The translations under genes were made by a program, and so were the position numbers. From Muribaculaceae bacterium (GTDB taxonomy: Bacteria; Bacteroidota; Bacteroidia; Bacteroidales; Muribaculaceae): a stretch of DNA of 64,000 nt. The notes beneath the pieces were generated by a model. That model ran no database searches. It was not told the DNA's origin and saw only the letters and a list, made by a program, of their open reading frames with translations. Location of the stretch: NCBI GenBank assembly GCA_051871515.1, contig JBJECY010000081.1, positions 15,894 through 79,893 of the forward strand, in the 5' to 3' direction. Below, one piece after another: positions 1 to 64,000 of the stretch; within the stretch, counting starts at the first letter, position 1; every line of letters starts with the position of its first letter.

Positions 1-385
1 GGCTGCTTTGGCATCACGTTCTGGGTGTCGAGTTCACCATCAAATTCAAGTTCTTTTGACATATCCATTTATGTTTTTTCGTTAATATATTCTTTTTTTG
101 ATGCGTTGCGCCAATCTTCACTTCCCATCACGCCCTGCAAGAGGGCGCAGATGTGTGTGCTAAGCACTGATGTTGAAAAGACTAACGCTTTTGTTGTACA
201 AATATAATAATTATCTTTGGACATTGCAAAGCTATAAACACATTGCGCAACTTATTTGCCCAAAATAGCAAAATAATGTTAATTACATTGCTTTTTCTTC
301 AGTGAAACCACCAGTTCGACGGATAACATTGGCACAAATTACTTATTTGTTGGTCAGTTTTTCTTATTTATTGACAATAAAGTAT

Positions 386-393
386 TACCTTTG
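386..393 (+). promoter_or_regulatory. Bacteroidota-type -7 promoter box (TAccTTTG) upstream of the DUF2147 gene
   Basis: The sequence tacctttg fits the TAnnTTTG -7 consensus about 70 nt upstream of ATG 464. The same 10-mer attacctttg recurs at 1032-1041. Confidence 0.4.
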
Positions 394-463
394 TGCCCCC
401 GAAAGAAAAAACCGGGAATAATATTAATCATCAAAAAAAACGAAAGAATTTATTTGCAAAGCT

Positions 464-919
464 ATGAAGAAGTATTTAATTGCGCTGCTTTGTGCAGTGA
501 TGGCAGTGTTGCCCTCAGTGGCACAGCAAATCAACGACGTTGCCGACAACATTATTGGCGAATATCTCACTGACCGCGGCGGCAGCAAGAGCAAGGTGCG
601 CGTGAGCAAAAACGCCGACGGCACCTATCGCGCACAGGTTTATTGGGTGGAGCATCCACTCGACGAACAAGGCAACAAGCGCAAAGACGTGAAGAACCCC
701 GACAAAAGCCTGCGCAACGTTGACATTGACAAAGTGGTGCTGGTTGACGGTCTGAAATATAAAGCAAAAGACAAGAAATGGGGTGGCACAAAGATTTACG
801 ACCCCACCAAAGGCATCCGCGTGAACGCCAGCGCCGAGTTTGTGAGCCCCACCAAGCTGAAGTTGCGCGGCACCATCATGGGCATTGGCGCCACTCTCTA
901 TTGGACAAAAATAAAATAA
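464..919 (+). CDS. DUF2147 domain-containing secreted protein
   Basis: 151-aa ORF with signal peptide MKKYLIALLCAVMAVLPSVAQQ. The NPDKSLRN...W-GGTKIYDPTKG...LKLRG...LYWTK pattern is typical of DUF2147. Confidence 0.75.
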   Translation: MKKYLIALLCAVMAVLPSVAQQINDVADNIIGEYLTDRGGSKSKVRVSKNADGTYRAQVYWVEHPLDEQGNKRKDVKNPDKSLRNVDIDKVVLVDGLKYKAKDKKWGGTKIYDPTKGIRVNASAEFVSPTKLKLRGTIMGIGATLYWTKIK

Positions 920-1033
920 TGCCATACGCGCTAAACAAGCGAAAAGACACAACAAGGGCAGCCCAAAAGCTTAAATAATGTTAAGCAGAAGCAAAAATTT
1001 TGCTCAGCATTATGTTTTATAACATAAAGTTAT

Positions 1034-1041
1034 TACCTTTG
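1034..1041 (+). promoter_or_regulatory. Second TAccTTTG -7-like box in an intergenic region
   Basis: The sequence tacctttg fits TAnnTTTG. It lies about 40 nt upstream of a strong intrinsic terminator (1083-1112). Confidence 0.3.
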
Positions 1042-1082
1042 CACTGTGTTTTTCATGGTATTAGATTTAAGGTTAATAAAGG

Positions 1083-1112
1083 TTGATTGTCGGGAGACAA
1101 TCAATTTTTTTT
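1083..1112 (+). terminator. Rho-independent terminator
   Basis: Perfect 9-bp stem ttgattgtc / gacaatcaa with a ggga loop, followed by 8 T residues. Confidence 0.7.
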
Positions 1113-1435
1113 GTGCCTATTTGAAATGCGTTTTTCACCTCTAAAAAACACCCTTCCCCCCCACAGCAATAAGCAGCATTAAAAGCTATCATCGCATCTC
1201 AGCAGGTGCTGCCGCGCTTGCGCTGATAATGTCATTTAATATCTTCTGAACAATGGGGCAGGGCAGCGCTTAAAGCAAACGTGACAATGGCAATTTTAAT
1301 GAGCACGCCGCCGCGAGATGAAACATGCCGCCGGCAAGAAAAAGTTGGCAAAAGTGATGTGATGTGTGGCAAGGTATTGCTATCTTTGCATCAAACAGAA
1401 GCCATTTCATAAAACCATTATTTTCGATTAAGACA

Positions 1436-2458
1436 ATGACTAAGACAATGAGAACACTCGTTCTGGGCGCAGCTATGGCTATTGCCACAGCCATTACGCC
1501 TGCCGCAGCTCAACAGCTAAAGTTTGGAACCGACGGCCAGTTTAAGATTGTGCAGTTGACCGACGTGCATTGGAACCCAAGCAAACAAAGCTCAGAGCTT
1601 GCCGAAGAAAACATCATCAACGCACTCGATGCCGAACGCCCCGACCTGGTGGTGATAACCGGCGACGTGATATTTGGCACACCGGCAAAGACGTGCATCG
1701 ACCGCACTCTCAAGCCAATCATCGACCGCAAAATACCCTTTGCCGTGACCTTTGGCAACCACGATGCCGAGTGTGATTGGAGCGCAAAACAAATCTATGA
1801 CTATCTGTGCACCCAGCCGGGCAATCTCACAGCAAGCACCGCCGGACTGTCGGGCATCACCAATTACACCCTTGCCATCAACTCGGGAAAAGACGCGGGC
1901 AGCGTTGCCGCCGTGCTCTATGTGCTCGACTCGCATCAATACTCGCAACAACCCGACCTCACCAACGGCTACGACTGGATAAAATTTGACCAGATTGACT
2001 GGTATCGCAGCCAAAGCGAAAAATTCAAGGCAGCCAACGGCGGCAAGCCGATGCCTGCGCTGGCGTTTATGCACATCCCGGTGCCTGAATACACCGAGGC
2101 GGCTCGCGACCCCGGCACGCTGCTCATTGGCACACGCAAAGAAGAACCGTGCTGCCCAAAAATCAACACCGGACTTTACTCAGCCATGTTGCTGCAAAGA
2201 GACGTTATGGGAATGTTTGTGGGCCACGACCATGTAAACGACTATATCTGCGATTGGAAGGGCATAGCGCTCGCCTATGGGCGTTATTCGGGCGGTCACA
2301 CCGTTTACCACGACATACAGGGCGACAACGGGGCTCGCGTGATAGTGCTCACCGAGGGCTCTCGCTCGTTCCGCACATGGATACGCCTGCGCATTGGCAA
2401 CAAGGTGATTAACGAGGTCTCTTACCCCGACGATTTCCTGCGCCCCAAAGAAGATTAA
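1436..2458 (+). CDS. Calcineurin-like metallophosphoesterase, secreted
   Basis: Motifs VVITGDVIFG, FGNHD, FMHIP and VGHDH are present. A signal peptide (MTKTMRTLVLGAAMAIATAITPAAAQQ) begins at the internal ATG 1436. I judge the ORF-track start at 1364 to be an upstream extension. Confidence 0.8.
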   Translation: MTKTMRTLVLGAAMAIATAITPAAAQQLKFGTDGQFKIVQLTDVHWNPSKQSSELAEENIINALDAERPDLVVITGDVIFGTPAKTCIDRTLKPIIDRKIPFAVTFGNHDAECDWSAKQIYDYLCTQPGNLTASTAGLSGITNYTLAINSGKDAGSVAAVLYVLDSHQYSQQPDLTNGYDWIKFDQIDWYRSQSEKFKAANGGKPMPALAFMHIPVPEYTEAARDPGTLLIGTRKEEPCCPKINTGLYSAMLLQRDVMGMFVGHDHVNDYICDWKGIALAYGRYSGGHTVYHDIQGDNGARVIVLTEGSRSFRTWIRLRIGNKVINEVSYPDDFLRPKED

Positions 2459-2610
2459 ACGCCTTTGGGTTAAACACCCATATTTTTAGGACTTATTTGC
2501 CCCCGCAATCACCCAAAGCAACAACGGCAGGCTACTGCAACATTAAGCCAAGGCAATCAAGAAAACCAACGCCATGCGATGGCGACGGGTGGAGTGGGGC
2601 AGATGCTGCC

Positions 2611-2721
2611 ACGCGCTCAAAACTGATGCTGTTTGAATCAGCCGCGCACGCTTAAAACTGATGCTGTTTGAATCAGCCACACGCACAAAATTACAGCTCA
2701 AAACTGACGCTGCTCAAAAGC
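2611..2721. repeat. Three direct copies of about 30 nt (gctcaaaactgaYgctgYt...agcc); the third copy is the 3' end of the thioesterase CDS
   Basis: Copies at about 2611-2643, 2648-2678 and 2692-2721. The first two share an identical 26-nt core, aaaactgatgctgtttgaatcagcc. Confidence 0.6.
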
Positions 2722-3159
2722 CTGAATGGCGTCACGCCAATGGTTGGCAAGCGGCTTTGAGCAACCTGTTGTGAGGTCAAAACTAACCATCACGCAAGTG
2801 CATTGCGCCTTCACCTCGCCGGTGGCGGTGTTATACACCTGCTGGGCAAGCATGATGCTTTTCTCGCCCATTCTAATGGTTTGTGTGCGCACTTCAAGCG
2901 GTTCGTCATAGAACGTCTGAGCCAAGAAGTCGCAGTTGACGTTGGCAATCACAATGTCGGCACTCATCCAGTCAATTACCTCGCCCCTCACGGCGTTGAA
3001 ATAACGTGTTTTGCCCAAATCAAACAACGCGAAATAGACTGAATTGTTCAGATGACCAAGTATGTCGATATCGTTAAATCGCAATTGCACCGGTATGGAA
3101 TGACGGAAAGGAGTGGTAATCTCCAATCCGTGTTTTTGTTTCTTGTTTTCTTGTTGCAT
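2698..3159 (-). CDS. Acyl-CoA thioesterase, hotdog fold (4HBT/YbgC-like)
   Basis: 153 aa. LRFNDIDILGHLNNSVYFALFD matches the 4HBT active-site region. Confidence 0.75.
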   Translation of the reverse strand: MQQENKKQKHGLEITTPFRHSIPVQLRFNDIDILGHLNNSVYFALFDLGKTRYFNAVRGEVIDWMSADIVIANVNCDFLAQTFYDEPLEVRTQTIRMGEKSIMLAQQVYNTATGEVKAQCTCVMVSFDLTTGCSKPLANHWRDAIQAFEQRQF

Positions 3160-3215
3160 TTCTTCTACTCTTTATTTTGATTATAATCACACACCCGGCA
3201 TTGAGTGCGCGTAAG

Positions 3216-3506
3216 TTACTTAAACACTATCTCCTTTATCACCGGGGCTCCAACAGCCTCGTTGATGCGCTCAATGAGCACCGAGCGGTTCATCATCAAG
3301 TCGTTGCGCAACGCAGCCGACGAGAGGTGCACGGTCATCACGCCGTTGCTCACGCTGCGGCTTATGGTGTAGCTGTTAACACCAAATCCCACCACATCGG
3401 GCCACACATACGATGCCCTCTGCTCGTTCATCTCCTGAGTGAGATTCTCAGCCTGAATGAAGTTTTTTATGATTTCGCCTATTGGCTTTGCTTCGCTGCG
3501 TTTCAT
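3216..3506 (-). CDS. DUF721 domain-containing protein
   Basis: 96 aa, immediately downstream of recF as in many bacteria. It contains the W-P-VVG ... V-NGV--V-- pattern. Confidence 0.7.
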   Translation of the reverse strand: MKRSEAKPIGEIIKNFIQAENLTQEMNEQRASYVWPDVVGFGVNSYTISRSVSNGVMTVHLSSAALRNDLMMNRSVLIERINEAVGAPVIKEIVFK

Positions 3507-3631
3507 AACTTTTTCTGCTTTTTCAAAAATGTTTTATTTGTTGCGATTGCCGCCCCACAAACGATTTTGTTCTCCCTCAGCAGTGAGGGGATTGGGATAG
3601 GGTAGGACACCAGCACAATGGCAATGCATCG

Positions 3632-4735
3632 TCAGCTGTTTTCCTCAATCACAGTGCAACATCCGCTCTCCACGTTGAAGATTTTATAGCTGCTGTTGAG
3701 CGTCTTGATAATGTTGTCGAGGTGAGAGCGGTTGGTGTCGGTGATGAAAATCTGCCCGAACTGGTTGTCACTCACCACTTTCACTATTCGCTCCACGCGC
3801 TCGGCATCGAGCTTGTCGAAGATGTCATCGAGCAGCAAAATGGGCAACGCCGTGCTTTGCTCCTTTAGAAAGTCGTATTGCGCCAAGCGCAAGGCAATGG
3901 TGTAAGTCTTGCACTGACCTTGACTGCCCACCTTGCGCATTGGGTGCATATCGAGCAACAGGTTTATATCGTCGCGGTGCACGCCGTGGGTGGTGTAACC
4001 CACCACCATGTCGCGTTGCCGGTTTTCGTTCAGCACTTGAGCCATTGAGCACTGATTGAGGTGGCTGTTTAGCTCAAGGTGCACCGTCTCGGCACCGCCG
4101 GCAATTGCGCTGTAATAGCGCATGAAGATGGGCGAAAAGCGCTCAATCCACTGCTGACGCGTGTTGTGCAACATGGTGCCACTCTCAATGAGCTGATGCT
4201 CAACCGTCTCATAGAGCAGAGGGTCGGTATAACCCTGCTTAATGAGCGAATTGCGGTTCTCAATAGCCTTGTTATAGCGAATCAGGTGCGAGAGATATTC
4301 CTGGTTGCTCTGCGAGATTATCTGGTCCATGAGGCGGCGGCGTTCCTCGCCCGAGCCGCGAATCAAGTCCCAATCCATAGGCGACACCATCACCAGCGGC
4401 AGCAAGCCAATGTGCTGGCTGAAGCGCTTATACTCCTTGCCATCACGCTTCAAGGTCTTGCGGCGGCCCTTTTGATAAGCCATTGTCACTTCCACCTTCT
4501 CGCCGTTGCGGCTATATGCGCCGCGCAGCATCATGTAGTCGGCCTGATGGTTTAGCACCAACTGGTCGCCCACGTTGCTACAGCTTTTCACAAAACTCAG
4601 GTAGTAGATGGCATCGAGCACGTTGGTCTTGCCCATGCCATTATTGCCAATAAAGCAATTGATGTTGGGCGAAAACTGCAGATTACTCTCTGTCAGATTC
4701 TTGAAATTGACTATTGCGATACTTTCTAAATACAT
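3632..4735 (-). CDS. recF: DNA replication/repair protein RecF
   Basis: Walker A GNNGMGKTNVLDAIYYL, signature SQGQCKT and Walker B LLLDDIFDKLD. The start is taken at MYLESIAIVNFKN; the ORF-track start at 4753 is 6 codons longer. Confidence 0.9.
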   Translation of the reverse strand: MYLESIAIVNFKNLTESNLQFSPNINCFIGNNGMGKTNVLDAIYYLSFVKSCSNVGDQLVLNHQADYMMLRGAYSRNGEKVEVTMAYQKGRRKTLKRDGKEYKRFSQHIGLLPLVMVSPMDWDLIRGSGEERRRLMDQIISQSNQEYLSHLIRYNKAIENRNSLIKQGYTDPLLYETVEHQLIESGTMLHNTRQQWIERFSPIFMRYYSAIAGGAETVHLELNSHLNQCSMAQVLNENRQRDMVVGYTTHGVHRDDINLLLDMHPMRKVGSQGQCKTYTIALRLAQYDFLKEQSTALPILLLDDIFDKLDAERVERIVKVVSDNQFGQIFITDTNRSHLDNIIKTLNSSYKIFNVESGCCTVIEENS

Positions 4736-4949
4736 TACGATGCAAAAATACAAAATTCTGCACTTTCACCACTCATGCTCTACCGCTTTAATTAGTGAAA
4801 AAAAGATAAATTGCCTGCAGCACTGCATGCAGCGTGCCCACCACAGCAAGATGATGGGCTGCACAAAAATTTTTCTGCCCCCCTGATGGGGCGTGAGAGG
4901 GGATAGGGCAGCACAAAGCCGGTTATGCAAGAAAAGCCCGCAACCGCTT

Positions 4950-5339
4950 TTATTTGATGCGGTTGTACACGGCATTGCCGGCAGCCACTATAAGAACCTT
5001 GTAGAGGTTATCTTTATCAAACGTGGTGAAGGCGTGCCCAAACGCGCCCACACTCAGATAATAGGTTTTATCGTCAATCTGCATGGTGCCGAGGCTAAAG
5101 AGCACATAATTATTCACCGTAAGATTTTTGTTGACATACGATTCCACCTCGCGGTTGCCAACAGTCAAGCCTAAGCCGCCTATCAGTTTCACAAGCACGT
5201 TGCTATTCCCCGCATAGTTCTCAAAAGCACCGCTAATTTCTTCTATCACAGCACGTTGATGCTCCTCGCCCGATGGGTTGGTAAATGCCATTGCCAACAG
5301 TGCAATTGCAGCAACCGCCACTATCACTATCTTTTTCAT
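4950..5339 (-). CDS. Small membrane-anchored or secreted hypothetical protein (possibly DUF4359-like)
   Basis: 129 aa with an N-terminal hydrophobic helix, MKKIVIVAVAAIALLAMAF. I recognised no catalytic motif. Confidence 0.5.
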   Translation of the reverse strand: MKKIVIVAVAAIALLAMAFTNPSGEEHQRAVIEEISGAFENYAGNSNVLVKLIGGLGLTVGNREVESYVNKNLTVNNYVLFSLGTMQIDDKTYYLSVGAFGHAFTTFDKDNLYKVLIVAAGNAVYNRIK

Positions 5340-5669
5340 ATCATTTAATGAATAAATATGTGTTGATTATTGTTTTGCTTCACACAATAGAACCTTGCGC
5401 CCGTTGGAGAGCCAAAGCCTATCTATGGCAAAGATAGTGCAAACGAATGTAGAAAAGCCAAATTTGCGAGAGTTTTTTGCCGAGCGCAGCCTATTTTCTG
5501 TAAAGATACATTATAGCGAAACCACAACCAAAATTTTGATGAGGGTTTTTGCCCTTTGAAATTGCGAATGAAGCTGTGTGTCGGCTGCGATGGGAGAGTA
5601 ATGGGGTGCGTGTGTTTTAAATAATCTGTACGTGTTTATTCAGGCGCAGGCAGGTGTGAGAAGATGCTA

Positions 5670-7457
5670 TTAATGGAGCGAAAGGTTGAAATCTTGTATA
5701 AGCGCCTCAATTCCGGGATATTTGATGCGAACCTCCTCAATAATTTCGCGCGGTGATTTATATTTTTGTTTTGGGGCATTTTCAACCACCTTCACGTCCA
5801 TGCCCACATAGTCGTTTTGCAGATAGTCGCGCATCGATTTCAAGATAAAATCAACGTATTGATTGACGATATCCCTGCCGGTCACATCAAGGCTCACCAT
5901 AAAGAGGTTTTGGTTGACCAGCACAGGCATGGTGAGGCTCATCACGTTGATGAGCATTTTACGCGACGGGTTATCGGTAATCACCTTGTTCCATGCCGCG
6001 GAGAGCATCTCCTGATTGAAAATGGCGCGGCGCATAGGCTGCTGTGCGTTGGCAGCCGCGCCTGAGCTGCGCTCATCGGTGGCGTTGAACTGCACCACAG
6101 GCTTAACATTAAATTTGTGCCTGGGCGAAGCCGCGCCACCGGCTGCCTCAATCTCGTTGGTGATTGATTCAACCACCGAATTGCGCGAGCCGCCCTGCAA
6201 CGGAGTGTGCAAGGCGGGCGCCGAGCTCTTAGGCGTGTATGCCGACGGTTGCGCCGCAGGCTGCTGAGGGGCAGCTTGCGGTGCTGCCTGCTGAGGTTGC
6301 TGCGGCTGAGAGGCTATTGACTGCAACGGCTTGCCGCCGCCACCGCCACTCGGACCGGGCGTGGTGTCAAGTATTTGGCATATCTTTATAAGCGTAAGCT
6401 CCACCAGAAACTGCTTGTTGCTGGCAGTGGGGTAGTTAAGGTCGCAAGTGTTGCATAAGTCCATGGCACGATAATACCACTTGGGGTGCAACGTGGCGGC
6501 CTGTTGGGCAAACTTCTGCGCCACATCGTCGCTCATCTCAAGCAGCGAGAGCGTTTTGGGGTTGCAAGCCACCATAAGGTCGCGCAAATGCTGCGCCAAG
6601 CCATTAACAAAAAACCTTGAATCGAAGCCATGGTCGCGCACATCCTTATAGACCAACAACGCCTGTGGCACATCGCATGCCTTAAACGCCTCAACAAGGC
6701 GGAAATAATAATCGTGGTCGAGCACATTGAGATTGTCGATGGTGCTCTGATAGGTGATGTTGCCTTGCGAGGCAGCTGCCACCTGGTCGAAGATTGACAA
6801 GGCGTCGCGCATGGCGCCATCGGCTTTTTGAGCAATCACGTTGAGAGCCGATTCCTCGGCGGTGATGCCCTCTTGCGAGGCAATGTATTGCAGTTGCTCA
6901 ACAATGTCGTGCACGGTGATGCGCGAGAAGTCATAGATTTGGCAACGGCTCAAAATGGTGGGCAGAATCTTGTGCTTCTCGGTGGTGGCGAGAATGAAAA
7001 TGGCGTGAGCCGGCGGCTCTTCAAGCGTCTTTAGGAAGGCGTTGAACGCCTGAGCCGAGAGCATGTGCACCTCGTCAATGATAAACACGCGGTAGCGGCC
7101 TATCTGCGGCGGTATGCGCACCTGGTCAATGAGGTTGCGAATGTCGTCAACCGAGTTGTTTGACGCCGCATCGAGTTCCACAATATTATAGCTGCGCTGC
7201 TCGTTGAACGCCACACACGACTCGCATTGGTTGCAAGCCTCGTGTTCGGGCGTTGGACTGAGACAGTTGATGGTCTTGGCAAAAATGCGCGCACATGAAG
7301 TCTTGCCCACACCACGCGGACCGCAAAACAGATAGGCATGCGCCAAGCGGTCGCCATCGATAGCCGACTTTAGAGTATGGGTAAGAGCCTGTTGCCCCAC
7401 AACGCTGCGAAACGTTGACGGGCGGTACTTACGAGCTGATACTATATAATTTTCCAT
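5670..7457 (-). CDS. dnaX: DNA polymerase III subunit gamma/tau
   Basis: Walker A GPRGVGKTS, FIIDEVHMLS and Zn module CNQCESC are present. There is a Pro/Gln-rich linker (QPQQPQQAAPQAAPQQPAAQP). Confidence 0.9.
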   Translation of the reverse strand: MENYIVSARKYRPSTFRSVVGQQALTHTLKSAIDGDRLAHAYLFCGPRGVGKTSCARIFAKTINCLSPTPEHEACNQCESCVAFNEQRSYNIVELDAASNNSVDDIRNLIDQVRIPPQIGRYRVFIIDEVHMLSAQAFNAFLKTLEEPPAHAIFILATTEKHKILPTILSRCQIYDFSRITVHDIVEQLQYIASQEGITAEESALNVIAQKADGAMRDALSIFDQVAAASQGNITYQSTIDNLNVLDHDYYFRLVEAFKACDVPQALLVYKDVRDHGFDSRFFVNGLAQHLRDLMVACNPKTLSLLEMSDDVAQKFAQQAATLHPKWYYRAMDLCNTCDLNYPTASNKQFLVELTLIKICQILDTTPGPSGGGGGKPLQSIASQPQQPQQAAPQAAPQQPAAQPSAYTPKSSAPALHTPLQGGSRNSVVESITNEIEAAGGAASPRHKFNVKPVVQFNATDERSSGAAANAQQPMRRAIFNQEMLSAAWNKVITDNPSRKMLINVMSLTMPVLVNQNLFMVSLDVTGRDIVNQYVDFILKSMRDYLQNDYVGMDVKVVENAPKQKYKSPREIIEEVRIKYPGIEALIQDFNLSLH

Positions 7458-7546
7458 TTACTACAAAGGTAAATATTTTCTTTGATTTTTTTAAATGCTT
7501 ATCAACATTTTTGCAAGGCGTATCGCCTAAACAACAGTTAAAGCCA

Positions 7547-8893
7547 TTATAAAAACATAGTCATGTAAACCGGTATGTAAAACACACCGTTTTCTTTCTT
7601 TAAATCTTTGGTGTAGATGACATATTTATTTAAAATACGGTCAGAATATTTTTCACAAAAAACATCCAACGATTTATGTGTGGAATAGCCCGACGATTTC
7701 ACCTCAATTGGTGATATTTTATGCTTATCTGCAATAACAAAATCAATCTCGTAATACTTTTTACCCTCGGCAAAAGGTATTGTGTGATAAAACAGATTTT
7801 TGCCTGATGTTCTGAGTATTTGAGCTATTACGTTTTCATAAACATATCCCAAATTTGTGCTTAGTTTATCACTAAGCAACTTGTTATAGATAACATTTTC
7901 GGTGCTGTCGGCATCTTTAAAAGCCAGCGTTACAAACAGCCCCGTATCAGAAGCATACATTTTAAAGTATTCTTGATTTTTTGTTAACGCCAAGCCCACA
8001 TTTGGGTCATTGGAATGAAACGCCACATTCACCATTCTTGAATCTTCCATTTCATTCACAACGTCGATGATTTTATTGGCTCTCTTATCTTTAACAATTT
8101 TGTTCACCTGATAACGTAACACATTTTTGCTAAGTTGCGAAGGTGTGGAATCATACAAAGCCTTGGCTTTACCCGAACTGTCAATCTTGTTCAAATCCTC
8201 TTCATAAAGAGCAATTATGTCGCGTTTCACATTATCCACAACCGTGAAGTTGTTGGTATTTATATATGCAGCTACAGCCTGAGGCATTCCACCCACAAGC
8301 ATATACAGCCTGAAGTCTCTCATCAACTTGCGATGAACAGCATCGCCTAACGGCATTTTCTTTTCAAAAGCGGTGCGTAGCAACGGAATGGTGGCGGTGT
8401 CACCCAACGCCCATCGAAATTCTTCGTAATCCATTGGGTACATATCAACCTTTGTTTCCTCGCTTGGAATGAGTATGTTACGGCTAATGCTCCTAACCGA
8501 TATCAACGAACCTGTTTCAATATAATCGTATCTTTTATCTTTCACCAAGTGCTTTATTGCCTGGCGTGCAAGTGGCTGCAACTGCACTTCATCAAAAATA
8601 ATCACCGATTTTCTTTCATGCAACGTCACGTTATATATGAATTGAAGCCTTACAAACAAATAGTTCAAATCAGATATGTCATTGAATAAATCATTAACCT
8701 CTTTTGATACGTTCGAAAAATCAATTAATATATATGATTTATACTCTTTACGGGCAAACACCTCTGCAATTGTTGACTTACCAATACGACGAGCGCCTTG
8801 TATCAATAAAGCTGTTTCACCATTACGCTCATTTTTCCATTTGAGCATGGTGTCATATATTTTTCGCTTGAAATTGATGGCTTTATCTTTCAT
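7547..8893 (-). CDS. AAA-family ATPase with DUF4143-type C-terminal domain
   Basis: P-loop GARRIGKST and Walker B VIIFDEVQ are present, with the typical KIYDTMLKWKNE N-terminus. The ORF-track start at 8914 is a GTG; the ATG at 8893 is preferred. A -7 box caaaatta (reverse complement TAatTTTG) lies at 8914-8921. Confidence 0.8.
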   Translation of the reverse strand: MKDKAINFKRKIYDTMLKWKNERNGETALLIQGARRIGKSTIAEVFARKEYKSYILIDFSNVSKEVNDLFNDISDLNYLFVRLQFIYNVTLHERKSVIIFDEVQLQPLARQAIKHLVKDKRYDYIETGSLISVRSISRNILIPSEETKVDMYPMDYEEFRWALGDTATIPLLRTAFEKKMPLGDAVHRKLMRDFRLYMLVGGMPQAVAAYINTNNFTVVDNVKRDIIALYEEDLNKIDSSGKAKALYDSTPSQLSKNVLRYQVNKIVKDKRANKIIDVVNEMEDSRMVNVAFHSNDPNVGLALTKNQEYFKMYASDTGLFVTLAFKDADSTENVIYNKLLSDKLSTNLGYVYENVIAQILRTSGKNLFYHTIPFAEGKKYYEIDFVIADKHKISPIEVKSSGYSTHKSLDVFCEKYSDRILNKYVIYTKDLKKENGVFYIPVYMTMFL

Positions 8894-8936
8894 ATTTTTA
8901 CCTAAATTTTTCACAAAATTAGCGCAAAAACATCAG

Positions 8937-9065
8937 TTCCACCAAATTTTTTTGGGCGAAAATAGCACTTTCCACCAAATTTTTTTTGGCGAAAATGGCA
9001 CTTTCCACCAAATTTTTTTGAGCGAAAATGGGGTTTTCCACCAAATCTTTGGGGCGTTTATGGCA
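8937..9065. repeat. Four tandem copies of a 32-33-bp unit (ttccaccaaatttttttgRgcgaaaatRgcac)
   Basis: Copies at 8937-8968, 8969-9001, 9002-9034 and a degenerate copy at 9035-9065, directly upstream of the ATPase gene. Confidence 0.85.
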
Positions 9066-9203
9066 AATTTTTTTGGCAGATATGCCGAATAATGCTTTGC
9101 CAAAAACAAGCAAGGCGCACCCACACGATGATGGTGATGCGCCCTGATATTTATTTCACACAATAAAACCTCATTCGGATGAGCTGAGTGTGTTAATCAA
9201 ACC

Positions 9204-10475
9204 TCACTCGGGTGAGCTGAGTGTGTTCCAGAATGTCACGTCATAAGGCAGATGTTTGGCATCAAACATTTCGCTCGGGTTGTGCCCGGCATCGGGAATT
9301 ATGGTGAACGAATGTTTGATTTTCAGCTTATTGAGATACTGCGAGAATCGTGGAATTATATGATTTCCGTTCTCGTCATAGAGGCGGTCGTTGGTTCCAA
9401 CAAATATGCGCATATCCAACCCCAATTTGCCTATTTTCTTAGCATTTTTCTTGGCGAACACCTCCGGCTGATTGGCCTCAAAATATTTGCGCGAAGCCGG
9501 ATTGTTGATATCGCCAAACGTACATTCAAGGGCACGTGTGAGCGGTTCTTCATCCCAAGCAACCACAGCACCAGCCACCGATGAGACAGCACTAAACAAC
9601 TCGGGATATTTCATAGCCAGACGCAAAGCACCGCATCCGCCCATCGAAAAGCCCTCAATTCCGCGAGCATTGCGCGAGGCTATGGTGCGGTAATGGCTGT
9701 CGATATACGGAATAAGGTCTTTTATCAGCACATCTTCAATGGGTCCGGTGGTCACCTTTGGGTCACTCATATTGCCATTCAAATACCACCCAATGGGCAT
9801 GGCATGCGGACAAACCACAATCGCCGGCTTCATTGAGCCGCTTGCTATGGCGCTATCGATGCGTGCTATCATCCATCTGCCCTCACGCTGATTGCCTGTG
9901 CCTCCGTGCAAATAGTAAATCACCAGATAACGCAAGTTGCTCTCATGGTAGCCTTTGGGCAAATACACCATGCAGCTACCTTCGGTGCCCTCGCCACGTT
10001 GCGTGGTGGGATAAAGCAGATATTCGCAGCCCGTGGCTACATCTCGCACCGGGTCAACCCACGTTTGTTTATCAACCCCTTGCGAAAGTATCTGTTCCTG
10101 AGTGCGCCAACCGGGGTTTAAACGCTCTCTGCTGCCAAAAGCCGAACAAGCCGAATTATAGCCCAACGTGCCCGAGCCACGTTTTCCGGTGGGGTAGTAC
10201 ACAGTGTTGCCATCACGCTCGCCAAGCGAAGTGCCATAGTTGGTCACCTCAAACATCTGCGGCGTGAGTTTGGCACCTTGTATGATGCCATCGTAATGCG
10301 CCACTATGGCATAAGGCTTTGAGCCATCCATACCCACAGTGCCAAGCACCGTGACCTTTTCTATGCCAGTGGCACATTTCACCTTAGTAGCGGCATTTGC
10401 CTTGATGCCGCACATGGCAGCTGCTCCAGCAAAAACAAGAGCAACGCCTAATTTAATTAGCTGTTTGTTGTTCAT
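9204..10475 (-). CDS. Secreted esterase-family alpha/beta hydrolase (CE1-like 'putative esterase')
   Basis: 423 aa with a signal peptide. Nucleophile elbow GFSMGGCGA and the YLHGGTGN pattern are present. Confidence 0.75.
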   Translation of the reverse strand: MNNKQLIKLGVALVFAGAAAMCGIKANAATKVKCATGIEKVTVLGTVGMDGSKPYAIVAHYDGIIQGAKLTPQMFEVTNYGTSLGERDGNTVYYPTGKRGSGTLGYNSACSAFGSRERLNPGWRTQEQILSQGVDKQTWVDPVRDVATGCEYLLYPTTQRGEGTEGSCMVYLPKGYHESNLRYLVIYYLHGGTGNQREGRWMIARIDSAIASGSMKPAIVVCPHAMPIGWYLNGNMSDPKVTTGPIEDVLIKDLIPYIDSHYRTIASRNARGIEGFSMGGCGALRLAMKYPELFSAVSSVAGAVVAWDEEPLTRALECTFGDINNPASRKYFEANQPEVFAKKNAKKIGKLGLDMRIFVGTNDRLYDENGNHIIPRFSQYLNKLKIKHSFTIIPDAGHNPSEMFDAKHLPYDVTFWNTLSSPE

Positions 10476-10550
10476 GTTTTATTAAGGAGTGTTTCAGGGA
10501 TTTGGCCCTTAGTCTCTACCAAGACTTTTCAAAAAAGGGATTTTCGTTTT

Positions 10551-11882
10551 TTATTGCTTCTTTAACCATTCAAGCAGTCGCTGCATCACCTTTGGCGAGA
10601 TGGTTTGCTCAATGTTGCCATAATCGGCACAGGGAGCTATACATTCTTGAAACATGTGGTTGTATTGCAACCCGTTCTCAATCTCCAGGCGTTTGCCACC
10701 ATACGCGGCATTGAGTACCGAAGCGTTGGTTGTGGCATTGACTTGAACATCGTTGCCTCCATAGAATGACAACATTGGTTGCCGTATCATATTGAGGTGA
10801 GGCACAGCGCAATATCGCACAAAGTGCATATACCATGGCGAGGTCATCACCTTTATCTGGCTATTGACGTTTTGCAGCGGCATGCCGCCTTCCATCAGTA
10901 TGCTTTGCAGGCTTTTACTAAGTTTGTCAACATCTTGCACGGTATCGATGGCTGCAAAAGCCCTTTCAAGCCGGTCGAGCTGACTATCAGTAAGTTCAAC
11001 GCCTCGTGAGCGGGCCATATCAATGTTTTGCGTCAACATGAGGTCTTTGCCTTTCACCACAGGAGCAGCAAGAGTGCTTATGAATTTCACATCTTTGCCA
11101 TGTTCGGCAGCAAGCATTATGGCTATTTGTCCGCCCTCACTATGACCAACAACGCCAATCTTCTTTTTGTTTATCTGCGGCACCGTTTGCAAAAACTTCA
11201 CTGCCGCCAACGCATCTTGCGCAAAATCGGCGGTGGTGACATTGGGTCCACATTCCGATGAGCCACCTGTGCCGCGGTCATCGTAGCGCAACACCGCTAT
11301 TCCGTTACGGGTGAGATAATCGGCAAGCACAAGAAACGGCTTATGCCCCAAAATCTCCTCGTCGCGGTTCTGCTGACCGCTGCCCGACACCAACACCACT
11401 GCCGTGAACTTGCTGCCCTGCTCAGGCAAGGTGAGAGTGCCCGTGAGAGTGACATCGCCATGCGAGAAAGTCACTTCCTTAACATCGTAAGGAAACGGCG
11501 GTTGCGGTGTTTGCGGACGTTCAAGATAAGGATTATCGCTCACATGTTTCATATTAAACGGCAATTGCGTCAAGCCCTGACGGAATGTTCCTTTGAAACT
11601 GCCGTCAACGGCATCGGCTGAGCAGCTGATGAGCATAGCCATCTTTTTCACGCCCACCGTGAAATAGTCGGCGCCCACGTTCACCGTGTCACACTCAATG
11701 TTCATTGCCATCTGCTTGGGCGAGTCGAACCACGCCTTGCCATCGGCAGCTATGCGCACCACCAACGGCAGTGTTGTGGCACCCACTTGCAAGTCGCCTT
11801 GCCATTTGCCCACAACATTACCCCAAGCCAAAACAAAAGCACTCAAAACACACATCACCCAAGTTGATACAATCCTTTTCAT
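10551..11882 (-). CDS. Secreted alpha/beta hydrolase
   Basis: 443 aa with a signal peptide and a GxSxG nucleophile (VGHSEGG). Confidence 0.7.
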   Translation of the reverse strand: MKRIVSTWVMCVLSAFVLAWGNVVGKWQGDLQVGATTLPLVVRIAADGKAWFDSPKQMAMNIECDTVNVGADYFTVGVKKMAMLISCSADAVDGSFKGTFRQGLTQLPFNMKHVSDNPYLERPQTPQPPFPYDVKEVTFSHGDVTLTGTLTLPEQGSKFTAVVLVSGSGQQNRDEEILGHKPFLVLADYLTRNGIAVLRYDDRGTGGSSECGPNVTTADFAQDALAAVKFLQTVPQINKKKIGVVGHSEGGQIAIMLAAEHGKDVKFISTLAAPVVKGKDLMLTQNIDMARSRGVELTDSQLDRLERAFAAIDTVQDVDKLSKSLQSILMEGGMPLQNVNSQIKVMTSPWYMHFVRYCAVPHLNMIRQPMLSFYGGNDVQVNATTNASVLNAAYGGKRLEIENGLQYNHMFQECIAPCADYGNIEQTISPKVMQRLLEWLKKQ

Positions 11883-11922
11883 AAGCGTTCCTAATATGGA
11901 ATATTAAATAAAAACCTTTTCG

Positions 11923-12393
11923 CTAAAAATCGCTGAAGCAAAGCGGCAACAGGTCTTTTATGCTACTAAGCACATACACCTCGTTGCGTCCGCAAAGCAG
12001 AATCTCAATGTCGTGTCGGCTGATGGTTTCGTATTCACGAATTGCCTGCCTGCAATGCCCGCAGGGCGACACCGGATTTTCAACAAAATCGCCATCGGTG
12101 AAAGCCGCTACGGCAAGCTTCTTGATGCCCACACCGGGATAATTGGCACCGGCATAATAGATGACGCTGCGTTCGGCGCATGTGCCCGAGGAGAATGCAG
12201 CATTCTCTTGGTTGGCTCCTTTGAGCATCACACCGTTATCAAGCAGCAAGGCAGCACCCACACAGAAGTGGCTATAAGGCGAATACGAACCTTTTGTGGC
12301 ATTTTTTGCCATCTCAACAAGATTTTTATCTTCATTTGTTAACTCATTATAAGAGTAAACAGCTATCTTTGTAGTCAAAATTTTTTCTTTCAT
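11923..12393 (-). CDS. cdd: Cytidine deaminase
   Basis: Zinc motifs CAERSVI and PCGHCRQ; 156 aa. Confidence 0.85.
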   Translation of the reverse strand: MKEKILTTKIAVYSYNELTNEDKNLVEMAKNATKGSYSPYSHFCVGAALLLDNGVMLKGANQENAAFSSGTCAERSVIYYAGANYPGVGIKKLAVAAFTDGDFVENPVSPCGHCRQAIREYETISRHDIEILLCGRNEVYVLSSIKDLLPLCFSDF

Positions 12394-12439
12394 GGCCTAT
12401 CTGTTTTTACGCAAATTTATGTATTATTTTTCAAATAAT

Positions 12440-13375
12440 ATGCTAAAATACTCTTTTTGCACCACATTTTACGTGATTTTGGGTTGTTTTTTATCAACAT
12501 CTCAAACACTTAAACTGTCAACCAAATATCTCAACTACATTGACCGCTACTGCACCTTAGCCCAAGAGCAGCAGCAACAACACGGCATACCGGCAAGCAT
12601 CACCCTTGCGCAAGGGCTGCTTGAGAGCCAGTGCGGCGAGAGCCGCCTTGCCAAAGAAGGCAACAACCATTTTGGCATTAAGTGCTCAGGATGGAAGGGC
12701 GACACCATACTTCAGGACGATGACGAGCGCCAAGAATGTTTTCGCAAATACAGCTCGGCACAACAATCGTATGAAGACCATTCGCTGTTCTTGAAGCGCA
12801 AACGCTATGCTCCGCTTTTTGAACTCAACATCACCGACTATGCCGCATGGGCACGCACGCTCAAAGCATGCGGCTATGCCACCGACCCCGCCTATCCCGA
12901 CAAACTGATTAGAATAATTGAAACCTACGAGCTGTTTCAATACGATGACCCTAACGCTCAGCAACTGGCACAAAAACAAGAAGACACCAAACAGCCCGAA
13001 ATCAGCGATGACGAACTGGCAGCCGAGATTGCCGGCGAACACACGATACGCCGCCGTTGGGGATTATACTACATCATTGCCCGCGAGGGCGACACCTTTG
13101 AATCGCTGGCAAAAGAACTGAACATCAAAGCCAACAAACTGGCTAAATTCAACGACCTGAAGAAAGACGATGCTCTGGCACCGGGCGAGGTGGTGTGGAT
13201 GCAAGAAAAAGAGAAAGAAGCAGCTATGGGATGCGACACCCATGTGGTGAAAACCGGCGAAACGCTCCACTCAATAGCTCAAGTATATGGCATCAGGCTC
13301 AAAAACCTTGCTAAACGCAACAAGATAAAAGAAAACTCCACATTGCAACCAGGCACCATATTGCGCCTGAGATAA
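12440..13375 (+). CDS. Glucosaminidase-domain peptidoglycan hydrolase with two LysM repeats
   Basis: ITLAQGLLESQCGESRLAKEGNNHFGIK is a mannosyl-glycoprotein endo-beta-N-acetylglucosaminidase-type domain. LysM repeats occur at YIIAREGDTFESLAKEL and HVVKTGETLHSIAQVYG. The start is ambiguous (12392, 12419 or 12440). Confidence 0.8.
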   Translation: MLKYSFCTTFYVILGCFLSTSQTLKLSTKYLNYIDRYCTLAQEQQQQHGIPASITLAQGLLESQCGESRLAKEGNNHFGIKCSGWKGDTILQDDDERQECFRKYSSAQQSYEDHSLFLKRKRYAPLFELNITDYAAWARTLKACGYATDPAYPDKLIRIIETYELFQYDDPNAQQLAQKQEDTKQPEISDDELAAEIAGEHTIRRRWGLYYIIAREGDTFESLAKELNIKANKLAKFNDLKKDDALAPGEVVWMQEKEKEAAMGCDTHVVKTGETLHSIAQVYGIRLKNLAKRNKIKENSTLQPGTILRLR

Positions 13376-13537
13376 CTTAGCATCACAACAAACTGCCCAC
13401 CTTGATTTGGTTGATTGTTACACATCAAATATTAATCCTAAAAAATGGTAACTTTTACCCTAATTAAGGTAATGCTTCTTTGCACCAATGCTCTTATCTT
13501 TGCATCAGAGTAAAACTATTTACAAAAACATCAATTT

Positions 13538-14080
13538 ATGAGCAAGAAAATATTGATTATTTCAACCAGTTTGCGAGCCAACAGCAACTCAAACCAACTT
13601 GCAAACAGGTTTATGGAAGGAGCACAACAAAACGGCAACCAGGTGGAGATGATTTCTTTGCAAAACAAGCACATTGAGTTTTGCCGCGGCTGCCTTGCCT
13701 GCCAAACTCTCAGAAAATGTGTTATCAACGACGATATGAACGCCATCATACCCAAGATGCATGATGCCGACGTGATAGCATTTGCCACTCCCATCTATTA
13801 CTACGAGATGAGCGGACAAATGAAAACATTGCTCGACCGCGCCAATGCGCTCTACGGCACAGACTATCATTTCCGCGACATCTATATGCTCACGTCAGCA
13901 GCCGAGGATTCACCCGAGGTGCCGCAAAGAGCCATTGAAGGGCTTGGCGGTTGGATTGAGTGTTTTGAAAATGCACATCTGGCAGGAACGGTGTTTGCCG
14001 GCGGTGTTACCGATGCAGGCGAGATTGACGGGCACAATGCCCTCTCACAAGCCTACGACATGGGTAAATCAATCGTATAA
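13538..14080 (+). CDS. Flavodoxin-like NAD(P)H-dependent FMN reductase family protein
   Basis: 180 aa. ILIISTSLRANSNS and IAFATPIYYYEMSGQMK are typical of the FMN_red / iron-sulfur flavoprotein fold. A TAtcTTTG box lies at 13495-13502. Confidence 0.7.
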   Translation: MSKKILIISTSLRANSNSNQLANRFMEGAQQNGNQVEMISLQNKHIEFCRGCLACQTLRKCVINDDMNAIIPKMHDADVIAFATPIYYYEMSGQMKTLLDRANALYGTDYHFRDIYMLTSAAEDSPEVPQRAIEGLGGWIECFENAHLAGTVFAGGVTDAGEIDGHNALSQAYDMGKSIV

Positions 14081-14120
14081 TGTTCACAAAAACCAACCCT
14101 TATTTTCGCACTAATTCACA

Positions 14121-15881
14121 ATGTATATAGAACATATAAAATCACCTGCCGATGTTAAGCAGATGACCGTTCAACAATTGGAAGCATTGGCACAGGAAAT
14201 GCGCACGTTGCTCATTGACAAACTCAGCGAGCACGGAGGCCATTGCGGTCCAAACCTGGGCATGGTTGAAGCTACCATAGCTTTGCACTATGTGTTTAAT
14301 TCTCCTGCCGATAAGATTGTTTTCGACGTTTCACATCAAAGCTACGCCCACAAGATGCTCACAGGGCGTGCCGAGGCTTTCATCAGCAGCGAGCACTACG
14401 GCGACGTCTCGGGCTACACCGAGCCGGGCGAAAGCCCTCACGACCATTTCACCATTGGGCACACCTCAACCTCGGTTAGCCTTGCCTGCGGTTTGGCAAA
14501 GGGGCGCGACTTGCAGGGGCAAAGTGGCAACGTGATTGCCGTGATTGGCGACGGCTCGCTCAGCGGCGGCGAAGCACTTGAAGGACTCGACTGGGCTGCC
14601 GAACTCAATACTAACCTCATTATCGTGGTCAACGACAACCAAATGTCGATTGCCGAAAACCACGGCGGACTATACCGAAACCTTGAAGAATTGCGCCTCT
14701 CAAACGGCACTTGCAGCAACAATCTGTTTCGCGCCATGGCGCTCGACTATGTTTATGAAGCCAACGGCAACAACATAGCCTCACTGATTGAGACATTCAA
14801 GAAAGTGAAAGACATTGACCACCCGGTAGTGGTACACATCAACACCCTCAAAGGGAAGGGCTATGAATTGGCCGAAAAAGACAAGGAACATTGGCACTGG
14901 AGCGCACCTTTCAACAAATCCACCGGAGAACTCAAGCACAATTGCACAGATGAGGATTACAACGGCCTCACAGCCAATCATCTGCTTGAACTTATGAAAC
15001 ACGATAGCACAATATGCGCCATCACAGCCGGAACACCCGGCATTTGGGGGTGGACTCCCGAAAACCGCCGTCAAGCAGGTTCACAGTTTATTGACGTAGG
15101 CATTGCCGAGGAGCATGCCGTGGCGTTGGCTTCGGGCATTGCCAAAGCCGGCGGCAAACCGGTATTTGGCGTGTGCAGCTCGTTTATTCAACGTGCCTAC
15201 GACCAACTATCGCAAGACTTGTGCATCAACAATAATGCGGCAACCATATTGGTGCTGTGGGGTTCATTGTCGTCGATGACCGACGTGACTCACCTTTGCC
15301 ACTTTGATATTCCGCTGCTCTCAGGCATACCAAATTTGGTATATCTTGCGCCAACCAACCGCCAAGAATACCTTGCCATGCTCAATTGGAGCATCTCTTA
15401 CACCGAGCACCCTGTGGCAATACGCGTGCCTGTGGGCTTAACTAAGCCTGCCAACCGCAAGGTTGACACCGACTATTCGGCACTCAACCGCTACGAAATG
15501 GTGCACAAAGGCAGCCAAGTGGCAGTGTTGGCATTGGGCAACTTCTTTGAGCTGGGCGAGAAAGTGTGTAGCCAACTCGCTGCCCACGGCATCGATGCCA
15601 CGCTCATCAACCCACGGTTTATTTCGGGCATCGACACACAGATGCTCAATGAGCTAAGCAGCAACCACAGCGTGGTGGTGACACTTGAAGACGGAGCTAT
15701 TGAGGGCGGTTTTGGCGAAAAAATTGCCCGATACCTTGGTCCCACACCAGTGAAAACCTTGTGCTACGGAGCTAAAAAGCAGTTTGTTGACCGCTATAAA
15801 CCGGCTGAATATCTTGCACAAAACCGATTGGTTGACAACCTGATAGCCCAAGACGTGATTAATTGCTTACATAAACTTTAA
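14121..15881 (+). CDS. dxs: 1-deoxy-D-xylulose-5-phosphate synthase (DXS family)
   Basis: GGHCGPNLGMVEATIALHYVF, SHQSYAHKMLTGR, TPP motif GDGSLSGGEALEGL...NDN and DVGIAEEHAV are present. At 586 aa it is somewhat shorter than E. coli DXS. Confidence 0.7.
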   Translation: MYIEHIKSPADVKQMTVQQLEALAQEMRTLLIDKLSEHGGHCGPNLGMVEATIALHYVFNSPADKIVFDVSHQSYAHKMLTGRAEAFISSEHYGDVSGYTEPGESPHDHFTIGHTSTSVSLACGLAKGRDLQGQSGNVIAVIGDGSLSGGEALEGLDWAAELNTNLIIVVNDNQMSIAENHGGLYRNLEELRLSNGTCSNNLFRAMALDYVYEANGNNIASLIETFKKVKDIDHPVVVHINTLKGKGYELAEKDKEHWHWSAPFNKSTGELKHNCTDEDYNGLTANHLLELMKHDSTICAITAGTPGIWGWTPENRRQAGSQFIDVGIAEEHAVALASGIAKAGGKPVFGVCSSFIQRAYDQLSQDLCINNNAATILVLWGSLSSMTDVTHLCHFDIPLLSGIPNLVYLAPTNRQEYLAMLNWSISYTEHPVAIRVPVGLTKPANRKVDTDYSALNRYEMVHKGSQVAVLALGNFFELGEKVCSQLAAHGIDATLINPRFISGIDTQMLNELSSNHSVVVTLEDGAIEGGFGEKIARYLGPTPVKTLCYGAKKQFVDRYKPAEYLAQNRLVDNLIAQDVINCLHKL

Positions 15882-15897
15882 ATATCTCCCAAAAACT

Positions 15898-16785
15898 ATG
15901 AAACAAGTTGAATTTTCAAGCGTGCAGCAATTCAATGACTACTACGATATTGAAACTACTCACCCTTTGGTGAATGTGATTCACTACGATAAGCCTCATG
16001 AATTGCAAGAACACATAGTGAAATACGGCATATACGCACTTTTTCTGAAAGAAAACAAAAGCTGCCAAATCTCCTATGGGCGCACAAAATATGATTTCGA
16101 CGAGATGACCGTAACCAGTTTCGCTCCCGGTCAGTCGATACACGTTCAGCCCTTCCCCGGAGTGAAGTATCCCAAATGGACAGCTTTGGTGTTTCACCCC
16201 GACTTGCTTGCACGCACCTCGCTGGGCAAAAACATGTCGCAATATGAGTTTTTCTCCTACACAAGCAACGAGGCTTTGCATCTCTCAGTAACCGAGATTG
16301 CAATCTTCCGCGAAGTGCTAAACATGATTGAGCAAGAACTCACACACCCCATTGACAAGCACAGCCGCCACCTCATAGTGTCGAACATTGAATTGCTCCT
16401 TAACTACTGTCTGCGATTCTATGACCGCCAGTTTGTGACGCGTGAAGAGATAAACCACTCGGTGGTGAAGAAGTTTGAACAAATGCTCAAAGAGTACATC
16501 TCAACTCAGGCCCAAAGCGAAGGACTGCCCACAGTGGCTTATTTTGCCAATAAATGCTGCCTCTCAAACGGCTATTTTGGCGAGTTGGTGAGGGTTGAAA
16601 CCGGACGCACGGCAAAAGACATCATCGCCAACCACATGCTCAACGCAGCTAAAGAGATGCTTAACAACAACTCTCTCACCATCAATCAGGTGAGCCAAAA
16701 ACTGGGATTTGAATATCCGCAACATTTTGTAAGGTTCTTCAAAGCGCACACTGGCAAAACACCATCGCAATACCGCTCGGCTTAA
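15898..16785 (+). CDS. AraC-family transcriptional regulator
   Basis: C-terminal double HTH (VAYFANKCCLSNGYFGELVRVETG..., INQVSQKLGFEYPQHFVRFFKAHTGKTPSQYR). Confidence 0.85.
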   Translation: MKQVEFSSVQQFNDYYDIETTHPLVNVIHYDKPHELQEHIVKYGIYALFLKENKSCQISYGRTKYDFDEMTVTSFAPGQSIHVQPFPGVKYPKWTALVFHPDLLARTSLGKNMSQYEFFSYTSNEALHLSVTEIAIFREVLNMIEQELTHPIDKHSRHLIVSNIELLLNYCLRFYDRQFVTREEINHSVVKKFEQMLKEYISTQAQSEGLPTVAYFANKCCLSNGYFGELVRVETGRTAKDIIANHMLNAAKEMLNNNSLTINQVSQKLGFEYPQHFVRFFKAHTGKTPSQYRSA

Positions 16786-16892
16786 TTTTTCACAACACAA
16801 CAATAAAAAAACCGGACCAATCTTCACCTCTCATTGCGAGAAAAAAGATTGGTCCGTAATCTTATATAATATGTAGCTAATTCTCTACACCA

Positions 16893-19172
16893 TTAAATGC
16901 TTGGATAGAGATTGAACGACTGCACTTTGTTGCCGTTTTCCATACGGTAGAGAGTCCAACCGCTTTGGTCAGCTTTACGTTCAAGTCGCCAGTTCAGAGC
17001 CGGGTTTTGCAACAACTTGCGTATGTGTGTTGGGAATGCTCCTGCACGGCGAGCTTCTTCCCATGTGCGTATCACATTGAAAATCTGATATTTGTACTTA
17101 CATTTTTCAACATCTTTTTGGCTAACTTTGAGCATATAGGTTGCGCCATAGCCCACTGCGGTGGCCTCGATGTGCTCATATTGCTCAACTGTTGATTTTT
17201 CAGTAATTGGGAAGTTTACGCCAAACGATGAAGGATAGAAATTGGCAAAGGTGACGTCGCGCAAGTCTTTGCCTTGACTAGTGGTGCTTCCCCACTCGCG
17301 AGTTTCGGCATCATACATGTTTTTGCCGCCGCCCACGTTCCACACACTTTGATAGTGCCAAGAGCCTTCAGAGAGAGTGGCTCCGGTGAAGCGCAAATCA
17401 GGCAAATCATATTTCTTAGCTGTTTCAAACACACTGCGGAAGAAACGCTTCACCGAGTAAGCGCCAAAACCGTTATGGAACAAAAATTCCTGACCGTCTA
17501 AGTCAAACATTCTCAAACCTGAGTTTTTGGCAATGTCGGCATAATGTTCGCCAATTTTATCCTGCAATTCAAGTCCGGGCACCAAGCCTTGATAAGCCCA
17601 ACCAACGGTCACCTGCATCTTGTCAACAGCATCACCTGCCTTATGGCTGGCTTTGTTGGTGTTCCAATAGCCGCGAGTGACGTTGAGCAGTTTATAAGGT
17701 GCTTCTTTGCTCACGCCCAAATAGTGAATCAATTCCTTGCCAATCTTCACCATATTGAGTTCTTTGCAATGGCCTTCCCAGCAAGCAATTTCGTTGAGAT
17801 AGGTTGGGTCGTCAACATATATCACGGTGTCGTTAGCCGAGATGTCGGCAGTCAAGTGCTTGCGATGCTGAATACAAGCGCTGTCAGATGGGAACGGGCT
17901 GCAATCCATTGTGCCGGGAGCCATTGAGTTGGTGATGGTGGTGCGACCCAAAATCAAACCATCTTTGGCAAGCAAATTGGCATATTCAATGTGTGAGAGA
18001 TTGCCTGTGGTGAAACGATAAGGTTTCTTGCTATTGGCACCACGGCCATCAATGTAACCGCCATTGCCGCGGTCAGGATTGAGGAACGGATGGTCATAGG
18101 CATGCACCACCTTTAATCCCATTTGCTTGGTGTAAGAAGCGATGCTGTCATACAGTCCTCCATACGATTGAACATCGGGCATAAAGCAAGTTGGGTCTTT
18201 CACCCATTTGCCTTGGAAAGTTGTATAAGGCAAATCTTCTTTTTTCACAATGTTTTGTATCACATCCATCAGCGCAATGCTGTCAGGGCTACCCCAAAGA
18301 GCAATTTTTGAACCGATGAAGTCAACACCAGGCACGTCTTGACGCATGAGGTGATTCGATTCGTTGTCAACAAACTCAGGCACACCCTCAGGCGAATAAA
18401 TCACCTTACCCTTGCGACGGTCGCGCGAGTGATAGCGTATGTCAATGCGGCCGTTAATGTCAACAGCGGCTGCATTACCGTATATTATACGGTAATAAGG
18501 GTCTTTACGATTGTAGAAAGCCACGTCGTTGTGACCGTCACCGCCAAGGGTGAATTGCTGACCCTCATGCAGCGTGAGCGGCAATGGATATTTTTCGTGG
18601 TCGGGCGAGTGAGCAATATAACCGCCTGTGCCAGTTTCTGAGGTGTAGTGCGATTCGCCACCAATGGTGTTATCATCGAGCGCCATTACACCAATGGCAT
18701 AGCACACATTAGCCGAAGTGTCGCGCGCAACACCAATTAAATCACCCAGCAGATTATCAATGTTGGTATAGAATTTACCCCATTGCACATCGTCAATGCC
18801 GTTGCGAGGCTCAAGGCTGCTAAGTTGCATTTTTATGTATTTATCGGTTGGTGTAACCTTCACTTTAGCCACCGAACCGTTGGAATATTTCAGTTCATAG
18901 ATGCCATTTTTCTTGTCGTAAGATGCACTTTGCGGATAGTAGTAACGGCGAGCTTCTTCATCGTAGAGCGAAAGAAGCGGCGATGGACGGTCAGCGGGGC
19001 TGAAGTTGCGGCTATCGCTGCGAGTGGTGTTCCACATTCCCACAATGTAACCTTTTTGGTTGATGTCAACCCCAAAATAATCGGTCTTAAGATGTACTTT
19101 TTCGTTTGATGCACATCCGCATGCCATTATACCAAGCACTGATAATAAGGCAAGTTTTGTGATTTTTTTCAT
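16893..19172 (-). CDS. Lipoprotein of unknown function, paralog of the 40754-43165 product; last gene of the GH31-GH2 operon
   Basis: 759 aa with lipobox LGIMACGC. It is colinear with the 803-aa protein (see findings). Confidence 0.6.
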   Translation of the reverse strand: MKKITKLALLSVLGIMACGCASNEKVHLKTDYFGVDINQKGYIVGMWNTTRSDSRNFSPADRPSPLLSLYDEEARRYYYPQSASYDKKNGIYELKYSNGSVAKVKVTPTDKYIKMQLSSLEPRNGIDDVQWGKFYTNIDNLLGDLIGVARDTSANVCYAIGVMALDDNTIGGESHYTSETGTGGYIAHSPDHEKYPLPLTLHEGQQFTLGGDGHNDVAFYNRKDPYYRIIYGNAAAVDINGRIDIRYHSRDRRKGKVIYSPEGVPEFVDNESNHLMRQDVPGVDFIGSKIALWGSPDSIALMDVIQNIVKKEDLPYTTFQGKWVKDPTCFMPDVQSYGGLYDSIASYTKQMGLKVVHAYDHPFLNPDRGNGGYIDGRGANSKKPYRFTTGNLSHIEYANLLAKDGLILGRTTITNSMAPGTMDCSPFPSDSACIQHRKHLTADISANDTVIYVDDPTYLNEIACWEGHCKELNMVKIGKELIHYLGVSKEAPYKLLNVTRGYWNTNKASHKAGDAVDKMQVTVGWAYQGLVPGLELQDKIGEHYADIAKNSGLRMFDLDGQEFLFHNGFGAYSVKRFFRSVFETAKKYDLPDLRFTGATLSEGSWHYQSVWNVGGGKNMYDAETREWGSTTSQGKDLRDVTFANFYPSSFGVNFPITEKSTVEQYEHIEATAVGYGATYMLKVSQKDVEKCKYKYQIFNVIRTWEEARRAGAFPTHIRKLLQNPALNWRLERKADQSGWTLYRMENGNKVQSFNLYPSI

Positions 19173-19204
19173 TGATTTACATTATTATTTATATGAGTTA
19201 ATAA

Positions 19205-21748
19205 TTATTCTATTTTTATATCCAAATCGCCTTGCGTGATGCCGTCGGAATCTACGGTGAGATGCAAATTTCCTTTTCCACCCCTTTTAGCGTTAACAAT
19301 CACAAGCAACAAACCGTTGAATGCTTTGCGTGATTTTTCAGAGAAAATCTGCAAGCAAGTTGGGTCGCCATTGTCGGTGGCAACAATCTCTCCCTCGCCT
19401 TGCAGCGAGCAGTTCAAGAGCGGTTCGGCGGTGGGCACTTCACGACCCTCGCTGTCAGTTAATGCCACTCTCACCATCACAAGGTCATAACCATCGGCTT
19501 TGATTGTTGATTTGTGAGGAGTGAGTTTAATTGAGCAAGCCTCGCCGGTGGTGCACACACTGCTTTGTGCCCACGGCTGCCCTTGTTTATAAGCCACAGC
19601 ACGCAATTCTCCCGGCTCATATTGCACACTGTCCCATTTGAGTCTGTATTGGTATTGACCCTTTTTCTTTCTTCCCAGCGACTTGTTGTTGAGAAAGAGT
19701 TCCACCTCGTCGCCCGAGGTATATACATACACCGGCGTGATTTCGCCCTTTCCGTTCTTTATTCTTTCAGGAAAATTCCAATGCGGCAATATGTGCACCA
19801 TAGGTTGATTGGGCAACCATCGCGACTGATAAAGGTAATAACGGTCTTTTGGGAATCCTGCCAAGTCAACAATGCCAAAATAGCTGCTACGGGAAGTAGG
19901 GCGATTTTTCTCAATTTCTTCAAGCTTTTTTCTTTGTTCAGCCAACTCCTCGTCGCTCATGGCTGCCGAGTGGTTGAGAAGCACACTCTCATCGCTATTG
20001 AATGGAGTGGGTTCGCCAAGATAGTCAAAACCGGTCCACACAAACTCGCCGCAAATGGCAGGGTAGCGGTCTAAGGCTGCAAACTCCTCGTCAACCAGTC
20101 CGCCCCAGCCGGGTTGCACATTGTCATACGACGACACATGAAACCTGCGCGGAAAATATTCGCCGCGGGTGCTCATGGTTGAGCTACTTTCACTTGAATA
20201 ACCCGATAGATGTTCGTGTCCCTTTTTATTAAGAAATTCTCCATATAGGTGAGGACCGCCATACACTCCTGCGGCATAGTTCATACCATGCACATCAACC
20301 TGCAACTCAGTGCCGTTAAGAGCTGATATACTTGGATAAGATGCTCCAAAAGTGACAGGGCGAGTGGTATCGAAGCGATGCACCACCTCTGTGAGATGAC
20401 GCGCCATGCCCGTTTCGGGGTGATACTGTTCTTCAACCTCATTGCCGGTGCTCCACATTATCACCGAGGGGTGATTGCGGTCGCGGCACACAAGCGACTC
20501 AAGGTCTTTCTCGTGCCATTGATTGAACAAATATCCATAGTCATATTGTTTTTTGCCGTGTTGCCAGCAGTCGAATGCTTCATCCATCACCAAAAAGCCC
20601 ATTTTATCAGCTAATGTGAGCAAATCGGGTGCCGGAGGATTGTGCGAAGTGCGCAATGAGTTGCATCCAAAACTCTTCAATATGGTGAGTTGACGGCGCA
20701 ACGCCTCGGTGTTGATGGCAGCGCCAAGCGCACCCAAATCATGATGGTTGCACGTTCCGTTGATTTGCACACGTTTGCCGTTTAGCAAGAATCCATTGTT
20801 ATGGGTAAACTCAATGGTGCGGAATCCAAAAGGCTGGTCATATTCATCAATAACCTTTTTATTGGCATCAAACACTTTAATGCGTGCCACATAGCGATGC
20901 GGAGCATCAATGCTCCATAATTTTGGTTTATCAACGCTCAGCAGCAAGCTGTCTTCAGCCATAGCTCCGTCAGCAGCCACGCGCAATGACTTGGTGACTG
21001 GTTTTGAAACTTTTCTGCCAATCACGTCTTCGGCATCAATTTCATATATTTGAGCACTTACGCTGCACTCCTTTGCCAAATCATTGTGATTCTGCAATTT
21101 CACTTTTACAACAGCCTGAGCCTTTTCTTTTGTAATCACAGGAGTGGTTACGAACACACCCCAATGGGCCACATGCAGCTGATTGGTCTTAACCAAACGC
21201 ACATGCCTATAAATGCCTGCGCCGGGATACCAGCGCGAGCCCCAATGCTCAGTGTCGAGCCTCACGGCAACCACATTTTCCTCGCCAAACAAAAGGTGTG
21301 GAGTGATATCAACTCTAAAAGAAATATATCCATAAGGTCGGCTGCCCGCCTTTTTGCCATTTATCCAAACCTCGGCATTTGCCATAGCACCGTCGAAGTC
21401 AATGTAAAACCTTTTCCCACTTTCCTCTTTGCTCACAGCAAAATGCTTGCGATACCAGCCAATGCCACGCCACGGCAACTTGCCGGTGTAGCCGTCGAGG
21501 TCGCCACGGAAAGGCCCCTCAATGCCCCAATCATGAGGCAAATCAAGCAGTCGCCACGCAGCATCGTTATAGTTGGTTGCTTCAATATTCTTAGGCTCAT
21601 CAACGCGGCTGCCATCGGGTTGCAACCCATATCGGGCAAAGCGCCAATCCCAATCAAAATTAAGGATTTCTCTCGCTGCCTGAACTTCAAAATTTATAAA
21701 TATTGAAACTATTATGCTGCAAATTATTATCAATGACCTTTTCATCAC
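19205..21748 (-). CDS. Glycoside hydrolase family 2 (beta-galactosidase-like)
   Basis: 847 aa with a signal peptide. NGTCNHHDLGALGAA...FGCNSLRTSHNPPAPDLL...MDEAFDCW...WSTGNE is a GH2 TIM-barrel signature. Confidence 0.85.
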   Translation of the reverse strand: MMKRSLIIICSIIVSIFINFEVQAAREILNFDWDWRFARYGLQPDGSRVDEPKNIEATNYNDAAWRLLDLPHDWGIEGPFRGDLDGYTGKLPWRGIGWYRKHFAVSKEESGKRFYIDFDGAMANAEVWINGKKAGSRPYGYISFRVDITPHLLFGEENVVAVRLDTEHWGSRWYPGAGIYRHVRLVKTNQLHVAHWGVFVTTPVITKEKAQAVVKVKLQNHNDLAKECSVSAQIYEIDAEDVIGRKVSKPVTKSLRVAADGAMAEDSLLLSVDKPKLWSIDAPHRYVARIKVFDANKKVIDEYDQPFGFRTIEFTHNNGFLLNGKRVQINGTCNHHDLGALGAAINTEALRRQLTILKSFGCNSLRTSHNPPAPDLLTLADKMGFLVMDEAFDCWQHGKKQYDYGYLFNQWHEKDLESLVCRDRNHPSVIMWSTGNEVEEQYHPETGMARHLTEVVHRFDTTRPVTFGASYPSISALNGTELQVDVHGMNYAAGVYGGPHLYGEFLNKKGHEHLSGYSSESSSTMSTRGEYFPRRFHVSSYDNVQPGWGGLVDEEFAALDRYPAICGEFVWTGFDYLGEPTPFNSDESVLLNHSAAMSDEELAEQRKKLEEIEKNRPTSRSSYFGIVDLAGFPKDRYYLYQSRWLPNQPMVHILPHWNFPERIKNGKGEITPVYVYTSGDEVELFLNNKSLGRKKKGQYQYRLKWDSVQYEPGELRAVAYKQGQPWAQSSVCTTGEACSIKLTPHKSTIKADGYDLVMVRVALTDSEGREVPTAEPLLNCSLQGEGEIVATDNGDPTCLQIFSEKSRKAFNGLLLVIVNAKRGGKGNLHLTVDSDGITQGDLDIKIE

Positions 21749-21749
21749 C

Positions 21750-24101
21750 TCAGAATTTCAGATTAATTTCTTTACCCTTATAGGTGACTACTTTCTTCAT
21801 CTGTTTGTTGCCGTCAACCACGTTCACAGTGAATTTTCTTTTCTGCGGCATTCCATTATATGAACCTTGGCTGCCGCGGATGGTGAGAGTGCGGGCATCT
21901 TGATTCCACGACAATGCAATGCGGCAGTTTTTGCCTTGTTCATAATTATAGTTATCGCCCTCATCATCATAGAGAGTGAATTGGGCATCGGCACCGCCAT
22001 ATACATTGATTTGCAAATCGGCCCAATTGGTTTGCGAAGCCCATTGTGCATTGCCTTTGCTAACTGGTATTATACTGCCGCCTTTCACATATACCGGTAT
22101 ATCAGATATAGTGATTTTTTTATCAATCCATTTGCCTCCGTTGTCACACTCGTTGGTGAAATAATCATACCACACTGTGCCAGCAGGCAAATACATGCGT
22201 CTGATTTGTTGCGAAGTGAGGTTTATTTCTTTGGCATCAATGCCCATAGGCTGTGTTACCGGAGCTACCATTATGCTGTTTCCAAACATATATTGATTGT
22301 CGATATATCCCACCTCGCTATCGTGGCTGAAATCCATAAACAGCGGTTTCATGAAAGTGTTGCCCTCAGTGCTTACGCTCCAAGCAGTTGAATAGATGTA
22401 AGGCAACATTTCATAACGCAGACGTATGTAGCGTGCTATTGTCTCAAATTCCCAAGAACCAGGCTTGCCAAACTGATAAATTTCACGCGGAGTGTTGGTG
22501 CCGTGAGAACGCATCAACGGACAGAATGTACCAAACTGCATCCATCGCACATACAGCTCATGATAAGCAGAGTCGTTAACGCCCCCATTATATGAGTCCC
22601 AAGTACTAAAACCACCTATATCGGTGTTCCAATAAGGTATGCCGCACACCGAGAAGTTTAGACCTGCCGAAATTTGATTGCGCAACACTTGCCATGTGGA
22701 ATGAATGTCGCCCGACCATGTGCAAGAACCATAACGCTGTTGCCCTACAAACGCCGAGCGAGTGAGTATATACACGCGCTTGCCGTCGCCTGTGTTGCGA
22801 TGTCCTTTATAAACATCTTTAACGGCATTTATTGGAAATGCGTTGTAAACGCTGCGATAAAGTCCGTCGTGAGTCGATTGATTGAGGCAATCATCTTTAT
22901 CCGAAAATTCGGGTTCAGTGGCATCGAGCCACCACGAGTCAATTCCCAAGCTCCACAATTTATCGTGCATACGATTCCACATAATGCTTCGTGCCTCAGG
23001 ATTGAACACATCATAAACCTGTGCCTGTTCAGGATAAGTTTTAAATTTCAGCAACATTCCTTTCTGCTGCATCTCGTTGTACATTTCAGTTTTTCTGCCA
23101 AACGATGGCCAAACCGAAATTGCAATGTGCGCATTCATATCGTGAATGTCTTGCACCATTTTGGCGGGATTAGGAAAATTAGGGTTGTTAAATTCCACTG
23201 CATTCCAATTGTTGGCATCAACGCCCCAATATTGCCAATCTTGCACAATGCAATCAAGCGGCACTTGCAGTTCGCGATATTTCTTCACCACGCCCACTAT
23301 TTCCTCTTGACTTTGATAGCGCTCTTTCGATTGCCAATAACCATAGGTCCAAAGCGCATTCATCTGCACTCCGCCAGTGAGAAGGCGCAAATTGCTAAGC
23401 ACTTTGGCAGCGTTGCCGCCGTAAATGAAATAATAGTCGCTGCAATCACCGCATTGCGAGTCGAAAGCGGTTTCTACATCATTATCAGTGAATGTGGTGG
23501 GCGATGTATTATCCCAAAACAATCCGTATCCCTTTAATGAATACCAATAGGGTATGGCAACCTCAGTGTTGTTTTGCCTAAGCTTTAACAACTGGTTGCG
23601 CTGGTTATAGCGCCCTTGCTGATGCTGACCCAATCCATATATTTTTTCACCCTTATCAAGGCGGAATGCTTGACGCACCTGATAAGTTTTGTATTCTCCA
23701 TATTTCACAGGTGTGAATTGTGTGCCCTCTGACTTCTCAGCCAATAAGGTTTTTCCCTTAAGGTCGCTCATCATCACGCGCCCGTTTTGCAAATCAACCT
23801 CGGCCTTTACACTATCAGTGTTCACCACTAATGTTTTGCTGTTGCTTTTTTCAACAGTGTATTTCACTTCCATAGGTTGCATTATAACCGAATAGCTCTG
23901 TTTTTGTGGTTTATTTTCCTCGGGGTATTTAAGCACCCTTATTATGCTATTACTATAAAATTGCAATTCAACCACCAATCCATCGGCATACACCAACAGC
24001 CCTTTATCAGTGTTGTTATATGACTGTGCACACACCAACATTGATAATAATGAAAAATAAATAGTAAAATAAAATTTAATACTATGTTTCATATAATACA
24101 T
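21750..24101 (-). CDS. Glycoside hydrolase family 31 (alpha-glucosidase/alpha-xylosidase-like)
   Basis: GIDSWWLDATEPE and TRSAFVGQQRYGSCTWSGDI are GH31 catalytic-region signatures. An alternative start is ATG 24092. The stop lies 1 nt from the GH2 start. Confidence 0.85.
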   Translation of the reverse strand: MYYMKHSIKFYFTIYFSLLSMLVCAQSYNNTDKGLLVYADGLVVELQFYSNSIIRVLKYPEENKPQKQSYSVIMQPMEVKYTVEKSNSKTLVVNTDSVKAEVDLQNGRVMMSDLKGKTLLAEKSEGTQFTPVKYGEYKTYQVRQAFRLDKGEKIYGLGQHQQGRYNQRNQLLKLRQNNTEVAIPYWYSLKGYGLFWDNTSPTTFTDNDVETAFDSQCGDCSDYYFIYGGNAAKVLSNLRLLTGGVQMNALWTYGYWQSKERYQSQEEIVGVVKKYRELQVPLDCIVQDWQYWGVDANNWNAVEFNNPNFPNPAKMVQDIHDMNAHIAISVWPSFGRKTEMYNEMQQKGMLLKFKTYPEQAQVYDVFNPEARSIMWNRMHDKLWSLGIDSWWLDATEPEFSDKDDCLNQSTHDGLYRSVYNAFPINAVKDVYKGHRNTGDGKRVYILTRSAFVGQQRYGSCTWSGDIHSTWQVLRNQISAGLNFSVCGIPYWNTDIGGFSTWDSYNGGVNDSAYHELYVRWMQFGTFCPLMRSHGTNTPREIYQFGKPGSWEFETIARYIRLRYEMLPYIYSTAWSVSTEGNTFMKPLFMDFSHDSEVGYIDNQYMFGNSIMVAPVTQPMGIDAKEINLTSQQIRRMYLPAGTVWYDYFTNECDNGGKWIDKKITISDIPVYVKGGSIIPVSKGNAQWASQTNWADLQINVYGGADAQFTLYDDEGDNYNYEQGKNCRIALSWNQDARTLTIRGSQGSYNGMPQKRKFTVNVVDGNKQMKKVVTYKGKEINLKF

Positions 24102-24140
24102 TAATTTTGTGAGGATAAAATAAAATCCTCACAAAATTAA
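24101..24140. terminator. Perfect 16-bp palindrome with an 8-nt loop between trmH-like and GH31; both arms carry a TAatTTTG box
   Basis: The sequence is ttaattttgtgaggat-aaaataaa-atcctcacaaaattaa. The right arm, caaaatta (24132-24139), is a minus-strand -7 box 31-40 nt upstream of the GH31 start. Confidence 0.6.
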
Positions 24141-24205
24141 TGCATTATGAAAAAATAAAGTTGTAGTAAATTACTAAAAAGATGCACTATCTTATTATAA
24201 GGTTA

Positions 24206-24742
24206 TCACAAATACAAAGCTTTGAAGAAATCCCACATCACAATGCCCGCAGTTATTGACACGTTGAGCGAATGTTTTGTGCCATATTGAGGCAACTCAA
24301 TGCAACAATCGCTATGGTTAATTACCTCTTGACTCACTCCTTTCACCTCGTTGCCCAGAACCACAGCATATTTTCCTTGCTTATTTATTTCAAACTGGGT
24401 GAGGCTTATGCTGCCATGAACCTGCTCAATTGAACAAATAGTGTAACCCTGAGAACGCAACATTTCAACACATTCAACCGCATCACTGTAATATTGCCAG
24501 TTGACCGACATCTCGGCGCCCAAAGCAGTTTTGTGAATGTCGGGATGAGGCGGAGTGGCTGTTATGCCGCACAAGCATATACTATTGATGCAGAAAGCAT
24601 CGGCGGTGCGAAAAACACTGCCTATGTTATTGAGGCTGCGCACATCGTTTAGCACAACCACAAGATTTATCTTTTCTTTCTGCTTATACTCGTCGCAACT
24701 CACCCTGTGCAACTCAAGCATGGTTTTCTTCTTGTTTTCCAT
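24206..24742 (-). CDS. TrmH/SpoU-family RNA 2'-O-methyltransferase
   Basis: 178 aa. NNIGSVFRTADAF, LGNEVKGVS and SLNVSITAGIVMW are SpoU motifs. Confidence 0.8.
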   Translation of the reverse strand: MENKKKTMLELHRVSCDEYKQKEKINLVVVLNDVRSLNNIGSVFRTADAFCINSICLCGITATPPHPDIHKTALGAEMSVNWQYYSDAVECVEMLRSQGYTICSIEQVHGSISLTQFEINKQGKYAVVLGNEVKGVSQEVINHSDCCIELPQYGTKHSLNVSITAGIVMWDFFKALYL

Positions 24743-25299
24743 TACTTTCTATGTTTTCTGCAAAGTTAATCATATTATTCACAACTTGTGAAAAACTCTG
24801 TTTATACTCCTAAATAACTTCTCAAAAAGTTTTAATAATTATTATTTCATTTATTTGAAAATATTTTTATACAACGCCCTCATGCTTTTTTGCAAATTAG
24901 TTAGGAGTTTGTTTTCATTGTTTTTTAAACCTAATTTTTTGTGGTTATAAACAACAAATGCTCTGTGAATTTATTAATATACCCACTTATAAACATATTG
25001 TTGATAAACCTCTTAATTACCCTATTTTTCAGCATTTTACGCATTAATAAGTTGTGAATAACATTTTTACCTTACATTAATAACTTAATATGCAACTATT
25101 TCATGAAAAAGTTGTTATATGCTTTCAACAGACTAAAATAATCATCATAAAATTAAAGAAAAAAAATAAAAAATAAACTTTTATTCTTATATATGTGTGT
25201 TGTTATCATAGATGGTGTTATTTACCATTTATCAATGATGATGTGATGATGATGATTGAAAAGGAAGGGGGCGTGTGGCGCTGCACATTGTGCACTTAT

Positions 25300-25965
25300 T
25301 CACAGGAAGAGTTTGGTGAAATTGCTGTTGGTGGCTTCAGCCAGCTGCTCAACTTCAATGTGCAATGTGCTTGCCATTGATGCGGCAATAGATTCAATAT
25401 TTAGCAACGATTCATCGGTTTCAACAAGCATAAGGCTCAAAGGCGTTATTTCTGCCGAGAGGGCGTTGAATTTCTCTCCGTAGGACAAATATATACCTTC
25501 TTCAACAAAATTGTTAACAACCGATGGTTTGCCGCGAAAACCGTGCATTATCCAAGGTTGAGTGGGGCGTATGTTTTTGTGCATTGCCATCACTTCTTGC
25601 CAACCTCTCACACAATGCACCAAAAGCGGTTTGTGAAGCTGTTCAGAGAGAATTATGTGTTTTTCAAAATATTGCATCTGCACTTCAATGGGAGTGCAGA
25701 TAAGATGGTCAATGCCACATTCGCCAATAGCCACCACCTGGCTGTTGCTCTTTATAAAGCTCTCAAGGCGCTCAAATAAATGCTCAGGCGAGTTTTCTAT
25801 ATCCCAAGGGTGAATACCTGCCGAATACAGCCCCGGCGAGCTTAGAGGGGCTGTGAAATGCCTTACGTTGACAATGGCTGTGCCTGTGCTGTTGGCTTTA
25901 TGGGTATGACAATCGTATATGAGCATTATTGTGTGATTATTAACAAGGTTAAGGAACTGGGTCAT
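25300..25965 (-). CDS. TatD-family hydrolase
   Basis: MLIYDCHTH metal-binding N-terminus, with IGECGID and LLVHCV. The start is uncertain (25965 or ATG 25926). Confidence 0.75.
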
Positions 25966-26167
25966 ATCCGCTGCCGCCCCAAGGATTGCAGCGCAATATG
26001 CGCTTTATGGCAAGCCATGTGCCTTTTATTGGGCCATGCTTGGTGATGGCTTCTATGGCATATTGGCTACATGTTGGGGTGAAGCGGCAACAAGGCGGAA
26101 ATAGTGGCGATATGCATGCCCTATAAAACTTCACCGGCAATATCAACAGTTGTGAAAAGATGTTCAT
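25949..26167 (-). CDS. yidD: Membrane protein insertion efficiency factor YidD
   Basis: 72 aa. [31 protein letters not shown] is the YidD signature. Confidence 0.9.
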
Positions 26168-26287
26168 AACTCGGTTTATAACTATGCTTGTTGGGATTGT
26201 TGAAAATTATATGAAAATGTTGATAATTAGATAGTTAAACCTATTGAAAAACGGTGTTAATTAATTATTAACAAGCCTGTTGATAAC

Positions 26288-26698
26288 TCACTCGCAAGCT
26301 ATGTTATTATCAGAGTTTTTCACAACATCGGCAAGGGTTGTGAGTGCTATTTTCATGTGCTCGTCAATCACATGTGATGGGGTGATTGAGTCGCCAATCA
26401 TGAGCATGGATATATTAACCGATTTTCCGGTTTCTTTAAGAACAGGAAAAAGCAGATTACGGTTCAGGCGATAAGCTTCGCGAATACGACGGCGCATGAG
26501 CACACGTTGAACGGCATGCTTAAAGCGGCGTTTTGGCACCGATATGAAGAATTTAGCCGGTGTGCCGTTGTCATCGCTAATGGTGTAGATGAGCCGCAGC
26601 GGATAAGACTTTATTGAATTGTTTTTAAGGGCAAACATTTGGTCAATAAGCTTGCGGCTGCATAGTTTCTCGTATTTATATAGTCGGTTTCCTTTCAT
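26288..26698 (-). CDS. rnpA: Ribonuclease P protein component
   Basis: LCSRKLIDQMFA...FISVPKRRFKHAVQRVLMRRRIREAYR is the RnpA RNR-type motif. The start is set at MKGNRLY (ATG 26698). The longer ORF-track form would overlap the hemD-like gene. Confidence 0.8.
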   Translation of the reverse strand: MKGNRLYKYEKLCSRKLIDQMFALKNNSIKSYPLRLIYTISDDNGTPAKFFISVPKRRFKHAVQRVLMRRRIREAYRLNRNLLFPVLKETGKSVNISMLMIGDSITPSHVIDEHMKIALTTLADVVKNSDNNIACE

Positions 26699-26828
26699 CG
26701 ATTGTTGATAATTTGAGGGCTGCAAGATATAAAAAAATGGGGACATCTTTATTATTGATGTCCCTATTTTTTTTGAAATAATAATTTTTATTTTTTTTAA
26801 AAGCCGCAAAAAAGCGGGCTGTTTGGCT

Positions 26829-27575
26829 TCATTCAACGTGGTTTTCTTTCTTGATGATATTTTCAAGAGCGCCAGTGATTGACGGACAGTCGGGGGTTGG
26901 CTCAAAGTCAGCTCTCAGTCCGGCTTCCTCAATGGCTTTCTTTGTTGATGTGCCCATGCATCCAATTTTTATGTTGCCCTGCTTGAAGTCAGGGAAATTT
27001 TTAATAAGCGAAAGTATTCCGGCCGGTGTGAAGAAGATGAGCACATCGTAGTCAAATGGTTCGTTTTCTTCAAAATCGTTGCTCACGGTGCGATACATAA
27101 TGGCACTTGTAACCTTGATGTCAAGGTTTTCAAGAACGGCTTCTTTGAGGCTGTGAACATCTGAAACAGGCAGTAGGAAGATTTCTTTCTTATGCTTTTC
27201 AATTATTGGAATGAGATCTTCAACCTTGTTACTCTCAGTATGGAATATTTTGCGTTTGCGATATACAATGTATTTTTGTAAATAGTTGGCAACGGTGCTA
27301 CTAACGCAGAAATACTTCATAGTGTCGGGTATTTCAAGGCGCATCTCTTCTGCCAAGCGGAAGAAATGATCAATTGAAGTCTTTGCAGTAAAAATGATTG
27401 CCGTGTGGTCAAGTATAGATATTTTTTGTTGACGGAACTCTCGCGACGTCAAGCCTTCTACCTTGATGAAAGGACGGAACACAATATCTACTCCGTACTT
27501 GTTAGCAATGTCGAAATATGGCGACTTCTCAGAAGTTGGTTTTGGTTGTGAAACTAAAATTTTCTTTATTCCCAC
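26829..27575 (-). CDS. Uroporphyrinogen-III synthase family (HEM4 domain) protein
   Basis: 248 aa. ILVSQPKP...FRPFIKVE...ILDHTAIIFTAKTSIDHFF matches the Bacteroidota HemD-like family. Confidence 0.7.
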   Translation of the reverse strand: MGIKKILVSQPKPTSEKSPYFDIANKYGVDIVFRPFIKVEGLTSREFRQQKISILDHTAIIFTAKTSIDHFFRLAEEMRLEIPDTMKYFCVSSTVANYLQKYIVYRKRKIFHTESNKVEDLIPIIEKHKKEIFLLPVSDVHSLKEAVLENLDIKVTSAIMYRTVSNDFEENEPFDYDVLIFFTPAGILSLIKNFPDFKQGNIKIGCMGTSTKKAIEEAGLRADFEPTPDCPSITGALENIIKKENHVE

Positions 27576-27587
27576 AATTAAATAAAA

Positions 27588-28460
27588 TTAAAAGATAGAA
27601 TACAAATACATAATGCCAGAATATATGGCCAGTAGTGGTATAATTTCACCGCTGCAAAGGTACAAAATAAAATAGAATATTGAGGTATAATTGACGAAAA
27701 AAATGCGGTATCCTTTAATAATAAATAACAAACGACAGGCTGCATATAATATACAAAACATCACTATAAACACATTTTGATAGAGCGGATACACCAGCAT
27801 AAATATAACCAGAGGGATGAGAAATAGTCCAAGCAGGGCTTGCGAAGCGTTTAATCCTTTTATTAAAAGCCCTGTGTTGATTTTGTTGGTGAAGGTGTAG
27901 CCAAGTATCAAATAGGCAAATAGTTGCAGCAGATAAAATAGTAAAGAGATGCCCAGCAGTGTTGCCACATAGAAGAATATGTTGTGCTGCGACACTAATT
28001 GTGAAAAGTGTGCCCACAGTGAGCAGTGTATGAGTATCGACTCCATAATGCAGGTGTTGGCTATGAGTGCCATGAGAGTGAACATCTCATTAACAGTGCT
28101 GTGGTCGTCAAAAAGGTTATCGCGCTTTTTTAGCGAGAACAGGTTTTTGCTGAAATTAGCAAAGTATTTAAATCCGTAGCGAAAACAAATGGTTACCATA
28201 AACATCGACATCAAGAAAAGTGCCATTGTTCCGGTATCGTGCAGCGGGCTGGGTATGTAGTTTTGGCTTTGCTGACCTTGCGGTATTAAGAGCAGGCTGC
28301 TTTGCTCAATGGGGGCAGTGACGCTGTCGTAGCAATTATCATTGCCAAAGCCGTGTACATACTTTGGCGAATAGTATTTAGGCTGCAAGCTATCGGCAGC
28401 CGCTGTTGATGCGGTGTCGATACTGCTGGTTGCTATGTTGTTGTTTGCCGCTGTAATCAT
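27588..28460 (-). CDS. DUF4271-type polytopic membrane protein
   Basis: 290 aa with multiple hydrophobic helices. It occupies the conserved position next to the hemD-like gene in Bacteroidota. Confidence 0.6.
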   Translation of the reverse strand: MITAANNNIATSSIDTASTAAADSLQPKYYSPKYVHGFGNDNCYDSVTAPIEQSSLLLIPQGQQSQNYIPSPLHDTGTMALFLMSMFMVTICFRYGFKYFANFSKNLFSLKKRDNLFDDHSTVNEMFTLMALIANTCIMESILIHCSLWAHFSQLVSQHNIFFYVATLLGISLLFYLLQLFAYLILGYTFTNKINTGLLIKGLNASQALLGLFLIPLVIFMLVYPLYQNVFIVMFCILYAACRLLFIIKGYRIFFVNYTSIFYFILYLCSGEIIPLLAIYSGIMYLYSIF

Positions 28461-28470
28461 TTATTTTGCT

Positions 28471-29058
28471 TTATATTTTGCTTTCAACCTTGTGTTGAGT
28501 ATTGGGGTTGTAATTGCGCAGAAACTCAGTAACCTCGTGGGGTTCACAAGCCACGTGCCACAACATGCTGTGAGATGGTTTCATGAATTGCTCGCTGATG
28601 CAGTGTTGCAGTTGCATTATCAGGTGGTCAAAGAAGTGCTTCACGTTGTAGATGATTATTGGTTTGTCATACAGCCCCAATTGTTTCCAAGTGATTATTT
28701 CAGTGAGTTCTTCAAGCGTTCCGCATCCGCCGGGCAAGGCAATAGCACATTCGCTTTTCTCAGCCATTAGCTGTTTGCGCTGGTGCATATCGGGGGTGGC
28801 AATTATTTGGCTCAGGCGGCTGTAATGCCATCCGTTATCAACCATAAACTGCGGTATGATGCCCACGGCGCGTTGTCCGGCATCAAGAAAACCGTCGCTT
28901 GCAGCGCGCATCACGCCGGTGCTGCCGGCTCCGTTGATGCAGTTCCAGCCGTCGGCAGCAAGCGCAGCTGCCAGGTTGTAGGCTGCTTGCTTATACACAT
29001 CGGCTATTTGTCCGCTCGATGCTCCGTAGATGCATATATAGCGATTGTTGCTTTCCAA
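28471..29058 (-). CDS. LOG-family (TIGR00730) nucleotide phosphoribohydrolase
   Basis: GAGSTGVMRA and the PGGCGTLEEL motif. Confidence 0.85.
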   Translation of the reverse strand: MESNNRYICIYGASSGQIADVYKQAAYNLAAALAADGWNCINGAGSTGVMRAASDGFLDAGQRAVGIIPQFMVDNGWHYSRLSQIIATPDMHQRKQLMAEKSECAIALPGGCGTLEELTEIITWKQLGLYDKPIIIYNVKHFFDHLIMQLQHCISEQFMKPSHSMLWHVACEPHEVTEFLRNYNPNTQHKVESKI

Positions 29059-29078
29059 AGTAGTGTGTGTGGTTTATG

Positions 29079-29127
29079 AAAAAAAACGGTAACAACACTC
29101 TTTCTGTGTGAGAAGTGTGTGTTACCG
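29079..29127 (-). terminator. Rho-independent terminator downstream of secG
   Basis: Imperfect roughly 13-bp stem cggtaacaacact / agtgtgtgttaccg. It is preceded on the + strand by 8 A residues, which give a T-run on the minus strand. Confidence 0.6.
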
Positions 29128-29175
29128 TTATGGGGTTTGTTATTGTTTTGGTGCTATTGTTGCAGTGCTATTTTT

Positions 29176-29532
29176 TTACTTAGCTTCACCTTCTGCAGGA
29201 GCTGCCGGCTGTTGTGTAGCAGGCATTTGTGCATTGTCGTTGGTGGTTTGGAAAGGAGTAGCTTGAGTTTCCTTAGCCTGTGTTTGCACCACTTGTGCTT
29301 GCTTGGTTGTTTCAGTTGGAATCTTGGCTGAGATGATGCTCAGCAGGCAGATGAAAATAGCAAGTCCCCAGGTGGCTTTCTCAATGAAATCGGTGGTTTT
29401 GCGCACACCCATCATTTGGTTGCCGCTTGAAAAACCTGATGCCAAACCGCCGCCTTTTGACTTTTGAATAAGCACTACACCAATCAACAGTATTGATGCA
29501 ATAATTATAAGAATAATTAGAAATCCGTACAT
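29176..29532 (-). CDS. secG: Preprotein translocase subunit SecG
   Basis: LLIGVVLIQKSKGGGLASGFSSG is the SecG signature. There are two TM helices and a Thr/Gln-rich tail. Confidence 0.85.
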   Translation of the reverse strand: MYGFLIILIIIASILLIGVVLIQKSKGGGLASGFSSGNQMMGVRKTTDFIEKATWGLAIFICLLSIISAKIPTETTKQAQVVQTQAKETQATPFQTTNDNAQMPATQQPAAPAEGEAK

Positions 29533-29535
29533 AAT

Positions 29536-30306
29536 TTATTTGTTGTTTTTAATTTGTTCGTTTAATATCAATTTTTTAAGAAATCTTATTTGGTCTGCAA
29601 AGTAAATACTTTTTTCTGGAAATTTCAAACTTATGTTGGTTATAATTTCCAAAGCCTTTGAATATTTGTGCTGTTTTATGTAAATTTTAGCCAAACTTTC
29701 GCTAAACATTGAGGAATCAACCTCTTCGGCGGCATCAATGTTATCGTTGTGCACTTGGCTCACTTCTGAGTTTTCTTCTTGCTCTTGCTTGATGATTTGC
29801 GATGGGAAGTGTCCTTCTTGTTGTTTTGATTTGGCTATGAAATCGTTGATAAGTTGCTCGTTTTTAGTGGTTGCTTCGCCTGATTGTGGCATGCTTTGCT
29901 GTTCTTGTGCGGCAAGTATGTCGGCATAGTCGGGCATCGGGTTAAAGATGAGCGCGTTGAGCACTTCAATCTCTTTCTCGTTGGTAGAGCCAAAAGTATT
30001 GAGGAATGTGTCGATGGCATTTTCGGTGCTTGGGCGCGGTGTTGTAAGTTCAGGCGGATAGAATTGAGCAAATTTTTTTGCGCTCTCGCCAAGCACGCAA
30101 TAAAGGCTTTTGCGGTTGGGCGAGGAGATGGCAAGGCGGCTCATAAGGGCGTGCTGTTGCTCATCGCCTCGGTTGCCTTGTTGCTTTAGGTAAAGCAAAA
30201 TGGGCAGGGTGAAATAGGGGTATTGCTCCATTGCTTGCGTGCACCATTCTGTTGATGAGCTTATTTCGCCTTGCAGCATTTGCCTTATTGTGGTGGTGAT
30301 GTCCAT
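29536..30306 (-). CDS. Hypothetical protein, helical, directly upstream of secG
   Basis: 256-aa ORF with a 3-nt gap to secG. I recognised no motif. Confidence 0.5.
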   Translation of the reverse strand: MDITTTIRQMLQGEISSSTEWCTQAMEQYPYFTLPILLYLKQQGNRGDEQQHALMSRLAISSPNRKSLYCVLGESAKKFAQFYPPELTTPRPSTENAIDTFLNTFGSTNEKEIEVLNALIFNPMPDYADILAAQEQQSMPQSGEATTKNEQLINDFIAKSKQQEGHFPSQIIKQEQEENSEVSQVHNDNIDAAEEVDSSMFSESLAKIYIKQHKYSKALEIITNISLKFPEKSIYFADQIRFLKKLILNEQIKNNK

Positions 30307-30382
30307 TTGTTGTGGCGCGTGGGTTTATGTTATTATTATTGAATAATTTTCCAAAAATTTTTTGAGTTAGTGGAGTGATGTG

Positions 30383-30892
30383 TCACCAGTTGCCAAATGT
30401 CTGGTTGAAGATGAGGTCGGCAAGTTCTTTGCTTATTTCTTCACACAATTGGTCTTGCACATCGGTTAGCATCTCGCTGCTGTCAAAGTCGCGATACGAC
30501 GAGAAAGTTTGGTCGCTTTCTTTGTCAGGGTTCACATTATCTATATACTTCACTCTCACAGTGATGGTGAGGCGTGTTCTTGATGCATAGGCGTTGTCGT
30601 TAACAGCCTGTGGCGAGAGTGTGTAGCCTGTGATTTCGCCTTCAAGCCGCAAGTCGGTGTTTGGCGAGTCTTGCATTTTTAGGCGCGTTTGACGTGTAAC
30701 CATGTCGGTGACGGTGTTTTCAAACAGTTGCTGCAATGGAGGATAAACCAGAGCGGCGCGTATGGGAAATTCACCTATCGATACGGTTTTATATTTAGTG
30801 TAGTCAATCGATGAGCCGTTGAATTTGAAAGATGGAATGCAGGCTTGCAAAGCTATCAACAGTGGCACTATGAGTAATAATCGCTTCAGCAT
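30383..30892 (-). CDS. LptE-like LPS-assembly lipoprotein
   Basis: 169 aa with lipobox LIALQAC. It occupies the conserved position after the sigma-54 activator in Bacteroidales. Confidence 0.6.
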   Translation of the reverse strand: MLKRLLLIVPLLIALQACIPSFKFNGSSIDYTKYKTVSIGEFPIRAALVYPPLQQLFENTVTDMVTRQTRLKMQDSPNTDLRLEGEITGYTLSPQAVNDNAYASRTRLTITVRVKYIDNVNPDKESDQTFSSYRDFDSSEMLTDVQDQLCEEISKELADLIFNQTFGNW

Positions 30893-30960
30893 AAATATAT
30901 ATAATGTGGTAATCCTATTAGAATTTTTATTTAATTTTTTTGAGAGTGGTGAGAGAGATG

Positions 30961-32310
30961 TTATTTATACTTATCGCCGAGGTTATATTCCTCAATTTTG
31001 CGGTAAAGCGTGCGCTCGCTTATTTTCAGCTGTTCGGCGGTGATTTTGCGTCGGCCTTTGTTGCGCGTCAGCGCTTGTTCAATGGCTTCTTTCTCAATTT
31101 CTTCAAGCGATTTATATTCGTAGTTGGTATCGCTCAATTCCTCCAAATTGTCTTTGGGAATGTCCTCAATATACTCTGATTTATGTTTTGAAGTGTAAGT
31201 CTTTTTAGGAGCATTCATGATTGAAGGATTAAGAGCAATTGGAGCTGGGTTGTGTTCCAAAGCCGTGGGTTGAAAACTATCTAACTCCACGCTTTTGCTC
31301 AAAGTCGGCATTGTGATGCTATGGTTAAGTTCTCGGCTTGAGGCTACTGGCGTAGGGTCGATGTTTGCCACCGGGGCGGCTTTGGTTTCAAGTGTTTTTA
31401 TTTTTTCCTTCATGTTTTCAAGCTCGTTGAAGAGTTTTGAAATCATGTTGAGCAACATGGTGTTCATTGTGTCGTTGCTGCTGTTGACGGTGGCAACGCT
31501 TGTGGTGAGCACTGTGTCGGTAGGAATGTATGTCTTGATGATGTCGGCCGATATTTCTTTGCCGGCTTCATAAACGCAAATGCGCTCAATGAGGCTCTTT
31601 AGCTGGCGCACGTTGCCCGGCCATGAATACATGGTGAGCGCATTGAGTGCGTCTTCGCTAAATTTCACAGGCACGGTTTTGTTTTTCTCGGCAAAATCGT
31701 GGGCAAACACTCTCACAATCATGCGAATGTCGTCGGTGCGGTCGCGCAACGCGGGTATATCAATTTGTATGGTTGAGAGGCGGTAATAAAGGTCTTCGCG
31801 GAATTTGCCTTCTTTCACTGCTTTGAGCAGGTCTTTGTTGGTGGCAGCCACCACGCGCACGTCGGTTTTCTGCACCACGTCAGAACCCACTTTTATGTAT
31901 TCTCCGTTTTGCAGCACGCGCAGCAGTCTTGCTTGTGTGGCAAGGGGCATCTCAGCCACCTCGTCGAGGAAGATGGTGCCGCCGTTGGTTTCCTCAAAAT
32001 AGCCGCGGCGGTCTTTGTCGGCTCCGGTGAAGGCGCCTTTAACATGTCCAAATAGTTCACTTTCGATGGTGCCTTCAGGAATGGCGCCGCAGTTAACCAC
32101 GGTGTAGCGTTTGTTCTTGCGGCGGCTGTAGCGGTGTATGATTTGCGGAAAAAATTCCTTACCTGAACCGCTCTCGCCAATTATGAGCACCGAGAGGTCG
32201 AATGGTGCCACTTTTAGGGCTCGTTCAATGGCAATGTTGAGTGCAGTGGAGTTGCCAACAATTGAAAATTGCTGCTTCACTGAGAGTATGTTGGTGTTAT
32301 CGGTTGCCAT
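30961..32310 (-). CDS. Sigma-54-dependent transcriptional activator (AAA+ plus Fis-type HTH, no N-terminal sensor domain)
   Basis: Walker A GESGSGKE, GAFTGA loop, Walker B TIFLDEV and C-terminal HTH ITAEQLKISERTLYRKI. Confidence 0.85.
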   Translation of the reverse strand: MATDNTNILSVKQQFSIVGNSTALNIAIERALKVAPFDLSVLIIGESGSGKEFFPQIIHRYSRRKNKRYTVVNCGAIPEGTIESELFGHVKGAFTGADKDRRGYFEETNGGTIFLDEVAEMPLATQARLLRVLQNGEYIKVGSDVVQKTDVRVVAATNKDLLKAVKEGKFREDLYYRLSTIQIDIPALRDRTDDIRMIVRVFAHDFAEKNKTVPVKFSEDALNALTMYSWPGNVRQLKSLIERICVYEAGKEISADIIKTYIPTDTVLTTSVATVNSSNDTMNTMLLNMISKLFNELENMKEKIKTLETKAAPVANIDPTPVASSRELNHSITMPTLSKSVELDSFQPTALEHNPAPIALNPSIMNAPKKTYTSKHKSEYIEDIPKDNLEELSDTNYEYKSLEEIEKEAIEQALTRNKGRRKITAEQLKISERTLYRKIEEYNLGDKYK

Positions 32311-32385
32311 GTTATTTATATTTTTATTGTGGTTGTTTATAAATAGAAGTTGATTTATCAGTGTATTCGCTTTTTTTGAAAGCGC

Positions 32386-33240
32386 TTACTTCAGCTTGCG
32401 CATTTCAAAGGTCTTTGCCTTGAGAAATTCGCCCAATTGGTCAAGGTCGTCGTATTTTTCAATTTCTTCAAAGGGTATGGGGTCTCCAACCGAGATGTGC
32501 AAGGTGGCATTTTTTTTGCGGAATACCTCGGCAGGCAGGCGCAATGTGCGCAATTGCCAGCTCACAACGCCCAGAAAATTAAACCACCAGCTGTTGCGGC
32601 TGTGAAAATAGATGGGCACCACTGGCACGCGCATCTGCTTGATGAGGCGTATGATGGTGGGTTGCCATTTGCGGTCCTCAATGTGCATGTTGCGGCTTAT
32701 TTTTGACACTGCTCCGGCTGGGAAAAAGCCCATAGGCTCGCCGCTGCGCACTTGCATCATGGCGGCTTTGATGCCTTGCATCGACACGGCTTTCTTCTTT
32801 GGGTCGCTCGATGCCAAAGCGTCAACGGCTATGAAGTTGGGGCGCATTGCCGAGATGTAGTTGAGCACCATGTTCACCATCACTTTGAATTTAGGGCGGC
32901 GCTGTCCCACAATCTTTATTAGGGCTATGCCGTCGAGTGCTCCAAGTGGGTGGTTCGATACGGTGATGAAGCTGCCTTCGGGCAGATTGTCGAGCACTTG
33001 CTCATTGTCGATGCGCAATTTTATGTTGAGGTCTTTGAGCAATCCTTCAACAAATGGCACTCCTGGAGTGTCGCAGTTGTGGTCATGAATCCAGTTAACT
33101 TTGTCAACGGCAAATAGTTTAAGCAGAATTTTCACAAGCTTTTCTTTTCCGTCGAAGAAAGGCACCATCTTGCGTATATCGTTATAATCAAGTACCGTGC
33201 GTTTTATAGGGGTTTCTTCCATAATATGCTGTTTTTTCAA
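32386..33240 (-). CDS. Lysophospholipid (PlsC-type) acyltransferase family protein
   Basis: HX4D motif NHPLGALDG and a FPAG motif; 284 aa. Confidence 0.7.
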   Translation of the reverse strand: MKKQHIMEETPIKRTVLDYNDIRKMVPFFDGKEKLVKILLKLFAVDKVNWIHDHNCDTPGVPFVEGLLKDLNIKLRIDNEQVLDNLPEGSFITVSNHPLGALDGIALIKIVGQRRPKFKVMVNMVLNYISAMRPNFIAVDALASSDPKKKAVSMQGIKAAMMQVRSGEPMGFFPAGAVSKISRNMHIEDRKWQPTIIRLIKQMRVPVVPIYFHSRNSWWFNFLGVVSWQLRTLRLPAEVFRKKNATLHISVGDPIPFEEIEKYDDLDQLGEFLKAKTFEMRKLK

Positions 33241-33638
33241 AAAAATGCTTTCACTCTATATTTTTTTTATTTGAGTGAATGAGTTTATAAATCAATACAA
33301 TTTATGTGTTGCTAAAGTTTTGGCGCACATGATGCTGCCTGTGCAACAGTTATCGCCAACAAAGGTACTAAAAGATTTGCGGAAACTGACAAAATTGCAG
33401 TTTTTTTGAACAATTTCAACTAAATTTAAAATAATAGCAAGTTTTTTTTTGAGCAAGTGTGCTTAAAAACAGTGTGTGGTGGATAGGTGTTGAAAAAAAT
33501 CTCAGCCAGCGCATTGTTTGTTTTGTTGTTACCAAAACAGGTGCGTTGGCTGAGGGTAAAATAAGTGATGTGAAAATAATTTTCAGTTAACTAAGGTGTG
33601 CAATGCGCACACGCACATGGGAGGAAAAACTGTGTTGT

Positions 33639-36449
33639 TTATTCCACCACAAGCCATGTGAATCCCAAAGCCGGGATTTTCACGGTGATGCGTGCTTTGC
33701 CGTCGGGCGAGAGGTTATATTTCACCGGTGTGCCTTCTTGCTCGCGTATCATTGCCGAGTTAGTGAGAGAAGTGTAATAGAGCGGAAGGTCGATGGTGCG
33801 CTCAATATCCTTGTCGGTTGGGTTAAACAGCATGGCAAGTGCTTTTTGCTTAAGTTGCGGGTTCACGTGCATGATGCCGTCCCAGTCGCGAGCGTCAGGC
33901 TTGCGCAGGTGAATGATGTCGCTGTTGAGTATATCGCGATATTTCTTGTACCAGTTAACCACTTCAAGAACCACCGCTTTAGTTTCAGGCGTATCATAGA
34001 GGCGCGGACCGCGATAGCAGGCTTGCACGCCGGCGCCATAGTTCTGATACATGAGTGTGCGGTATTCATAAAGGTGTTCTGAGAGCGGCTCAATGGTTGC
34101 TGCTTCACCTCCGCCGTGATATTGCACCAATGGCACAAAGCTCCACAGCGACGATGGAATGCGTTCCCAAGTGCAGTCGTAGTTAAGTTGGCGAGTGTGT
34201 ATGAGCTGGCGGTCACGCGGCAACGACCAGTTGGTTTCGCGATAACCTATTGAAACCTTAGTTGAGCCGTTGAGCATATAATAGTCAGGCACATTAAGGT
34301 AGATGCCGTTGGCAAGCATCCAGTGATAGAGGTCGGTGATTTTCTTAAACTGGTTCCATTGCGAGTCGCCCAATCCCTTATGGTGAGTGTGGGTGGTTGA
34401 TGCGCACACGTCGCCGGGATAAGAGCCGTCGTGTTCAAAGCACGACATTCCGGTGCGGGTGAAGAATGTTTCTATTTTGTGGAAATATTCGTGACCCCAA
34501 TCGCTGCACAAGCAAGGCGAGCTGCCAAAGGTCATGCCGCCGCGTTTGCCGGTTTTTGGGTTGATGCAGTCAACTTCGTCGCTAATCCAGCGGCTGGCAA
34601 GCAGTGAGTAGCAACCCATCTCTATGCCTTTTGAGTGGGCATAGTCAACAAATTGCTTGTATTTGGCAATGTTTTCTTCTGAAATGTCTTCGGCATTGAG
34701 TCCTGAACCAAAGCTCAAAATAATCATCTCATATCCACATTCGGAGCATTGGTCAATTGCTTTTTTCACCGTCTCGGGTTTGGTTGAGGTGAGGTGCAGG
34801 AACATTGGGTTTTGTGAGGTCCAAGGCGACACGGCACGTTGCATCTTACGTTTGAAGAGGCCGTTGCGCTCGCGGTCGTAGCTGTCGAAAGGCATCTCAT
34901 AGACGCTGAACGATTTGAAGGTATCGCCGTTGTTAACGTCTTGGTCAGGACCGGTTTTCAGGCTCACGTCGAGGATACACTTGGTTTGAAGCCCGTAGTT
35001 GCGTTGTGAGGTGTAGAGCGAGTCGTTTACCCAATGCTCGGTGATGTCACTTTCGCGTTCGGTGAATGAGCCGTGGCATGTGAAGTCGCTCTCAACGTGT
35101 ATGTTTGGCAGCATAAATGTTGCCGGGTCGCCTCCCGATGGCGATTCAGGCTCAGCCATCGCCAAATATTCAAGTTTAAACGAGTCAACGTTGATGTTGC
35201 TGCCGGTGTTGTTCACAAGCTCAAAGCGCTTTTTGATGAGAGGCAGTTGGTCATAGATTGAAAAATGGAGTTTCACCACCACTTGCTGCATTTGATGCTC
35301 GCCGCGCAGTGTGAACACCACTTCCTTGCCGGTGGCAAACTCTTTGTTGAGTGCCCAACGATTGATTTTCCAATCAAGGTTGCCCGAGATGGGTTGTATT
35401 TCAAAATCTTCAACCAAAAACGAACCAGGAATGGTGGTGAGTTTGTCAAGCCAATCTTCTTTGATGTAGGCACGTTCGGGTTGTCCTGCCAAACCGCCAA
35501 TGAGATATTGCTGAGAGTTGATGGTAATGCGTCCTTCGTCGCTCACGGCACGCAATATGCTCTCGCCAATCATGCGGTTGACGTAGTTGGTGGTGGCAAG
35601 GTTGGGGAATATGCGCAACGTGCGCGACACCATGTCGTTGGCAATCACTATGCCTTTGCGGTCGGGGGTGGCATAGATGCCGGCTTTTGATTTTTCTGGT
35701 GTCACAAGCCAGTCGAACGGAGTGATATCAGATATCAATGCATCGTAAACGGGCAGGGCGTTGATTTTATCTTGCAAATTCTTAGCCACCTTGGCGCTCA
35801 TTTGCGGACCTTTGCCCACCATGTCGGCATGAACGCTATAAGGTTGTTTATTCTTGTAGGTGATAACCGGCTCAATCCACAAAGCAGCGTCGCCGCTGGG
35901 AGTATCGCCGCCGTCGTCAACCACCAGTTCAAGCATGTTTATGCCTTTCAGCTCAATGTCGATGGGCATAGCGGCTTGCGATGTTGTCATAACGCCACTA
36001 TTAAACAGCTCTTTGCCGTCGCCTTTTACAATAAAGCGCACACTGGCACGCTCAATGCGTCCGCTATTGCTTGCCAATGCCACAAACTGCTTGTTTGAGT
36101 TGTTGGTGAAATACATATTTGTGCCATCGGTGAGTGTTTCGGTGGTGAGGTTTTTGTCTTTGATGTTCACTTTGCCGTCGGGCACGCCCACTTTGGCGGT
36201 GAAACGGGTTGCATCACCGTTGAGCATGAGTTTAAGCACGCTTGATGAGTGAGTACCAATCACGTCGGTGTAGTTCACGCCTTTCACGTTGGCAGCTGTA
36301 CCGCTCACGGTGCTGCCCACTTGCGGAGTGCCGTAAGATTGGCGCATATTGCTCACGTTGAGCTTTGTCACGCTGATTTGCTTCTGTGCCATTGCCGGCG
36401 TAGCAAGTGCAAGTGACAAAATGGTGGTTAAGATGATTGAAATTTTCAT
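33639..36449 (-). CDS. Secreted NPCBM/NEW2-domain protein, putative glycoside hydrolase
   Basis: Signal peptide MKISIILTTILSLALATPAMAQ. The N-terminal region (YGTPQVG...GVNYTDVIGTHSSSVLKL...FTAKVGV) resembles an NPCBM carbohydrate-binding module. The start is set at ATG 36449 and the GH family is not assigned. Confidence 0.6.
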   Translation of the reverse strand: MKISIILTTILSLALATPAMAQKQISVTKLNVSNMRQSYGTPQVGSTVSGTAANVKGVNYTDVIGTHSSSVLKLMLNGDATRFTAKVGVPDGKVNIKDKNLTTETLTDGTNMYFTNNSNKQFVALASNSGRIERASVRFIVKGDGKELFNSGVMTTSQAAMPIDIELKGINMLELVVDDGGDTPSGDAALWIEPVITYKNKQPYSVHADMVGKGPQMSAKVAKNLQDKINALPVYDALISDITPFDWLVTPEKSKAGIYATPDRKGIVIANDMVSRTLRIFPNLATTNYVNRMIGESILRAVSDEGRITINSQQYLIGGLAGQPERAYIKEDWLDKLTTIPGSFLVEDFEIQPISGNLDWKINRWALNKEFATGKEVVFTLRGEHQMQQVVVKLHFSIYDQLPLIKKRFELVNNTGSNINVDSFKLEYLAMAEPESPSGGDPATFMLPNIHVESDFTCHGSFTERESDITEHWVNDSLYTSQRNYGLQTKCILDVSLKTGPDQDVNNGDTFKSFSVYEMPFDSYDRERNGLFKRKMQRAVSPWTSQNPMFLHLTSTKPETVKKAIDQCSECGYEMIILSFGSGLNAEDISEENIAKYKQFVDYAHSKGIEMGCYSLLASRWISDEVDCINPKTGKRGGMTFGSSPCLCSDWGHEYFHKIETFFTRTGMSCFEHDGSYPGDVCASTTHTHHKGLGDSQWNQFKKITDLYHWMLANGIYLNVPDYYMLNGSTKVSIGYRETNWSLPRDRQLIHTRQLNYDCTWERIPSSLWSFVPLVQYHGGGEAATIEPLSEHLYEYRTLMYQNYGAGVQACYRGPRLYDTPETKAVVLEVVNWYKKYRDILNSDIIHLRKPDARDWDGIMHVNPQLKQKALAMLFNPTDKDIERTIDLPLYYTSLTNSAMIREQEGTPVKYNLSPDGKARITVKIPALGFTWLVVE

Positions 36450-36491
36450 TGAAAAATAATGTTTTGATTTATGAGTTTTTGTTCTAAGTTG

Positions 36492-36499
36492 CAAATATA
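36492..36499 (-). promoter_or_regulatory. -7 box (reverse complement TAtaTTTG) for the NPCBM gene
   Basis: caaatata on the + strand, 43 nt upstream of ATG 36449. Confidence 0.4.
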
Positions 36500-36635
36500 G
36501 TGATTTATAGCCAAGCAAAGATGCTAATTTTTAATAAATTATCAAATTTTTGAATGAATCAATATAAAACAATGACAATCAATAATTGATTACTGACATT
36601 GTTTTTTTTCGGAGGAGCGTTTGGTATGGCGTTCG

Positions 36636-37345
36636 CCGCTGTTTTGCGGCTGGGATGAAGATTTTTTGCTTATAGTTAATGTCATCCGCCTGTAGGGGCG
36701 TATCGCAATACGCCCGGAATCGGTGTGCCGTGAGGTTAATTCGTTTAAATCCAAAATGCACGCATTGGTATTTACCGGGGCCACGCCGCGGTCGCCGGGC
36801 GTATTGATATACGCCCAAAACACACGCATTGGTATTTATCGGGGCCTCGCCGCGGTCACCGGGCGTATTGCTATACGCCCCTACAACAACGCATCACATT
36901 ATTTGGTGGCCATGCTGCGGTTGTCGGGCGTATTGCGATACGCCCCTACATACTTCGCACCGTTTTTGCGGCTGGGATGAAGATTATTTTCCTATGGTTA
37001 ATGCCATCCGCCTGTAGGGGCGTATTGCTATACGCCCGGAATCGGTATGCCGTGGGGTTAATTCGTTGAAATCCAAAATGCACGCATTGGTATTTACCGG
37101 GGCCACGCCGCGGTCATCGGGCGTATTGCTAACGCCCATACATACTTCGCACCGTTTTTGCGGTTGGGATGAAGATTATTTGCTTATAGTTAATGCCATC
37201 TGCCTGTAGGGGCGTATCGCAATACGCCCGGAATCGGTGTGCTGTGGGGTTAATTCTTTTAAATCCAAAATACATGCATTGGTATTTATCGGGTCCACGT
37301 TGCGGTCACCGGGTGTATTGCGATACGCCCCTACAACAACTCATC
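36636..37345. repeat. REP-like palindromic repeat array 1 (8 copies of GGGCGTAT-N4-ATACGCCC within 3 larger composite units)
   Basis: Palindromes at 36696, 36797, 36861, 36926, 37018, 37119 (degenerate), 37210 and 37311. Composite units start at about 36636, 36955 and 37147. Confidence 0.9.
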
Positions 37346-37349
37346 ATCT

Positions 37350-37892
37350 TTACGGTTTTGGTAGCAAAGACGTGCAGCGGTGTAGCCCGGTGTTGATGAT
37401 GGTGTTGACTGCTGCGGTGTCTTGTAGCGCTTCGTTCAAAGTGATGGGCAGCCGGTACATGTGGGTGAGTGGCTGTGAGTCGATTATTTTGCTTTTGAGT
37501 GTGGCGGTGCTTGGCACTTGCGTGAGCGCAGCATATTCATCGTAGGTGTAGGATGTAAATGCCACGTTGGCGCCAATGCCTCGCCTGTCGAGCAAATAGC
37601 CTTGTGCCAACTTTATGGGCAATTGCGAGGGGGTGATGTCGCTCGGGTGGGGGTAGTTGGCTATCGAGCCACCGTCAGTCATGTTTATTGGCACGTTTTG
37701 GCTGTAGTCGGCTCGGGTTTTATAAATCACTGCTGGTGGAAGGGCGCTTTGCATGGGCTGCTCAATTACAGCCACGTTGCCGCCTGCCGCCGGTGGTGTG
37801 GTGGCGGCATCTTGTGTGGCAGTGCCCGATTTGCATGATGCCATTGCTGTGATTGCCATTGCTGTGATTAGTGTTTTGATTGTTATGTTCAT
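37350..37892 (-). CDS. Lipoprotein of unknown function, downstream of the C10 protease
   Basis: 180 aa with lipobox AMASC. There is a 33-nt gap to the protease stop. Confidence 0.55.
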   Translation of the reverse strand: MNITIKTLITAMAITAMASCKSGTATQDAATTPPAAGGNVAVIEQPMQSALPPAVIYKTRADYSQNVPINMTDGGSIANYPHPSDITPSQLPIKLAQGYLLDRRGIGANVAFTSYTYDEYAALTQVPSTATLKSKIIDSQPLTHMYRLPITLNEALQDTAAVNTIINTGLHRCTSLLPKP

Positions 37893-37925
37893 TGCATGAG
37901 TGGTGGTTTTGTTTTTTTGGGGGGC

Positions 37926-40409
37926 TTATTGCTTCACTATGCGTTGCACAGCGCAATTGCCGCCGGTGGTGGTCACTTTCATCACATAGATGCCGGGTGT
38001 TAGGTGGCTTATGTTGATGGTGGTTTGGTTGCTGTGCACTGACGGCATGTGCAACACTTCACTGCCTGAGATGGCAAAGATGCTTATTTGCTCAATGTTG
38101 TCAGGACAGTTAATGTTCACTTGGTCTTGTGCCGGATTGGGATAAACCGAGATTTCTTCGTTGTTGCTTTGGCTGAGAATGTTCTCAATGCCCGAGTTTG
38201 AGCCAACAGTGAAATCTTTTAGCGCCGTGAGTTTCTCGCAGCGGTTGTTGTTGTAGTTGAAGATGGCTGCCTGATAGGTCATTCCCACTTCACCCTTTTT
38301 GAATGGCACGTTGAAGTTGATAACCTTGGTTTCTCCTGGTGTAAGGTCGAAGATTTCCGACGAGCCGTAGCAAATCGACGTGCCACCATAGCGATAGATA
38401 TAAGCATCAAGTGCACCATTGAAATATCCGCCTGAGCAGGTCACGCGGGCAGTCATCTGCACGTTGGCGGCATCAACGTTGTAGGAATCTTTTATGGTGA
38501 AGATGCCCACTGAAAGTGAGTAGAGTCCGGTATCTTCTTTAATGGTGATTTCTTGTTTTTCGCCCACCGGGTTGCCGCTGTTGTCAATCACGCCAAAGTA
38601 ATAAGTGCCGGCGGTAATGGTGCTTGGCAGCGTGTTTATGAGCGTGTGGGTGGTGGTTTGCGATGTGGCAATCTCATATATCTCGGGCTTACCCTTGCTC
38701 ACCACGTTGTCTTCTGAATCGTAAATCACCGGATAGATGCGGTTACAGTAGTCGAGCCCTGAATTGCTTATTGACACCGTCACCGAGTAATTGTTGCCTT
38801 TATACAGACGGGTGTTGAAAGTGGCGCTTTCAAGGTTGAGGTGGGTGAGCACCACATCGGGCTCGGTGAAGGTGATTGAGCCGTCGGCAACGGTCATGTT
38901 GAGATATGGCATCTTGCCGTATTGCACAAAGGCTTTGTTATAGAGGTTGTGCGACACGTCGTAGATGGCAGGATAAACCACATAAGTGCCGTTGGCAAGC
39001 TTTTGCCTGATTTCGTTTGAGCTAACTTTTAGATTGTCGTTAAGCGCATAGTAATAGCCGGTTTTGATGTTGGTGTAAACCTGGCTGTTGATGTAGGTTT
39101 GGGCGTTGGTCTCGGTGTTCACAGCCATGATGCCCAGTTTCATCAGGTTCCATGTGCGGTAGATGTTGGCTGTGAAATAGCCGGTCATGGGGAAGGTGAT
39201 GGTGTGGTCGGCGCTTGTGTCGATGGTGTAAACATCGGGCACAAAATTGCCGTAAACGGCACCTTCAATGGTTGGGCTGCCGCCCTCGTCGGGCTTTATA
39301 TTATAAACAATGTCAATGCCGCTGCTATAACCGTCCTCGCTGCCGCCAATGCCTTGCTCGGTGGGATTGAGCGCCGATAGCTTGAAGTAGCCGTCGTCGA
39401 GTCCGCACCAGCCCCAGTTGATGTGGAAAAAGTTGTCGCGGTCATATCCGTCGCACACAAAGGCGTGTCCGGCTTTGGTGTTAAAACCGCTCATGTGCAC
39501 CACTCGGTTGTTTTGCAACTCGTTGTAGATGAGTGTGTTCCATTCGTCTATGCCATAAAACTCGCGCAGTGTGTAGCGCACGCTTTTGTCATAGCCAAAA
39601 TAGTTGGCGAGCGACTTTTGCACCTCGAGGGTTGCTGCGCCCGAAGTGGCGCCATAAGCCAGACTGCACGATGCTCCGCAGTGATACAACAATTGCGCCA
39701 CAGCCTGTTTTTGCTCCTCGTTGGCACCTGAGTCATACACGTTGAGCATATTGTTCCAGTCGTATGTGGCTTGGCTGAAGTCAACCGATATTTCGGTGCT
39801 TGTGCCATAGATATTGGTGGTGTAAGTGAAGCTTCCTGTGCCTGTTGGCGGCCAGTTGTGGTGTTTCATCACCTGTGCCATAGCGGTGGCGGTGCAGCCG
39901 GTGACGCAGTTGCCACCGCTGCCGGTGGGTGGGCACATGTTGTTGAATGGTGTGCTCTGGCCCCATCGTGTGGCGCAAAGCGGCGCAATGGGTGCGCGCT
40001 CATCGGCTTGCTCGGTTGTTGCCGATGCGGCGCTCAGGTTGTTGGCTACGGCATAGTCAATTTCTTTGGCATACTCGCCAAAAAGCACCTGCATGCCGGG
40101 AGGTATGTTATTGGGGTCGAAAGAGCCGTTGCTGCTATAACCGAGCACAGGCATGGCATTGTCGTGAGCCGACATTATCACAAAGCCCCCGTTTGAACCG
40201 CTGTTTATAACATAGAAATTGGTCAGATTGTTGCTGCTGTGGGTGTAGGCAAGCTGCATTTCGCCAGTTTGCGCCACCGATTTCATGCGACTATTGGTGC
40301 GCACAAATCGCTGTGCTCCTGCAATAGCCTCTTCAACGCTTAGTTGTCGTGCCGATGTTGAAAACCAAGCTCCAAGCAATAATGTTAGGATAAATAACTT
40401 TTTCATCAA
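37926..40409 (-). CDS. C10-family (streptopain-like) cysteine protease with T9SS C-terminal sorting domain (PrtT/interpain-like)
   Basis: N-terminal Spi-type propeptide (SVEEAIAGAQRFV...FYVINSGSNGGFVIMSAHD). Catalytic Cys context GCTATAMAQVMKHHNWP and catalytic His context GHAFVCDGYD. C-terminal ISVYPNPAQDQVNI...LTPGIYVMKV is a Por/T9SS CTD. Confidence 0.85.
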   Translation of the reverse strand: MMKKLFILTLLLGAWFSTSARQLSVEEAIAGAQRFVRTNSRMKSVAQTGEMQLAYTHSSNNLTNFYVINSGSNGGFVIMSAHDNAMPVLGYSSNGSFDPNNIPPGMQVLFGEYAKEIDYAVANNLSAASATTEQADERAPIAPLCATRWGQSTPFNNMCPPTGSGGNCVTGCTATAMAQVMKHHNWPPTGTGSFTYTTNIYGTSTEISVDFSQATYDWNNMLNVYDSGANEEQKQAVAQLLYHCGASCSLAYGATSGAATLEVQKSLANYFGYDKSVRYTLREFYGIDEWNTLIYNELQNNRVVHMSGFNTKAGHAFVCDGYDRDNFFHINWGWCGLDDGYFKLSALNPTEQGIGGSEDGYSSGIDIVYNIKPDEGGSPTIEGAVYGNFVPDVYTIDTSADHTITFPMTGYFTANIYRTWNLMKLGIMAVNTETNAQTYINSQVYTNIKTGYYYALNDNLKVSSNEIRQKLANGTYVVYPAIYDVSHNLYNKAFVQYGKMPYLNMTVADGSITFTEPDVVLTHLNLESATFNTRLYKGNNYSVTVSISNSGLDYCNRIYPVIYDSEDNVVSKGKPEIYEIATSQTTTHTLINTLPSTITAGTYYFGVIDNSGNPVGEKQEITIKEDTGLYSLSVGIFTIKDSYNVDAANVQMTARVTCSGGYFNGALDAYIYRYGGTSICYGSSEIFDLTPGETKVINFNVPFKKGEVGMTYQAAIFNYNNNRCEKLTALKDFTVGSNSGIENILSQSNNEEISVYPNPAQDQVNINCPDNIEQISIFAISGSEVLHMPSVHSNQTTINISHLTPGIYVMKVTTTGGNCAVQRIVKQ

Positions 40410-40753
40410 TTGTTAAGTAAATTAATAGTTTAAGTGTTGTTTTACGCAAATAATGCATTTTTTTCTCGTTTGGCATAGGCAATACAAAACGGTTGATGTA
40501 GTCAATTCGCTATATGTGATTGCACATTTTGTCAAACTACTTCAAAAGTAATAACATTATGCCATAAAATAATGTTGTGAAACACCATCAGAGCTGCGTT
40601 TTAATATCTTTTAACGCATTTTGTTTAAATTGAAAACAAGCACCTTTCTGCGGCAAAAGCGCCATAGCAGCACAAAAGCCCTGCGGGCGCAGTGCTCGCA
40701 AGGCTTTGAAATGTGTTTGTGAGGTTATATACCCTCGCAGGAGGGGGTAACTC

Positions 40754-43165
40754 TCAGCGTTTTATCACTTGTGGAGTGCCTCGGGTTACGAAACGCACGC
40801 TCACCTCTGGGTCGCTGTCATCGTCGCGGTTGCACGAGAATGCCACGTGCGACTCACCCTCGGCAATCAGTGCTTTGCCTTGGGGTTTCACTTGGCTCAG
40901 CAGATTGAAGTTCTTGTCGGTGATTTGTGCTGTGCCGTCTTGTTCAAGAATCAGGTATTGACCTGACTCAATGGTACATTCAAACGATATTGCGCCATCG
41001 TCGGTGGCAAAGCGCGGGTTTGAAATGGCGCCGTCGCCTTCAACTCTCAGATAGAGTGCATAAGCTCCTTTGTGGGCTTTCACGCTCCAGTCGGCACCGC
41101 CGGGTTGTCCCGGTTGCAACTCGCCAAGCGAGCAGTGGAATGGCTTGGTGATGATTACGGGATAGAGGTTGAATGTGTTGTCGTCAATCTTTTCAAGATG
41201 CCATTCGGTGGCAGGGTCTTTGAGCTGTTGCATCTGCTCAGGGGTGAAGCGATTTTCTTCGCGTAGCAAGTCCCAGTTTTTGATGGCTGTGAGCAGTTGG
41301 TCAATGCGTCCGTGCTTTTGCAGCGTTTTCACGTTTATGGTCATGCCATATCCGGCATCAAAGCCTGCTGCCTCGGCAAGCGCCCATTCAAGGTCCTCGA
41401 GCGTGGTGCACTCAAACTTGCGGTCGGCAAGGCGAATGAGGAACCATCCCAGCATGCGCGGAAACAGGTTTCGCTTGAAAAACTCCTGGTTTTTGATGCG
41501 GTTTTCAACCTGTCCCGCTCTCATGGCTTCGCCCCAAGGCTCACCCCAGTTCATGCGGGTGTTGAAGTGCCATGAATAGTGATGAAAATTGCTTGCATCG
41601 TTGAGCACATTGTGATTGAGTGCACGTGCAAAGGTGTCAACAAAGCGCATTGGCGCGTAGATGTCTTGACCGGTGTAGCAGCAGCCTTCAAGGCCGTCGA
41701 ACGAGATTTGTTTCAGTCCGGTTTTGTTGAATTTCTCGGCAAGGCGCGTTGCAAACTCGTCTTGCAACTTGAGGTCGGGGAACAAGGTTTTGTAGGGGTA
41801 ATCCCACAGTTTATAGAGTTTCGACTTTTGCGAGTGGGCTGCTGCGGTGGTGCCAAAAGCACCGCGTTTGCATTTTTCAAGCACCATATTGTCACCTTGT
41901 TCCACCACGTTGCCAAAGGTGATTAGCTCCTTGTCAATCATCATGGCGTTGAGGGTCATGGGCACGCTGAAAAGGTGAGATTTCTTTATGCTTATGGTGG
42001 TTTGCTCACTGTCGATGTCGCTGTTCAGCACCAGTTCGCCCTGCTTCAGCAGATGTTCTGATGGCACCGGAGTGACATAGGCATCGTTGGTGGTGGTGAA
42101 GTTGGTGAGTGTGTGCACACCCACGGCAATGCCGTGCTGAGCGGCTTTGTCAACCAGCGCTTTCACGCCCTCGTCGCCGTTGCTCACAAACCCTTTGTCC
42201 CAGTTGAAATGACCCCAGTCTTCAAATGGGCCGGAGTGGTAGATGTATTTAAACCCTGCTATGTCTGATTTCTCGAGAACAAAATCAATGTCTTTTTCCG
42301 AGAAGTTTGAAATCAGATAAGAGCGCATGGCGCTGCGAGCCGTTTTACCCCATTCGCCGTCGAACATGGGGTGAGGCAGCCCTTGTTCAACCTCCAGTTT
42401 GCCAATGTGAGCCAAAGCATCGGCAGCCATGCTGCCAAACACAGCCAGCTTAGCGCCTTTTATCAGGGCATCATTGCCCTCCACGGGCAGCACCAGTGCA
42501 TCGTGCAGCTGGTTCACTTGCCTTAATTCGCGGCGAGTGCGGTTGCGGCAGTTGAAGTGAAACACAGCGCCGTCGGCAACGTCAACCGCCGCTAACTGAT
42601 GGCTTGGCACAACGCCCACCGAGAGCTGCGCATTGCGGCCCAGGCAGTTGTAGGTGGTGTTATACGGCTCAACGTATTCGGCAGGCAGACCCGACACCGT
42701 TTTGATGTTGAGTGCCTGGAATCCAAGTGCAACATCGTTGCCTTGAGCCACACCCACCACGTCGCCCACCACATCGTGGATGTTGACCTTAACAGGGCCA
42801 AACACCACGGCATCGTAGGCCGAGGGCACATTGGTGATTTCAAAGGTGACGCAAAGGGGCGTGACGCCACATTGCAAGGTGATGCGTTGCTTATCGCTCA
42901 TGGTGAGCTCAAGCGCGTTGCCGGTAGCGCGCATCGTGGCAGGCGTAATCACCTTACCGCCGGCGCAAGCAGTGATAAGGGCATAGTCAGAGCCGCTCAA
43001 CAGCTCTTTGCCATTGACTTTGATTGAGTTATAATATCCTTTTTCTGAAATGTTTAGTTCCAAAAGCCCCGATTTGAAAACCTTGCTTTGGGCAACGGCG
43101 GCAAAACACATCACACAACATAGAAACAGCCCCAATTGGCGTTTCGCAAAACACATTATTTTCAT
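40754..43165 (-). CDS. Secreted protein of unknown function, paralog of the 16893-19172 product
   Basis: 803 aa with signal peptide ...CFAAVAQS. Shared colinear blocks are listed in the findings. Confidence 0.6.
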   Translation of the reverse strand: MKIMCFAKRQLGLFLCCVMCFAAVAQSKVFKSGLLELNISEKGYYNSIKVNGKELLSGSDYALITACAGGKVITPATMRATGNALELTMSDKQRITLQCGVTPLCVTFEITNVPSAYDAVVFGPVKVNIHDVVGDVVGVAQGNDVALGFQALNIKTVSGLPAEYVEPYNTTYNCLGRNAQLSVGVVPSHQLAAVDVADGAVFHFNCRNRTRRELRQVNQLHDALVLPVEGNDALIKGAKLAVFGSMAADALAHIGKLEVEQGLPHPMFDGEWGKTARSAMRSYLISNFSEKDIDFVLEKSDIAGFKYIYHSGPFEDWGHFNWDKGFVSNGDEGVKALVDKAAQHGIAVGVHTLTNFTTTNDAYVTPVPSEHLLKQGELVLNSDIDSEQTTISIKKSHLFSVPMTLNAMMIDKELITFGNVVEQGDNMVLEKCKRGAFGTTAAAHSQKSKLYKLWDYPYKTLFPDLKLQDEFATRLAEKFNKTGLKQISFDGLEGCCYTGQDIYAPMRFVDTFARALNHNVLNDASNFHHYSWHFNTRMNWGEPWGEAMRAGQVENRIKNQEFFKRNLFPRMLGWFLIRLADRKFECTTLEDLEWALAEAAGFDAGYGMTINVKTLQKHGRIDQLLTAIKNWDLLREENRFTPEQMQQLKDPATEWHLEKIDDNTFNLYPVIITKPFHCSLGELQPGQPGGADWSVKAHKGAYALYLRVEGDGAISNPRFATDDGAISFECTIESGQYLILEQDGTAQITDKNFNLLSQVKPQGKALIAEGESHVAFSCNRDDDSDPEVSVRFVTRGTPQVIKR

Positions 43166-43383
43166 GAGTTAAGTATAAAATAGGTTTATTTACGGGCAAA
43201 GTTATACACATTATCACACATTACAAAAAATATTTGCAAAATCATTTTCATGAAATGTGATGGGCTTGATGCCAAGTGCGTGCCGCATGCCAATGAAAAA
43301 AGCATATCCATTAACCTGTTGAGGATTAATGAATATGCTCAGCAAATATTTTATTTATATCACTCGGTTAAGAGTGGCGCGGT

Positions 43384-44622
43384 TCATTGCTTGGCGCGGC
43401 GCAACATATAGAGTGCAAATGCCCACACAATGAGGAATGTGGCAAGTGGCACCACAAATGCCAAAGTGATTGACAATGCGTCGGCAACGTAGCCCAGAGC
43501 CAACGGACCGATGGCACCGCCCACCACGCTCATCATCAAGATTGAAGAAGCTTTCTCGGTGTCGGCACCCAAGCCGCGTATCGAGAGGGCAAAGATGGTG
43601 GGGAACATGAGGCTTTCAAACAGATAGGTGAGCACAAGCGCCAGCTTCGACACTATGCCGAGTGGTGCTATCACCGCCAACATCATCAGCACGGTGCCGC
43701 AAGCGCAAATGAAGAACACTTTCTCGGTGGCTACGCGGGTCATGATGAAGCTGCTTAAGAATCGGCCTAACATAAACAACATCAATCCGCCAAACGAAAG
43801 CGCCCAAGTGGCTTGCGACGGAGTGAGGAAGTCGTCGTCGGTCATATAATTAATAAAGAATGTGTTGATTGAGATTTCTGAGATTTCGTAGCTCAGGAGT
43901 GCCACAAAGCCAAAGATGAACGTGAAGCCAAGGCCTTTTTTCACCTTGCTGCCCACCTCTGACGGGGTGCTTTGCTGTTCAAGAATCACCTCAGGCAGTT
44001 TCACGCGCGAGAACACTATAGCCACCAGCACCACAAACACCGCAATGGTGCAATAGGGCACTGCAATGTTGATGTCGTCGCCGCTTCTGGTTGAGCCGTC
44101 GCTGAAGAAATATAAGCCGCTGAGCAATGCGCCAAACATGCATCCAAGGCCGTTGAAGGTTTGCGACATATTGATGCGGCTCGATGAGGTGCGGCTGTCG
44201 CCCAGCAGGGTCACATAGGGGTTGGCTGCCGTTTCAAGCAGGCACAAGCCCAATCCGAGCACAAACAGCGGTGCCAGCAACGCCAGCAGTTGGCTCAATG
44301 TTGCCATAGGGATAAACAAGAATGCACCCACGGCAAACAGCAACAGGCCGGCAATCACGCCGCGGCGTGTGCCATAGCGCCGTATTAATATTCCCGCAGG
44401 TATAGCCCCGAGAAAATATGCCATATACACGCTGCATTGTATCAGCGCCGATTCGCCGTAACCGGCTGAAAACTGCATTTGCACATGCTTGTTGAGCACA
44501 TCAAGAATGGCTCTTGCCCCGCCCCAGATGAAAAACAGCGAGGTGATGAGTATAAACGGCACCACATATTGCCGTGCCACCATTGGCACTCTTGTGCCTT
44601 GACTCTTTTGCATTTCTGTCAT
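43384..44622 (-). CDS. Sugar MFS transporter (FucP / glucose-galactose transporter family)
   Basis: 412 aa with about 12 TM segments. The N-terminal VPFILITSLFFIWGGARAILDVLNKH is typical of the FucP/GluP family. Confidence 0.8.
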   Translation of the reverse strand: MTEMQKSQGTRVPMVARQYVVPFILITSLFFIWGGARAILDVLNKHVQMQFSAGYGESALIQCSVYMAYFLGAIPAGILIRRYGTRRGVIAGLLLFAVGAFLFIPMATLSQLLALLAPLFVLGLGLCLLETAANPYVTLLGDSRTSSSRINMSQTFNGLGCMFGALLSGLYFFSDGSTRSGDDINIAVPYCTIAVFVVLVAIVFSRVKLPEVILEQQSTPSEVGSKVKKGLGFTFIFGFVALLSYEISEISINTFFINYMTDDDFLTPSQATWALSFGGLMLFMLGRFLSSFIMTRVATEKVFFICACGTVLMMLAVIAPLGIVSKLALVLTYLFESLMFPTIFALSIRGLGADTEKASSILMMSVVGGAIGPLALGYVADALSITLAFVVPLATFLIVWAFALYMLRRAKQ

Positions 44623-44645
44623 GGTTTTTTGTGTTATTATTTATG

Positions 44646-44677
44646 CAAATGTAGCAAACTTAATCTTTTCCACCAAA
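44646..44677 (-). promoter_or_regulatory. Canonical Bacteroidota promoter for the MFS gene
   Basis: -7 caaatgta (reverse complement TAcaTTTG, 44646-44653) and -33 caaa (reverse complement TTTG, 44674-44677), with a 20-nt spacer. Confidence 0.5.
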
Positions 44678-44740
44678 TATTTCAACATTTCACTCTATGC
44701 AGCATTAAATGGCGAAATTTCGCTAAAATGTTTGATTATG

Positions 44741-44771
44741 TTTGATAATTTCACTTTGTTCATTAAATTTG
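44741..44771 (+). promoter_or_regulatory. Canonical Bacteroidota promoter for the three-gene orphan operon
   Basis: -33 TTTG (44741-44744), a 19-nt spacer, then -7 TAaaTTTG (44764-44771), 32 nt upstream of ATG 44803. Confidence 0.5.
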
Positions 44772-44802
44772 CAATAGGGAAAAACAAAAAACAGTATGAA
44801 TT

Positions 44803-45780
44803 ATGGAAGGTATGAATGTAATTTATAATTTTGATGAGTTTTTGAATAGTTGGATTTACACTCCCAAACATCAGTTAACCGATAAACAGGTTTCTAATGG
44901 TATCAGTGGTTATTTTTGGGGACAATTATTTTCAAACATTATCTGCGGATATATTTCTCGAAAAGGTGCTAAAACAGATTCCGAGAAACGCTGCGAGTTT
45001 CAAGAAGAGATTAATAAACTAAACCAGAATTGGCAGAATGAACGTACCAATCTTGAGATTGAGGCGATGCGTTGTCTTGCCCAAGATGGCATTAAGCATC
45101 ATCAGGAATATAGCACAGCTCTGCACAAATCAGAAGCATGGCGCACTGAGTTTGATGATTACTGCGCTGCCGGGTGGGGCTTCCGCCCGTCGGTTTCAGC
45201 CGTTTTGCAGTCGCATTTGCGCCCTGATTGCAATGAGTTGGGCACTTTTCAGATGAACATCATGATTGCTCAAACCGTTGTGCTCTCGCAAATTTGCAAA
45301 AGCTCAGCCACAAACTATTTGGCATTTTGCCAAGATATGAAGATGATGCTGATGCCAGCATGCAACGGCTTCAGCGGTAAGTGGATAAATGCCTGGAACC
45401 GTACCTCGTCAAACGGATTAGTTGATGCCTTGAAGCTTCACTATCTGCTTCAGGGGCAGCCCACAGTGATACTGTTTGTTGATAAAGACAACCTCGGAAA
45501 TCTCACTTGTGAATGTGCCATTTGGCACTTCATTGTTGGCAAGAGCGATTTTCTCACCAAACGTCTGTGTAGCTTCCCAATTGGCGATGCTCCGCTTGAG
45601 GGTGCCAAACAAATGCTACTGGCATGTGCAGCTTATGTGCACGATTGTCATGTGGCTTGCTTTGGCAATGGTGAGAAGAAGGCTTTGCCTGCTATCGACA
45701 ATGCTATCACCATCCCGGAGTTGAAGGCGCACCTTGTTGATTTTAGCGACGATGTTCAGAATCTTTTAGGTGGTAAGTGA
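44803..45780 (+). CDS. Orphan operon gene A: Cys-rich cytoplasmic/peripheral protein with predicted coiled-coil, unknown family
   Basis: 325-aa ORF (alternative ATG 44812) with no signal peptide. Residues about 60-115 are heptad-like and charged. About 14 Cys were counted by eye. Confidence 0.6.
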   Translation: MEGMNVIYNFDEFLNSWIYTPKHQLTDKQVSNGISGYFWGQLFSNIICGYISRKGAKTDSEKRCEFQEEINKLNQNWQNERTNLEIEAMRCLAQDGIKHHQEYSTALHKSEAWRTEFDDYCAAGWGFRPSVSAVLQSHLRPDCNELGTFQMNIMIAQTVVLSQICKSSATNYLAFCQDMKMMLMPACNGFSGKWINAWNRTSSNGLVDALKLHYLLQGQPTVILFVDKDNLGNLTCECAIWHFIVGKSDFLTKRLCSFPIGDAPLEGAKQMLLACAAYVHDCHVACFGNGEKKALPAIDNAITIPELKAHLVDFSDDVQNLLGGK

Positions 45781-45859
45781 GCCGAGTAAATCACCTTGCC
45801 ACGTTTCATCACATTTCTTTAATATTCACACAATCATAAATAATATAGGAGGAAAAAGT

Positions 45860-47842
45860 ATGGATTTTATTACAATAGGTTGCGCAATTTTAATGTTAAC
45901 TGTTCAAGTATGCAATGCATGTGCGGCAAGAAAAAATGCCCTCAAGCTTCAGGAACTTCAGCATAATGCCGAACGTAATTTGGCTAAAGGAAACATTGCT
46001 GCAGCTCGCAGAAACATGATGTTGTTGATGGAAGAACGCGCCAAACTCAGCGAGTTGAGCAGTCAGGCTATGATGAGTCAGCTTAGAGCAGACCATCTGA
46101 TGGCGGTGAGAATGATAGCTGACCGCTATTCTCGCAAAAACTGGCCTTTGCTTGTGCCACCATTGGTGATGCGCAACGATGTGCGCTTTTTTCTCGACAC
46201 AAATCTGCCCGTTAGCTTTGAGCAATATGAGCCTGTGAATGTGCTGTTTGCTCCCTCATGCTGCTTGGCTTTTTCTGAGCAGGTGCAGCCTGCGATTGCC
46301 GCAAAGTTGCAAATGTATTTTGAGCGATATTGGGGCTATGGCTCGGCTCATCAAATAATGTTTTACAACAATTGTTGGGTTGGTGCCAAGGTTGGCGACG
46401 AGACCACGGTGCGTGACATTGAGGCACTCACCGGCACCACTCCATCTATTGTGATTACTCCGCAGGTCAACGACGGCAAACTCTTTCTTTCGCTGTCGCA
46501 CTGGCACTTGGCCACAACCAACGTTGAGGCTTCTCAACACAGCTGCTTTGAGCAGATGATTACTTTGCCAATTGATGGCGTGAACTTCTCAACAGATAAC
46601 TATGCCGAGAGCGATGTTGAGCTTATTGCCAATGAGGCATCGCAAGCCATAGCCTGCTTATGCGGCATGTATGTTGACATTTATGCTTGGAGCCGCTATC
46701 ACACTGCTCCGCTTTTGCCCGGCTTGCTTGCCCGCAATGCTTTTGATTGGGGCAATAAGCAATTGGCTGAGACCAACAAAGCCTATGTGGAATTGCTGAA
46801 ATCGTCGGTTGCTTCAGGTGTTGCTGTGCTTGGAATCCACGATAAGGCGATAGCCGATTTTTGCGTAGCTGTTGATAAACCATTTGGCACCAAGCATTGC
46901 TTGCGCTCGTTGCCCATCTTTGGCTCTAAACTTGGCAAAAAGTTTTTTGCTCCGCTTTTGCCATCAACCCAGGCTTGCATCATAGAGCTGCTTAAGCAGC
47001 ACAACAATCATTATTGCATTGACCGTAAGGTGATAAACCAGCTTCATGCCGACTATGCCATCAACTTGCTGGTGTTGGCTGCCTACGAGCTGATTGACGC
47101 CAGCCCCAATCAGTTACCTTTCACAAATAATGATATCTACGAGGAGAAAGAGGAGTTCTTTTTGTTTGACAAGGCCGATTTGCGCAATCAATTGTTTGGT
47201 ATGGCAAAGGAGGCCATAAACAGCGTTTTCACCGACATTCATTCAACCAACGCAAGCGATTGGCGCGCTTGGGCTCGCTCACGTCTTTGCTATCGCTTTA
47301 AGGAGCCTGAGATGAATTTGATAGCATCAATCATGACCGAATTTAAGCCGCGAGTGAAGACGTGGTTAAACTCACGTTGCGACATGGTTGTTGACCAATG
47401 CTATGCCAATATGAAGGAGCAACTCAGCAACATATTGCCAAATCATGATTCGGTGCTGCACAATGCGAAGAAGATTGTGAGAAACCGCTATGCCGAGAAA
47501 ATTGTTGACATCAACACCGATGAATATATAAAGAATAATGCCGACAGGTTTACCTCGAGTAGAGAGATTTGGGCTGACCGAGTGGCTTACGAGCGCATCT
47601 ACTATTCAGTGTTTGGTTCCGACCATTTGCGTGACACCTATTCAAAAGCGTCGATAGGCTCTTACAACCGCGAGTTGAGAGATGACTCCATATTGGCACT
47701 CTTAATCATGATGCGCAACTTTATGGGAAAGACGTTAGACATCAAGCAACATATTGTTGAGCCTATTGAGGATGATTATACTGGTGGGCATATTGAGTGG
47801 GGACGTGAGGGTGATTTGCCCGGTTGGCCTCGTGACGTATAA
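45860..47842 (+). CDS. Orphan operon gene B: N-terminal TM helix plus coiled-coil, a gene-A-like domain, and a long helical C-terminal region, unknown family
   Basis: 660 aa from ATG 45860 (MDFITIGCAILMLTVQVCNACAA is a TM helix). The ORF-track start at 45770 is a GTG that overlaps gene A. Confidence 0.6.
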   Translation: MDFITIGCAILMLTVQVCNACAARKNALKLQELQHNAERNLAKGNIAAARRNMMLLMEERAKLSELSSQAMMSQLRADHLMAVRMIADRYSRKNWPLLVPPLVMRNDVRFFLDTNLPVSFEQYEPVNVLFAPSCCLAFSEQVQPAIAAKLQMYFERYWGYGSAHQIMFYNNCWVGAKVGDETTVRDIEALTGTTPSIVITPQVNDGKLFLSLSHWHLATTNVEASQHSCFEQMITLPIDGVNFSTDNYAESDVELIANEASQAIACLCGMYVDIYAWSRYHTAPLLPGLLARNAFDWGNKQLAETNKAYVELLKSSVASGVAVLGIHDKAIADFCVAVDKPFGTKHCLRSLPIFGSKLGKKFFAPLLPSTQACIIELLKQHNNHYCIDRKVINQLHADYAINLLVLAAYELIDASPNQLPFTNNDIYEEKEEFFLFDKADLRNQLFGMAKEAINSVFTDIHSTNASDWRAWARSRLCYRFKEPEMNLIASIMTEFKPRVKTWLNSRCDMVVDQCYANMKEQLSNILPNHDSVLHNAKKIVRNRYAEKIVDINTDEYIKNNADRFTSSREIWADRVAYERIYYSVFGSDHLRDTYSKASIGSYNRELRDDSILALLIMMRNFMGKTLDIKQHIVEPIEDDYTGGHIEWGREGDLPGWPRDV

Positions 47843-47898
47843 ATGAAGACTTTAATACATTCAACGAATTGATTAATAACTAAATAATACAAGATAGT

Positions 47899-48855
47899 AT
47901 GGATTTCACTACATTTAACAATGATTATACATGCCTTGACGGCATGCAGTATGACACAACAAACTCGCCGTTTGGCTCGTTGTGTGATTTTATGGAAAGT
48001 CCTTTCATGAGCCAATTCACTGATTTGGCACATGAATATAACCTCCCCGACGATGTGGTGGCACAAGCTGCCGCTGATGCTTATAACTTCTTCAATATGC
48101 CCGAATCGCCCATTTTTCGCGGTGCTGAGACCTGTGTGTGGCCGGGAAATCCGTTTGTGATGGACGATGACCGCCTTGATGTGAACGTTGACCAGCTCAA
48201 GGGCATGGGTGTGCATGACACCAAAACGCTCTCGTTGATTCTCACTCATGAGATTGTGCACCGTCTCACTCAGGATATGCTTGCCACCGGGCAACTCTCA
48301 CCCTGGCAGGGTGAGGCGCTGAGCGATATGTGGATGGGTATTCGCGGTGCTATGCAAGGAATTGACGTACAACCAGCCATCGACTCGCTTAAAGGTGGGG
48401 TTGACTGCGAAACACATCCCGGCTTTGACCTGCGCGAAGAGTATATCAACAAGGGTTGTGAGCTATATGAGGAGATGAAAGCATCGGGCGAAGAAATCAA
48501 CTATGAGAGCCTCATGGCAAAGGCAATACATGATGTTCGCAACAACGACGAGCTTAACCAGCGTGAGATTGAAGCCAACCGAGAAGCCTTATACAGCGGT
48601 GGTCATCGAGGACGTGCGGCTGCGTTCTCACCATCATACTCTAAAGGAGAGATTGATTCTCACATAAAAGAGGCTCAAAACAAGATTGACCATCTTAAGT
48701 CAGTGATACATGACCATACCCGGATAATGAAAGACCGTGCAGCACAAGGTTTGCCAATAGATTCTGAAAAGTACACAATTGGAAGTGCAAAGATAGACCT
48801 TGAAAATGCAAAAAAGGAGTTAGAAAAGTGGCAAAATACCAAGCCTGCAAAATAA
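47899..48855 (+). CDS. Orphan operon gene C: putative zinc metallopeptidase (HEXXH) with C-terminal coiled-coil
   Basis: 318 aa. HEIVH at residues 117-121 (nt 48247-48261), with Glu139 18 residues downstream. No signal peptide. Confidence 0.6.
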   Translation: MDFTTFNNDYTCLDGMQYDTTNSPFGSLCDFMESPFMSQFTDLAHEYNLPDDVVAQAAADAYNFFNMPESPIFRGAETCVWPGNPFVMDDDRLDVNVDQLKGMGVHDTKTLSLILTHEIVHRLTQDMLATGQLSPWQGEALSDMWMGIRGAMQGIDVQPAIDSLKGGVDCETHPGFDLREEYINKGCELYEEMKASGEEINYESLMAKAIHDVRNNDELNQREIEANREALYSGGHRGRAAAFSPSYSKGEIDSHIKEAQNKIDHLKSVIHDHTRIMKDRAAQGLPIDSEKYTIGSAKIDLENAKKELEKWQNTKPAK

Positions 48856-48903
48856 TGTTTATCTTTGTTGTCCGATAAAATTTTTGAGCGTGGTTGGTGA
48901 TTA

Positions 48904-49887
48904 GGCGAGTGATGCAATACGCCCAAAAACACCAACCACGCCACCCGCGATGTCGGTCACATGTTGGGGCGTATGGCAATACGCCCGACGACCGCGGTGA
49001 TGCCAATAAAAAATGTGATGCGTTGTTGTAGGGGCGTATAGCAATACGCCCGGCGACCGCAGCGATGCCAATAAATAATGTGATGCGTTGTTGTAGGGGC
49101 GTATCGCAATACGCCCGGTGACCGCGGCGATGCCAACAAAAAATGTGATGCGTTGTTGTAGGGGCGTATCGCAATACGCCCGGCGACCGCAGCGTGGTCA
49201 TGATAAATACCAATGCGTGTATTTTGCATTACATCACATTAAACCCTGGCACATCGATTCCGGGCGTATCGCAATACGCCCGGCGACCGCGTCGATGCCA
49301 ACAAATAATGCGATGCATTGTTGTAGGGGCGTATGGCAATACGCCCGACGACCGCGGTGATGCCAATAAATAATGTGATGCGTTGTTGTAGGGGCGTATC
49401 GCAATACGCCCGGCGACCGCGGCGATGCCAAAAAAATGTGTTGCGTTGATGTAGGGGCGTATAGCATACGCCCGGTGACAGCAGCGAGGCCCCGATAAAT
49501 ACCATCATTTTGGATTTCAACGAATTAACCCCACGGCACACCGATTCCGGGCGTATTGCTATACGCCCCTACAGGCTTCGCCTCGTTTTGGGGTTGGGGT
49601 TTTTGATGTGCGTATTCGACACGCCCAATATTTTGCTTTACAACACATTAAACTTGGCACACCGATTCCGGGCGTATAGCATACGCCCGGCGACCGCGGC
49701 GTGGTCAACAAATAATGTGATGTGTTGTTGTAGGGGCGTATAGCATACGCCCGGTGACAGCAGCGAGGCCCCGATAAATACCATCATTTTGGATTTCAAC
49801 GAATTAACCCCACGGCACACCGATTCCGGGCGTATTGCTATACGCCCCTACAGGCTTCGCCTCGTTTTGGGGTTGGGGTTTTTGATG
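48904..49887. repeat. REP-like palindromic repeat array 2 (about 15 copies), including two 4 x 65-bp tandem runs and a 159-bp perfect direct duplication
   Basis: Palindromes at 48967, 49032, 49097, 49162, 49262, 49327, 49392, 49455, 49549, 49670, 49734 and 49828, plus degenerate copies. The units are reverse-complementary to those of array 1. Confidence 0.9.
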
Positions 49888-50090
49888 GTTGCCCCTACAC
49901 ACGGAGGGCATTAACCATAATCAAAAAAACGAACTCTACCTCCCTGTAATTAGCAACCGAGCCGGATGTTCGTTTGTCTGTCAGCGTTTATCTGACAGCA
50001 ATGAAATGTTTATACGCTCAAAACCTAAACGCCTTGACTATATTGTGTGAATAAATCGCATGCCAGTGTATGGCAGCAAAACAAAGCAAC

Positions 50091-50123
50091 GGGGGGAAGA
50101 TGCTTTATTAGCATCCTCCCCCC
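50091..50123 (-). terminator. Hairpin terminator downstream of the left SusD gene
   Basis: ggggggaagatgc-tttatta-gcatcctcccccc forms a 13-bp stem with 1 mismatch. Confidence 0.55.
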
Positions 50124-50173
50124 GCGGGTTTATAGGGTTGTGTCTTGTTTAAGATTAGCCCTGAGTGGATGTA

Positions 50174-52057
50174 TTATTCTTGTGTGCTATCCCACCATAC
50201 AGGAATTGACCAAGTCAGTTTGTGGCGGTTCCAGCATGGTTGAGAGGTACCTGCTTCAACATATTCCATCAGGTCTTCAGCGCCAGGCACTTGATAACCG
50301 ATTTCTTGCAGGTTGTTCACGTTGTAGTTATACTCGTGTGAGCATTGACGCCAGCGGCGCAGACCCTTGCCCATTGGGATGTAGTCATGTTGCAACTGAG
50401 TGTTGTTGACATATTCCCAAGGCAATTCCCAGTTGAGAACGCAACCTTCAGCATAGTCCATGCGGCGCATATCGTTGAATGTCTCAACCGACATTTGCAT
50501 AGCAATACGCTTTTGGGTCATAATCTTAGCCAGGCTGAGGTCAGCAGCTGTGCCAATGGCATTTTCCAGATAGTTGTCTATATCAGCTTGTTCCATTGGA
50601 GTGAACGATGGGCAATCAGCAAGGTTGCGGTCTTCAGCAATCCATGAAGAGAGTCGTTCGTTCATCAATTCCATAGAAGCCTTGATACCTGCTTTGTATG
50701 CGGCAAATGCTTCTGATGTGTTGCCTTGGCGGAAGAGAACTTCAGCCTTGATGAAGCAAGCTTCGTGATATACGGCAAGGTAGGTAGGAGCGCTCACGCG
50801 GTTGTAGAACACACCTGATTGCTTTGAGCGGTCGTCGCTCTTGAGCTTGCGGTAGATGAGGTCAACGTTGGCAGCATAGCCCTTCGATGAGCTTGTGGTT
50901 TGGATGAAGATGGTGTCGCCTGTGCGAGTTTCGCTTGCGCAATACCAGCCACCCTTATCTGCGTTGTAAGAAGTGGTGTAAGGAGCAGAGTTGGTGCGGA
51001 TAGAAGTGTGCATGTCAACACCAGCAGTGCGGCGCCAGTTGCCCACAATCTTGATTGGTTGGTCAGCTACGTAATCAGGAATTTTTGGTTCGCCACCAGC
51101 AAAGTAAGCCCATGGCAACATCTTGTCGGCACGTGGGTCTTCAATGCCCTTGCCGTCGAAGTTGGTGAGGTTGTCAACGAGCATCTTGGTGGTGTAGTAG
51201 TTTGAGTTCATACCCCAAACTGAATACAATGGCGAGTAGTCAACCGGTTCATCCCAACCAAGCACGTCGTGTGACTTAGAGTTCTCGTCGAGGTGGTTGA
51301 TGATGGTGTTGTCAGAGTTGCTTTGTTGAGCCTTAGCCAAGCAGTCGAGAATGGTTGTAGGGTCATATTTGCCGTCCTTGTAGCTACCGTTGCCTTTCTT
51401 GGTAAGCTTGTTAATCCAACGAGCCTTCATCAGGTAGCACATCTTGAGCCAACGGCTCACGTCGCCTTGGTTCCAAGAGTCGCCGTAAACCAATCCCTTG
51501 GCATTAGGACCTTGTTCCTTTTGGAAGAGTTCAATAGCTTCGTCAATGAGGTCGAAGCAGCCCAAATAGATGGTGCGTCCGGTGTCATACTTAGGGATGG
51601 CGTTTTCGCCGATAGCATCGGTGAAAGGCATTTCGCCATAGAGGTCGGTCATAAGCATAAAGCCATAAGCTTTGAGGAAGCAAGCTGCGGCGGCATAGTG
51701 CCAAGCCTCGGCTGCCATAGCCTTTTCGTACATGCCCTCGATGTTAGGACCTGCACCAACAAAGAACCATTGATAAGGAGTAGTTACCCAAAGGATGGAA
51801 GGCATCCAAGCGGCAGCCAAACCATAGGTTGAGTACTGAGAGTTCATTGTGTAGTCGCCCATAGCCATGCATGTGCGGAAAGCAGCAAACTGGCAAGCGC
51901 TATTGGTATAGAACTGGCTGTGTGCCAGGTTTTGATAGTATTGGGCAGCACCATCGGTTGGGGTGTTGGGATTGGTGTTCACGTCGAGCCAATCGTTACA
52001 CGACGCCATTGAGAGGGCGAGGGCTGTACCTAATAATATTTTGCTAAATATTTTCAT
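50174..52057 (-). CDS. SusD/RagB-family outer-membrane lipoprotein (left pair)
   Basis: 627 aa with lipobox LSMASCNDWLDVN, which is typical of SusD. It is immediately downstream of SusC. Confidence 0.9.
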   Translation of the reverse strand: MKIFSKILLGTALALSMASCNDWLDVNTNPNTPTDGAAQYYQNLAHSQFYTNSACQFAAFRTCMAMGDYTMNSQYSTYGLAAAWMPSILWVTTPYQWFFVGAGPNIEGMYEKAMAAEAWHYAAAACFLKAYGFMLMTDLYGEMPFTDAIGENAIPKYDTGRTIYLGCFDLIDEAIELFQKEQGPNAKGLVYGDSWNQGDVSRWLKMCYLMKARWINKLTKKGNGSYKDGKYDPTTILDCLAKAQQSNSDNTIINHLDENSKSHDVLGWDEPVDYSPLYSVWGMNSNYYTTKMLVDNLTNFDGKGIEDPRADKMLPWAYFAGGEPKIPDYVADQPIKIVGNWRRTAGVDMHTSIRTNSAPYTTSYNADKGGWYCASETRTGDTIFIQTTSSSKGYAANVDLIYRKLKSDDRSKQSGVFYNRVSAPTYLAVYHEACFIKAEVLFRQGNTSEAFAAYKAGIKASMELMNERLSSWIAEDRNLADCPSFTPMEQADIDNYLENAIGTAADLSLAKIMTQKRIAMQMSVETFNDMRRMDYAEGCVLNWELPWEYVNNTQLQHDYIPMGKGLRRWRQCSHEYNYNVNNLQEIGYQVPGAEDLMEYVEAGTSQPCWNRHKLTWSIPVWWDSTQE

Positions 52058-52081
52058 ATTCTTAGATATTTGCTTGGTGAA

Positions 52082-55000
52082 TTAGAATGTTAAATTAACG
52101 CCGAAAGCGAAGCTTGCTGTTGCAGGCACGCCGCAGTAGTCAAAGCCAACTGATGACGAGCCGCCTGCGCCGGCACCTGATGCTGCTGCTTCTGGGTCAC
52201 CATCATAGTTGGTGAAGAGGAGCAGGTTGGTGGCGGTAGCTGTGAGCGAAGCACGCTTAATCACCTTAGTCTTAGCCAAGAATGATTGAGGAACTGTGTA
52301 AGAAAGTGAGAGTGTGCGCAGGCGCAGGCTGTTCACTGTGGTGAGCCAGTTGGCTGTCTCATAGTTGTAAGCGCCTGTGTAGTAGTTCTTGATAATGTTG
52401 TAGCCAAGCATTTCCTTGCCGCCGAAGGTGTAAACCTTGTCAGGTTCCCAAGTGTTGGTCACTTCGGTATAAACAGGCTTGCCTTCAGCATCTTTGCCGG
52501 TTTGTTGAACACCAGAGATGGTGAGAGGCTCGTTGCGGAATTCGCCTGACCACTTGCTGGTACCAGCCATTGTCATAGCATACTTGGTGCCGTTGAATAC
52601 GTCGCCGCCAATGCGGAATTCCCACAACATGTTGAGCGACCAGTTCTTCCAAGTGAAGGTGTTGTTCCATCCGCCAGTCATCTTGGCTTCGCGGTTACCC
52701 ACTTGCACTGTTGCAGTGTTTTGGGTTGGCATGCCGTTAGAGTCGAGTATCACTTTACCGTCGGTGGTGCGAGCCCACTTGGTACCAGAGATTGCCATGA
52801 AGTTGCCGCCCGAGATTGAGCAAGCCTTAGCTCCGGCATATTGCACGTCGGTGAGGTACATAAATTCCATACCTTCTGGCAGACCGTCCATTGTACCGCG
52901 GTTACCTGCCATGTTAATACCGGTTTCCCAAGTGAAGTTCTTGGTTTGTACAGGAGTACCGCTGATGCTAAGTTCCATACCCTTGTTGTAAACGTTACCT
53001 GCGTTGATTGAGCAGAAGATGTAACCGGTTGATTGTGGGCCGCGTGGGCTCAGAATCTGGTTGTAAGAGTCGTTGGTGTAGTAAGCATAGTCGAGTTTCA
53101 AGCGGTTGTGCAAGAAGCGGAGTTCGATACCAATTTCAGTTGACTTGGTCATTTCAGGCTTCAAATATGGGTTACCGCGTTCCCAGCTGTTACCCAAACC
53201 TACGATGTTGCCCAGATAGGTGTGAACAGGCCAAAGGTTGGTGTTGGTTTCATAAGCGCCGGTGTCTTTACCTACCTTAGCCCATGATGCACGCACCTTA
53301 CCATAGCTGAGAATACCTTCTTTCACAAAGTCGAGGTCTTGCATGAAGTTGGTGAATACAACAGCACCACTCACTGATGGATAGAAGTAGCTGCGGTTTT
53401 CAACTGGCAGAGTTGAAGTCCAGTCGTTACGTCCGGTCACTGTCAAGAACACGGTGCTCTTCCAGTCGGCGCGAAATTCGCCAAACACGCCCACAAGGCG
53501 TTTGCGGCTCATTGAGTGGCTGAATTGACGGTTAGTGTCGGGGGTGTTGTCGTAAGAGAAGAAGTCAGGCACTTGCAGGTCGTAGCTCATGAGGTAAGTG
53601 CTCTTAACCTTAGTGTCGTCGGTCGATGTGCCGACCATGAGGTTGAAGTCGAAGTCGCCAAAGCTCTTGTTGGCATTGAGCATGAAGTTGGTGCTCAAAT
53701 ACTTAAATTCACGAGAGTTGTCGCTGAGCATACCGTTTTGCCAAACTTGCTTAACCACGCCGCCTGCTGCGATGCGGTTTGAATAAGTGGCGGTGTATTT
53801 GTCAATACCCATGCGGTAAGATGCCCACAACCAGTCGGTGATGTCAGCGCGGACGCTGAAGCTACCGGTGAAGCGCTCGGTGTTGTCAGAAAGTTTGTTC
53901 TTGTTGATAATCCAATATGGGTTGTCACTTTCGTCCCATGGGTCGAGGCGGTCGCCAAAGAGGCGATAGCGAGTGCCGTCCTCGTTGAGGTAGTGGCGCA
54001 TGTCGTCGCTTGGAGCCCAGTTGTAAACGCGTGCAAGTGCACCGTCACCGCTTGAGCCGTAAAGGCCGCCTGAGGTGAAGGTCTTGGCAGTGCGTGCTTC
54101 GCTGTAAGCAGCGTTGGCACCAAAGGTAAACATCTTATACTTTTGCTCGCCGTTGAAGCGGAAGGTGCTCTTCTTGTAACCTGTTTCAGGCACAATACCG
54201 TCTTGGTCGTAGAACGAGCCAGAGAGGAAGAAGTTGCCGGTCTTGCTACCGCCTGAGATGCTCAGGTTGGTATCAACGATGCCGCCATTCTGGAAGAAGT
54301 TGCCTGGGTTGTCATAAACAGGGTCGGTAGCCTTCATCTTTTCGCCCCAAGAGTTGTAAGCGAAGTCGTTGAATGAAGTGCCAATGTAAGCGCCTGTTGA
54401 AGCGTCATATTGGTCTTCCATGAAACCGCGCTTAAATTGAGTTTGTTGCTCAGGCATCTTGTTCACCCACGAAGAGATGTACTTGGCGTTGAGGTTAACC
54501 TCAATGGCACCCTCTTTACCTTTCTTAGTGGTGATGAGCACAACGCCGTTGGCAGCGCGAGAACCGTAAAGGGCCGATGCGGCAGGGCCTTTGAGGATTG
54601 ACATGTTCTCAATATCCTCAGGGTTGATGTCCATCACGCGGTTTGAGGTGGTGGTGGCAGAGTTGGTTATACCGTCGAATGCCGAGTTACCAACCACTGA
54701 AGCAGAGTTGTCATAGATGATACCGTCAACCACAAAGAGCGGTTGGTTGTCGCGGCTTTCAGAGCCTGATGTACCACCACGCAGAATGATAGATGCACCT
54801 GAACCGGCAGCACCTGATGACTGAGTGATGTTAACGCCGGCAATCTTACCCGAGAGTGAGTTGATGGCGTTGGCGGTTTTGTTTTTCATAAGCTCTTCGG
54901 CGTTGAGGTCGTCAACGGCGTAGCCGAGTGACTTCTTGTCCTTCTTGATGCCGAGTGCGGTAACAACCACTTCGTCGAGGTTGGTTGAATCGCTGCTGAG

Positions 55001-55315
55001 CGATACGTTTACAGTAGAGGCGTTGCCCACTTTCACTTCTTTGGGTTGTTGGCCCACATAAGAGATGATGAGAGTGCTGCCTGGTGCTGCATTGATTGAA
55101 TATCTGCCGTTAACGTCGGTAGATACGCCTCGTTTTGTGCCTTTAACCCGAACGGTGGCACCTATGAGAGGCTCACCACTGGCATCGGTGACGATGCCGG
55201 TTACAGTGCTTGATTGTGCATGGGCAGCAAAGCCTGTATTGCACTCGTTGCTGAGTGAATAGGGTGCGCCCATTGCCAAACATGCGGCTGCGAACATTGC
55301 TAATGCTTTTTTCAT
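52082..55315 (-). CDS. SusC/RagA-family TonB-dependent outer-membrane transporter (left pair)
   Basis: 1077 aa. A carboxypeptidase-regulatory-like domain (GIVTDASGEPLIGATVRVKGT), TonB box/plug (DEVVVTALGIKK) and a C-terminal beta-barrel ending ...GVNLTF. Confidence 0.9.
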   Translation of the reverse strand: MKKALAMFAAACLAMGAPYSLSNECNTGFAAHAQSSTVTGIVTDASGEPLIGATVRVKGTKRGVSTDVNGRYSINAAPGSTLIISYVGQQPKEVKVGNASTVNVSLSSDSTNLDEVVVTALGIKKDKKSLGYAVDDLNAEELMKNKTANAINSLSGKIAGVNITQSSGAAGSGASIILRGGTSGSESRDNQPLFVVDGIIYDNSASVVGNSAFDGITNSATTTSNRVMDINPEDIENMSILKGPAASALYGSRAANGVVLITTKKGKEGAIEVNLNAKYISSWVNKMPEQQTQFKRGFMEDQYDASTGAYIGTSFNDFAYNSWGEKMKATDPVYDNPGNFFQNGGIVDTNLSISGGSKTGNFFLSGSFYDQDGIVPETGYKKSTFRFNGEQKYKMFTFGANAAYSEARTAKTFTSGGLYGSSGDGALARVYNWAPSDDMRHYLNEDGTRYRLFGDRLDPWDESDNPYWIINKNKLSDNTERFTGSFSVRADITDWLWASYRMGIDKYTATYSNRIAAGGVVKQVWQNGMLSDNSREFKYLSTNFMLNANKSFGDFDFNLMVGTSTDDTKVKSTYLMSYDLQVPDFFSYDNTPDTNRQFSHSMSRKRLVGVFGEFRADWKSTVFLTVTGRNDWTSTLPVENRSYFYPSVSGAVVFTNFMQDLDFVKEGILSYGKVRASWAKVGKDTGAYETNTNLWPVHTYLGNIVGLGNSWERGNPYLKPEMTKSTEIGIELRFLHNRLKLDYAYYTNDSYNQILSPRGPQSTGYIFCSINAGNVYNKGMELSISGTPVQTKNFTWETGINMAGNRGTMDGLPEGMEFMYLTDVQYAGAKACSISGGNFMAISGTKWARTTDGKVILDSNGMPTQNTATVQVGNREAKMTGGWNNTFTWKNWSLNMLWEFRIGGDVFNGTKYAMTMAGTSKWSGEFRNEPLTISGVQQTGKDAEGKPVYTEVTNTWEPDKVYTFGGKEMLGYNIIKNYYTGAYNYETANWLTTVNSLRLRTLSLSYTVPQSFLAKTKVIKRASLTATATNLLLFTNYDGDPEAAASGAGAGGSSSVGFDYCGVPATASFAFGVNLTF

Positions 55316-55460
55316 AAGCGTAACTTTTAATGGTTAATTGTAATTTTTATTTTTTTGGAACTCTATATATTTGCATTGTTCATTAGTTACGGCTGCAGCC
55401 ACTCGCTGCAGTGTGTAATTGCTGAGCTAAATAACCATTCCGTGTGCTTCTTGCGGCAAG

Positions 55461-55485
55461 AAAACCACCGTTTATTTGCATCCAC
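55461..55485. promoter_or_regulatory. Left inverted-repeat copy 1 (IR-L1), putative invertase site
   Basis: The sequence is aaaaccaccgtttatttgcatccac. The 11-nt core aaaaccaccgt is reverse-complemented at 56413-56423. Confidence 0.5.
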
Positions 55486-55503
55486 GTTTTTGTATTGCAT
55501 CAA

Positions 55504-55535
55504 CAAATGTATGAATTTTTTTTAGCATCACCAAA
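55504..55535 (-). promoter_or_regulatory. Canonical Bacteroidota promoter inside the putative invertible element, currently aimed at the left susC
   Basis: -7 caaatgta (reverse complement TAcaTTTG, 55504-55511) and -33 caaa (55532-55535), with a 20-nt spacer. Confidence 0.5.
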
Positions 55536-55564
55536 TTTTTTATAATATGTGTGATTGCAGAAAA

Positions 55565-55587
55565 AAAACCACCGTTTAGTTGTATCC
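55565..55587. promoter_or_regulatory. Left inverted-repeat copy 2 (IR-L2), overlapping the invertase stop codon
   Basis: The sequence aaaaccaccgtttagttgtatcc matches IR-L1 at 21 of 23 positions, in direct orientation. Confidence 0.5.
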
Positions 55588-56190
55588 ATCAACTTTCAAA
55601 CGTGTTAAGAAACGTGAAACTGTGCCTCGGTCAACTCCCAAAACACGGGCAATGTGGCGCACCGACTTGCCTTTGCCATACAGAGTCAAAAGCAGTTCCC
55701 GGTCCTTATAAAGTTTGCACTTTGTTACTGATGTGCGCCTGCCGCGCGGACGGCCCAATGCTATGCCTTGCGCACGCCTGAGTGCCAGAGCCTCTTTGGT
55801 GCGCAGGCAAATGAGCTGACGCTCAATCTCAGCCGATAGCCCAAAGGCAAACGCCAGCACTTTGCTTTGAATGTCGTCGCCAAGGCGGTAGTTGTCTTTG
55901 ATGGTCCACACCTTGCAACCTCTTGTCATGCAGATGTTTAGTATCTCCATCACCATAAATAAATTTCTTCCTAAGCGCGAAATCTCTGAGCAGATGATGG
56001 TGTCGTTGTGTCCCACCCTGTTGAGTAGCTGTCCCAAGCGGCGTTTGCCATACTCTTTGGCTCCGCTGATGGTTTCTTCAATCCAGCCGTCAATGTGATA
56101 ATCGTTTTGTTTGCAGAATCTTACGATTTCAAAGCGCTGGTTTTCCACTGTCTGCTTGTCGCTACTTACTCTAATATATCCGTAAATCAT
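55576..56190 (-). CDS. Serine-type DNA invertase (Hin/Gin/Mpi-like resolvase-family recombinase)
   Basis: 204 aa. The catalytic motif GYIRVSSDKQ, SRLGRN, and the E-helix LSAEIERQLICLRTKEAL are present, with a C-terminal HTH SVRHIARVLGVDRGTVSRFL. Confidence 0.9.
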   Translation of the reverse strand: MIYGYIRVSSDKQTVENQRFEIVRFCKQNDYHIDGWIEETISGAKEYGKRRLGQLLNRVGHNDTIICSEISRLGRNLFMVMEILNICMTRGCKVWTIKDNYRLGDDIQSKVLAFAFGLSAEIERQLICLRTKEALALRRAQGIALGRPRGRRTSVTKCKLYKDRELLLTLYGKGKSVRHIARVLGVDRGTVSRFLTRLKVDGYN

Positions 56191-56397
56191 AAAGTTAAGT
56201 TTGTATAAGTTAATAAATGTTGGGTTATGTTTTGTTTTTTGGTATTTCGGGTCAGAATTTTTGAAAAATCGTAAATATCACCAGTTGTTAAATTAACCAT
56301 TATTGATGTATATTCACATTATTTCACTAAAAATATTATATCGTTTAGTTTGTTAATTAAAAAAAACAAAATAAATTTGTTGATGCTAAATTTTTCA

Positions 56398-56423
56398 AGT
56401 GGCTCAATCAATACGGTGGTTTT
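56398..56423. promoter_or_regulatory. Right inverted repeat (IR-R)
   Basis: The sequence is gtggctcaatcaatacggtggtttt. Its reverse complement, aaaaccaccgtattgattgagccac, matches IR-L1/L2 (11-nt perfect core plus TTG.A.CCAC). Confidence 0.5.
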
Positions 56424-56545
56424 GTCGAGTCAGCGTAAGAGAATTAGCATTAACATAATGTATTAGAATTGATTTTATAACTACAAATAAAATAAATTAA
56501 AGAGTACAACTACAAAAAACTATTAACACTTAAACCTTGTCGCTT

Positions 56546-59500
56546 ATGAAAAAAGCATTAGCAATGTTTGCAGCGTTATGCTTAGCAGTGGGTGCACCTT
56601 ATTCCGGCGAAAACAGTTGGAACGAGGGATTTGTTGCTCATGCACAAGGCAATGCTGTAAGTGGTGTCGTTAAAGACTCCAAAGGTGAACCTCTGATTGG
56701 TGCTACAATTATGGTAAAGGGCACTACAAGAGGTGTATCTACCGACGTTAACGGTAGATTTACAGTACAAGCCGCTCCTAACAGTGTGCTTCAAGTCTCA
56801 TTTGTGGGAATGAAGACAAAGTCTGTGAAGGTGTCTGGCCAAAAAAACATCGACGTTGTCCTTGAGGGCACGGGTGCCGAGCTTGATGACCTGGTGGTTG
56901 TGGGCTATGGCCAACAGAAGAAAATCAACTTGACCGGTGCTGTTTCGTCGGTTGACGTTGAGAAGACCCTTCAAGGCCGTCAGATTCCTGACGTTGGTCG
57001 CGGTCTGCAAGGTACCACTCCTGGCTTGAACGTGGTGTTGCCTAACGGTGAAATCGGTTCAGACCCAACAATCAAGATTCGTGGTCAGTTCGCCTCATTC
57101 CAAGGCTCAACCCAACCGCTCATCTTGATGGACAACGTGGAGATTCCTTCAATTCAGATTGTTAACCCCGACGACGTTGAGAGCATCTCAGTGCTCAAGG
57201 ATGCCGCTGCTGCTTCAATCTACGGTTCAAAAGCTGCCTTCGGTGTAATCCTTATCACCACCAAGAAGGGTGCCAAGACCGAATCAGTGAACGTATCTTA
57301 TTCAGCCAACTTTGCATGGCAAAACATCTCAAAGAAGATGGAGATGGGCGGTATTGACGCATTGCAATATCGCGTTGATGCCATGAAGCGTGTTGGCTCT
57401 ACCCTCTACGGTGCATTCTGGTATGTCGATGAAGAATCGCTTGCTGCTGCTCGCCAATGGCAAGCAGACTACGGCGGCAAGATTGGCAAGAACGACCCAT
57501 TTGTTTACGGCCGTGACTGGTATGTTAACGAAAAGGGATATAAGTTCTCAAAACGTATCTTCGACCCATACGACTACATGATTCGCGAATGGGCTCCATC
57601 AATGACCCACAACCTTTCGGTTAACGGTAGGTCGGGCAGGACTTCTTATAATATAGGTCTTGGCTACCTCGACCAATCAGGTCTTATTGCTCCGTCGAAG
57701 CACGATGATTTCCGTCGTTATAATGCTTCGGTTCGTTTGACCACCGAAATCAACAAGTATGTCACCGTTCATGCCGGTTTGACCTACTCAATGCGCAACA
57801 AGCGCTATGCTTATGCAACCAACTCAACCACCGCCGACCCTTGGTTGTATCTCTATCGTTGGGATACCACTTATCCAATGGGCTACGACGACCAAGGTCG
57901 TGACTTGCGTTCTCCTTACAACGAAATGAAGAACGCTAACACAGCCAACAAGCAAAACACTTACCTCTCGTTTAACGCTGGTTTGACTATCAACCTCACC
58001 AACGATTGGCACGTGAACGTTGACTACACCTATGCACAAGAAGACCAAGTCTGGAACAAGATTGGTACTAAGTTCACAATGTGCAACACTTGGGGCACTG
58101 CATTGCTTCGCACAAACGAAGACGGCACACAAATGTATGTCGACAAGAACACTGGTGTAGAGGTTTCATCGAGCGATGCAAACGCAATCCCTGCTTACGA
58201 ACTGCAATATTTCCAATACACCTCTGACGGTGCTAACCCTGACCACATACGTCGTGAAGTGACCAACGCCAAGCGCCACACTTGGAACATCACCACCGAC
58301 TATAACTGGCAAATCAACGAATCAAACAACTTGAAGGCGCTCCTCGGTGCTAACATCGTTGATTGGGAATCAGACAACAGCTGGTCACAAATCACCAACC
58401 TCACCGACATCGTTAACCCATCATGGGACAAGACCAACGGCACACAAACTGCAAGCGGTAACCTCTATTGGGAAGGACAAGTTGGTTTCTTTGGTCGTTT
58501 GAACTATAGTTTGATGGATAAATACCTCTTGGAAGCTAACCTCCGCTACGACGCATCGTCGAAGTTCCCAGAACACTTGCGTTGGCGTTGGTTCCCATCG
58601 TTCTCAGGAGGATGGCGCGTAAGCGAAGAAACATTCATGAACTGGGCTAAGCCAGCACTTCAAGCTGCTAAGATTCGTGCATCTTGGGGTAAGATTGGTG
58701 ACCAATCAGTGGCAAGTTCACTCTATGTTCCAACCATGGCACAAGGTCAAATCAGCTGGTTGGCAGGCGGCAAGAAGCTTGTTTACGTTGGCACACCAGC
58801 CGCTGTTCTCGCCGACATCACTTGGCAAGACATCGTAACCACCGACTTTGGTATCGACCTCTCGTTCCTCGATGGCCGCGTAGCCCTCACTTACGACTGG
58901 TATCAACGTGACACCAAGAACATGATTGTTGGTATGGAAGGTGTTCCTGCAACATTCGGTTCTTCTGCACCTAAGGGCAACTTTGGTAACCTGCGCACTC
59001 GCGGTTGGGAAATTGCTCTTAACCTTAACCACCGCCTCAGCTGCGGCCTTGGCATGAACGCTACATTCACCATCAGCGATGCTAAGACTAAGATTACTGA
59101 ATACGGTACTGGTCAAAGTGTTGACGGCTGGTATAACGGCAAGACCTACGGTGAAATCTGGGGTTACGAAGTTGACCGCCTCTATCAAAAGGATGACTTC
59201 GTTTATGACGGCGACGGCAACCTGGTTACCACTTGGGCATATCATGGCAAAGAAGTTGCTGAAGGCACTGCAGGCGCCAAGAAGGTTAATAAGCTGAAAG
59301 ACCCTAACGGTGTTTATCAAGACAACTTCCAAGGTGGCAACTTTATGTTCGGTCCTGGTGACGTTAAGTATAAAGACCTCGACGGCAACGGCGATATCTA
59401 CAACACCGCTTACCTCAAGGAATACAACGGTGCTCTCATTGGTCCTGACGATCCTAACTACAACAGCCCAGACGCCAAGTTGGTTGGTTCAAACACTGTT

Positions 59501-60073
59501 CGCGACCACGGTGACAAGAAAGTTATCGGTAACAGCACTCCACGCTACGAGTATGGTATCCGCTTAGGCTTAGACTATAAGGGATTCGACTTCTCAATCT
59601 TTGGTCAAGGTATTGGCAAGCGCACAATCTGGGGCGAAGGCTTCTTGGCTATTCCGGGCTTCAACTGCGGCGACGGTGCAATGCCACAAGCCATTGTTGG
59701 CAACTATTGGACTGAAGACAATCCTAACGCATTCTATCCTGCAGCATTCAATATGGGTGGCAGCAGCACAGGCTACAACTTGCAAGAATCTGACCGCTAT
59801 GCCCTCAACATGTCGTACTTCCGCATCAAGAACGTCACTCTTGGCTACACCTTGCCAGTTGAACTCACTCGCAAGGCTTACATCAGCAAGTGCCGCATTT
59901 ATGTTGCCGCAGAAAACTTGTTTACATTCGACAAGTTGCACGACCTGCCTATCGACCCAGAAGTTGTATCGGGTGTTTCAATGTGGAACTCAAGCAACTA
60001 CAACAGCGGCCGTACAGGTGTAGGTACTCCTGCAATGAAGAACTACTCAGTTGGTATTCAGTTGAACTTCTAA
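56546..60073 (+). CDS. SusC/RagA-family TonB-dependent outer-membrane transporter (right pair)
   Basis: 1175 aa from ATG 56546 (the ORF-track start at 56537 is a TTG). The N-terminus is nearly identical to the left SusC. It has a TonB box DDLVVVGYGQQKK and a barrel ending ...GIQLNF. Confidence 0.9.
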   Translation: MKKALAMFAALCLAVGAPYSGENSWNEGFVAHAQGNAVSGVVKDSKGEPLIGATIMVKGTTRGVSTDVNGRFTVQAAPNSVLQVSFVGMKTKSVKVSGQKNIDVVLEGTGAELDDLVVVGYGQQKKINLTGAVSSVDVEKTLQGRQIPDVGRGLQGTTPGLNVVLPNGEIGSDPTIKIRGQFASFQGSTQPLILMDNVEIPSIQIVNPDDVESISVLKDAAAASIYGSKAAFGVILITTKKGAKTESVNVSYSANFAWQNISKKMEMGGIDALQYRVDAMKRVGSTLYGAFWYVDEESLAAARQWQADYGGKIGKNDPFVYGRDWYVNEKGYKFSKRIFDPYDYMIREWAPSMTHNLSVNGRSGRTSYNIGLGYLDQSGLIAPSKHDDFRRYNASVRLTTEINKYVTVHAGLTYSMRNKRYAYATNSTTADPWLYLYRWDTTYPMGYDDQGRDLRSPYNEMKNANTANKQNTYLSFNAGLTINLTNDWHVNVDYTYAQEDQVWNKIGTKFTMCNTWGTALLRTNEDGTQMYVDKNTGVEVSSSDANAIPAYELQYFQYTSDGANPDHIRREVTNAKRHTWNITTDYNWQINESNNLKALLGANIVDWESDNSWSQITNLTDIVNPSWDKTNGTQTASGNLYWEGQVGFFGRLNYSLMDKYLLEANLRYDASSKFPEHLRWRWFPSFSGGWRVSEETFMNWAKPALQAAKIRASWGKIGDQSVASSLYVPTMAQGQISWLAGGKKLVYVGTPAAVLADITWQDIVTTDFGIDLSFLDGRVALTYDWYQRDTKNMIVGMEGVPATFGSSAPKGNFGNLRTRGWEIALNLNHRLSCGLGMNATFTISDAKTKITEYGTGQSVDGWYNGKTYGEIWGYEVDRLYQKDDFVYDGDGNLVTTWAYHGKEVAEGTAGAKKVNKLKDPNGVYQDNFQGGNFMFGPGDVKYKDLDGNGDIYNTAYLKEYNGALIGPDDPNYNSPDAKLVGSNTVRDHGDKKVIGNSTPRYEYGIRLGLDYKGFDFSIFGQGIGKRTIWGEGFLAIPGFNCGDGAMPQAIVGNYWTEDNPNAFYPAAFNMGGSSTGYNLQESDRYALNMSYFRIKNVTLGYTLPVELTRKAYISKCRIYVAAENLFTFDKLHDLPIDPEVVSGVSMWNSSNYNSGRTGVGTPAMKNYSVGIQLNF

Positions 60074-60086
60074 AACTAATTTGAAA

Positions 60087-61979
60087 ATGAAAAACAGATT
60101 ATCATTAATATTGTTAAGCATAGCACTGTGCGTTGTGGCTGTTTCGTGCGACGACATTCTTGACCGTCCTGAAAAGAACTCCCCCAGCGATTCAACATTC
60201 TGGAAAACAGAAAGCGACCTCTCGCTCTATGCTAACGGCTTCTATGCCAACTATTTTATTGGTTACGGACAGGGATGGAGCGCAAGTTACTCTCCATTCC
60301 GCGGCTACGGCTTCAGCGACGATGTGGCTTCTACAGGTACTCAAGCCAACTTCACTTCAAGCCTTCCTTCTACGGTGTTCAGCACCTCAGAAACTGCCGT
60401 AGGCACTTATAGCACCGAATACACTTGCCCAAGCATGGTGTTCTCGTGGATTCGCAAGGCTAACATCATGATTGACCGCATCGAAACCAAGGCTAAGTCA
60501 AGTTTGTCAACTGAGGCTTACAACCACTGGCTGGCTGTTGCCAAGTTCTTCAAATGCTATTCTTATTGCCGCCTTGTTGAGCGTTTTGGCGATGTGCCTT
60601 ACTTTGAAACTCAACCTGACGCATCAGATTTCGATGAACTCTACAAGGACCGCGACTCGCGAATCTTTGTTATGGACAAGGTTTATGACATGTCGAATGA
60701 AATTCTTGCCAACATGCGCACAAACGATGGCACCGACAAGCTCAACCGCTATGTTGCTGCTGCATTCATCTCGCGCTGGTTCCTCTTTGAAGGTACTTGG
60801 CAGAAATATCACGGTGGCGACCAAGCCGCAGCCAAGAAATATCTTCAAATGGCTCGCGACGCCGCTCAACTGGTGATGGATTCGGGCAACTATGCAATCG
60901 ACAAATCAGTTCGCGACTTGTGGGGCTCACAAGACCTCAGCAGCAAGGAAGCACTCATGGTTCGCCACTTCCTCGATTCAGAGGCTATTCGTCACTGTGT
61001 GGCTTCTTATTCAAACAGTACCGAAAGTCAATCGGGCTTGAACCTCGCATTCTTGAAGTCGGTTATCCGTCAAGACGGTAAGCCTTACACCACTTCGTCA
61101 CTTTGCGATGGCAACGACCCAAAATCGCTTTCACTCCCTGTAATGGGTAAGACTTGCGACCCACGCTTTGAAGCATCAATCAGCGACCTTCCTGTGCAAT
61201 CATCTTCTACTCTTGTTTATCAATGCAAGTTCATTGACCGCGCAGCTTGGAACATGTCGAACTCTGAACGTGGTGTTCTAGCAATCTATCAGAGTGTAAC
61301 CAACACCAACGATGCTCCGGTTATCCGCTATGCTGAAGTTCTGCTCAGCTGGATTGAGGCTAAGGCTGAATTGGCACTCCTTGGTGACATTGCTGTATCT
61401 CAAGATGACATCGACCGCTCAATCAACGTGCTTCGCGACCGTCCACTCGATGCAGTGGCAACTGAAAAGGGCTTGAAAAACACTGCTCACATGCAACTTA
61501 ATGAAATCACTGCTGACTTCGACCCAGAACGCGATGCCGACGTTGACCCATTGGTATGGGAAATCCGCCGCGAACGCCGTCTTGAAATGGTATTCGAACA
61601 CAGCCGTATCCTTGACCTTCGCCGCTGGCACAAACTCGACTACATGGACAACGTAGCGCATCCTGAAACAATGCGTGGTCCGTGGGTTGACTTTGCTAAC
61701 GACACTTACAAAGGTCCGGGCAAGCCAACTGATGCCAATGGTCAACTTGCAATCAGCGCGTTGCTTAAGCCTGGTTCTACCCAAGTTCAAAAAGCCGATG
61801 GCACTATTGTGACTTACGATGGCACTAACGCTGAAGATATGGTTGGTTTCTACCTCCCAACTTCTGTTAAGCCTCGCAATGCGTTCTACGAAAGAAGCTA
61901 TTTGAGCCCAATCGGAACTCAAGACATCAGTAACTACAATGTGAAGGGTTATACACTTACCCAAACCGCAGGTTGGTAA
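60087..61979 (+). CDS. SusD/RagB-family outer-membrane lipoprotein (right pair)
   Basis: Lipobox VAVSCDDILDRPE; 630 aa from ATG 60087. Confidence 0.9.
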   Translation: MKNRLSLILLSIALCVVAVSCDDILDRPEKNSPSDSTFWKTESDLSLYANGFYANYFIGYGQGWSASYSPFRGYGFSDDVASTGTQANFTSSLPSTVFSTSETAVGTYSTEYTCPSMVFSWIRKANIMIDRIETKAKSSLSTEAYNHWLAVAKFFKCYSYCRLVERFGDVPYFETQPDASDFDELYKDRDSRIFVMDKVYDMSNEILANMRTNDGTDKLNRYVAAAFISRWFLFEGTWQKYHGGDQAAAKKYLQMARDAAQLVMDSGNYAIDKSVRDLWGSQDLSSKEALMVRHFLDSEAIRHCVASYSNSTESQSGLNLAFLKSVIRQDGKPYTTSSLCDGNDPKSLSLPVMGKTCDPRFEASISDLPVQSSSTLVYQCKFIDRAAWNMSNSERGVLAIYQSVTNTNDAPVIRYAEVLLSWIEAKAELALLGDIAVSQDDIDRSINVLRDRPLDAVATEKGLKNTAHMQLNEITADFDPERDADVDPLVWEIRRERRLEMVFEHSRILDLRRWHKLDYMDNVAHPETMRGPWVDFANDTYKGPGKPTDANGQLAISALLKPGSTQVQKADGTIVTYDGTNAEDMVGFYLPTSVKPRNAFYERSYLSPIGTQDISNYNVKGYTLTQTAGW

Positions 61980-62016
61980 TCCTTTTAGTTGCATAGATTA
62001 CATTATTAATTAATAC

Positions 62017-62063
62017 GGGTGCTTTTCCCTCCTTTGATGTGGGGGAGAAGCACCCCTTTTTTT
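62017..62063 (+). terminator. Rho-independent terminator after the right SusD gene
   Basis: gggtgcttttccctcc ... gggggagaagcacccc stem followed by 7 T residues. Confidence 0.65.
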
Positions 62064-62232
62064 GCCCGCATGCAGAGGCCCGTTGAGAGGGTGTGGCAGC
62101 GCGTTGGCTGAGTCGGCTTTACGGGCAGATTTTGGGGTTTGCCGCAGCTGCCACGCCACTGTGTAGTGGCGGTTTGCATACGCAAAATTCAAATAAATGA
62201 CACTTTATAGGCTCTGCTTGCACAATTTTTTG

Positions 62233-62240
62233 TAATTTTG
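62233..62240 (+). promoter_or_regulatory. -7 box TAatTTTG upstream of lysS
   Basis: taattttg, 44 nt upstream of ATG 62284. Confidence 0.4.
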
Positions 62241-62283
62241 TGGCTTAAAGTGAATTAAAAACAGAAACAAACGTAATATTAAT

Positions 62284-64000
62284 ATGAGCATTTTTGACTT
62301 AAGCGAACAAGAAATCATCCGACGAAACAGTCTCACCGAGTTGCGCAATATGGGCATTGACCCCTATCCCGCAGCAGAATATAAGGTGAACGCTTACACC
62401 ACCGAAATCAGAGAAAGCTTCAGCGACGATGCCGAGCCTCGCCAAGTGAGCATTGCCGGCCGCGTGATGGGCCGCCGCATCATGGGCAAGGCGTCGTTTA
62501 TGGAATTGCAGGACAGCAAGGGCCGCATTCAAGTGTATGTTAACCGCGACGAATTGTGTCCCGACGAGAATAAAGACCTCTATAATGTGGTGTTCAAGAA
62601 GTTGCTCGACATTGGCGACTTTGTGGGCGTTGAGGGCTTTGTGTTCCGCACCCAAACCGGCGAGATTTCTGTCCACGCCAAGAGCCTCACTGTGCTCAGC
62701 AAGTCGTTGCGCCCGCTGCCCATCGTTAAGCAAAAGGACGGCGTGACCTACGATGCTTTTGAAGACCCTGAGTTGCGTTACCGCCAGCGCTACGTTGACC
62801 TGATTGTGAACGATGGCGTTAAAGACACCTTCCTGCAACGCGCCACTGTGATTCGCACCATTCGCCGCGTGCTCGACGAGGCAGGCTACACCGAGGTTGA
62901 GACACCAACCCTGCAAGCCATTGCCGGCGGTGCCAGCGCACGCCCATTCACCACTCACTTCAATGCGCTGAACATTGATATGTATATGCGCATTGCCACC
63001 GAGCTCTATCTAAAGCGCCTCATTGTGGGCGGCTTTGAAGGCGTGTATGAAATAGGCAAAAACTTCCGCAACGAGGGTATGGACCGCAACCACAATCCCG
63101 AATTTACTTGCATGGAGCTGTATGTTCAATATAAGGACTACAACTGGATGATGAGCTTCACCGAGAAACTGCTCGAGACCGTATGTATTGCCGTTAACGG
63201 CACCACTGAGCGCGAAATCGACGGCGAAATCATCAGCTTCAAGGCACCATATCGCCGTCTGCCTATCCTTGATGCCATCAAGGAAAAAACCGGCTACGAC
63301 CTCAACGGCAAGAGCGAGGACGAGATACGTCAAGTGTGCCGCGAGTTGAAGATGGAAATCGACGAAACTATGGGCAAGGGCAAGCTCATCGACGAGATTT
63401 TTGGCGAGTTCTGCGAAGGCTCGTATAAGCAACCAACCTTCATCACCGACTATCCTGTGGAGATGAGTCCGCTCACCAAGATGCACCGCTCTAAGCCCGG
63501 CCTCACCGAGCGCTTTGAGCTGATGGTCAACGGCAAGGAGCTTGCCAACGCCTACTCAGAGCTTAACGACCCAATCGACCAGGAAGAACGCTTCAAGGAG
63601 CAGATGCGTCTTGCCGACAAGGGCGACGACGAGGCAATGATTATTGACCAAGACTTCTTGCGCGCTCTGCAATATGGCATGCCTCCAACATCGGGCATCG
63701 GCATTGGCATTGACCGTCTGGTGATGCTCATGACCGGTAAGACTTACATCCAAGAGGTGCTCTTCTTCCCGCAGATGCGCCCCGAAAAGGTGCCTGCTCG
63801 TGACCGCGTTGAGGCATTCACCGCTCTGGGTATGCCTGAGCAATGGGTTCCGGCCGTGCAATCGCTGGGTTATCTCACCGTGGCATCGTTGGCATCGCTC
63901 AGCGGCGAGAAGTTGCGTCAAATGCTCTTTGACCTCAATAAGAAATATAAGCTTAACTGGGAAATCCCGGCTTTGGACAACGTGAAGAGCTGGATTGAGC
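62284..64000 (+). CDS. lysS: Lysine--tRNA ligase (class II), 3' end outside the window
   Basis: I translated this by hand because it is absent from the ORF track (no stop in the window). The translation reads MSIFDLSEQEIIRRNSLTELRNMGIDPYP..., ELRYRQRYVDLIVN, and motif 2 GKNFRNEGMDRNHNPEFTCMELY. The minus-strand ORFs 62299-63921 are antisense artefacts. Confidence 0.9.
   Translation, partial: MSIFDLSEQEIIRRNSLTELRNMGIDPYPAAEYKVNAYTTEIRESFSDDAEPRQVSIAGRVMGRRIMGKASFMELQDSKGRIQVYVNRDELCPDENKDLYNVVFKKLLDIGDFVGVEGFVFRTQTGEISVHAKSLTVLSKSLRPLPIVKQKDGVTYDAFEDPELRYRQRYVDLIVNDGVKDTFLQRATVIRTIRRVLDEAGYTEVETPTLQAIAGGASARPFTTHFNALNIDMYMRIATELYLKRLIVGGFEGVYEIGKNFRNEGMDRNHNPEFTCMELYVQYKDYNWMMSFTEKLLETVCIAVNGTTEREIDGEIISFKAPYRRLPILDAIKEKTGYDLNGKSEDEIRQVCRELKMEIDETMGKGKLIDEIFGEFCEGSYKQPTFITDYPVEMSPLTKMHRSKPGLTERFELMVNGKELANAYSELNDPIDQEERFKEQMRLADKGDDEAMIIDQDFLRALQYGMPPTSGIGIGIDRLVMLMTGKTYIQEVLFFPQMRPEKVPARDRVEAFTALGMPEQWVPAVQSLGYLTVASLASLSGEKLRQMLFDLNKKYKLNWEIPALDNVKSWIE

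What the first reader, a model, noticed from the sequence alone, without database searches (positions are those of the whole stretch)
44623..48855. Orphan three-gene operon (coiled-coil protein, TM/coiled-coil paralog, HEXXH zincin): candidate undescribed system
Three co-directional ORFs lie at 44803-45780, 45860-47842 and 47899-48855, with short gaps of 79 and 56 nt. They follow a canonical Bacteroidota promoter: -33 TTTG at 44741, a 19-nt spacer, then -7 TAaaTTTG at 44764.

I cannot place any of the three products in a family I recognise. None has a signal peptide, whereas almost every neighbouring accessory gene is secreted.
- Gene A is Cys-rich and has a heptad-like charged segment.
- Gene B has one N-terminal TM helix, a long coiled-coil, an A-like domain and a helical extension of about 380 aa.
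- Gene C carries HEIVH plus a downstream Glu and ends in a coiled-coil.

The start regions of B and C are similar at the nucleotide level (aaataataYa...agtATGGATTTyAyTACA; both proteins begin MDF-I/T-T). The first roughly 120 nt of gene A is very AT-rich: I counted 17/60 and 18/60 G+C in two consecutive 60-nt lines, against roughly 50% in flanking genes.

The cassette sits inside an 11.5-kb segment bracketed by inverted REP-like arrays. A membrane-tethered coiled-coil sensor or scaffold next to a cytoplasmic metalloprotease is an arrangement seen in conflict (defence or toxin-type) systems. That functional reading is pure inference.
Basis: partly seen in the sequence, partly recalled or inferred. 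Interest (0 to 1): 0.8.

Follow-up and report, generated by a model that had tools for sequence, protein, structure and literature searches.

The report
Mobile three-gene cassette with toxin-type zincin
This is a real, rare three-gene cassette that moves between gut Bacteroidota genomes; its third protein belongs to an undescribed zinc-protease-like family that elsewhere forms the front end of DNA-cutting bacterial toxins, so it is probably a new conflict (defence or toxin) module whose mechanism is still unknown.

Summary
The three ORFs, their spacing, the Bacteroidota promoter motif, the HEIVH motif and the flanking REP arrays are all present as described. The genes are not true orphans. The same A-B-C order, tightly packed, recurs in 9 independent loci from genomes and metagenomes, and a tenth has B and C only.

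No Pfam, NCBIfam, PADLOC, PHROGs or PDB match exists for any of the three. A and B share one domain and evolve much faster than C. In the four housekeeping-context loci measured, the cassette has lower GC3 than its neighbours, and its neighbours differ in every genome, so it is horizontally mobile.

An exhaustive profile search places C in an undescribed zincin-like family of about 230 clusters. H117, E118 and D143 are invariant; H121, E139 and H173 are nearly so. The AF2 model has pLDDT 89.7. Some relatives carry C-terminal LHH, AHH, WHH, colicin-DNase or EndoNS toxin domains. In the three toxin-type locus sets fetched, these follow a dynamin-like GTPase and a HerA-type ATPase and precede a small gene (SUKH immunity in two sets).

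The window's C has no toxin domain and no immunity gene. Best reading, at moderate confidence: a membrane-associated conflict module with C as the only enzyme. The mechanism is inferred.

The parts
44741..44771 (+). Bacteroidota-type promoter motif (TTTG, 19-nt spacer, TAAATTTG) 32 nt upstream of gene A's ATG. It is the only such motif on the + strand between 44623 and 48855.
   Evidence: 10 matches in the window against 2.06 expected. A divergent copy at 44646-44677 (-) serves the MFS gene.
44803..45780 (+). Gene A, 325 aa. New family with a weakly hydrophobic segment near residues 33-51, a charged helical region (about 55-130), then a conserved beta-rich core. Invariant residues include Y214, Q217, G218, P220, W241 and G246. 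No catalytic-looking residue set is conserved.
   Evidence: Homologs (19-24% identity) sit in the same position in 8 other loci.
45304..45678 (+). Domain of A (residues 168-292) that is shared with B.
   Evidence: hhalign of A3 against A4: 80.5% probability, E 1.3e-5. The B-family HMM hits A-family proteins at E 1e-4 to 1e-2.
45860..47842 (+). Gene B, 660 aa. New family. From the N-terminus: hydrophobic anchor, helix-rich charged segment, invariant WPLxxPPLVMRND motif, A-like domain, then a long C-terminal region. The GenBank call of 620 aa removes the conserved anchor.
   Evidence: Homologs (17-24% identity) occur in 9 other loci.
45866..45922 (+). N-terminal TM-like helix of B (residues 3-21). 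Positive charges lie only on its C-terminal side, which predicts a short N-terminus outside and the bulk of the protein in the cytoplasm.
   Evidence: Kyte-Doolittle 19-mer score is 1.92 here and 1.7-2.2 in close homologs, but only 1.1-1.25 in the distant L013 and L017 homologs. The orientation is inferred from the positive-inside rule.
46142..46180 (+). WPLLVPPLVMRND motif of B (residues 95-107), the sharpest conserved block of the family.
   Evidence: P96, L97 and P101 are invariant; W95 and V103 are at least 90% conserved over 10 family members.
46295..46711 (+). A-like domain of B (residues 146-284).
47899..48855 (+). Gene C, 318 aa. Zincin-like domain followed by a helical hairpin. No signal peptide, TM segment or toxin domain.
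48037..48594 (+). Zincin-like core of C (about residues 47-232). It has three short strands (72-74, 79-81, 92-95), the HExxH helix (108-123), a helix carrying E139 and D143 (135-153), and a THPGxDLR loop (172-179).
   Evidence: AF2 with a 150-sequence alignment: pLDDT 89.7 overall and 94-99 across the core. The family has 230 clusters at E<=1e-3.
48247..48261 (+). HEIVH motif (H117, E118, H121).
   Evidence: H117 and E118 are invariant and H121 at least 90% conserved in 150 relatives. HExxH is present in 148 of the 156 sequences on file at that point; those 156 include P0007 and P0008, which are the window's own B and A proteins.
48643..48834 (+). C-terminal helical hairpin of C (residues 249-312), with the motif QNKIDHLKSVI strongly conserved among triad-type C proteins.
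   Evidence: Foldseek matches only this part, to the seryl-tRNA synthetase arm, at probability about 0.95.
48888..48941 (+). Strong stem-loop 33 nt after C's stop codon, at the edge of the REP-like array. It probably marks the end of the transcript.
   Evidence: RNA fold of 48840-49010: -59.4 kcal/mol, z = -3.47. The role as a terminator is inferred, because there is no U-tract. In L008 a canonical hairpin follows the C homolog.

Best explanation
The three genes form one operon and one functional unit. It is a rare, horizontally mobile cassette of the biological-conflict type: defence against invaders, or antagonism between bacteria.

**Proposed roles.**
- C is the only enzyme. It is a cytoplasmic zincin-like metallohydrolase, most likely a peptidase. 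H117 and H121 would bind the metal and E118 would be the catalytic base. E139, D143 or H173 would complete the site. A conserved helical hairpin would act as a docking arm.
- A and B are non-enzymatic paralogs. B is tethered to the inner face of the cytoplasmic membrane by its N-terminal helix. Through their helical segments, A and B would form a membrane-associated scaffold that holds, positions or gates C.
- In distant relatives the same zincin-plus-helix module sits in front of exchangeable nuclease toxins. The window's version has no toxin, so C itself would be the effector or processing enzyme.

**Shown.** The genes are conserved and linked, they are mobile, the active-site-like residues are conserved, relatives are fused to toxins with adjacent immunity genes, and B has a membrane-anchor signature.

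**Inferred.** Peptidase activity, formation of an A-B-C complex, the trigger, and the target.
For: **Linkage.**
- A-B-C occurs in the same order in the window, L001, L002, L003, L004-6, L007, L008, L013/14 and L017. L016 has B and C only.
- HMM searches confirm homology, with A at E 1e-52 to 1e-171 and B at E 1e-17 to 0.
- By the called coordinates, A and B in the other loci overlap by 4-8 nt or are separated by at most 12 nt, and the B-C gaps are 2-68 nt.
- All-against-all clustering shows that only A, B and C recur.

**Mobility and arms-race signature.**
- Cassette GC3 is below that of most or all measured flanking genes in four genomes. The contrast is sharpest in L003 (0.24-0.32 against 0.65-0.77) and weak in L008, where one flank (0.552) is lower than the cassette.
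- Flanking genes differ in every locus.
- Mean pairwise identity is 0.28 for A, 0.24 for B and 0.42 for C.

**C as an enzyme.**
- Invariant or near-invariant residues: H117, E118, H121, E139, D143, H173, P174 and R179.
- The confident AF2 model has three strands, then the HExxH helix, then the helix with E139 and D143.
- The only weak fold echoes are to phage peptidase, metallopeptidase and SprT entries.

**Conflict link.**
- Relatives carry LHH, AHH, WHH, Colicin-DNase and Endonuclease_NS_2 domains at the C-terminus.
- Three independent toxin-type locus sets read dynamin-like GTPase, then HerA/FtsK-type ATPase, then zincin-toxin, then a small downstream gene. That gene is SUKH/SMI1_KNR4 in two of the sets.
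- Triads in other genomes lie beside PP2C, kinase-AAA, SIR2, caspase, WG-repeat, FGE-sulfatase, ThsA-Macro and integrase genes.

**A and B as non-enzymatic proteins.** Their invariant residues are aromatic, proline or glycine, and no catalytic set is conserved.

**Membrane anchor of B.**
Against: - There is no experimental or expression evidence.
- No known defence or toxin model matches any of the three proteins.
- In this window the neighbours are ordinary PUL genes, and no immunity-like gene follows C.
- The zincin assignment rests on motif and topology only. Foldseek found nothing at E<0.001 in PDB or BFVD, even with the confident model. The deep profile found no PDB zincin.
- A and B could not be modelled, so the complex, the coiled-coils of A and B, and B's helical extension are untested.
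- The TM signal is weak in the distant B homologs of L013 and L017, and marginal in A.
- Close C relatives are very rare: 6 clusters in 5.8 billion, and one locus in about 185,000 species genomes. Their neighbourhoods are heterogeneous.
Confidence: 0.4

Rival explanations
1. The cassette is a toxin- or effector-trafficking module. C is cargo. Its zincin-plus-hairpin region is a recognition and self-processing domain, as proposed for the PVC-metallopeptidase domain of contractile-injection-system toxins. A and B are the membrane adaptors that hand it to an export route, playing the part that the dynamin-like GTPase, the TM-hairpin protein and the HerA-type ATPase play in the toxin-bearing relatives. 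In the window's version the peptidase itself would be the exported effector.
For: - Relatives have a constant N-terminal zincin followed by variable toxins and an adjacent immunity gene, which is the grammar of polymorphic toxins (Zhang et al. 2012, PMC3482391).
- Zincin-toxin genes occur in tandem in L020, and two zincin domains are fused in L016.
- A membrane component is present in both kinds of locus: B's anchor, and the 212/213-aa TM-hairpin protein.
- The helical hairpin recalls the hairpin-shaped substrates of FtsK-type export ATPases. That comparison is my own knowledge and a resemblance only.
Against: - C has no signal peptide or known trafficking domain.
- The triad contains no ATPase or other energy source, and no secretion-system genes are nearby.
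- Triad-type C proteins never carry a toxin, and their longer tails are only more coiled-coil.
- No immunity-like gene is conserved next to triads.
- The HerA-type ATPase and the dynamin of the toxin loci have no TM segments.
- Plasmid versions of that module are headed by WYL regulators, which I know mainly from defence islands (the association with defence is my own knowledge).
Confidence: 0.2
2. The cassette is a selfish addiction or stabilisation module, like a toxin-antitoxin system. C, or a product of its activity, harms the cell, and A and B restrain it. The cassette therefore persists after horizontal transfer without giving the host any defence benefit.
For: - The cassette is foreign in composition, has variable insertion contexts and has a patchy distribution.
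- The genes are tightly coupled.
- Relatives are paired with neutralising SUKH proteins.
Against: - A and B total about 1,000 aa and are membrane-associated, far larger than typical antitoxins.
- None of the three proteins matched a DNA-binding family in Pfam, NCBIfam, PADLOC or PHROGs.
- In the window, L002 and L003 no recombinase or integrase lies directly beside the cassette.
Confidence: 0.12
3. The cassette is a housekeeping or regulatory membrane-proteolysis system. Examples would be quality control of membrane proteins, or cleavage of a tethered regulator. It would have no conflict role.
For: - A metalloprotease-like protein sits beside membrane-tethered partners.
- In four genomes the cassette lies among metabolic or PUL genes.
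Against: - The family is extremely rare and patchy: one locus among about 185,000 species representatives.
- The composition is foreign.
- A and B diverge very fast.
- No conserved substrate-like or regulator gene lies nearby.
- Relatives are fused to toxins.
Confidence: 0.08
4. The genes are non-functional remnants or mis-called ORFs.
For: There are no expression data. The closest relatives come only from uncultured genomes and metagenome assemblies.
Against: - All three ORFs are intact, at 318-660 aa.
- Their lengths fall within or within a few residues of the family ranges.
- Every invariant family residue is present.
- Gene order is conserved across homologs as distant as 17-45% identity.
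- A good promoter motif lies upstream.
Confidence: 0.03

Closest known systems
PVC-metallopeptidase domain (named in Zhang et al. 2012, PMC3482391; from my own knowledge it corresponds to Pfam DUF4157) of toxins loaded into extracellular contractile injection systems
   Same: - It is an N-terminal zincin-like module described as three strands plus three helices, with HExxH on the second helix and a Glu on the third. The AF2 model of C has the same layout.
- It is followed by exchangeable C-terminal toxin domains, including LHH and WHH nucleases with SUKH immunity.
- Toxin-less, stand-alone versions also exist.
   Different: - No Pfam match for C at E<=1. No zincin family other than Peptidase_M48 (3 members, E 0.03) appears among the 25 most frequent families when 150 relatives are scanned at E<=5.
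- The signature is HExxHxxxQ, not HExxHxxQ, and it adds D143 and a THPGxDLR loop.
- No contractile-injection gene family was flagged among the precomputed Pfam calls of any fetched locus. The partners are A and B, or dynamin plus a HerA-type ATPase.
- A conserved helical hairpin follows the zincin core.
Polymorphic toxin systems in general (constant N-terminal region, variable C-terminal toxin, adjacent immunity gene)
   Same: - The wider C family obeys this grammar.
- Tandem toxin genes occur in L020.
- SUKH/SMI1_KNR4 immunity genes are present.
   Different: - The window's C, and all triad-type C proteins, lack a toxin domain and a conserved immunity gene.
- No recognised secretion-pathway domain is present.
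- A and B have no counterpart in the described systems I could read.
NTPase-centred conflict systems with GTPases and tubulin homologs (Kaur et al. 2020, PMC7159879). From my own knowledge, also the dynamin-based anti-phage system known as Eleos or 'Dynamins'.
   Same: - Relatives of C sit beside dynamin-like GTPases, and triads or C-like genes sit beside Tubulin_2 proteins, caspase, FGE-sulfatase, WG-repeat and PP2C/kinase genes. These are components typical of those systems.
   Different: - The window's cassette contains no NTPase at all.
- None of the proteins matches PADLOC models, apart from the HerA-type ATPase of the toxin loci.
- The association is by neighbourhood in other genomes, not in this one.
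Gluzincin-type metallopeptidases (HExxH plus a Glu on a following helix), such as family M48
   Same: - HExxH is followed 18 residues later by a conserved Glu on the next helix.
- Three of 150 relatives give weak Peptidase_M48 hits at E 0.03.
   Different: - There is no significant sequence or fold match to any solved zincin.
- There are extra conserved residues: D143, H173 and R179.
- C has no membrane segments.

Membership tests
PVC-metallopeptidase / DUF4157 | Match to the family's profile (from my own knowledge, Pfam PF13699) | tested here: not met
   C has no Pfam family at E<=1. In the scan of 150 relatives at E<=5, DUF4157 is not among the 25 most frequent families, which is all the output lists.
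PVC-metallopeptidase / DUF4157 | HExxHxxQ...E signature on helices 2 and 3 of a fold with three strands and three helices | tested here: inconclusive
   The topology and the HExxH...E pattern are present. The conserved Gln is one residue further along (HEIVHRLTQ), and D143 and H173 are additional conserved residues.
PVC-metallopeptidase / DUF4157 | Lies in or near a contractile-injection (PVC/eCIS) gene cluster | tested here: not met
   No sheath, tube or baseplate family appears among the neighbours in the window or in loci L001-L021.
Polymorphic toxin system | Constant N-terminal region joined to variable C-terminal toxin domains | tested here: not met
   This is met by distant relatives P0121, P0135, P0131, P0155 and P0056. 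It is not met by the window's C or any triad-type C, which end in coiled-coil only.
Polymorphic toxin system | Immunity gene immediately downstream of the toxin gene | tested here: not met
   SUKH/SMI1_KNR4 genes follow the toxin-bearing relatives. In the window, C is followed by a hairpin and a REP array, and no downstream family is conserved among triads.
Polymorphic toxin system | Recognised secretion or trafficking signal (signal peptide, PAAR, LXG/WXG, TPS, and so on) | tested here: not met
   None was found by Pfam. C has no hydrophobic N-terminus.
Zincin (HExxH) metallopeptidase superfamily | HExxH on a helix, with both His and the Glu conserved | tested here: met
   H117 and E118 are invariant and H121 is at least 90% conserved. 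The motif lies in helix 108-123 of the model.
Zincin (HExxH) metallopeptidase superfamily | Third metal ligand positioned by the next helix or loop | not testable with these tools
   The candidates E139, D143 and H173 are conserved. Model coordinates could not be inspected, so no distances were measured.
Zincin (HExxH) metallopeptidase superfamily | Significant fold similarity to a solved zincin | tested here: not met
   Foldseek found no hit at E<0.001 in PDB or BFVD. There are only weak phage peptidase, metallopeptidase and SprT echoes at probability 0.6-0.9.
Zincin (HExxH) metallopeptidase superfamily | Metal-dependent peptidase activity | not testable with these tools
   This needs biochemistry.
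Known anti-phage defence systems (PADLOC-DB v2) | Profile match of at least one component | tested here: not met
   A, B and C have no hit at E<=1. Seven neighbour proteins tested from L001, L010, L013 and L018, and the toxin P0121 of L018, have none either; only the HerA-type ATPase of L018 matches.

The most novel reading that the evidence does not exclude
The zincin-plus-hairpin domain marks a previously unrecognised way of deploying toxins or effectors at the cytoplasmic membrane.

In one form, nuclease toxins that carry this domain are handled by a dynamin-like GTPase, a small TM-hairpin protein and a HerA/FtsK-type ATPase. In the other form, which is the one in this window, two membrane-associated paralogs (A and B) replace that machinery and the peptidase itself is the effector.

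If true, A, B and C would be the minimal version of a new trafficking or activation pathway for polymorphic-toxin-like proteins in gut Bacteroidota.
Probability: 0.15. Interest if true: 0.85.

Novelty: new variant of a known kind. Interest (0 to 1): 0.62.

Why it matters
- **Three new protein families.** The finding defines three families with no annotation. One is a zincin-like domain found in about 230 sequence clusters, and it turns out to be a building block of nuclease toxins. That gives a new handle for finding toxins and their immunity genes in metagenomes.
- **An unlisted module.** The finding also exposes a recurrent gene set: dynamin-like GTPase, HerA-type ATPase, HNH-type nuclease (LHH, AHH or annotated HNH), then a small downstream gene, which is SUKH/SMI1_KNR4 in three of five cases. 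It occurs in cultured Lactococcus cremoris and Treponema saccharophilum plasmids. Apart from its HerA-type ATPase, none of its proteins tested matched the defence database I could query.
- **Relevance to Muribaculaceae.** This is a dominant but poorly studied family of the mouse gut. A mobile cassette of this kind is a candidate determinant of strain competition or phage resistance.
- **Limit.** The claim is limited by the cassette's rarity and by the lack of any functional data.

Tried and rejected
- **A versus B and C versus B by BLASTP.** Nothing significant. The A-B relationship appeared only at profile level.
- **PDB sequence searches.** I searched with C alone, with 6-member profiles of A, B and C, and with the 150-member C profile. 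Only coiled-coil noise came back.
- **First AF2 model of C (6-sequence alignment).** It was poor, with pLDDT 66.6 and no strands, and its Foldseek result was meaningless. The 150-sequence alignment fixed the model but not the search.
- **Scarcity in other collections.** The metagenome scan returned only one 1.5-kb fragment, and the viral-contig scan returned nothing. Plasmids hold no relative of B or C.
- **Same chromosomal position in the window and L008?** Rejected. The shared SusC/SusD pairs are only about 28% identical, so they are paralogs.
- **The S8-PTS paper (PMC9424270).** It describes a different system.
- **Similar B and C start regions as a functional element.** B homologs do not share the MDF start, so I treat the similarity as unexplained or coincidental.
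- **REP arrays as ends of a mobile element.** There is no evidence for this. The compositional dip covers only the cassette, not the whole 11.5-kb segment.
- **A fourth conserved partner gene.** None exists.
- **Literature.** Searches for dynamin plus polymorphic toxin, and for Muribaculaceae toxin systems, found no description of this cassette.

Full report
**1.

- The + strand carries ORFs at 44803-45780 (A, 325 aa), 45860-47842 (B, 660 aa) and 47899-48855 (C, 318 aa). The gaps are 79 and 56 nt.
- The upstream motif is TTTG (44741), a 19-nt spacer, then TAAATTTG (44764). This pattern occurs 10 times in the window against 2.06 expected, mostly just upstream of genes. No second copy lies inside the operon.
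- A strong stem-loop follows C's stop codon (z = -3.47).
- REP-like arrays of about 65-nt units lie at 36618-37351 and 48902-49887 in inverted orientation. They occur nowhere else in the window.
- The first 120 nt of A are 32% G+C.
- The window comes from a Muribaculaceae metagenome-assembled genome, with locus tags ACI308_06230, _06235 and _06240.
- GenBank calls B 40 residues short, which removes a family-conserved hydrophobic N-terminus.

**2. No library knows these proteins**

- Pfam, NCBIfam, PADLOC and PHROGs give nothing better than E = 0.09 for any of the three.
- PDB sequence searches return only coiled-coil noise. This holds for single sequences and for profiles, including a 150-sequence profile of C.

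**3. They are not orphans**

- The word-indexed search of 5.8 billion protein clusters found only self-matches for A and B, and five relatives for C at 39-46% identity.
- I fetched the contigs of those relatives. Every one has a gene of about 340 aa and a gene of 620-690 aa directly upstream of the C homolog. Alignment and HMM searches show these are A and B homologs at 17-24% identity. They share sharp motifs, for example WPLxxPPLVMRND in B and MQGLPxVILF...W in A.
- A scan of one genome per species found one more triad in 185,579 species, again in Muribaculaceae (L008).
- More distant C relatives also have A and B upstream (L013/14 and L017), or B alone (L016).
- By the called coordinates, A and B in the other loci overlap by 4-8 nt or are separated by at most 12 nt.
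- All-against-all clustering of the ORFs in these loci shows that only A, B and C recur, in 9, 10 and 14 loci respectively. There is no fourth conserved partner.

**4. Anatomy**

*Gene B*
- It starts with a 19-residue hydrophobic segment with a Kyte-Doolittle score of 1.92. No positive charge precedes it, and K/R residues follow it. By the positive-inside rule this predicts a membrane anchor with the bulk of the protein in the cytoplasm. That orientation is an inference.
- The signal is weaker in the most distant homologs.
- After the anchor come a charged, proline-free segment, the invariant WPL motif, a conserved beta-rich domain, and a long poorly conserved C-terminal region.

*Gene A*
- It has a marginal hydrophobic segment, a charged helical region and a conserved core.

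*A and B together*
- The cores of A and B are related. hhalign gives 80.5% probability and E 1.3e-5. The B HMM hits A proteins at E 1e-4 to 1e-2.
- Their invariant residues are aromatic, proline and glycine, so I infer they are not enzymes.

*Gene C*
- It has no hydrophobic segment.

**5. What C is**

- An exhaustive HMM search of 1.84 billion representative proteins found 230 relatives at E<=1e-3 and 47 at E<=1e-30.
- Across 150 of them, H117, E118 and D143 are invariant. H121, E139, H173, P174 and R179 are at least 90% conserved.
- With this alignment AlphaFold gives a confident model, with pLDDT 89.7 overall and 94-99 in the core. It shows three short strands, the HExxH helix, a helix carrying E139 and D143, further helices, and a C-terminal helical hairpin at residues 249-312.
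- That is the zincin layout described for the PVC-metallopeptidase domain (PMC3482391).
- However, Foldseek finds nothing significant in PDB or in the viral structure library. The only hits are weak phage peptidase, metallopeptidase and SprT echoes, plus the seryl-tRNA synthetase arm for the hairpin.
- No member-level Pfam signal points to a zincin family other than three weak Peptidase_M48 hits, and DUF4157 is not among the families listed.
- I therefore call C zincin-like by motif and topology. It is not a member of any described family.

**6. The link to toxins**

- Some family members are longer and carry C-terminal LHH, AHH, WHH, Colicin-DNase or Endonuclease_NS_2 domains after the zincin and a helical linker.
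- Three independent toxin-type locus sets have the same order: dynamin-like GTPase, sometimes a 212/213-aa protein with a TM hairpin, a roughly 1,035-aa HerA/FtsK-type ATPase, the zincin-nuclease, then a small downstream gene. That gene is SUKH/SMI1_KNR4 in two of the sets.
- L020 has two zincin-family genes in tandem. L016 fuses two zincin domains in one protein.
- The same module occurs on plasmids of Lactococcus cremoris and Treponema saccharophilum, behind a WYL regulator. There the HNH nuclease lacks the zincin domain.
- Only the ATPase matches PADLOC models.
- Triad-type C proteins never carry a toxin domain. Their longer versions only extend the coiled-coil.

**7. Mobility and tempo**

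- In the window, L002 and L003, the GC and GC3 of all three cassette genes lie below those of every measured flanking gene. In L008 the contrast is weak, and one flanking gene has a lower GC3 (0.552) than the cassette.
- The extreme case is L003, with GC3 of 0.24-0.32 against 0.65-0.77. In the window it is 0.46-0.53 against 0.53-0.65.
- The flanking genes differ in every genome. They are PUL genes here and glycan or nucleotide metabolism genes in L002 and L003. In L001, L004, L007, L015, L016 and L017 they include PP2C, kinase-AAA, SIR2, caspase, WG-repeat, FGE-sulfatase, ThsA-Macro and integrase genes. In L013-15 they are Tubulin_2, Peptidase_C1 and a P-type ATPase.
- A and B diverge much faster than C. 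Mean pairwise identity is 0.28 for A, 0.24 for B and 0.42 for C. C is the most conserved of the three in 35 or 36 of 36 locus pairs.
- The apparent shared SusC/SusD context with L008 is a paralogy at 28% identity, not an orthologous site.
- No relative was found on viral contigs or plasmids.

**8. Interpretation**

Five things are shown:
- The three-gene unit is conserved, tightly linked and horizontally mobile.
- It has one enzyme-like component, with an intact and conserved active-site signature.
- That component's family also serves as the constant N-terminal part of polymorphic nuclease toxins.
- One partner is membrane-anchored.
- The two partners are paralogous, evolve fast and do not look catalytic.

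From this I infer the following.
- **Best explanation (confidence 0.4).** This is a conflict module in which A and B form a membrane-associated scaffold or gate for the zincin-like protein C. C is itself the effector or processing enzyme.
- **Trafficking reading (0.2).** A and B would hand C to an export route. The toxin grammar of the relatives keeps this alive. Against it, the cassette has no energy source, no secretion signal, no toxin and no immunity gene.
- **Other readings.** Addiction module (0.12), housekeeping proteolysis (0.08) and decay (0.03) fit the data less well.

**9. Novelty and limits**

- I found no description of the triad, of the C family, or of the module of dynamin, HerA-type ATPase, HNH-type nuclease and SUKH-type gene. 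This covers the searchable literature and four profile libraries.
- The kind of system is known: a mobile conflict cassette built around a polymorphic-toxin-type N-terminal peptidase domain. The families and the architecture are new, so I rate it a new variant of a known kind.
- Main gaps:
  - A and B were not modelled, because both structure-prediction jobs went to C.
  - There is no active-site geometry.
  - There are no expression or functional data.
  - Close relatives are very rare.

Noticed in passing
L010:436-8061, L018:1930-8898, L020:154-9234, L022:2391-11174, L023:2478-11345: A recurrent module appears in five locus sets from metagenomes and plasmids. Its order is dynamin-like GTPase(s), a small protein (a TM hairpin in the two checked, L010 and L020), a roughly 1,035-aa HerA/FtsK-type ATPase, an HNH-type nuclease (with or without the zincin domain), then a small downstream gene. 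That gene is SUKH/SMI1_KNR4 in three of the five. On Lactococcus cremoris pB26B and Treponema saccharophilum pTS2 the module follows a WYL regulator. Only the ATPase matches PADLOC models, and I found no paper describing it.
   Followed up: partly
window:55257-56604: A resolvase/invertase gene (55576-56190, - strand) lies between two divergent SusC genes. The 5' ends of those two genes form a 64-nt inverted repeat, 86% complementary (55257-55320 and 56541-56604). Bacteroidota promoter motifs sit at 55504-55535 (-) and 56349-56379 (+). The layout suggests an invertible segment that switches between two SusC/SusD pairs.
   Followed up: partly
window:36618-37351 and 48902-49887: Two arrays of about 65-nt repeat units, each with the palindrome GGGCGTATCGCAATACGCCC. 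There are 16 units in all, the arrays are inverted relative to each other, and they are about 11.55 kb apart. They occur only at these two places in the window. The compositional dip covers only the three-gene cassette, not the whole bracketed segment.
   Followed up: partly
window:45860-45979: The GenBank annotation of gene B (ACI308_06235, 620 aa) starts 40 codons downstream of the ATG at 45860. That start removes the N-terminal hydrophobic helix that is conserved in all ten family members.
   Followed up: yes
window:1046-1114: A match to the Rfam family FopS (RF04319, Bacteroidetes paralogous sRNAs) on the + strand: 80.1 bits against a gathering score of 56.
   Followed up: no
L013:467-6647 and 14966-17755; L015:1238-7371 and 16930-19764: In two metagenomic lineages, the C-family gene sits in a larger conserved neighbourhood. 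In L013 it comes with A and B; in L015 it does not. The neighbourhood holds a 950-990-aa Tubulin_2 protein, a 1,040-1,080-aa Peptidase_C1 protein, a P-type cation ATPase and repeated unknown proteins of about 450 aa.
   Followed up: no
L001:11320-12108, L007:198-965, L013:18089-18760, L016:10001-11857: Extra, more divergent zincin-family paralogs lie near triads. In L001 and L007 each is paired with an unknown protein of about 430 aa. L016 encodes one 618-aa protein with two tandem zincin domains.
   Followed up: partly
window:45842-45877 and 47881-47916: The start regions of B and C share AGTATGGATTTyAyTACA, with 16 of 18 nt identical, and both proteins begin MDF-x-T. B homologs elsewhere do not begin this way, so the resemblance is unexplained and may be chance.
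   Followed up: partly
window:40754-43165: An 803-aa ORF on the - strand has a signal-peptide-like N-terminus and no Pfam match at E<=1e-5. It lies between the MFS transporter gene and a C10 peptidase that carries a T9SS sorting domain and a Spi-inhibitor domain.
   Followed up: no

Follow-up and report, generated by a model that had tools for sequence, protein, structure and literature searches.

An Mpi-family serine invertase and a predicted outward-facing promoter within an invertible segment between divergent SusC/SusD operons of a Muribaculaceae bacterium

Introduction

Gut Bacteroidota take up nutrients mainly through SusC/SusD pairs, which also often act as phage receptors and antigens and whose phase variation influences how strains persist. 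To our knowledge, the known SusC/SusD inversions of Bacteroides use tyrosine recombinases. In the Hin/hix H-segment of Salmonella (fljBA), an invertible segment of ~1 kb holds a small serine recombinase gene and an outward-facing promoter, and exchange is conservative and reciprocal; each hix site is a short, imperfect dyad whose A-rich half-sites end in AAACC or AAACG, a form that the sites described below share. Min of p15B, Pin, Cin and the R64 shufflon each combine one invertase with more than two crossover sites and rearrange parts of the coding sequence of tail-fibre or pilus genes. At the sap locus of Campylobacter fetus, a single promoter-bearing segment between opposed surface-protein genes selects which of them is expressed, and its inversion depends on RecA and homologous recombination of conserved 5' gene ends, with no dedicated serine invertase.

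Among Bacteroidales, the master DNA invertase Mpi (Ssr2) of B. fragilis acts in trans on 13 distant regions, of which 7 are capsule promoters, and its gene, placed head-to-head with tsr19, has not been described as part of an invertible segment (PMC4747536). The inverted-repeat consensus of Mpi is ARACGTTCGTN (PMC8375218). Phase variation of SusC/SusD by DNA inversion has been described for the shufflon-type Tsr0667 system of B. fragilis (PMC4747536) and for tyrosine-recombinase invertons adjacent to SusC/SusD in Bacteroides (PMC8375218); the enzymes of these systems usually lie outside the inverted DNA, and what is moved is often an entire gene or the 5' end of one.

Here we analyse an element from a Muribaculaceae bacterium (assembly GCA_051871515.1, contig JBJECY010000081.1, positions 15,894-79,893, forward strand; this whole 64-kb stretch is called the window). 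Like the H-segment, it is ~1 kb long, carries a small serine recombinase gene together with an outward-facing promoter and is exchanged conservatively and reciprocally. Unlike Hin, its invertase finds its best NCBIfam model in Mpi, its promoter when flipped faces a second divergent operon where that of the H-segment would face nothing, and, besides a third site, it possesses a second copy of the promoter that stays fixed. With B. fragilis Mpi it has in common the NF009949 protein family, the Bacteroidales TTTG/TAnnTTTG promoter type and a related site core (PMC8375218), whereas its invertase gene travels within the segment itself, SusC/SusD operons are the targets and the core is the variant AAACGGTGGT. 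In contrast to Tsr0667 and the tyrosine-recombinase invertons, a serine recombinase here moves a promoter cassette, and, unlike in Min, Pin, Cin and the R64 shufflon, it is a promoter that would be shuffled, the third site being a putative crossover site. As in sap, a promoter segment lies between oppositely oriented surface genes, but with a dedicated serine invertase.

Results

Two divergent SusC/SusD pairs are separated by a gap of 1230 nt between their susC start codons at 55315 (minus strand) and 56546 (plus strand), and a profile search identified each pair as SusC/RagA (TIGR04056) plus a SusD-like protein. The features of the locus are as follows.

50174-52057, minus strand: left SusD-like lipoprotein gene, 627 aa (Pfam SusD-like_2 and SusD-like; nearest solved structures are SusD homologues)
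52082-55315, minus strand: left SusC/RagA TonB-dependent transporter gene, 1077 aa (TIGR04056, 659 bits; Pfam CarbopepD_reg_2, Plug and beta-barrel)
55293-55320, partner 56541-56568, no strand: 28-nt perfect inverted repeat in the susC start regions (repeat search)
55576-56190, minus strand: Mpi-family serine invertase gene, 204 aa (NF009949; Pfam Resolvase and HTH_38)
56546-60073, plus strand: right SusC/RagA transporter gene, 1175 aa (TIGR04056, 788 bits)
60081-61979, plus strand: right SusD-family lipoprotein gene (Pfam SusD_RagB; match to NanU weak)

The ORFs adjoining the two pairs in the window include no attached enzyme or regulator, in agreement with an earlier reading made from the sequence only, which had noted no glycoside hydrolase or regulator on either pair; the right susD is followed by a lysyl-tRNA-synthetase-like ORF and the left susD by repeats and ORFs with no Pfam match. 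The 28-nt repeat is part of a 238-nt repeat (72%) between the paralogous susC 5' ends. The matching contigs gave no sign of recombination at it, and a 43-nt stretch common to the window species and a co-occurring species accounts for the contig ends close to it.

The lone 204-aa serine recombinase that had been read in the ~1.23-kb gap is borne out by its domains: a catalytic N-terminal domain with the active-site serine (Resolvase, residues 2-142, E 6e-31) and a C-terminal HTH (HTH_38, residues 162-197), as in small serine recombinases. It scores 306.5 bits against the Mpi model NF009949 (cut-off 272, residues 1-198), the only NCBIfam model for which it exceeds the cut-off, and the source annotation of the identical protein also bears the Mpi name. 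The protein aligns with Gin and with the gamma-delta/Tn3 resolvases, keeping the RVS serine (GYIRVSS aligns to GYVRVST in Gin) and the arginines of the SRLGR motif. We rejected a Hin/Gin homologue in the narrow sense, since the match to Gin (4m6f, E 7e-10) is confined to the catalytic domain and the Tn3/gamma-delta resolvases do equally well (~1e-9). The label "Hin-like", given to the element by the sequence-only reading, thus suits its layout, with invertase and promoter inside the segment, but not the family of the enzyme. Overall identity to canonical Mpi proteins is ~67%, against ~79% among those proteins themselves; for the C-terminal DNA-binding part the figures are 40% to canonical Mpi and 59% among canonical Mpi, in keeping with a private specificity for its sites. 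In many samples the ORF is intact with an unchanged sequence.

An 11-nt core, AAAACCACCGT, occurs exactly at 55461-55471 (L1, plus strand) and 55565-55575 (L2, plus strand) and reverse-complemented at 56413-56423 (R). This repeat, as well as its imperfect extensions, had been recognised before: L1 and L2 form a direct repeat of 34 nt (85% identity), and L2 and R match over 24 nt (75%).

55451-55484, plus strand: crossover-type site L1 (exact core; 34-nt repeat with L2)
55555-55588, plus strand: crossover site L2 (recombinant junctions in contig L005)
56400-56423, minus strand: crossover site R (recombinant junctions in L005; contig break at 56413)
55576-56412, no strand: invertible segment between the L2 and R cores (reversed in L005 at 100% identity with reciprocal junctions; start of contig L096)

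L2 lies directly 3' of the invertase stop codon, its inner half spanning the last codons of the gene, and R lies 122 nt upstream of the right susC. Compared base by base, the flanks of L1 agree with R as well as those of L2 do. Beyond these three sites the 64-kb window holds no exact copy of the core, and no extra site copies for distant action of the master type; allowing one mismatch, there are two more copies, with 1.44 expected by chance. Read on the opposite strand, the core is identical to the Mpi repeat at 8 of 10 positions, and the site of a related locus (L048, AAACGTCCGT) at 9 of 10. The window sites can be aligned both to the L048 sites (AAAACG-TC-CGTTTT) and to the published repeat (PMC8375218). 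Judged by this alignment, both are related variants of the Mpi repeat and not the consensus itself. Cleavage would be expected at the central AC/GT dinucleotide.

Scanning both strands of the whole window for the full bipartite Bacteroides motif TTTG-N19-21-TAnnTTTG returned 8 motifs, two of them at this element.

55504-55535, minus strand: predicted promoter P-left, TTTG-20 nt-TACATTTG (motif scan; homologous to P-right and to the cassettes of related loci L009, L101 and L048)
56196-56203, plus strand: TAAGTTTG box, divergent from the invertase start (motif scan)
56349-56379, plus strand: predicted promoter P-right, TTTG-19 nt-TAAATTTG (motif scan)

P-left, which the sequence-only reading had already proposed, sits between L1 and L2, outside the inverting segment, and aims through L1 at the left susC. 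P-right lies inside the segment just within R and aims through R at the right susC. The two mirror each other as inverted repeats (alignment score 40; shuffles -15 +/- 9), each facing outwards ~20-35 nt upstream of a site core, and from their match to the motif we infer that they are active promoters. That reading was correct that TTTG is absent throughout 56424-56545, but it had overlooked P-right; each operon in the window has a promoter motif of its own, and the state proposed earlier, left pair on and right pair off, does not hold. The second box to which that reading pointed is present, although the scan found no -33 box at suitable spacing; it is possibly a weak promoter, and the corresponding position of L009 (5949-5981) holds a full one.

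Orientation was assessed at contig level in independent metagenome assemblies, in which 12 contigs span the element. Eleven distinct contigs from 11 samples have the window orientation and one assembled contig (L005, SRR30616842) is flipped, so the search of related assemblies that had been suggested recovered both orientations. L005 corresponds to window positions 53115-55575, then 56423-55565 reversed, then 56413-56583, with 100% identity throughout; the inverted length is 859 bp including both cores (55565-56423). Its junctions join L2-outer, core and R-inner on one side and R-outer, core and L2-inner on the other, an exact and reciprocal exchange within the 11-mer core. Because this core is far shorter than the k of 31 that we assume for the Logan assemblies, the joins must on that assumption be present in the reads and are not assembly chimeras. 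A further contig (L096, SRR30616845) begins precisely at 56413, the first base that both orientations have in common. As in an inverton, inverted repeats (L2 and R) flank a TTTG/TAnnTTTG promoter and the invertase gene, and both orientations occur in sequence data; L005 thereby confirms the earlier proposal of an invertible element bounded by inverted repeats, with a serine invertase and a promoter inside, between divergent SusC/SusD pairs.

Homologous arrangements occur in three further Muribaculaceae loci (L009, L101 and L048): the susC genes diverge, an Mpi-family invertase lies inside, inverted sites flank the element, and a homologous promoter cassette with crossover sites at its borders is present once or twice. 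Orthologues of the right SusC share 92% (L009) and 79% (L048) amino-acid identity with it. The invertases of the four loci are only 67-70% identical to one another, and each locus keeps one within the segment. L009 has four sites in total, three of them direct (S1, S2 and S3) and bounding two perfect 101-nt cassettes; S2 consists of the left half of S3 and the right half of S1, so that the breakpoints of the duplication fall within AACGGAC, the 7-nt core. A single cassette is present in L101, where it lies between two sites, and in L107, the invertase of which shares 93% identity with its L009 counterpart. The middle site of L048 is degenerate, which indicates that an extra site can decay.

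Discussion

The switch at this locus is real: it is Hin-like in its working, a member of the Mpi family and a variant of the known Bacteroidales invertons, with an unusual layout. Given the sites, promoter motifs and gene family, the reciprocal inversion seen in natural populations and the conservation of the layout, we think it likely that the locus is a self-contained site-specific inversion switch in which the local invertase, acting on L2 and R, makes the right SusC/SusD pair phase-variable. The 204-aa enzyme encoded in the element, in our interpretation the catalyst of the flip, would recombine the inverted L2 and R within their common core and turn the 859-bp segment together with its own gene and P-right. 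In the window orientation P-right would read through R into the right susC/susD, while the fixed P-left serves the left operon, one promoter each. In the flipped orientation P-right would stand behind P-left, both directed at the left operon, leaving the right operon with no promoter. The net effect would be ON/OFF phase variation of the right pair, with the left pair staying on and probably boosted. These effects on both operons are deduced from promoter positions, and when the segment is flipped the right operon might still be fed by the TAAGTTTG box or by transcription running on from the invertase gene.

This two-site description may be incomplete, since L1 seems an equally good site. Three exact cores are present, and multiple-inversion (shufflon-like) systems have at least three. 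Extending the L2 x R switch, L1, L2 and R might all be used, so that two cassettes, each a promoter and its site, are dealt between the operons in the states 1/1, 2/0 and 0/2 (left/right), while unequal exchange at the cores varies their number. In keeping with this, L1 has the exact core and flanks as similar to R as those of L2, P-left and P-right are homologous cassettes with the order promoter then site in both, the double 101-nt cassette of L009 has a hybrid S2 with breakpoints in AACGGAC, and L107 and L101 have one cassette. However, shufflon-like systems use several site pairs, whereas L2 x R is the only pair seen recombined: L1 x R and L1 x L2 junctions are absent from all 12 spanning contigs (0/12), in which L1 junctions are all parental, a sample too small to mean that L1 is unused. 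Moreover, an end-to-start junction comes with any tandem duplication, so that L009 could reflect slippage at a 7-nt microhomology, and the middle site of L048 is degenerate. We therefore regard this extension as a tentative one, somewhat improbable on present evidence. The same caution applies to its fullest form, a promoter-partitioning device in which a private Mpi-type invertase deals at least two interchangeable cassettes between divergent orphan SusC/SusD operons through 3-4 sites, changes their copy number itself and has co-diverged with its site from the master Mpi. If true, expression would take graded states instead of following a binary switch, cassettes would number one in L101 and L107 and two in the window and L009, and the co-diverged enzyme and site would insulate the switch from the capsule invertons of the genome.

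It is unlikely that a genome-wide master Mpi flips the segment in trans, the local gene being a passenger or decaying paralogue. The local protein itself scores in the Mpi family, other Muribaculaceae MAGs carry canonical Mpi genes, and B. fragilis Mpi does reach its 13 distant regions (PMC4747536). Yet the local ORF is intact and unchanged in many samples, its DNA-binding domain has diverged, the window core deviates from the canonical repeat at 2 of 10 positions, and all four loci (4/4) retain an invertase in the segment despite 67-70% identity, which argues for selection of a cognate local enzyme.

Slightly less probable still is the mechanism first proposed for this DNA, in which a single promoter, P-left, and the invertase flip together between L1 and R (~960 bp), exchanging ON-left/OFF-right for OFF-left/ON-right. 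L1 and R do share the exact inverted core and P-left is a canonical promoter motif, but the crossover found is L2 x R, P-left stays in place, and P-right is already directed at the right susC in the window orientation; with this second promoter an L1 x R flip would only swap promoters, with no qualitative change. Nor does any junction among the contigs correspond to the 104-bp excision through L1 x L2 that had also been suggested. Finally, an error of assembly, or a rare rearrangement that became fixed in a single strain and plays no part in regulation, would suit the ratio of one flipped contig to 11 but is very improbable given the precise reciprocal exchange at a core shorter than the assumed k, the break of the independent contig L096 exactly at that core, the outward promoters kept in four loci, and the occurrence of relatives, with hundreds of cluster members, mostly on ~1-kb contigs, as expected if assemblies fragment at such segments.

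The L2 x R switch suggests that Muribaculaceae have recruited a diverged member of the family of the capsule master invertase to serve SusC/SusD as a self-contained local switch of the Hin kind. The label "master DNA invertase Mpi" spans many local invertases, at restriction-modification (RM) loci, prophages and SusC/SusD loci, beyond the global regulators. Both orientations occur in natural samples, which makes orientation-dependent expression directly testable, and the cassette and site modules, with their apparently private specificity, could provide orthogonal recombinase/site pairs for Bacteroidota genetics. For the bacterium itself, the switch would couple two transporter operons, such that a cell can expose both SusC/SusD pairs or one only.

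An invertase gene framed by recombination sites and outward promoter motifs

The 1230-nt gap between two divergent susC genes is filled by the ORF of one serine recombinase. This agrees with the sequence-only reading, which had placed a lone 204-aa enzyme between two divergent SusC/SusD pairs. The 11-nt repeat noticed at three positions in that reading is likewise there: the 11-mer AAAACCACCGT is exact at the crossover-type sites L1 and L2 and inverted at R, and has no other exact copy within the 64-kb window. L1 and L2 share 85% identity over 34 nt; for L2 and R, complementarity is 75% over 24 nt. The L2 core follows immediately on the invertase stop codon, and the ORF therefore stays intact after a flip.

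Features of the locus (window positions)
48962-49194 and 49262-49491, arrays of 65-nt tandem units just 3' of the left susD, 3.6 copies each, 88-92% matches
52082-55315, minus strand, left SusC/RagA gene, SusD-like gene next in line
55461-55471, plus strand, L1 core, AAAACCACCGT
55504-55535, minus strand, promoter P-left, TTTG-20 nt-TACATTTG, between L1 and L2
55565-55575, plus strand, L2 core, AAAACCACCGT
55576-56190, minus strand, invertase ORF, 204 aa, Resolvase catalytic domain and C-terminal HTH
56196-56203, plus strand, TAAGTTTG box within the invertible segment
56349-56379, plus strand, promoter P-right, TTTG-19 nt-TAAATTTG, a complete Bacteroidales promoter motif just inside R, aimed at the right susC
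56413-56423, minus strand, R core, AAAACCACCGT reverse-complemented
56546-60073, plus strand, right SusC/RagA gene, SusD-like gene next in line

Counting both strands, the whole window has only eight full bipartite promoter motifs, and two of them, P-left and P-right, lie in this gap. Both face outward, a site core lies some 20-35 nt 3' of each -7 box, and their surroundings are homologous and mirrored (inverted repeats I2 and I3; alignment score 40 versus -15 +/- 9 for shuffles). Transcription would be predicted to begin near 55497 on the minus strand and near 56386 on the plus strand. A motif scan recovered P-left and the TAAGTTTG box where the sequence-only reading had them, and found no TTTG anywhere in 56424-56545. 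A candidate promoter for the invertase outside the segment (TTTATTTG at 56484-56491, minus strand) was not adopted; it is a relaxed match within the conserved susC leader. Rfam searches for leader RNAs gave matches that were all sub-threshold noise.

Inversion in natural assemblies

Exact-protein look-ups of the invertase and both SusC proteins retrieved Logan contigs from a single run series (SRR306167xx-8xx). Related assemblies had been proposed as one place to look for both orientations, and both are there. The window arrangement spans all three sites in 11 distinct contigs from 11 samples, and one contig, L005 (SRR30616842), is flipped: at 100% identity throughout, it follows the window order to 55575, continues with 56423-55565 reversed, and then runs onward from 56413. 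Its junctions consist of L2-outer, core and R-inner, and of R-outer, core and L2-inner (junction alignment). The exchange within the 11-mer is thus exact and reciprocal. In addition, the first base of contig L096 (SRR30616845) is 56413, the earliest base common to both orientations, which would be the branch point expected for the de Bruijn graph of a mixed-orientation population.

Contigs also end at 56570 and 56546, which at first suggested that the 28-nt inverted repeat at the susC 5' ends might be a further recombination site; we rejected this idea. A 43-nt stretch over the susC start (56541-56583) recurs without a difference at L101 1214-1256, in another Muribaculaceae species from the same samples. 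If k=31, this stretch shared with a co-occurring species, and not recombination, explains why contigs end at 56570 and at L101 1227 and 1214; it does not explain the end at 56546. A search of JGI metagenome contigs with the degenerate site pattern AAAACCACCGTWTWKWTKBAKCCAY gave two unrelated chance matches and no further copies of the locus. A second invertase allele occurs in contig L086.

The segment flipped by L2 x R measures 859 bp and carries the invertase gene, the TAAGTTTG box and P-right; P-left keeps its place. The window state thus has one promoter motif per operon. In the L005 state, P-right stands in tandem behind P-left, both directed toward the left susC, and the right susC is faced by no promoter motif. 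From these motifs we infer that the flip most likely makes the right SusC/SusD pair phase-variable (ON/OFF), and that the left pair would stay on in the flipped state, its expression possibly raised.

Related loci and promoter cassettes

SusC/SusD genes adjoin the invertase in two of 80 fetched genome loci, both from Muribaculaceae, and a fourth locus was added through a protein search from one of them, L009. Flanking inverted repeats of at least 13/14 nt were almost absent among the 80 genome_contigs relatives, a screen that is uninformative on this switch because most of these relatives lie in other contexts (RM genes, prophage).

At the amino acid level, the right pair of L009 is 92-93% identical to that of the window, compared with 70% for the invertase and 34% for the opposite susC. 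It appears that the invertase and the left pair were swapped as one module between genomes that are otherwise close. L009 has an inverted site at 5761-5790 and, downstream of the invertase, three direct sites (S1, S2 and S3) that bound two perfect 101-nt promoter cassettes (6618-6819) facing the neighbouring susC. The middle site combines the left half of S3 with the right half of S1, which places the duplication breakpoints in the 7-nt core; such breakpoints are compatible with unequal site-specific exchange and also with slippage. Contig L107 carries a 93%-identical counterpart of the L009 invertase and a single cassette (1161-1265), and cassette copy number is thus polymorphic between close relatives. 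Sequences close to the L009 invertase fall into clusters with 100-200 members and sit on ~1 kb contigs, as would be expected if assemblies break up at invertible segments.

In locus L048, the invertase is enclosed by a 31-nt inverted repeat (AAAACGTCCGTTTT, 90%), and two tandem outward promoters have a degenerate site in between. L101 (GCA_051878455.1) has a single cassette with a site on either side. The cassettes of all four loci align as TTTG-N19/20-TA(A/C)ATTTG(T/C)T, followed by a spacer of ~20-35 nt and the site core. The susC 5' ends and leaders of L048 also form a 133-nt inverted repeat (5227-5359 / 7027-7159, 98%) at which the contig ends, suggesting gene conversion or a second, homology-driven inversion route. 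The corresponding repeat of the window is far less alike (28 perfect nt inside 238 nt of 72% identity).

Enzyme family and site specificity

The invertase scores 306.5 bits against the NCBIfam model NF009949 ('master DNA invertase Mpi family'; curated cut-off 272), and an identical protein in a Muribaculaceae MAG carries the same annotation. Among solved structures, Gin, Tn3 resolvase and gamma-delta resolvase are about equally distant (~1e-9). The switch had been called Hin-like: the working mode of the enzyme is indeed that of Hin, but by this distant and about equal relatedness it does not belong to the Hin family, and the NF009949 score assigns it to Mpi.

More than 577 relatives, 66-70% identical, turned up in a genome scan. 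Canonical Mpi-family relatives are ~79% identical to each other and the window invertase ~67% identical to them; in the C-terminal DNA-binding part the values are 59% among canonical proteins versus 40%. Read on the other strand, the window site (AAACG-GT-GGTTTT) aligns with the L048 site (AAAACG-GA-CGTTTT) and also with the Mpi repeat quoted in PMC8375218, ARACGTTCGTN, which in B. intestinalis runs on as GTTCGTTTAA. The site probably comprises two A-rich half-sites with a dinucleotide at the centre, which fits the expectation for a serine recombinase. Taken together, its variant core and the divergence of the HTH suggest that the specificity is private.

The closest relatives, P0002 and P0007, both occur in unrelated contexts. 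P0007 (68% identical, Mpi family; L109-L113, gene 5001-5627) lies among VRR_NUC, Phage_integrase, HNH and TerL genes in a region resembling a prophage. Several canonical relatives adjoin large Type IIG-like RM genes with Eco57I, MmeI_Mtase and TaqI_C domains (L045 6001-11225, L018 5974-8956, L054 5962-11204, L007 5980-10539), and three of them (L045, L018 and L054) have a lone ORF for a TaqI_C specificity domain that overlaps the stop codon of the invertase. These arrangements look like inversion-driven switching of RM specificity, in which case the name 'master invertase' covers many local switches. In L099, the 223-aa invertase ORF of P0060 (313-984) continues through the right crossover site (ACGGAC at 973), and its last residues would therefore change on a flip; the contig ends 6 nt beyond the stop codon.

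Alternative readings

The best explanation may extend to a partition of promoters among three sites, with L1, L2 and R all used. L1 looks equally good as a site and cassette copy number varies, but neither an L1 x R junction nor an L1 x L2 deletion junction was found among the contigs checked, and we hold this extension to be rather doubtful. Catalysis in trans by a master Mpi is less likely than action of the resident enzyme, given that all the segments conserve a diverged invertase of their own. That the flip is an assembly artefact is very unlikely: the shared 11-nt core is far shorter than k=31, the value we assume for the Logan assemblies, and on that assumption, which also underlies our explanation of contig ends, the L005 joins must exist in the reads. 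Finally, the toggle of a single promoter, P-left, by L1 x R, as originally proposed, is contradicted by the recombinant actually found, which is L2 x R, and by P-right, a second complete promoter motif, which faces the right susC and had been overlooked.

Gene context and relation to known systems

Each of the two SusC/SusD pairs is an orphan. Directly 3' of the right susD comes a lysyl-tRNA-synthetase-like ORF, starting at 62284, and the left susD is followed by the 65-nt arrays and by convergent ORFs without Pfam matches. Clues to the substrate of either pair are limited to SusD matches of a generic kind and a weak match to NanU (PDB, NCBIfam). The 65-nt unit contains the palindrome GGGCGTATCGCAATACGCCC, recurs as short inverted copies at about 49546-49576 and 49825-49855, and looks like a REP-like intergenic repeat. 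Unrelated to the switch, 37926-40409 (minus strand) encodes an 827-aa protein with a Spi inhibitor, Peptidase_C10, CARDB and a type IX secretion sorting tail.

In B. fragilis, SusC/SusD phase variation by DNA inversion is established and depends on the tyrosine recombinase Tsr0667, and Mpi is the established serine invertase of capsule promoters (PMC4747536). Invertons adjoining TonB-dependent and SusD genes have been reported in other Bacteroides (PMC8375218). Our literature searches returned no account of an Mpi-family invertase riding within its own segment, of such a segment set between two divergent SusC/SusD operons, or of duplicated promoter-plus-site cassettes. The switch is real and well supported, and its general kind is already known.
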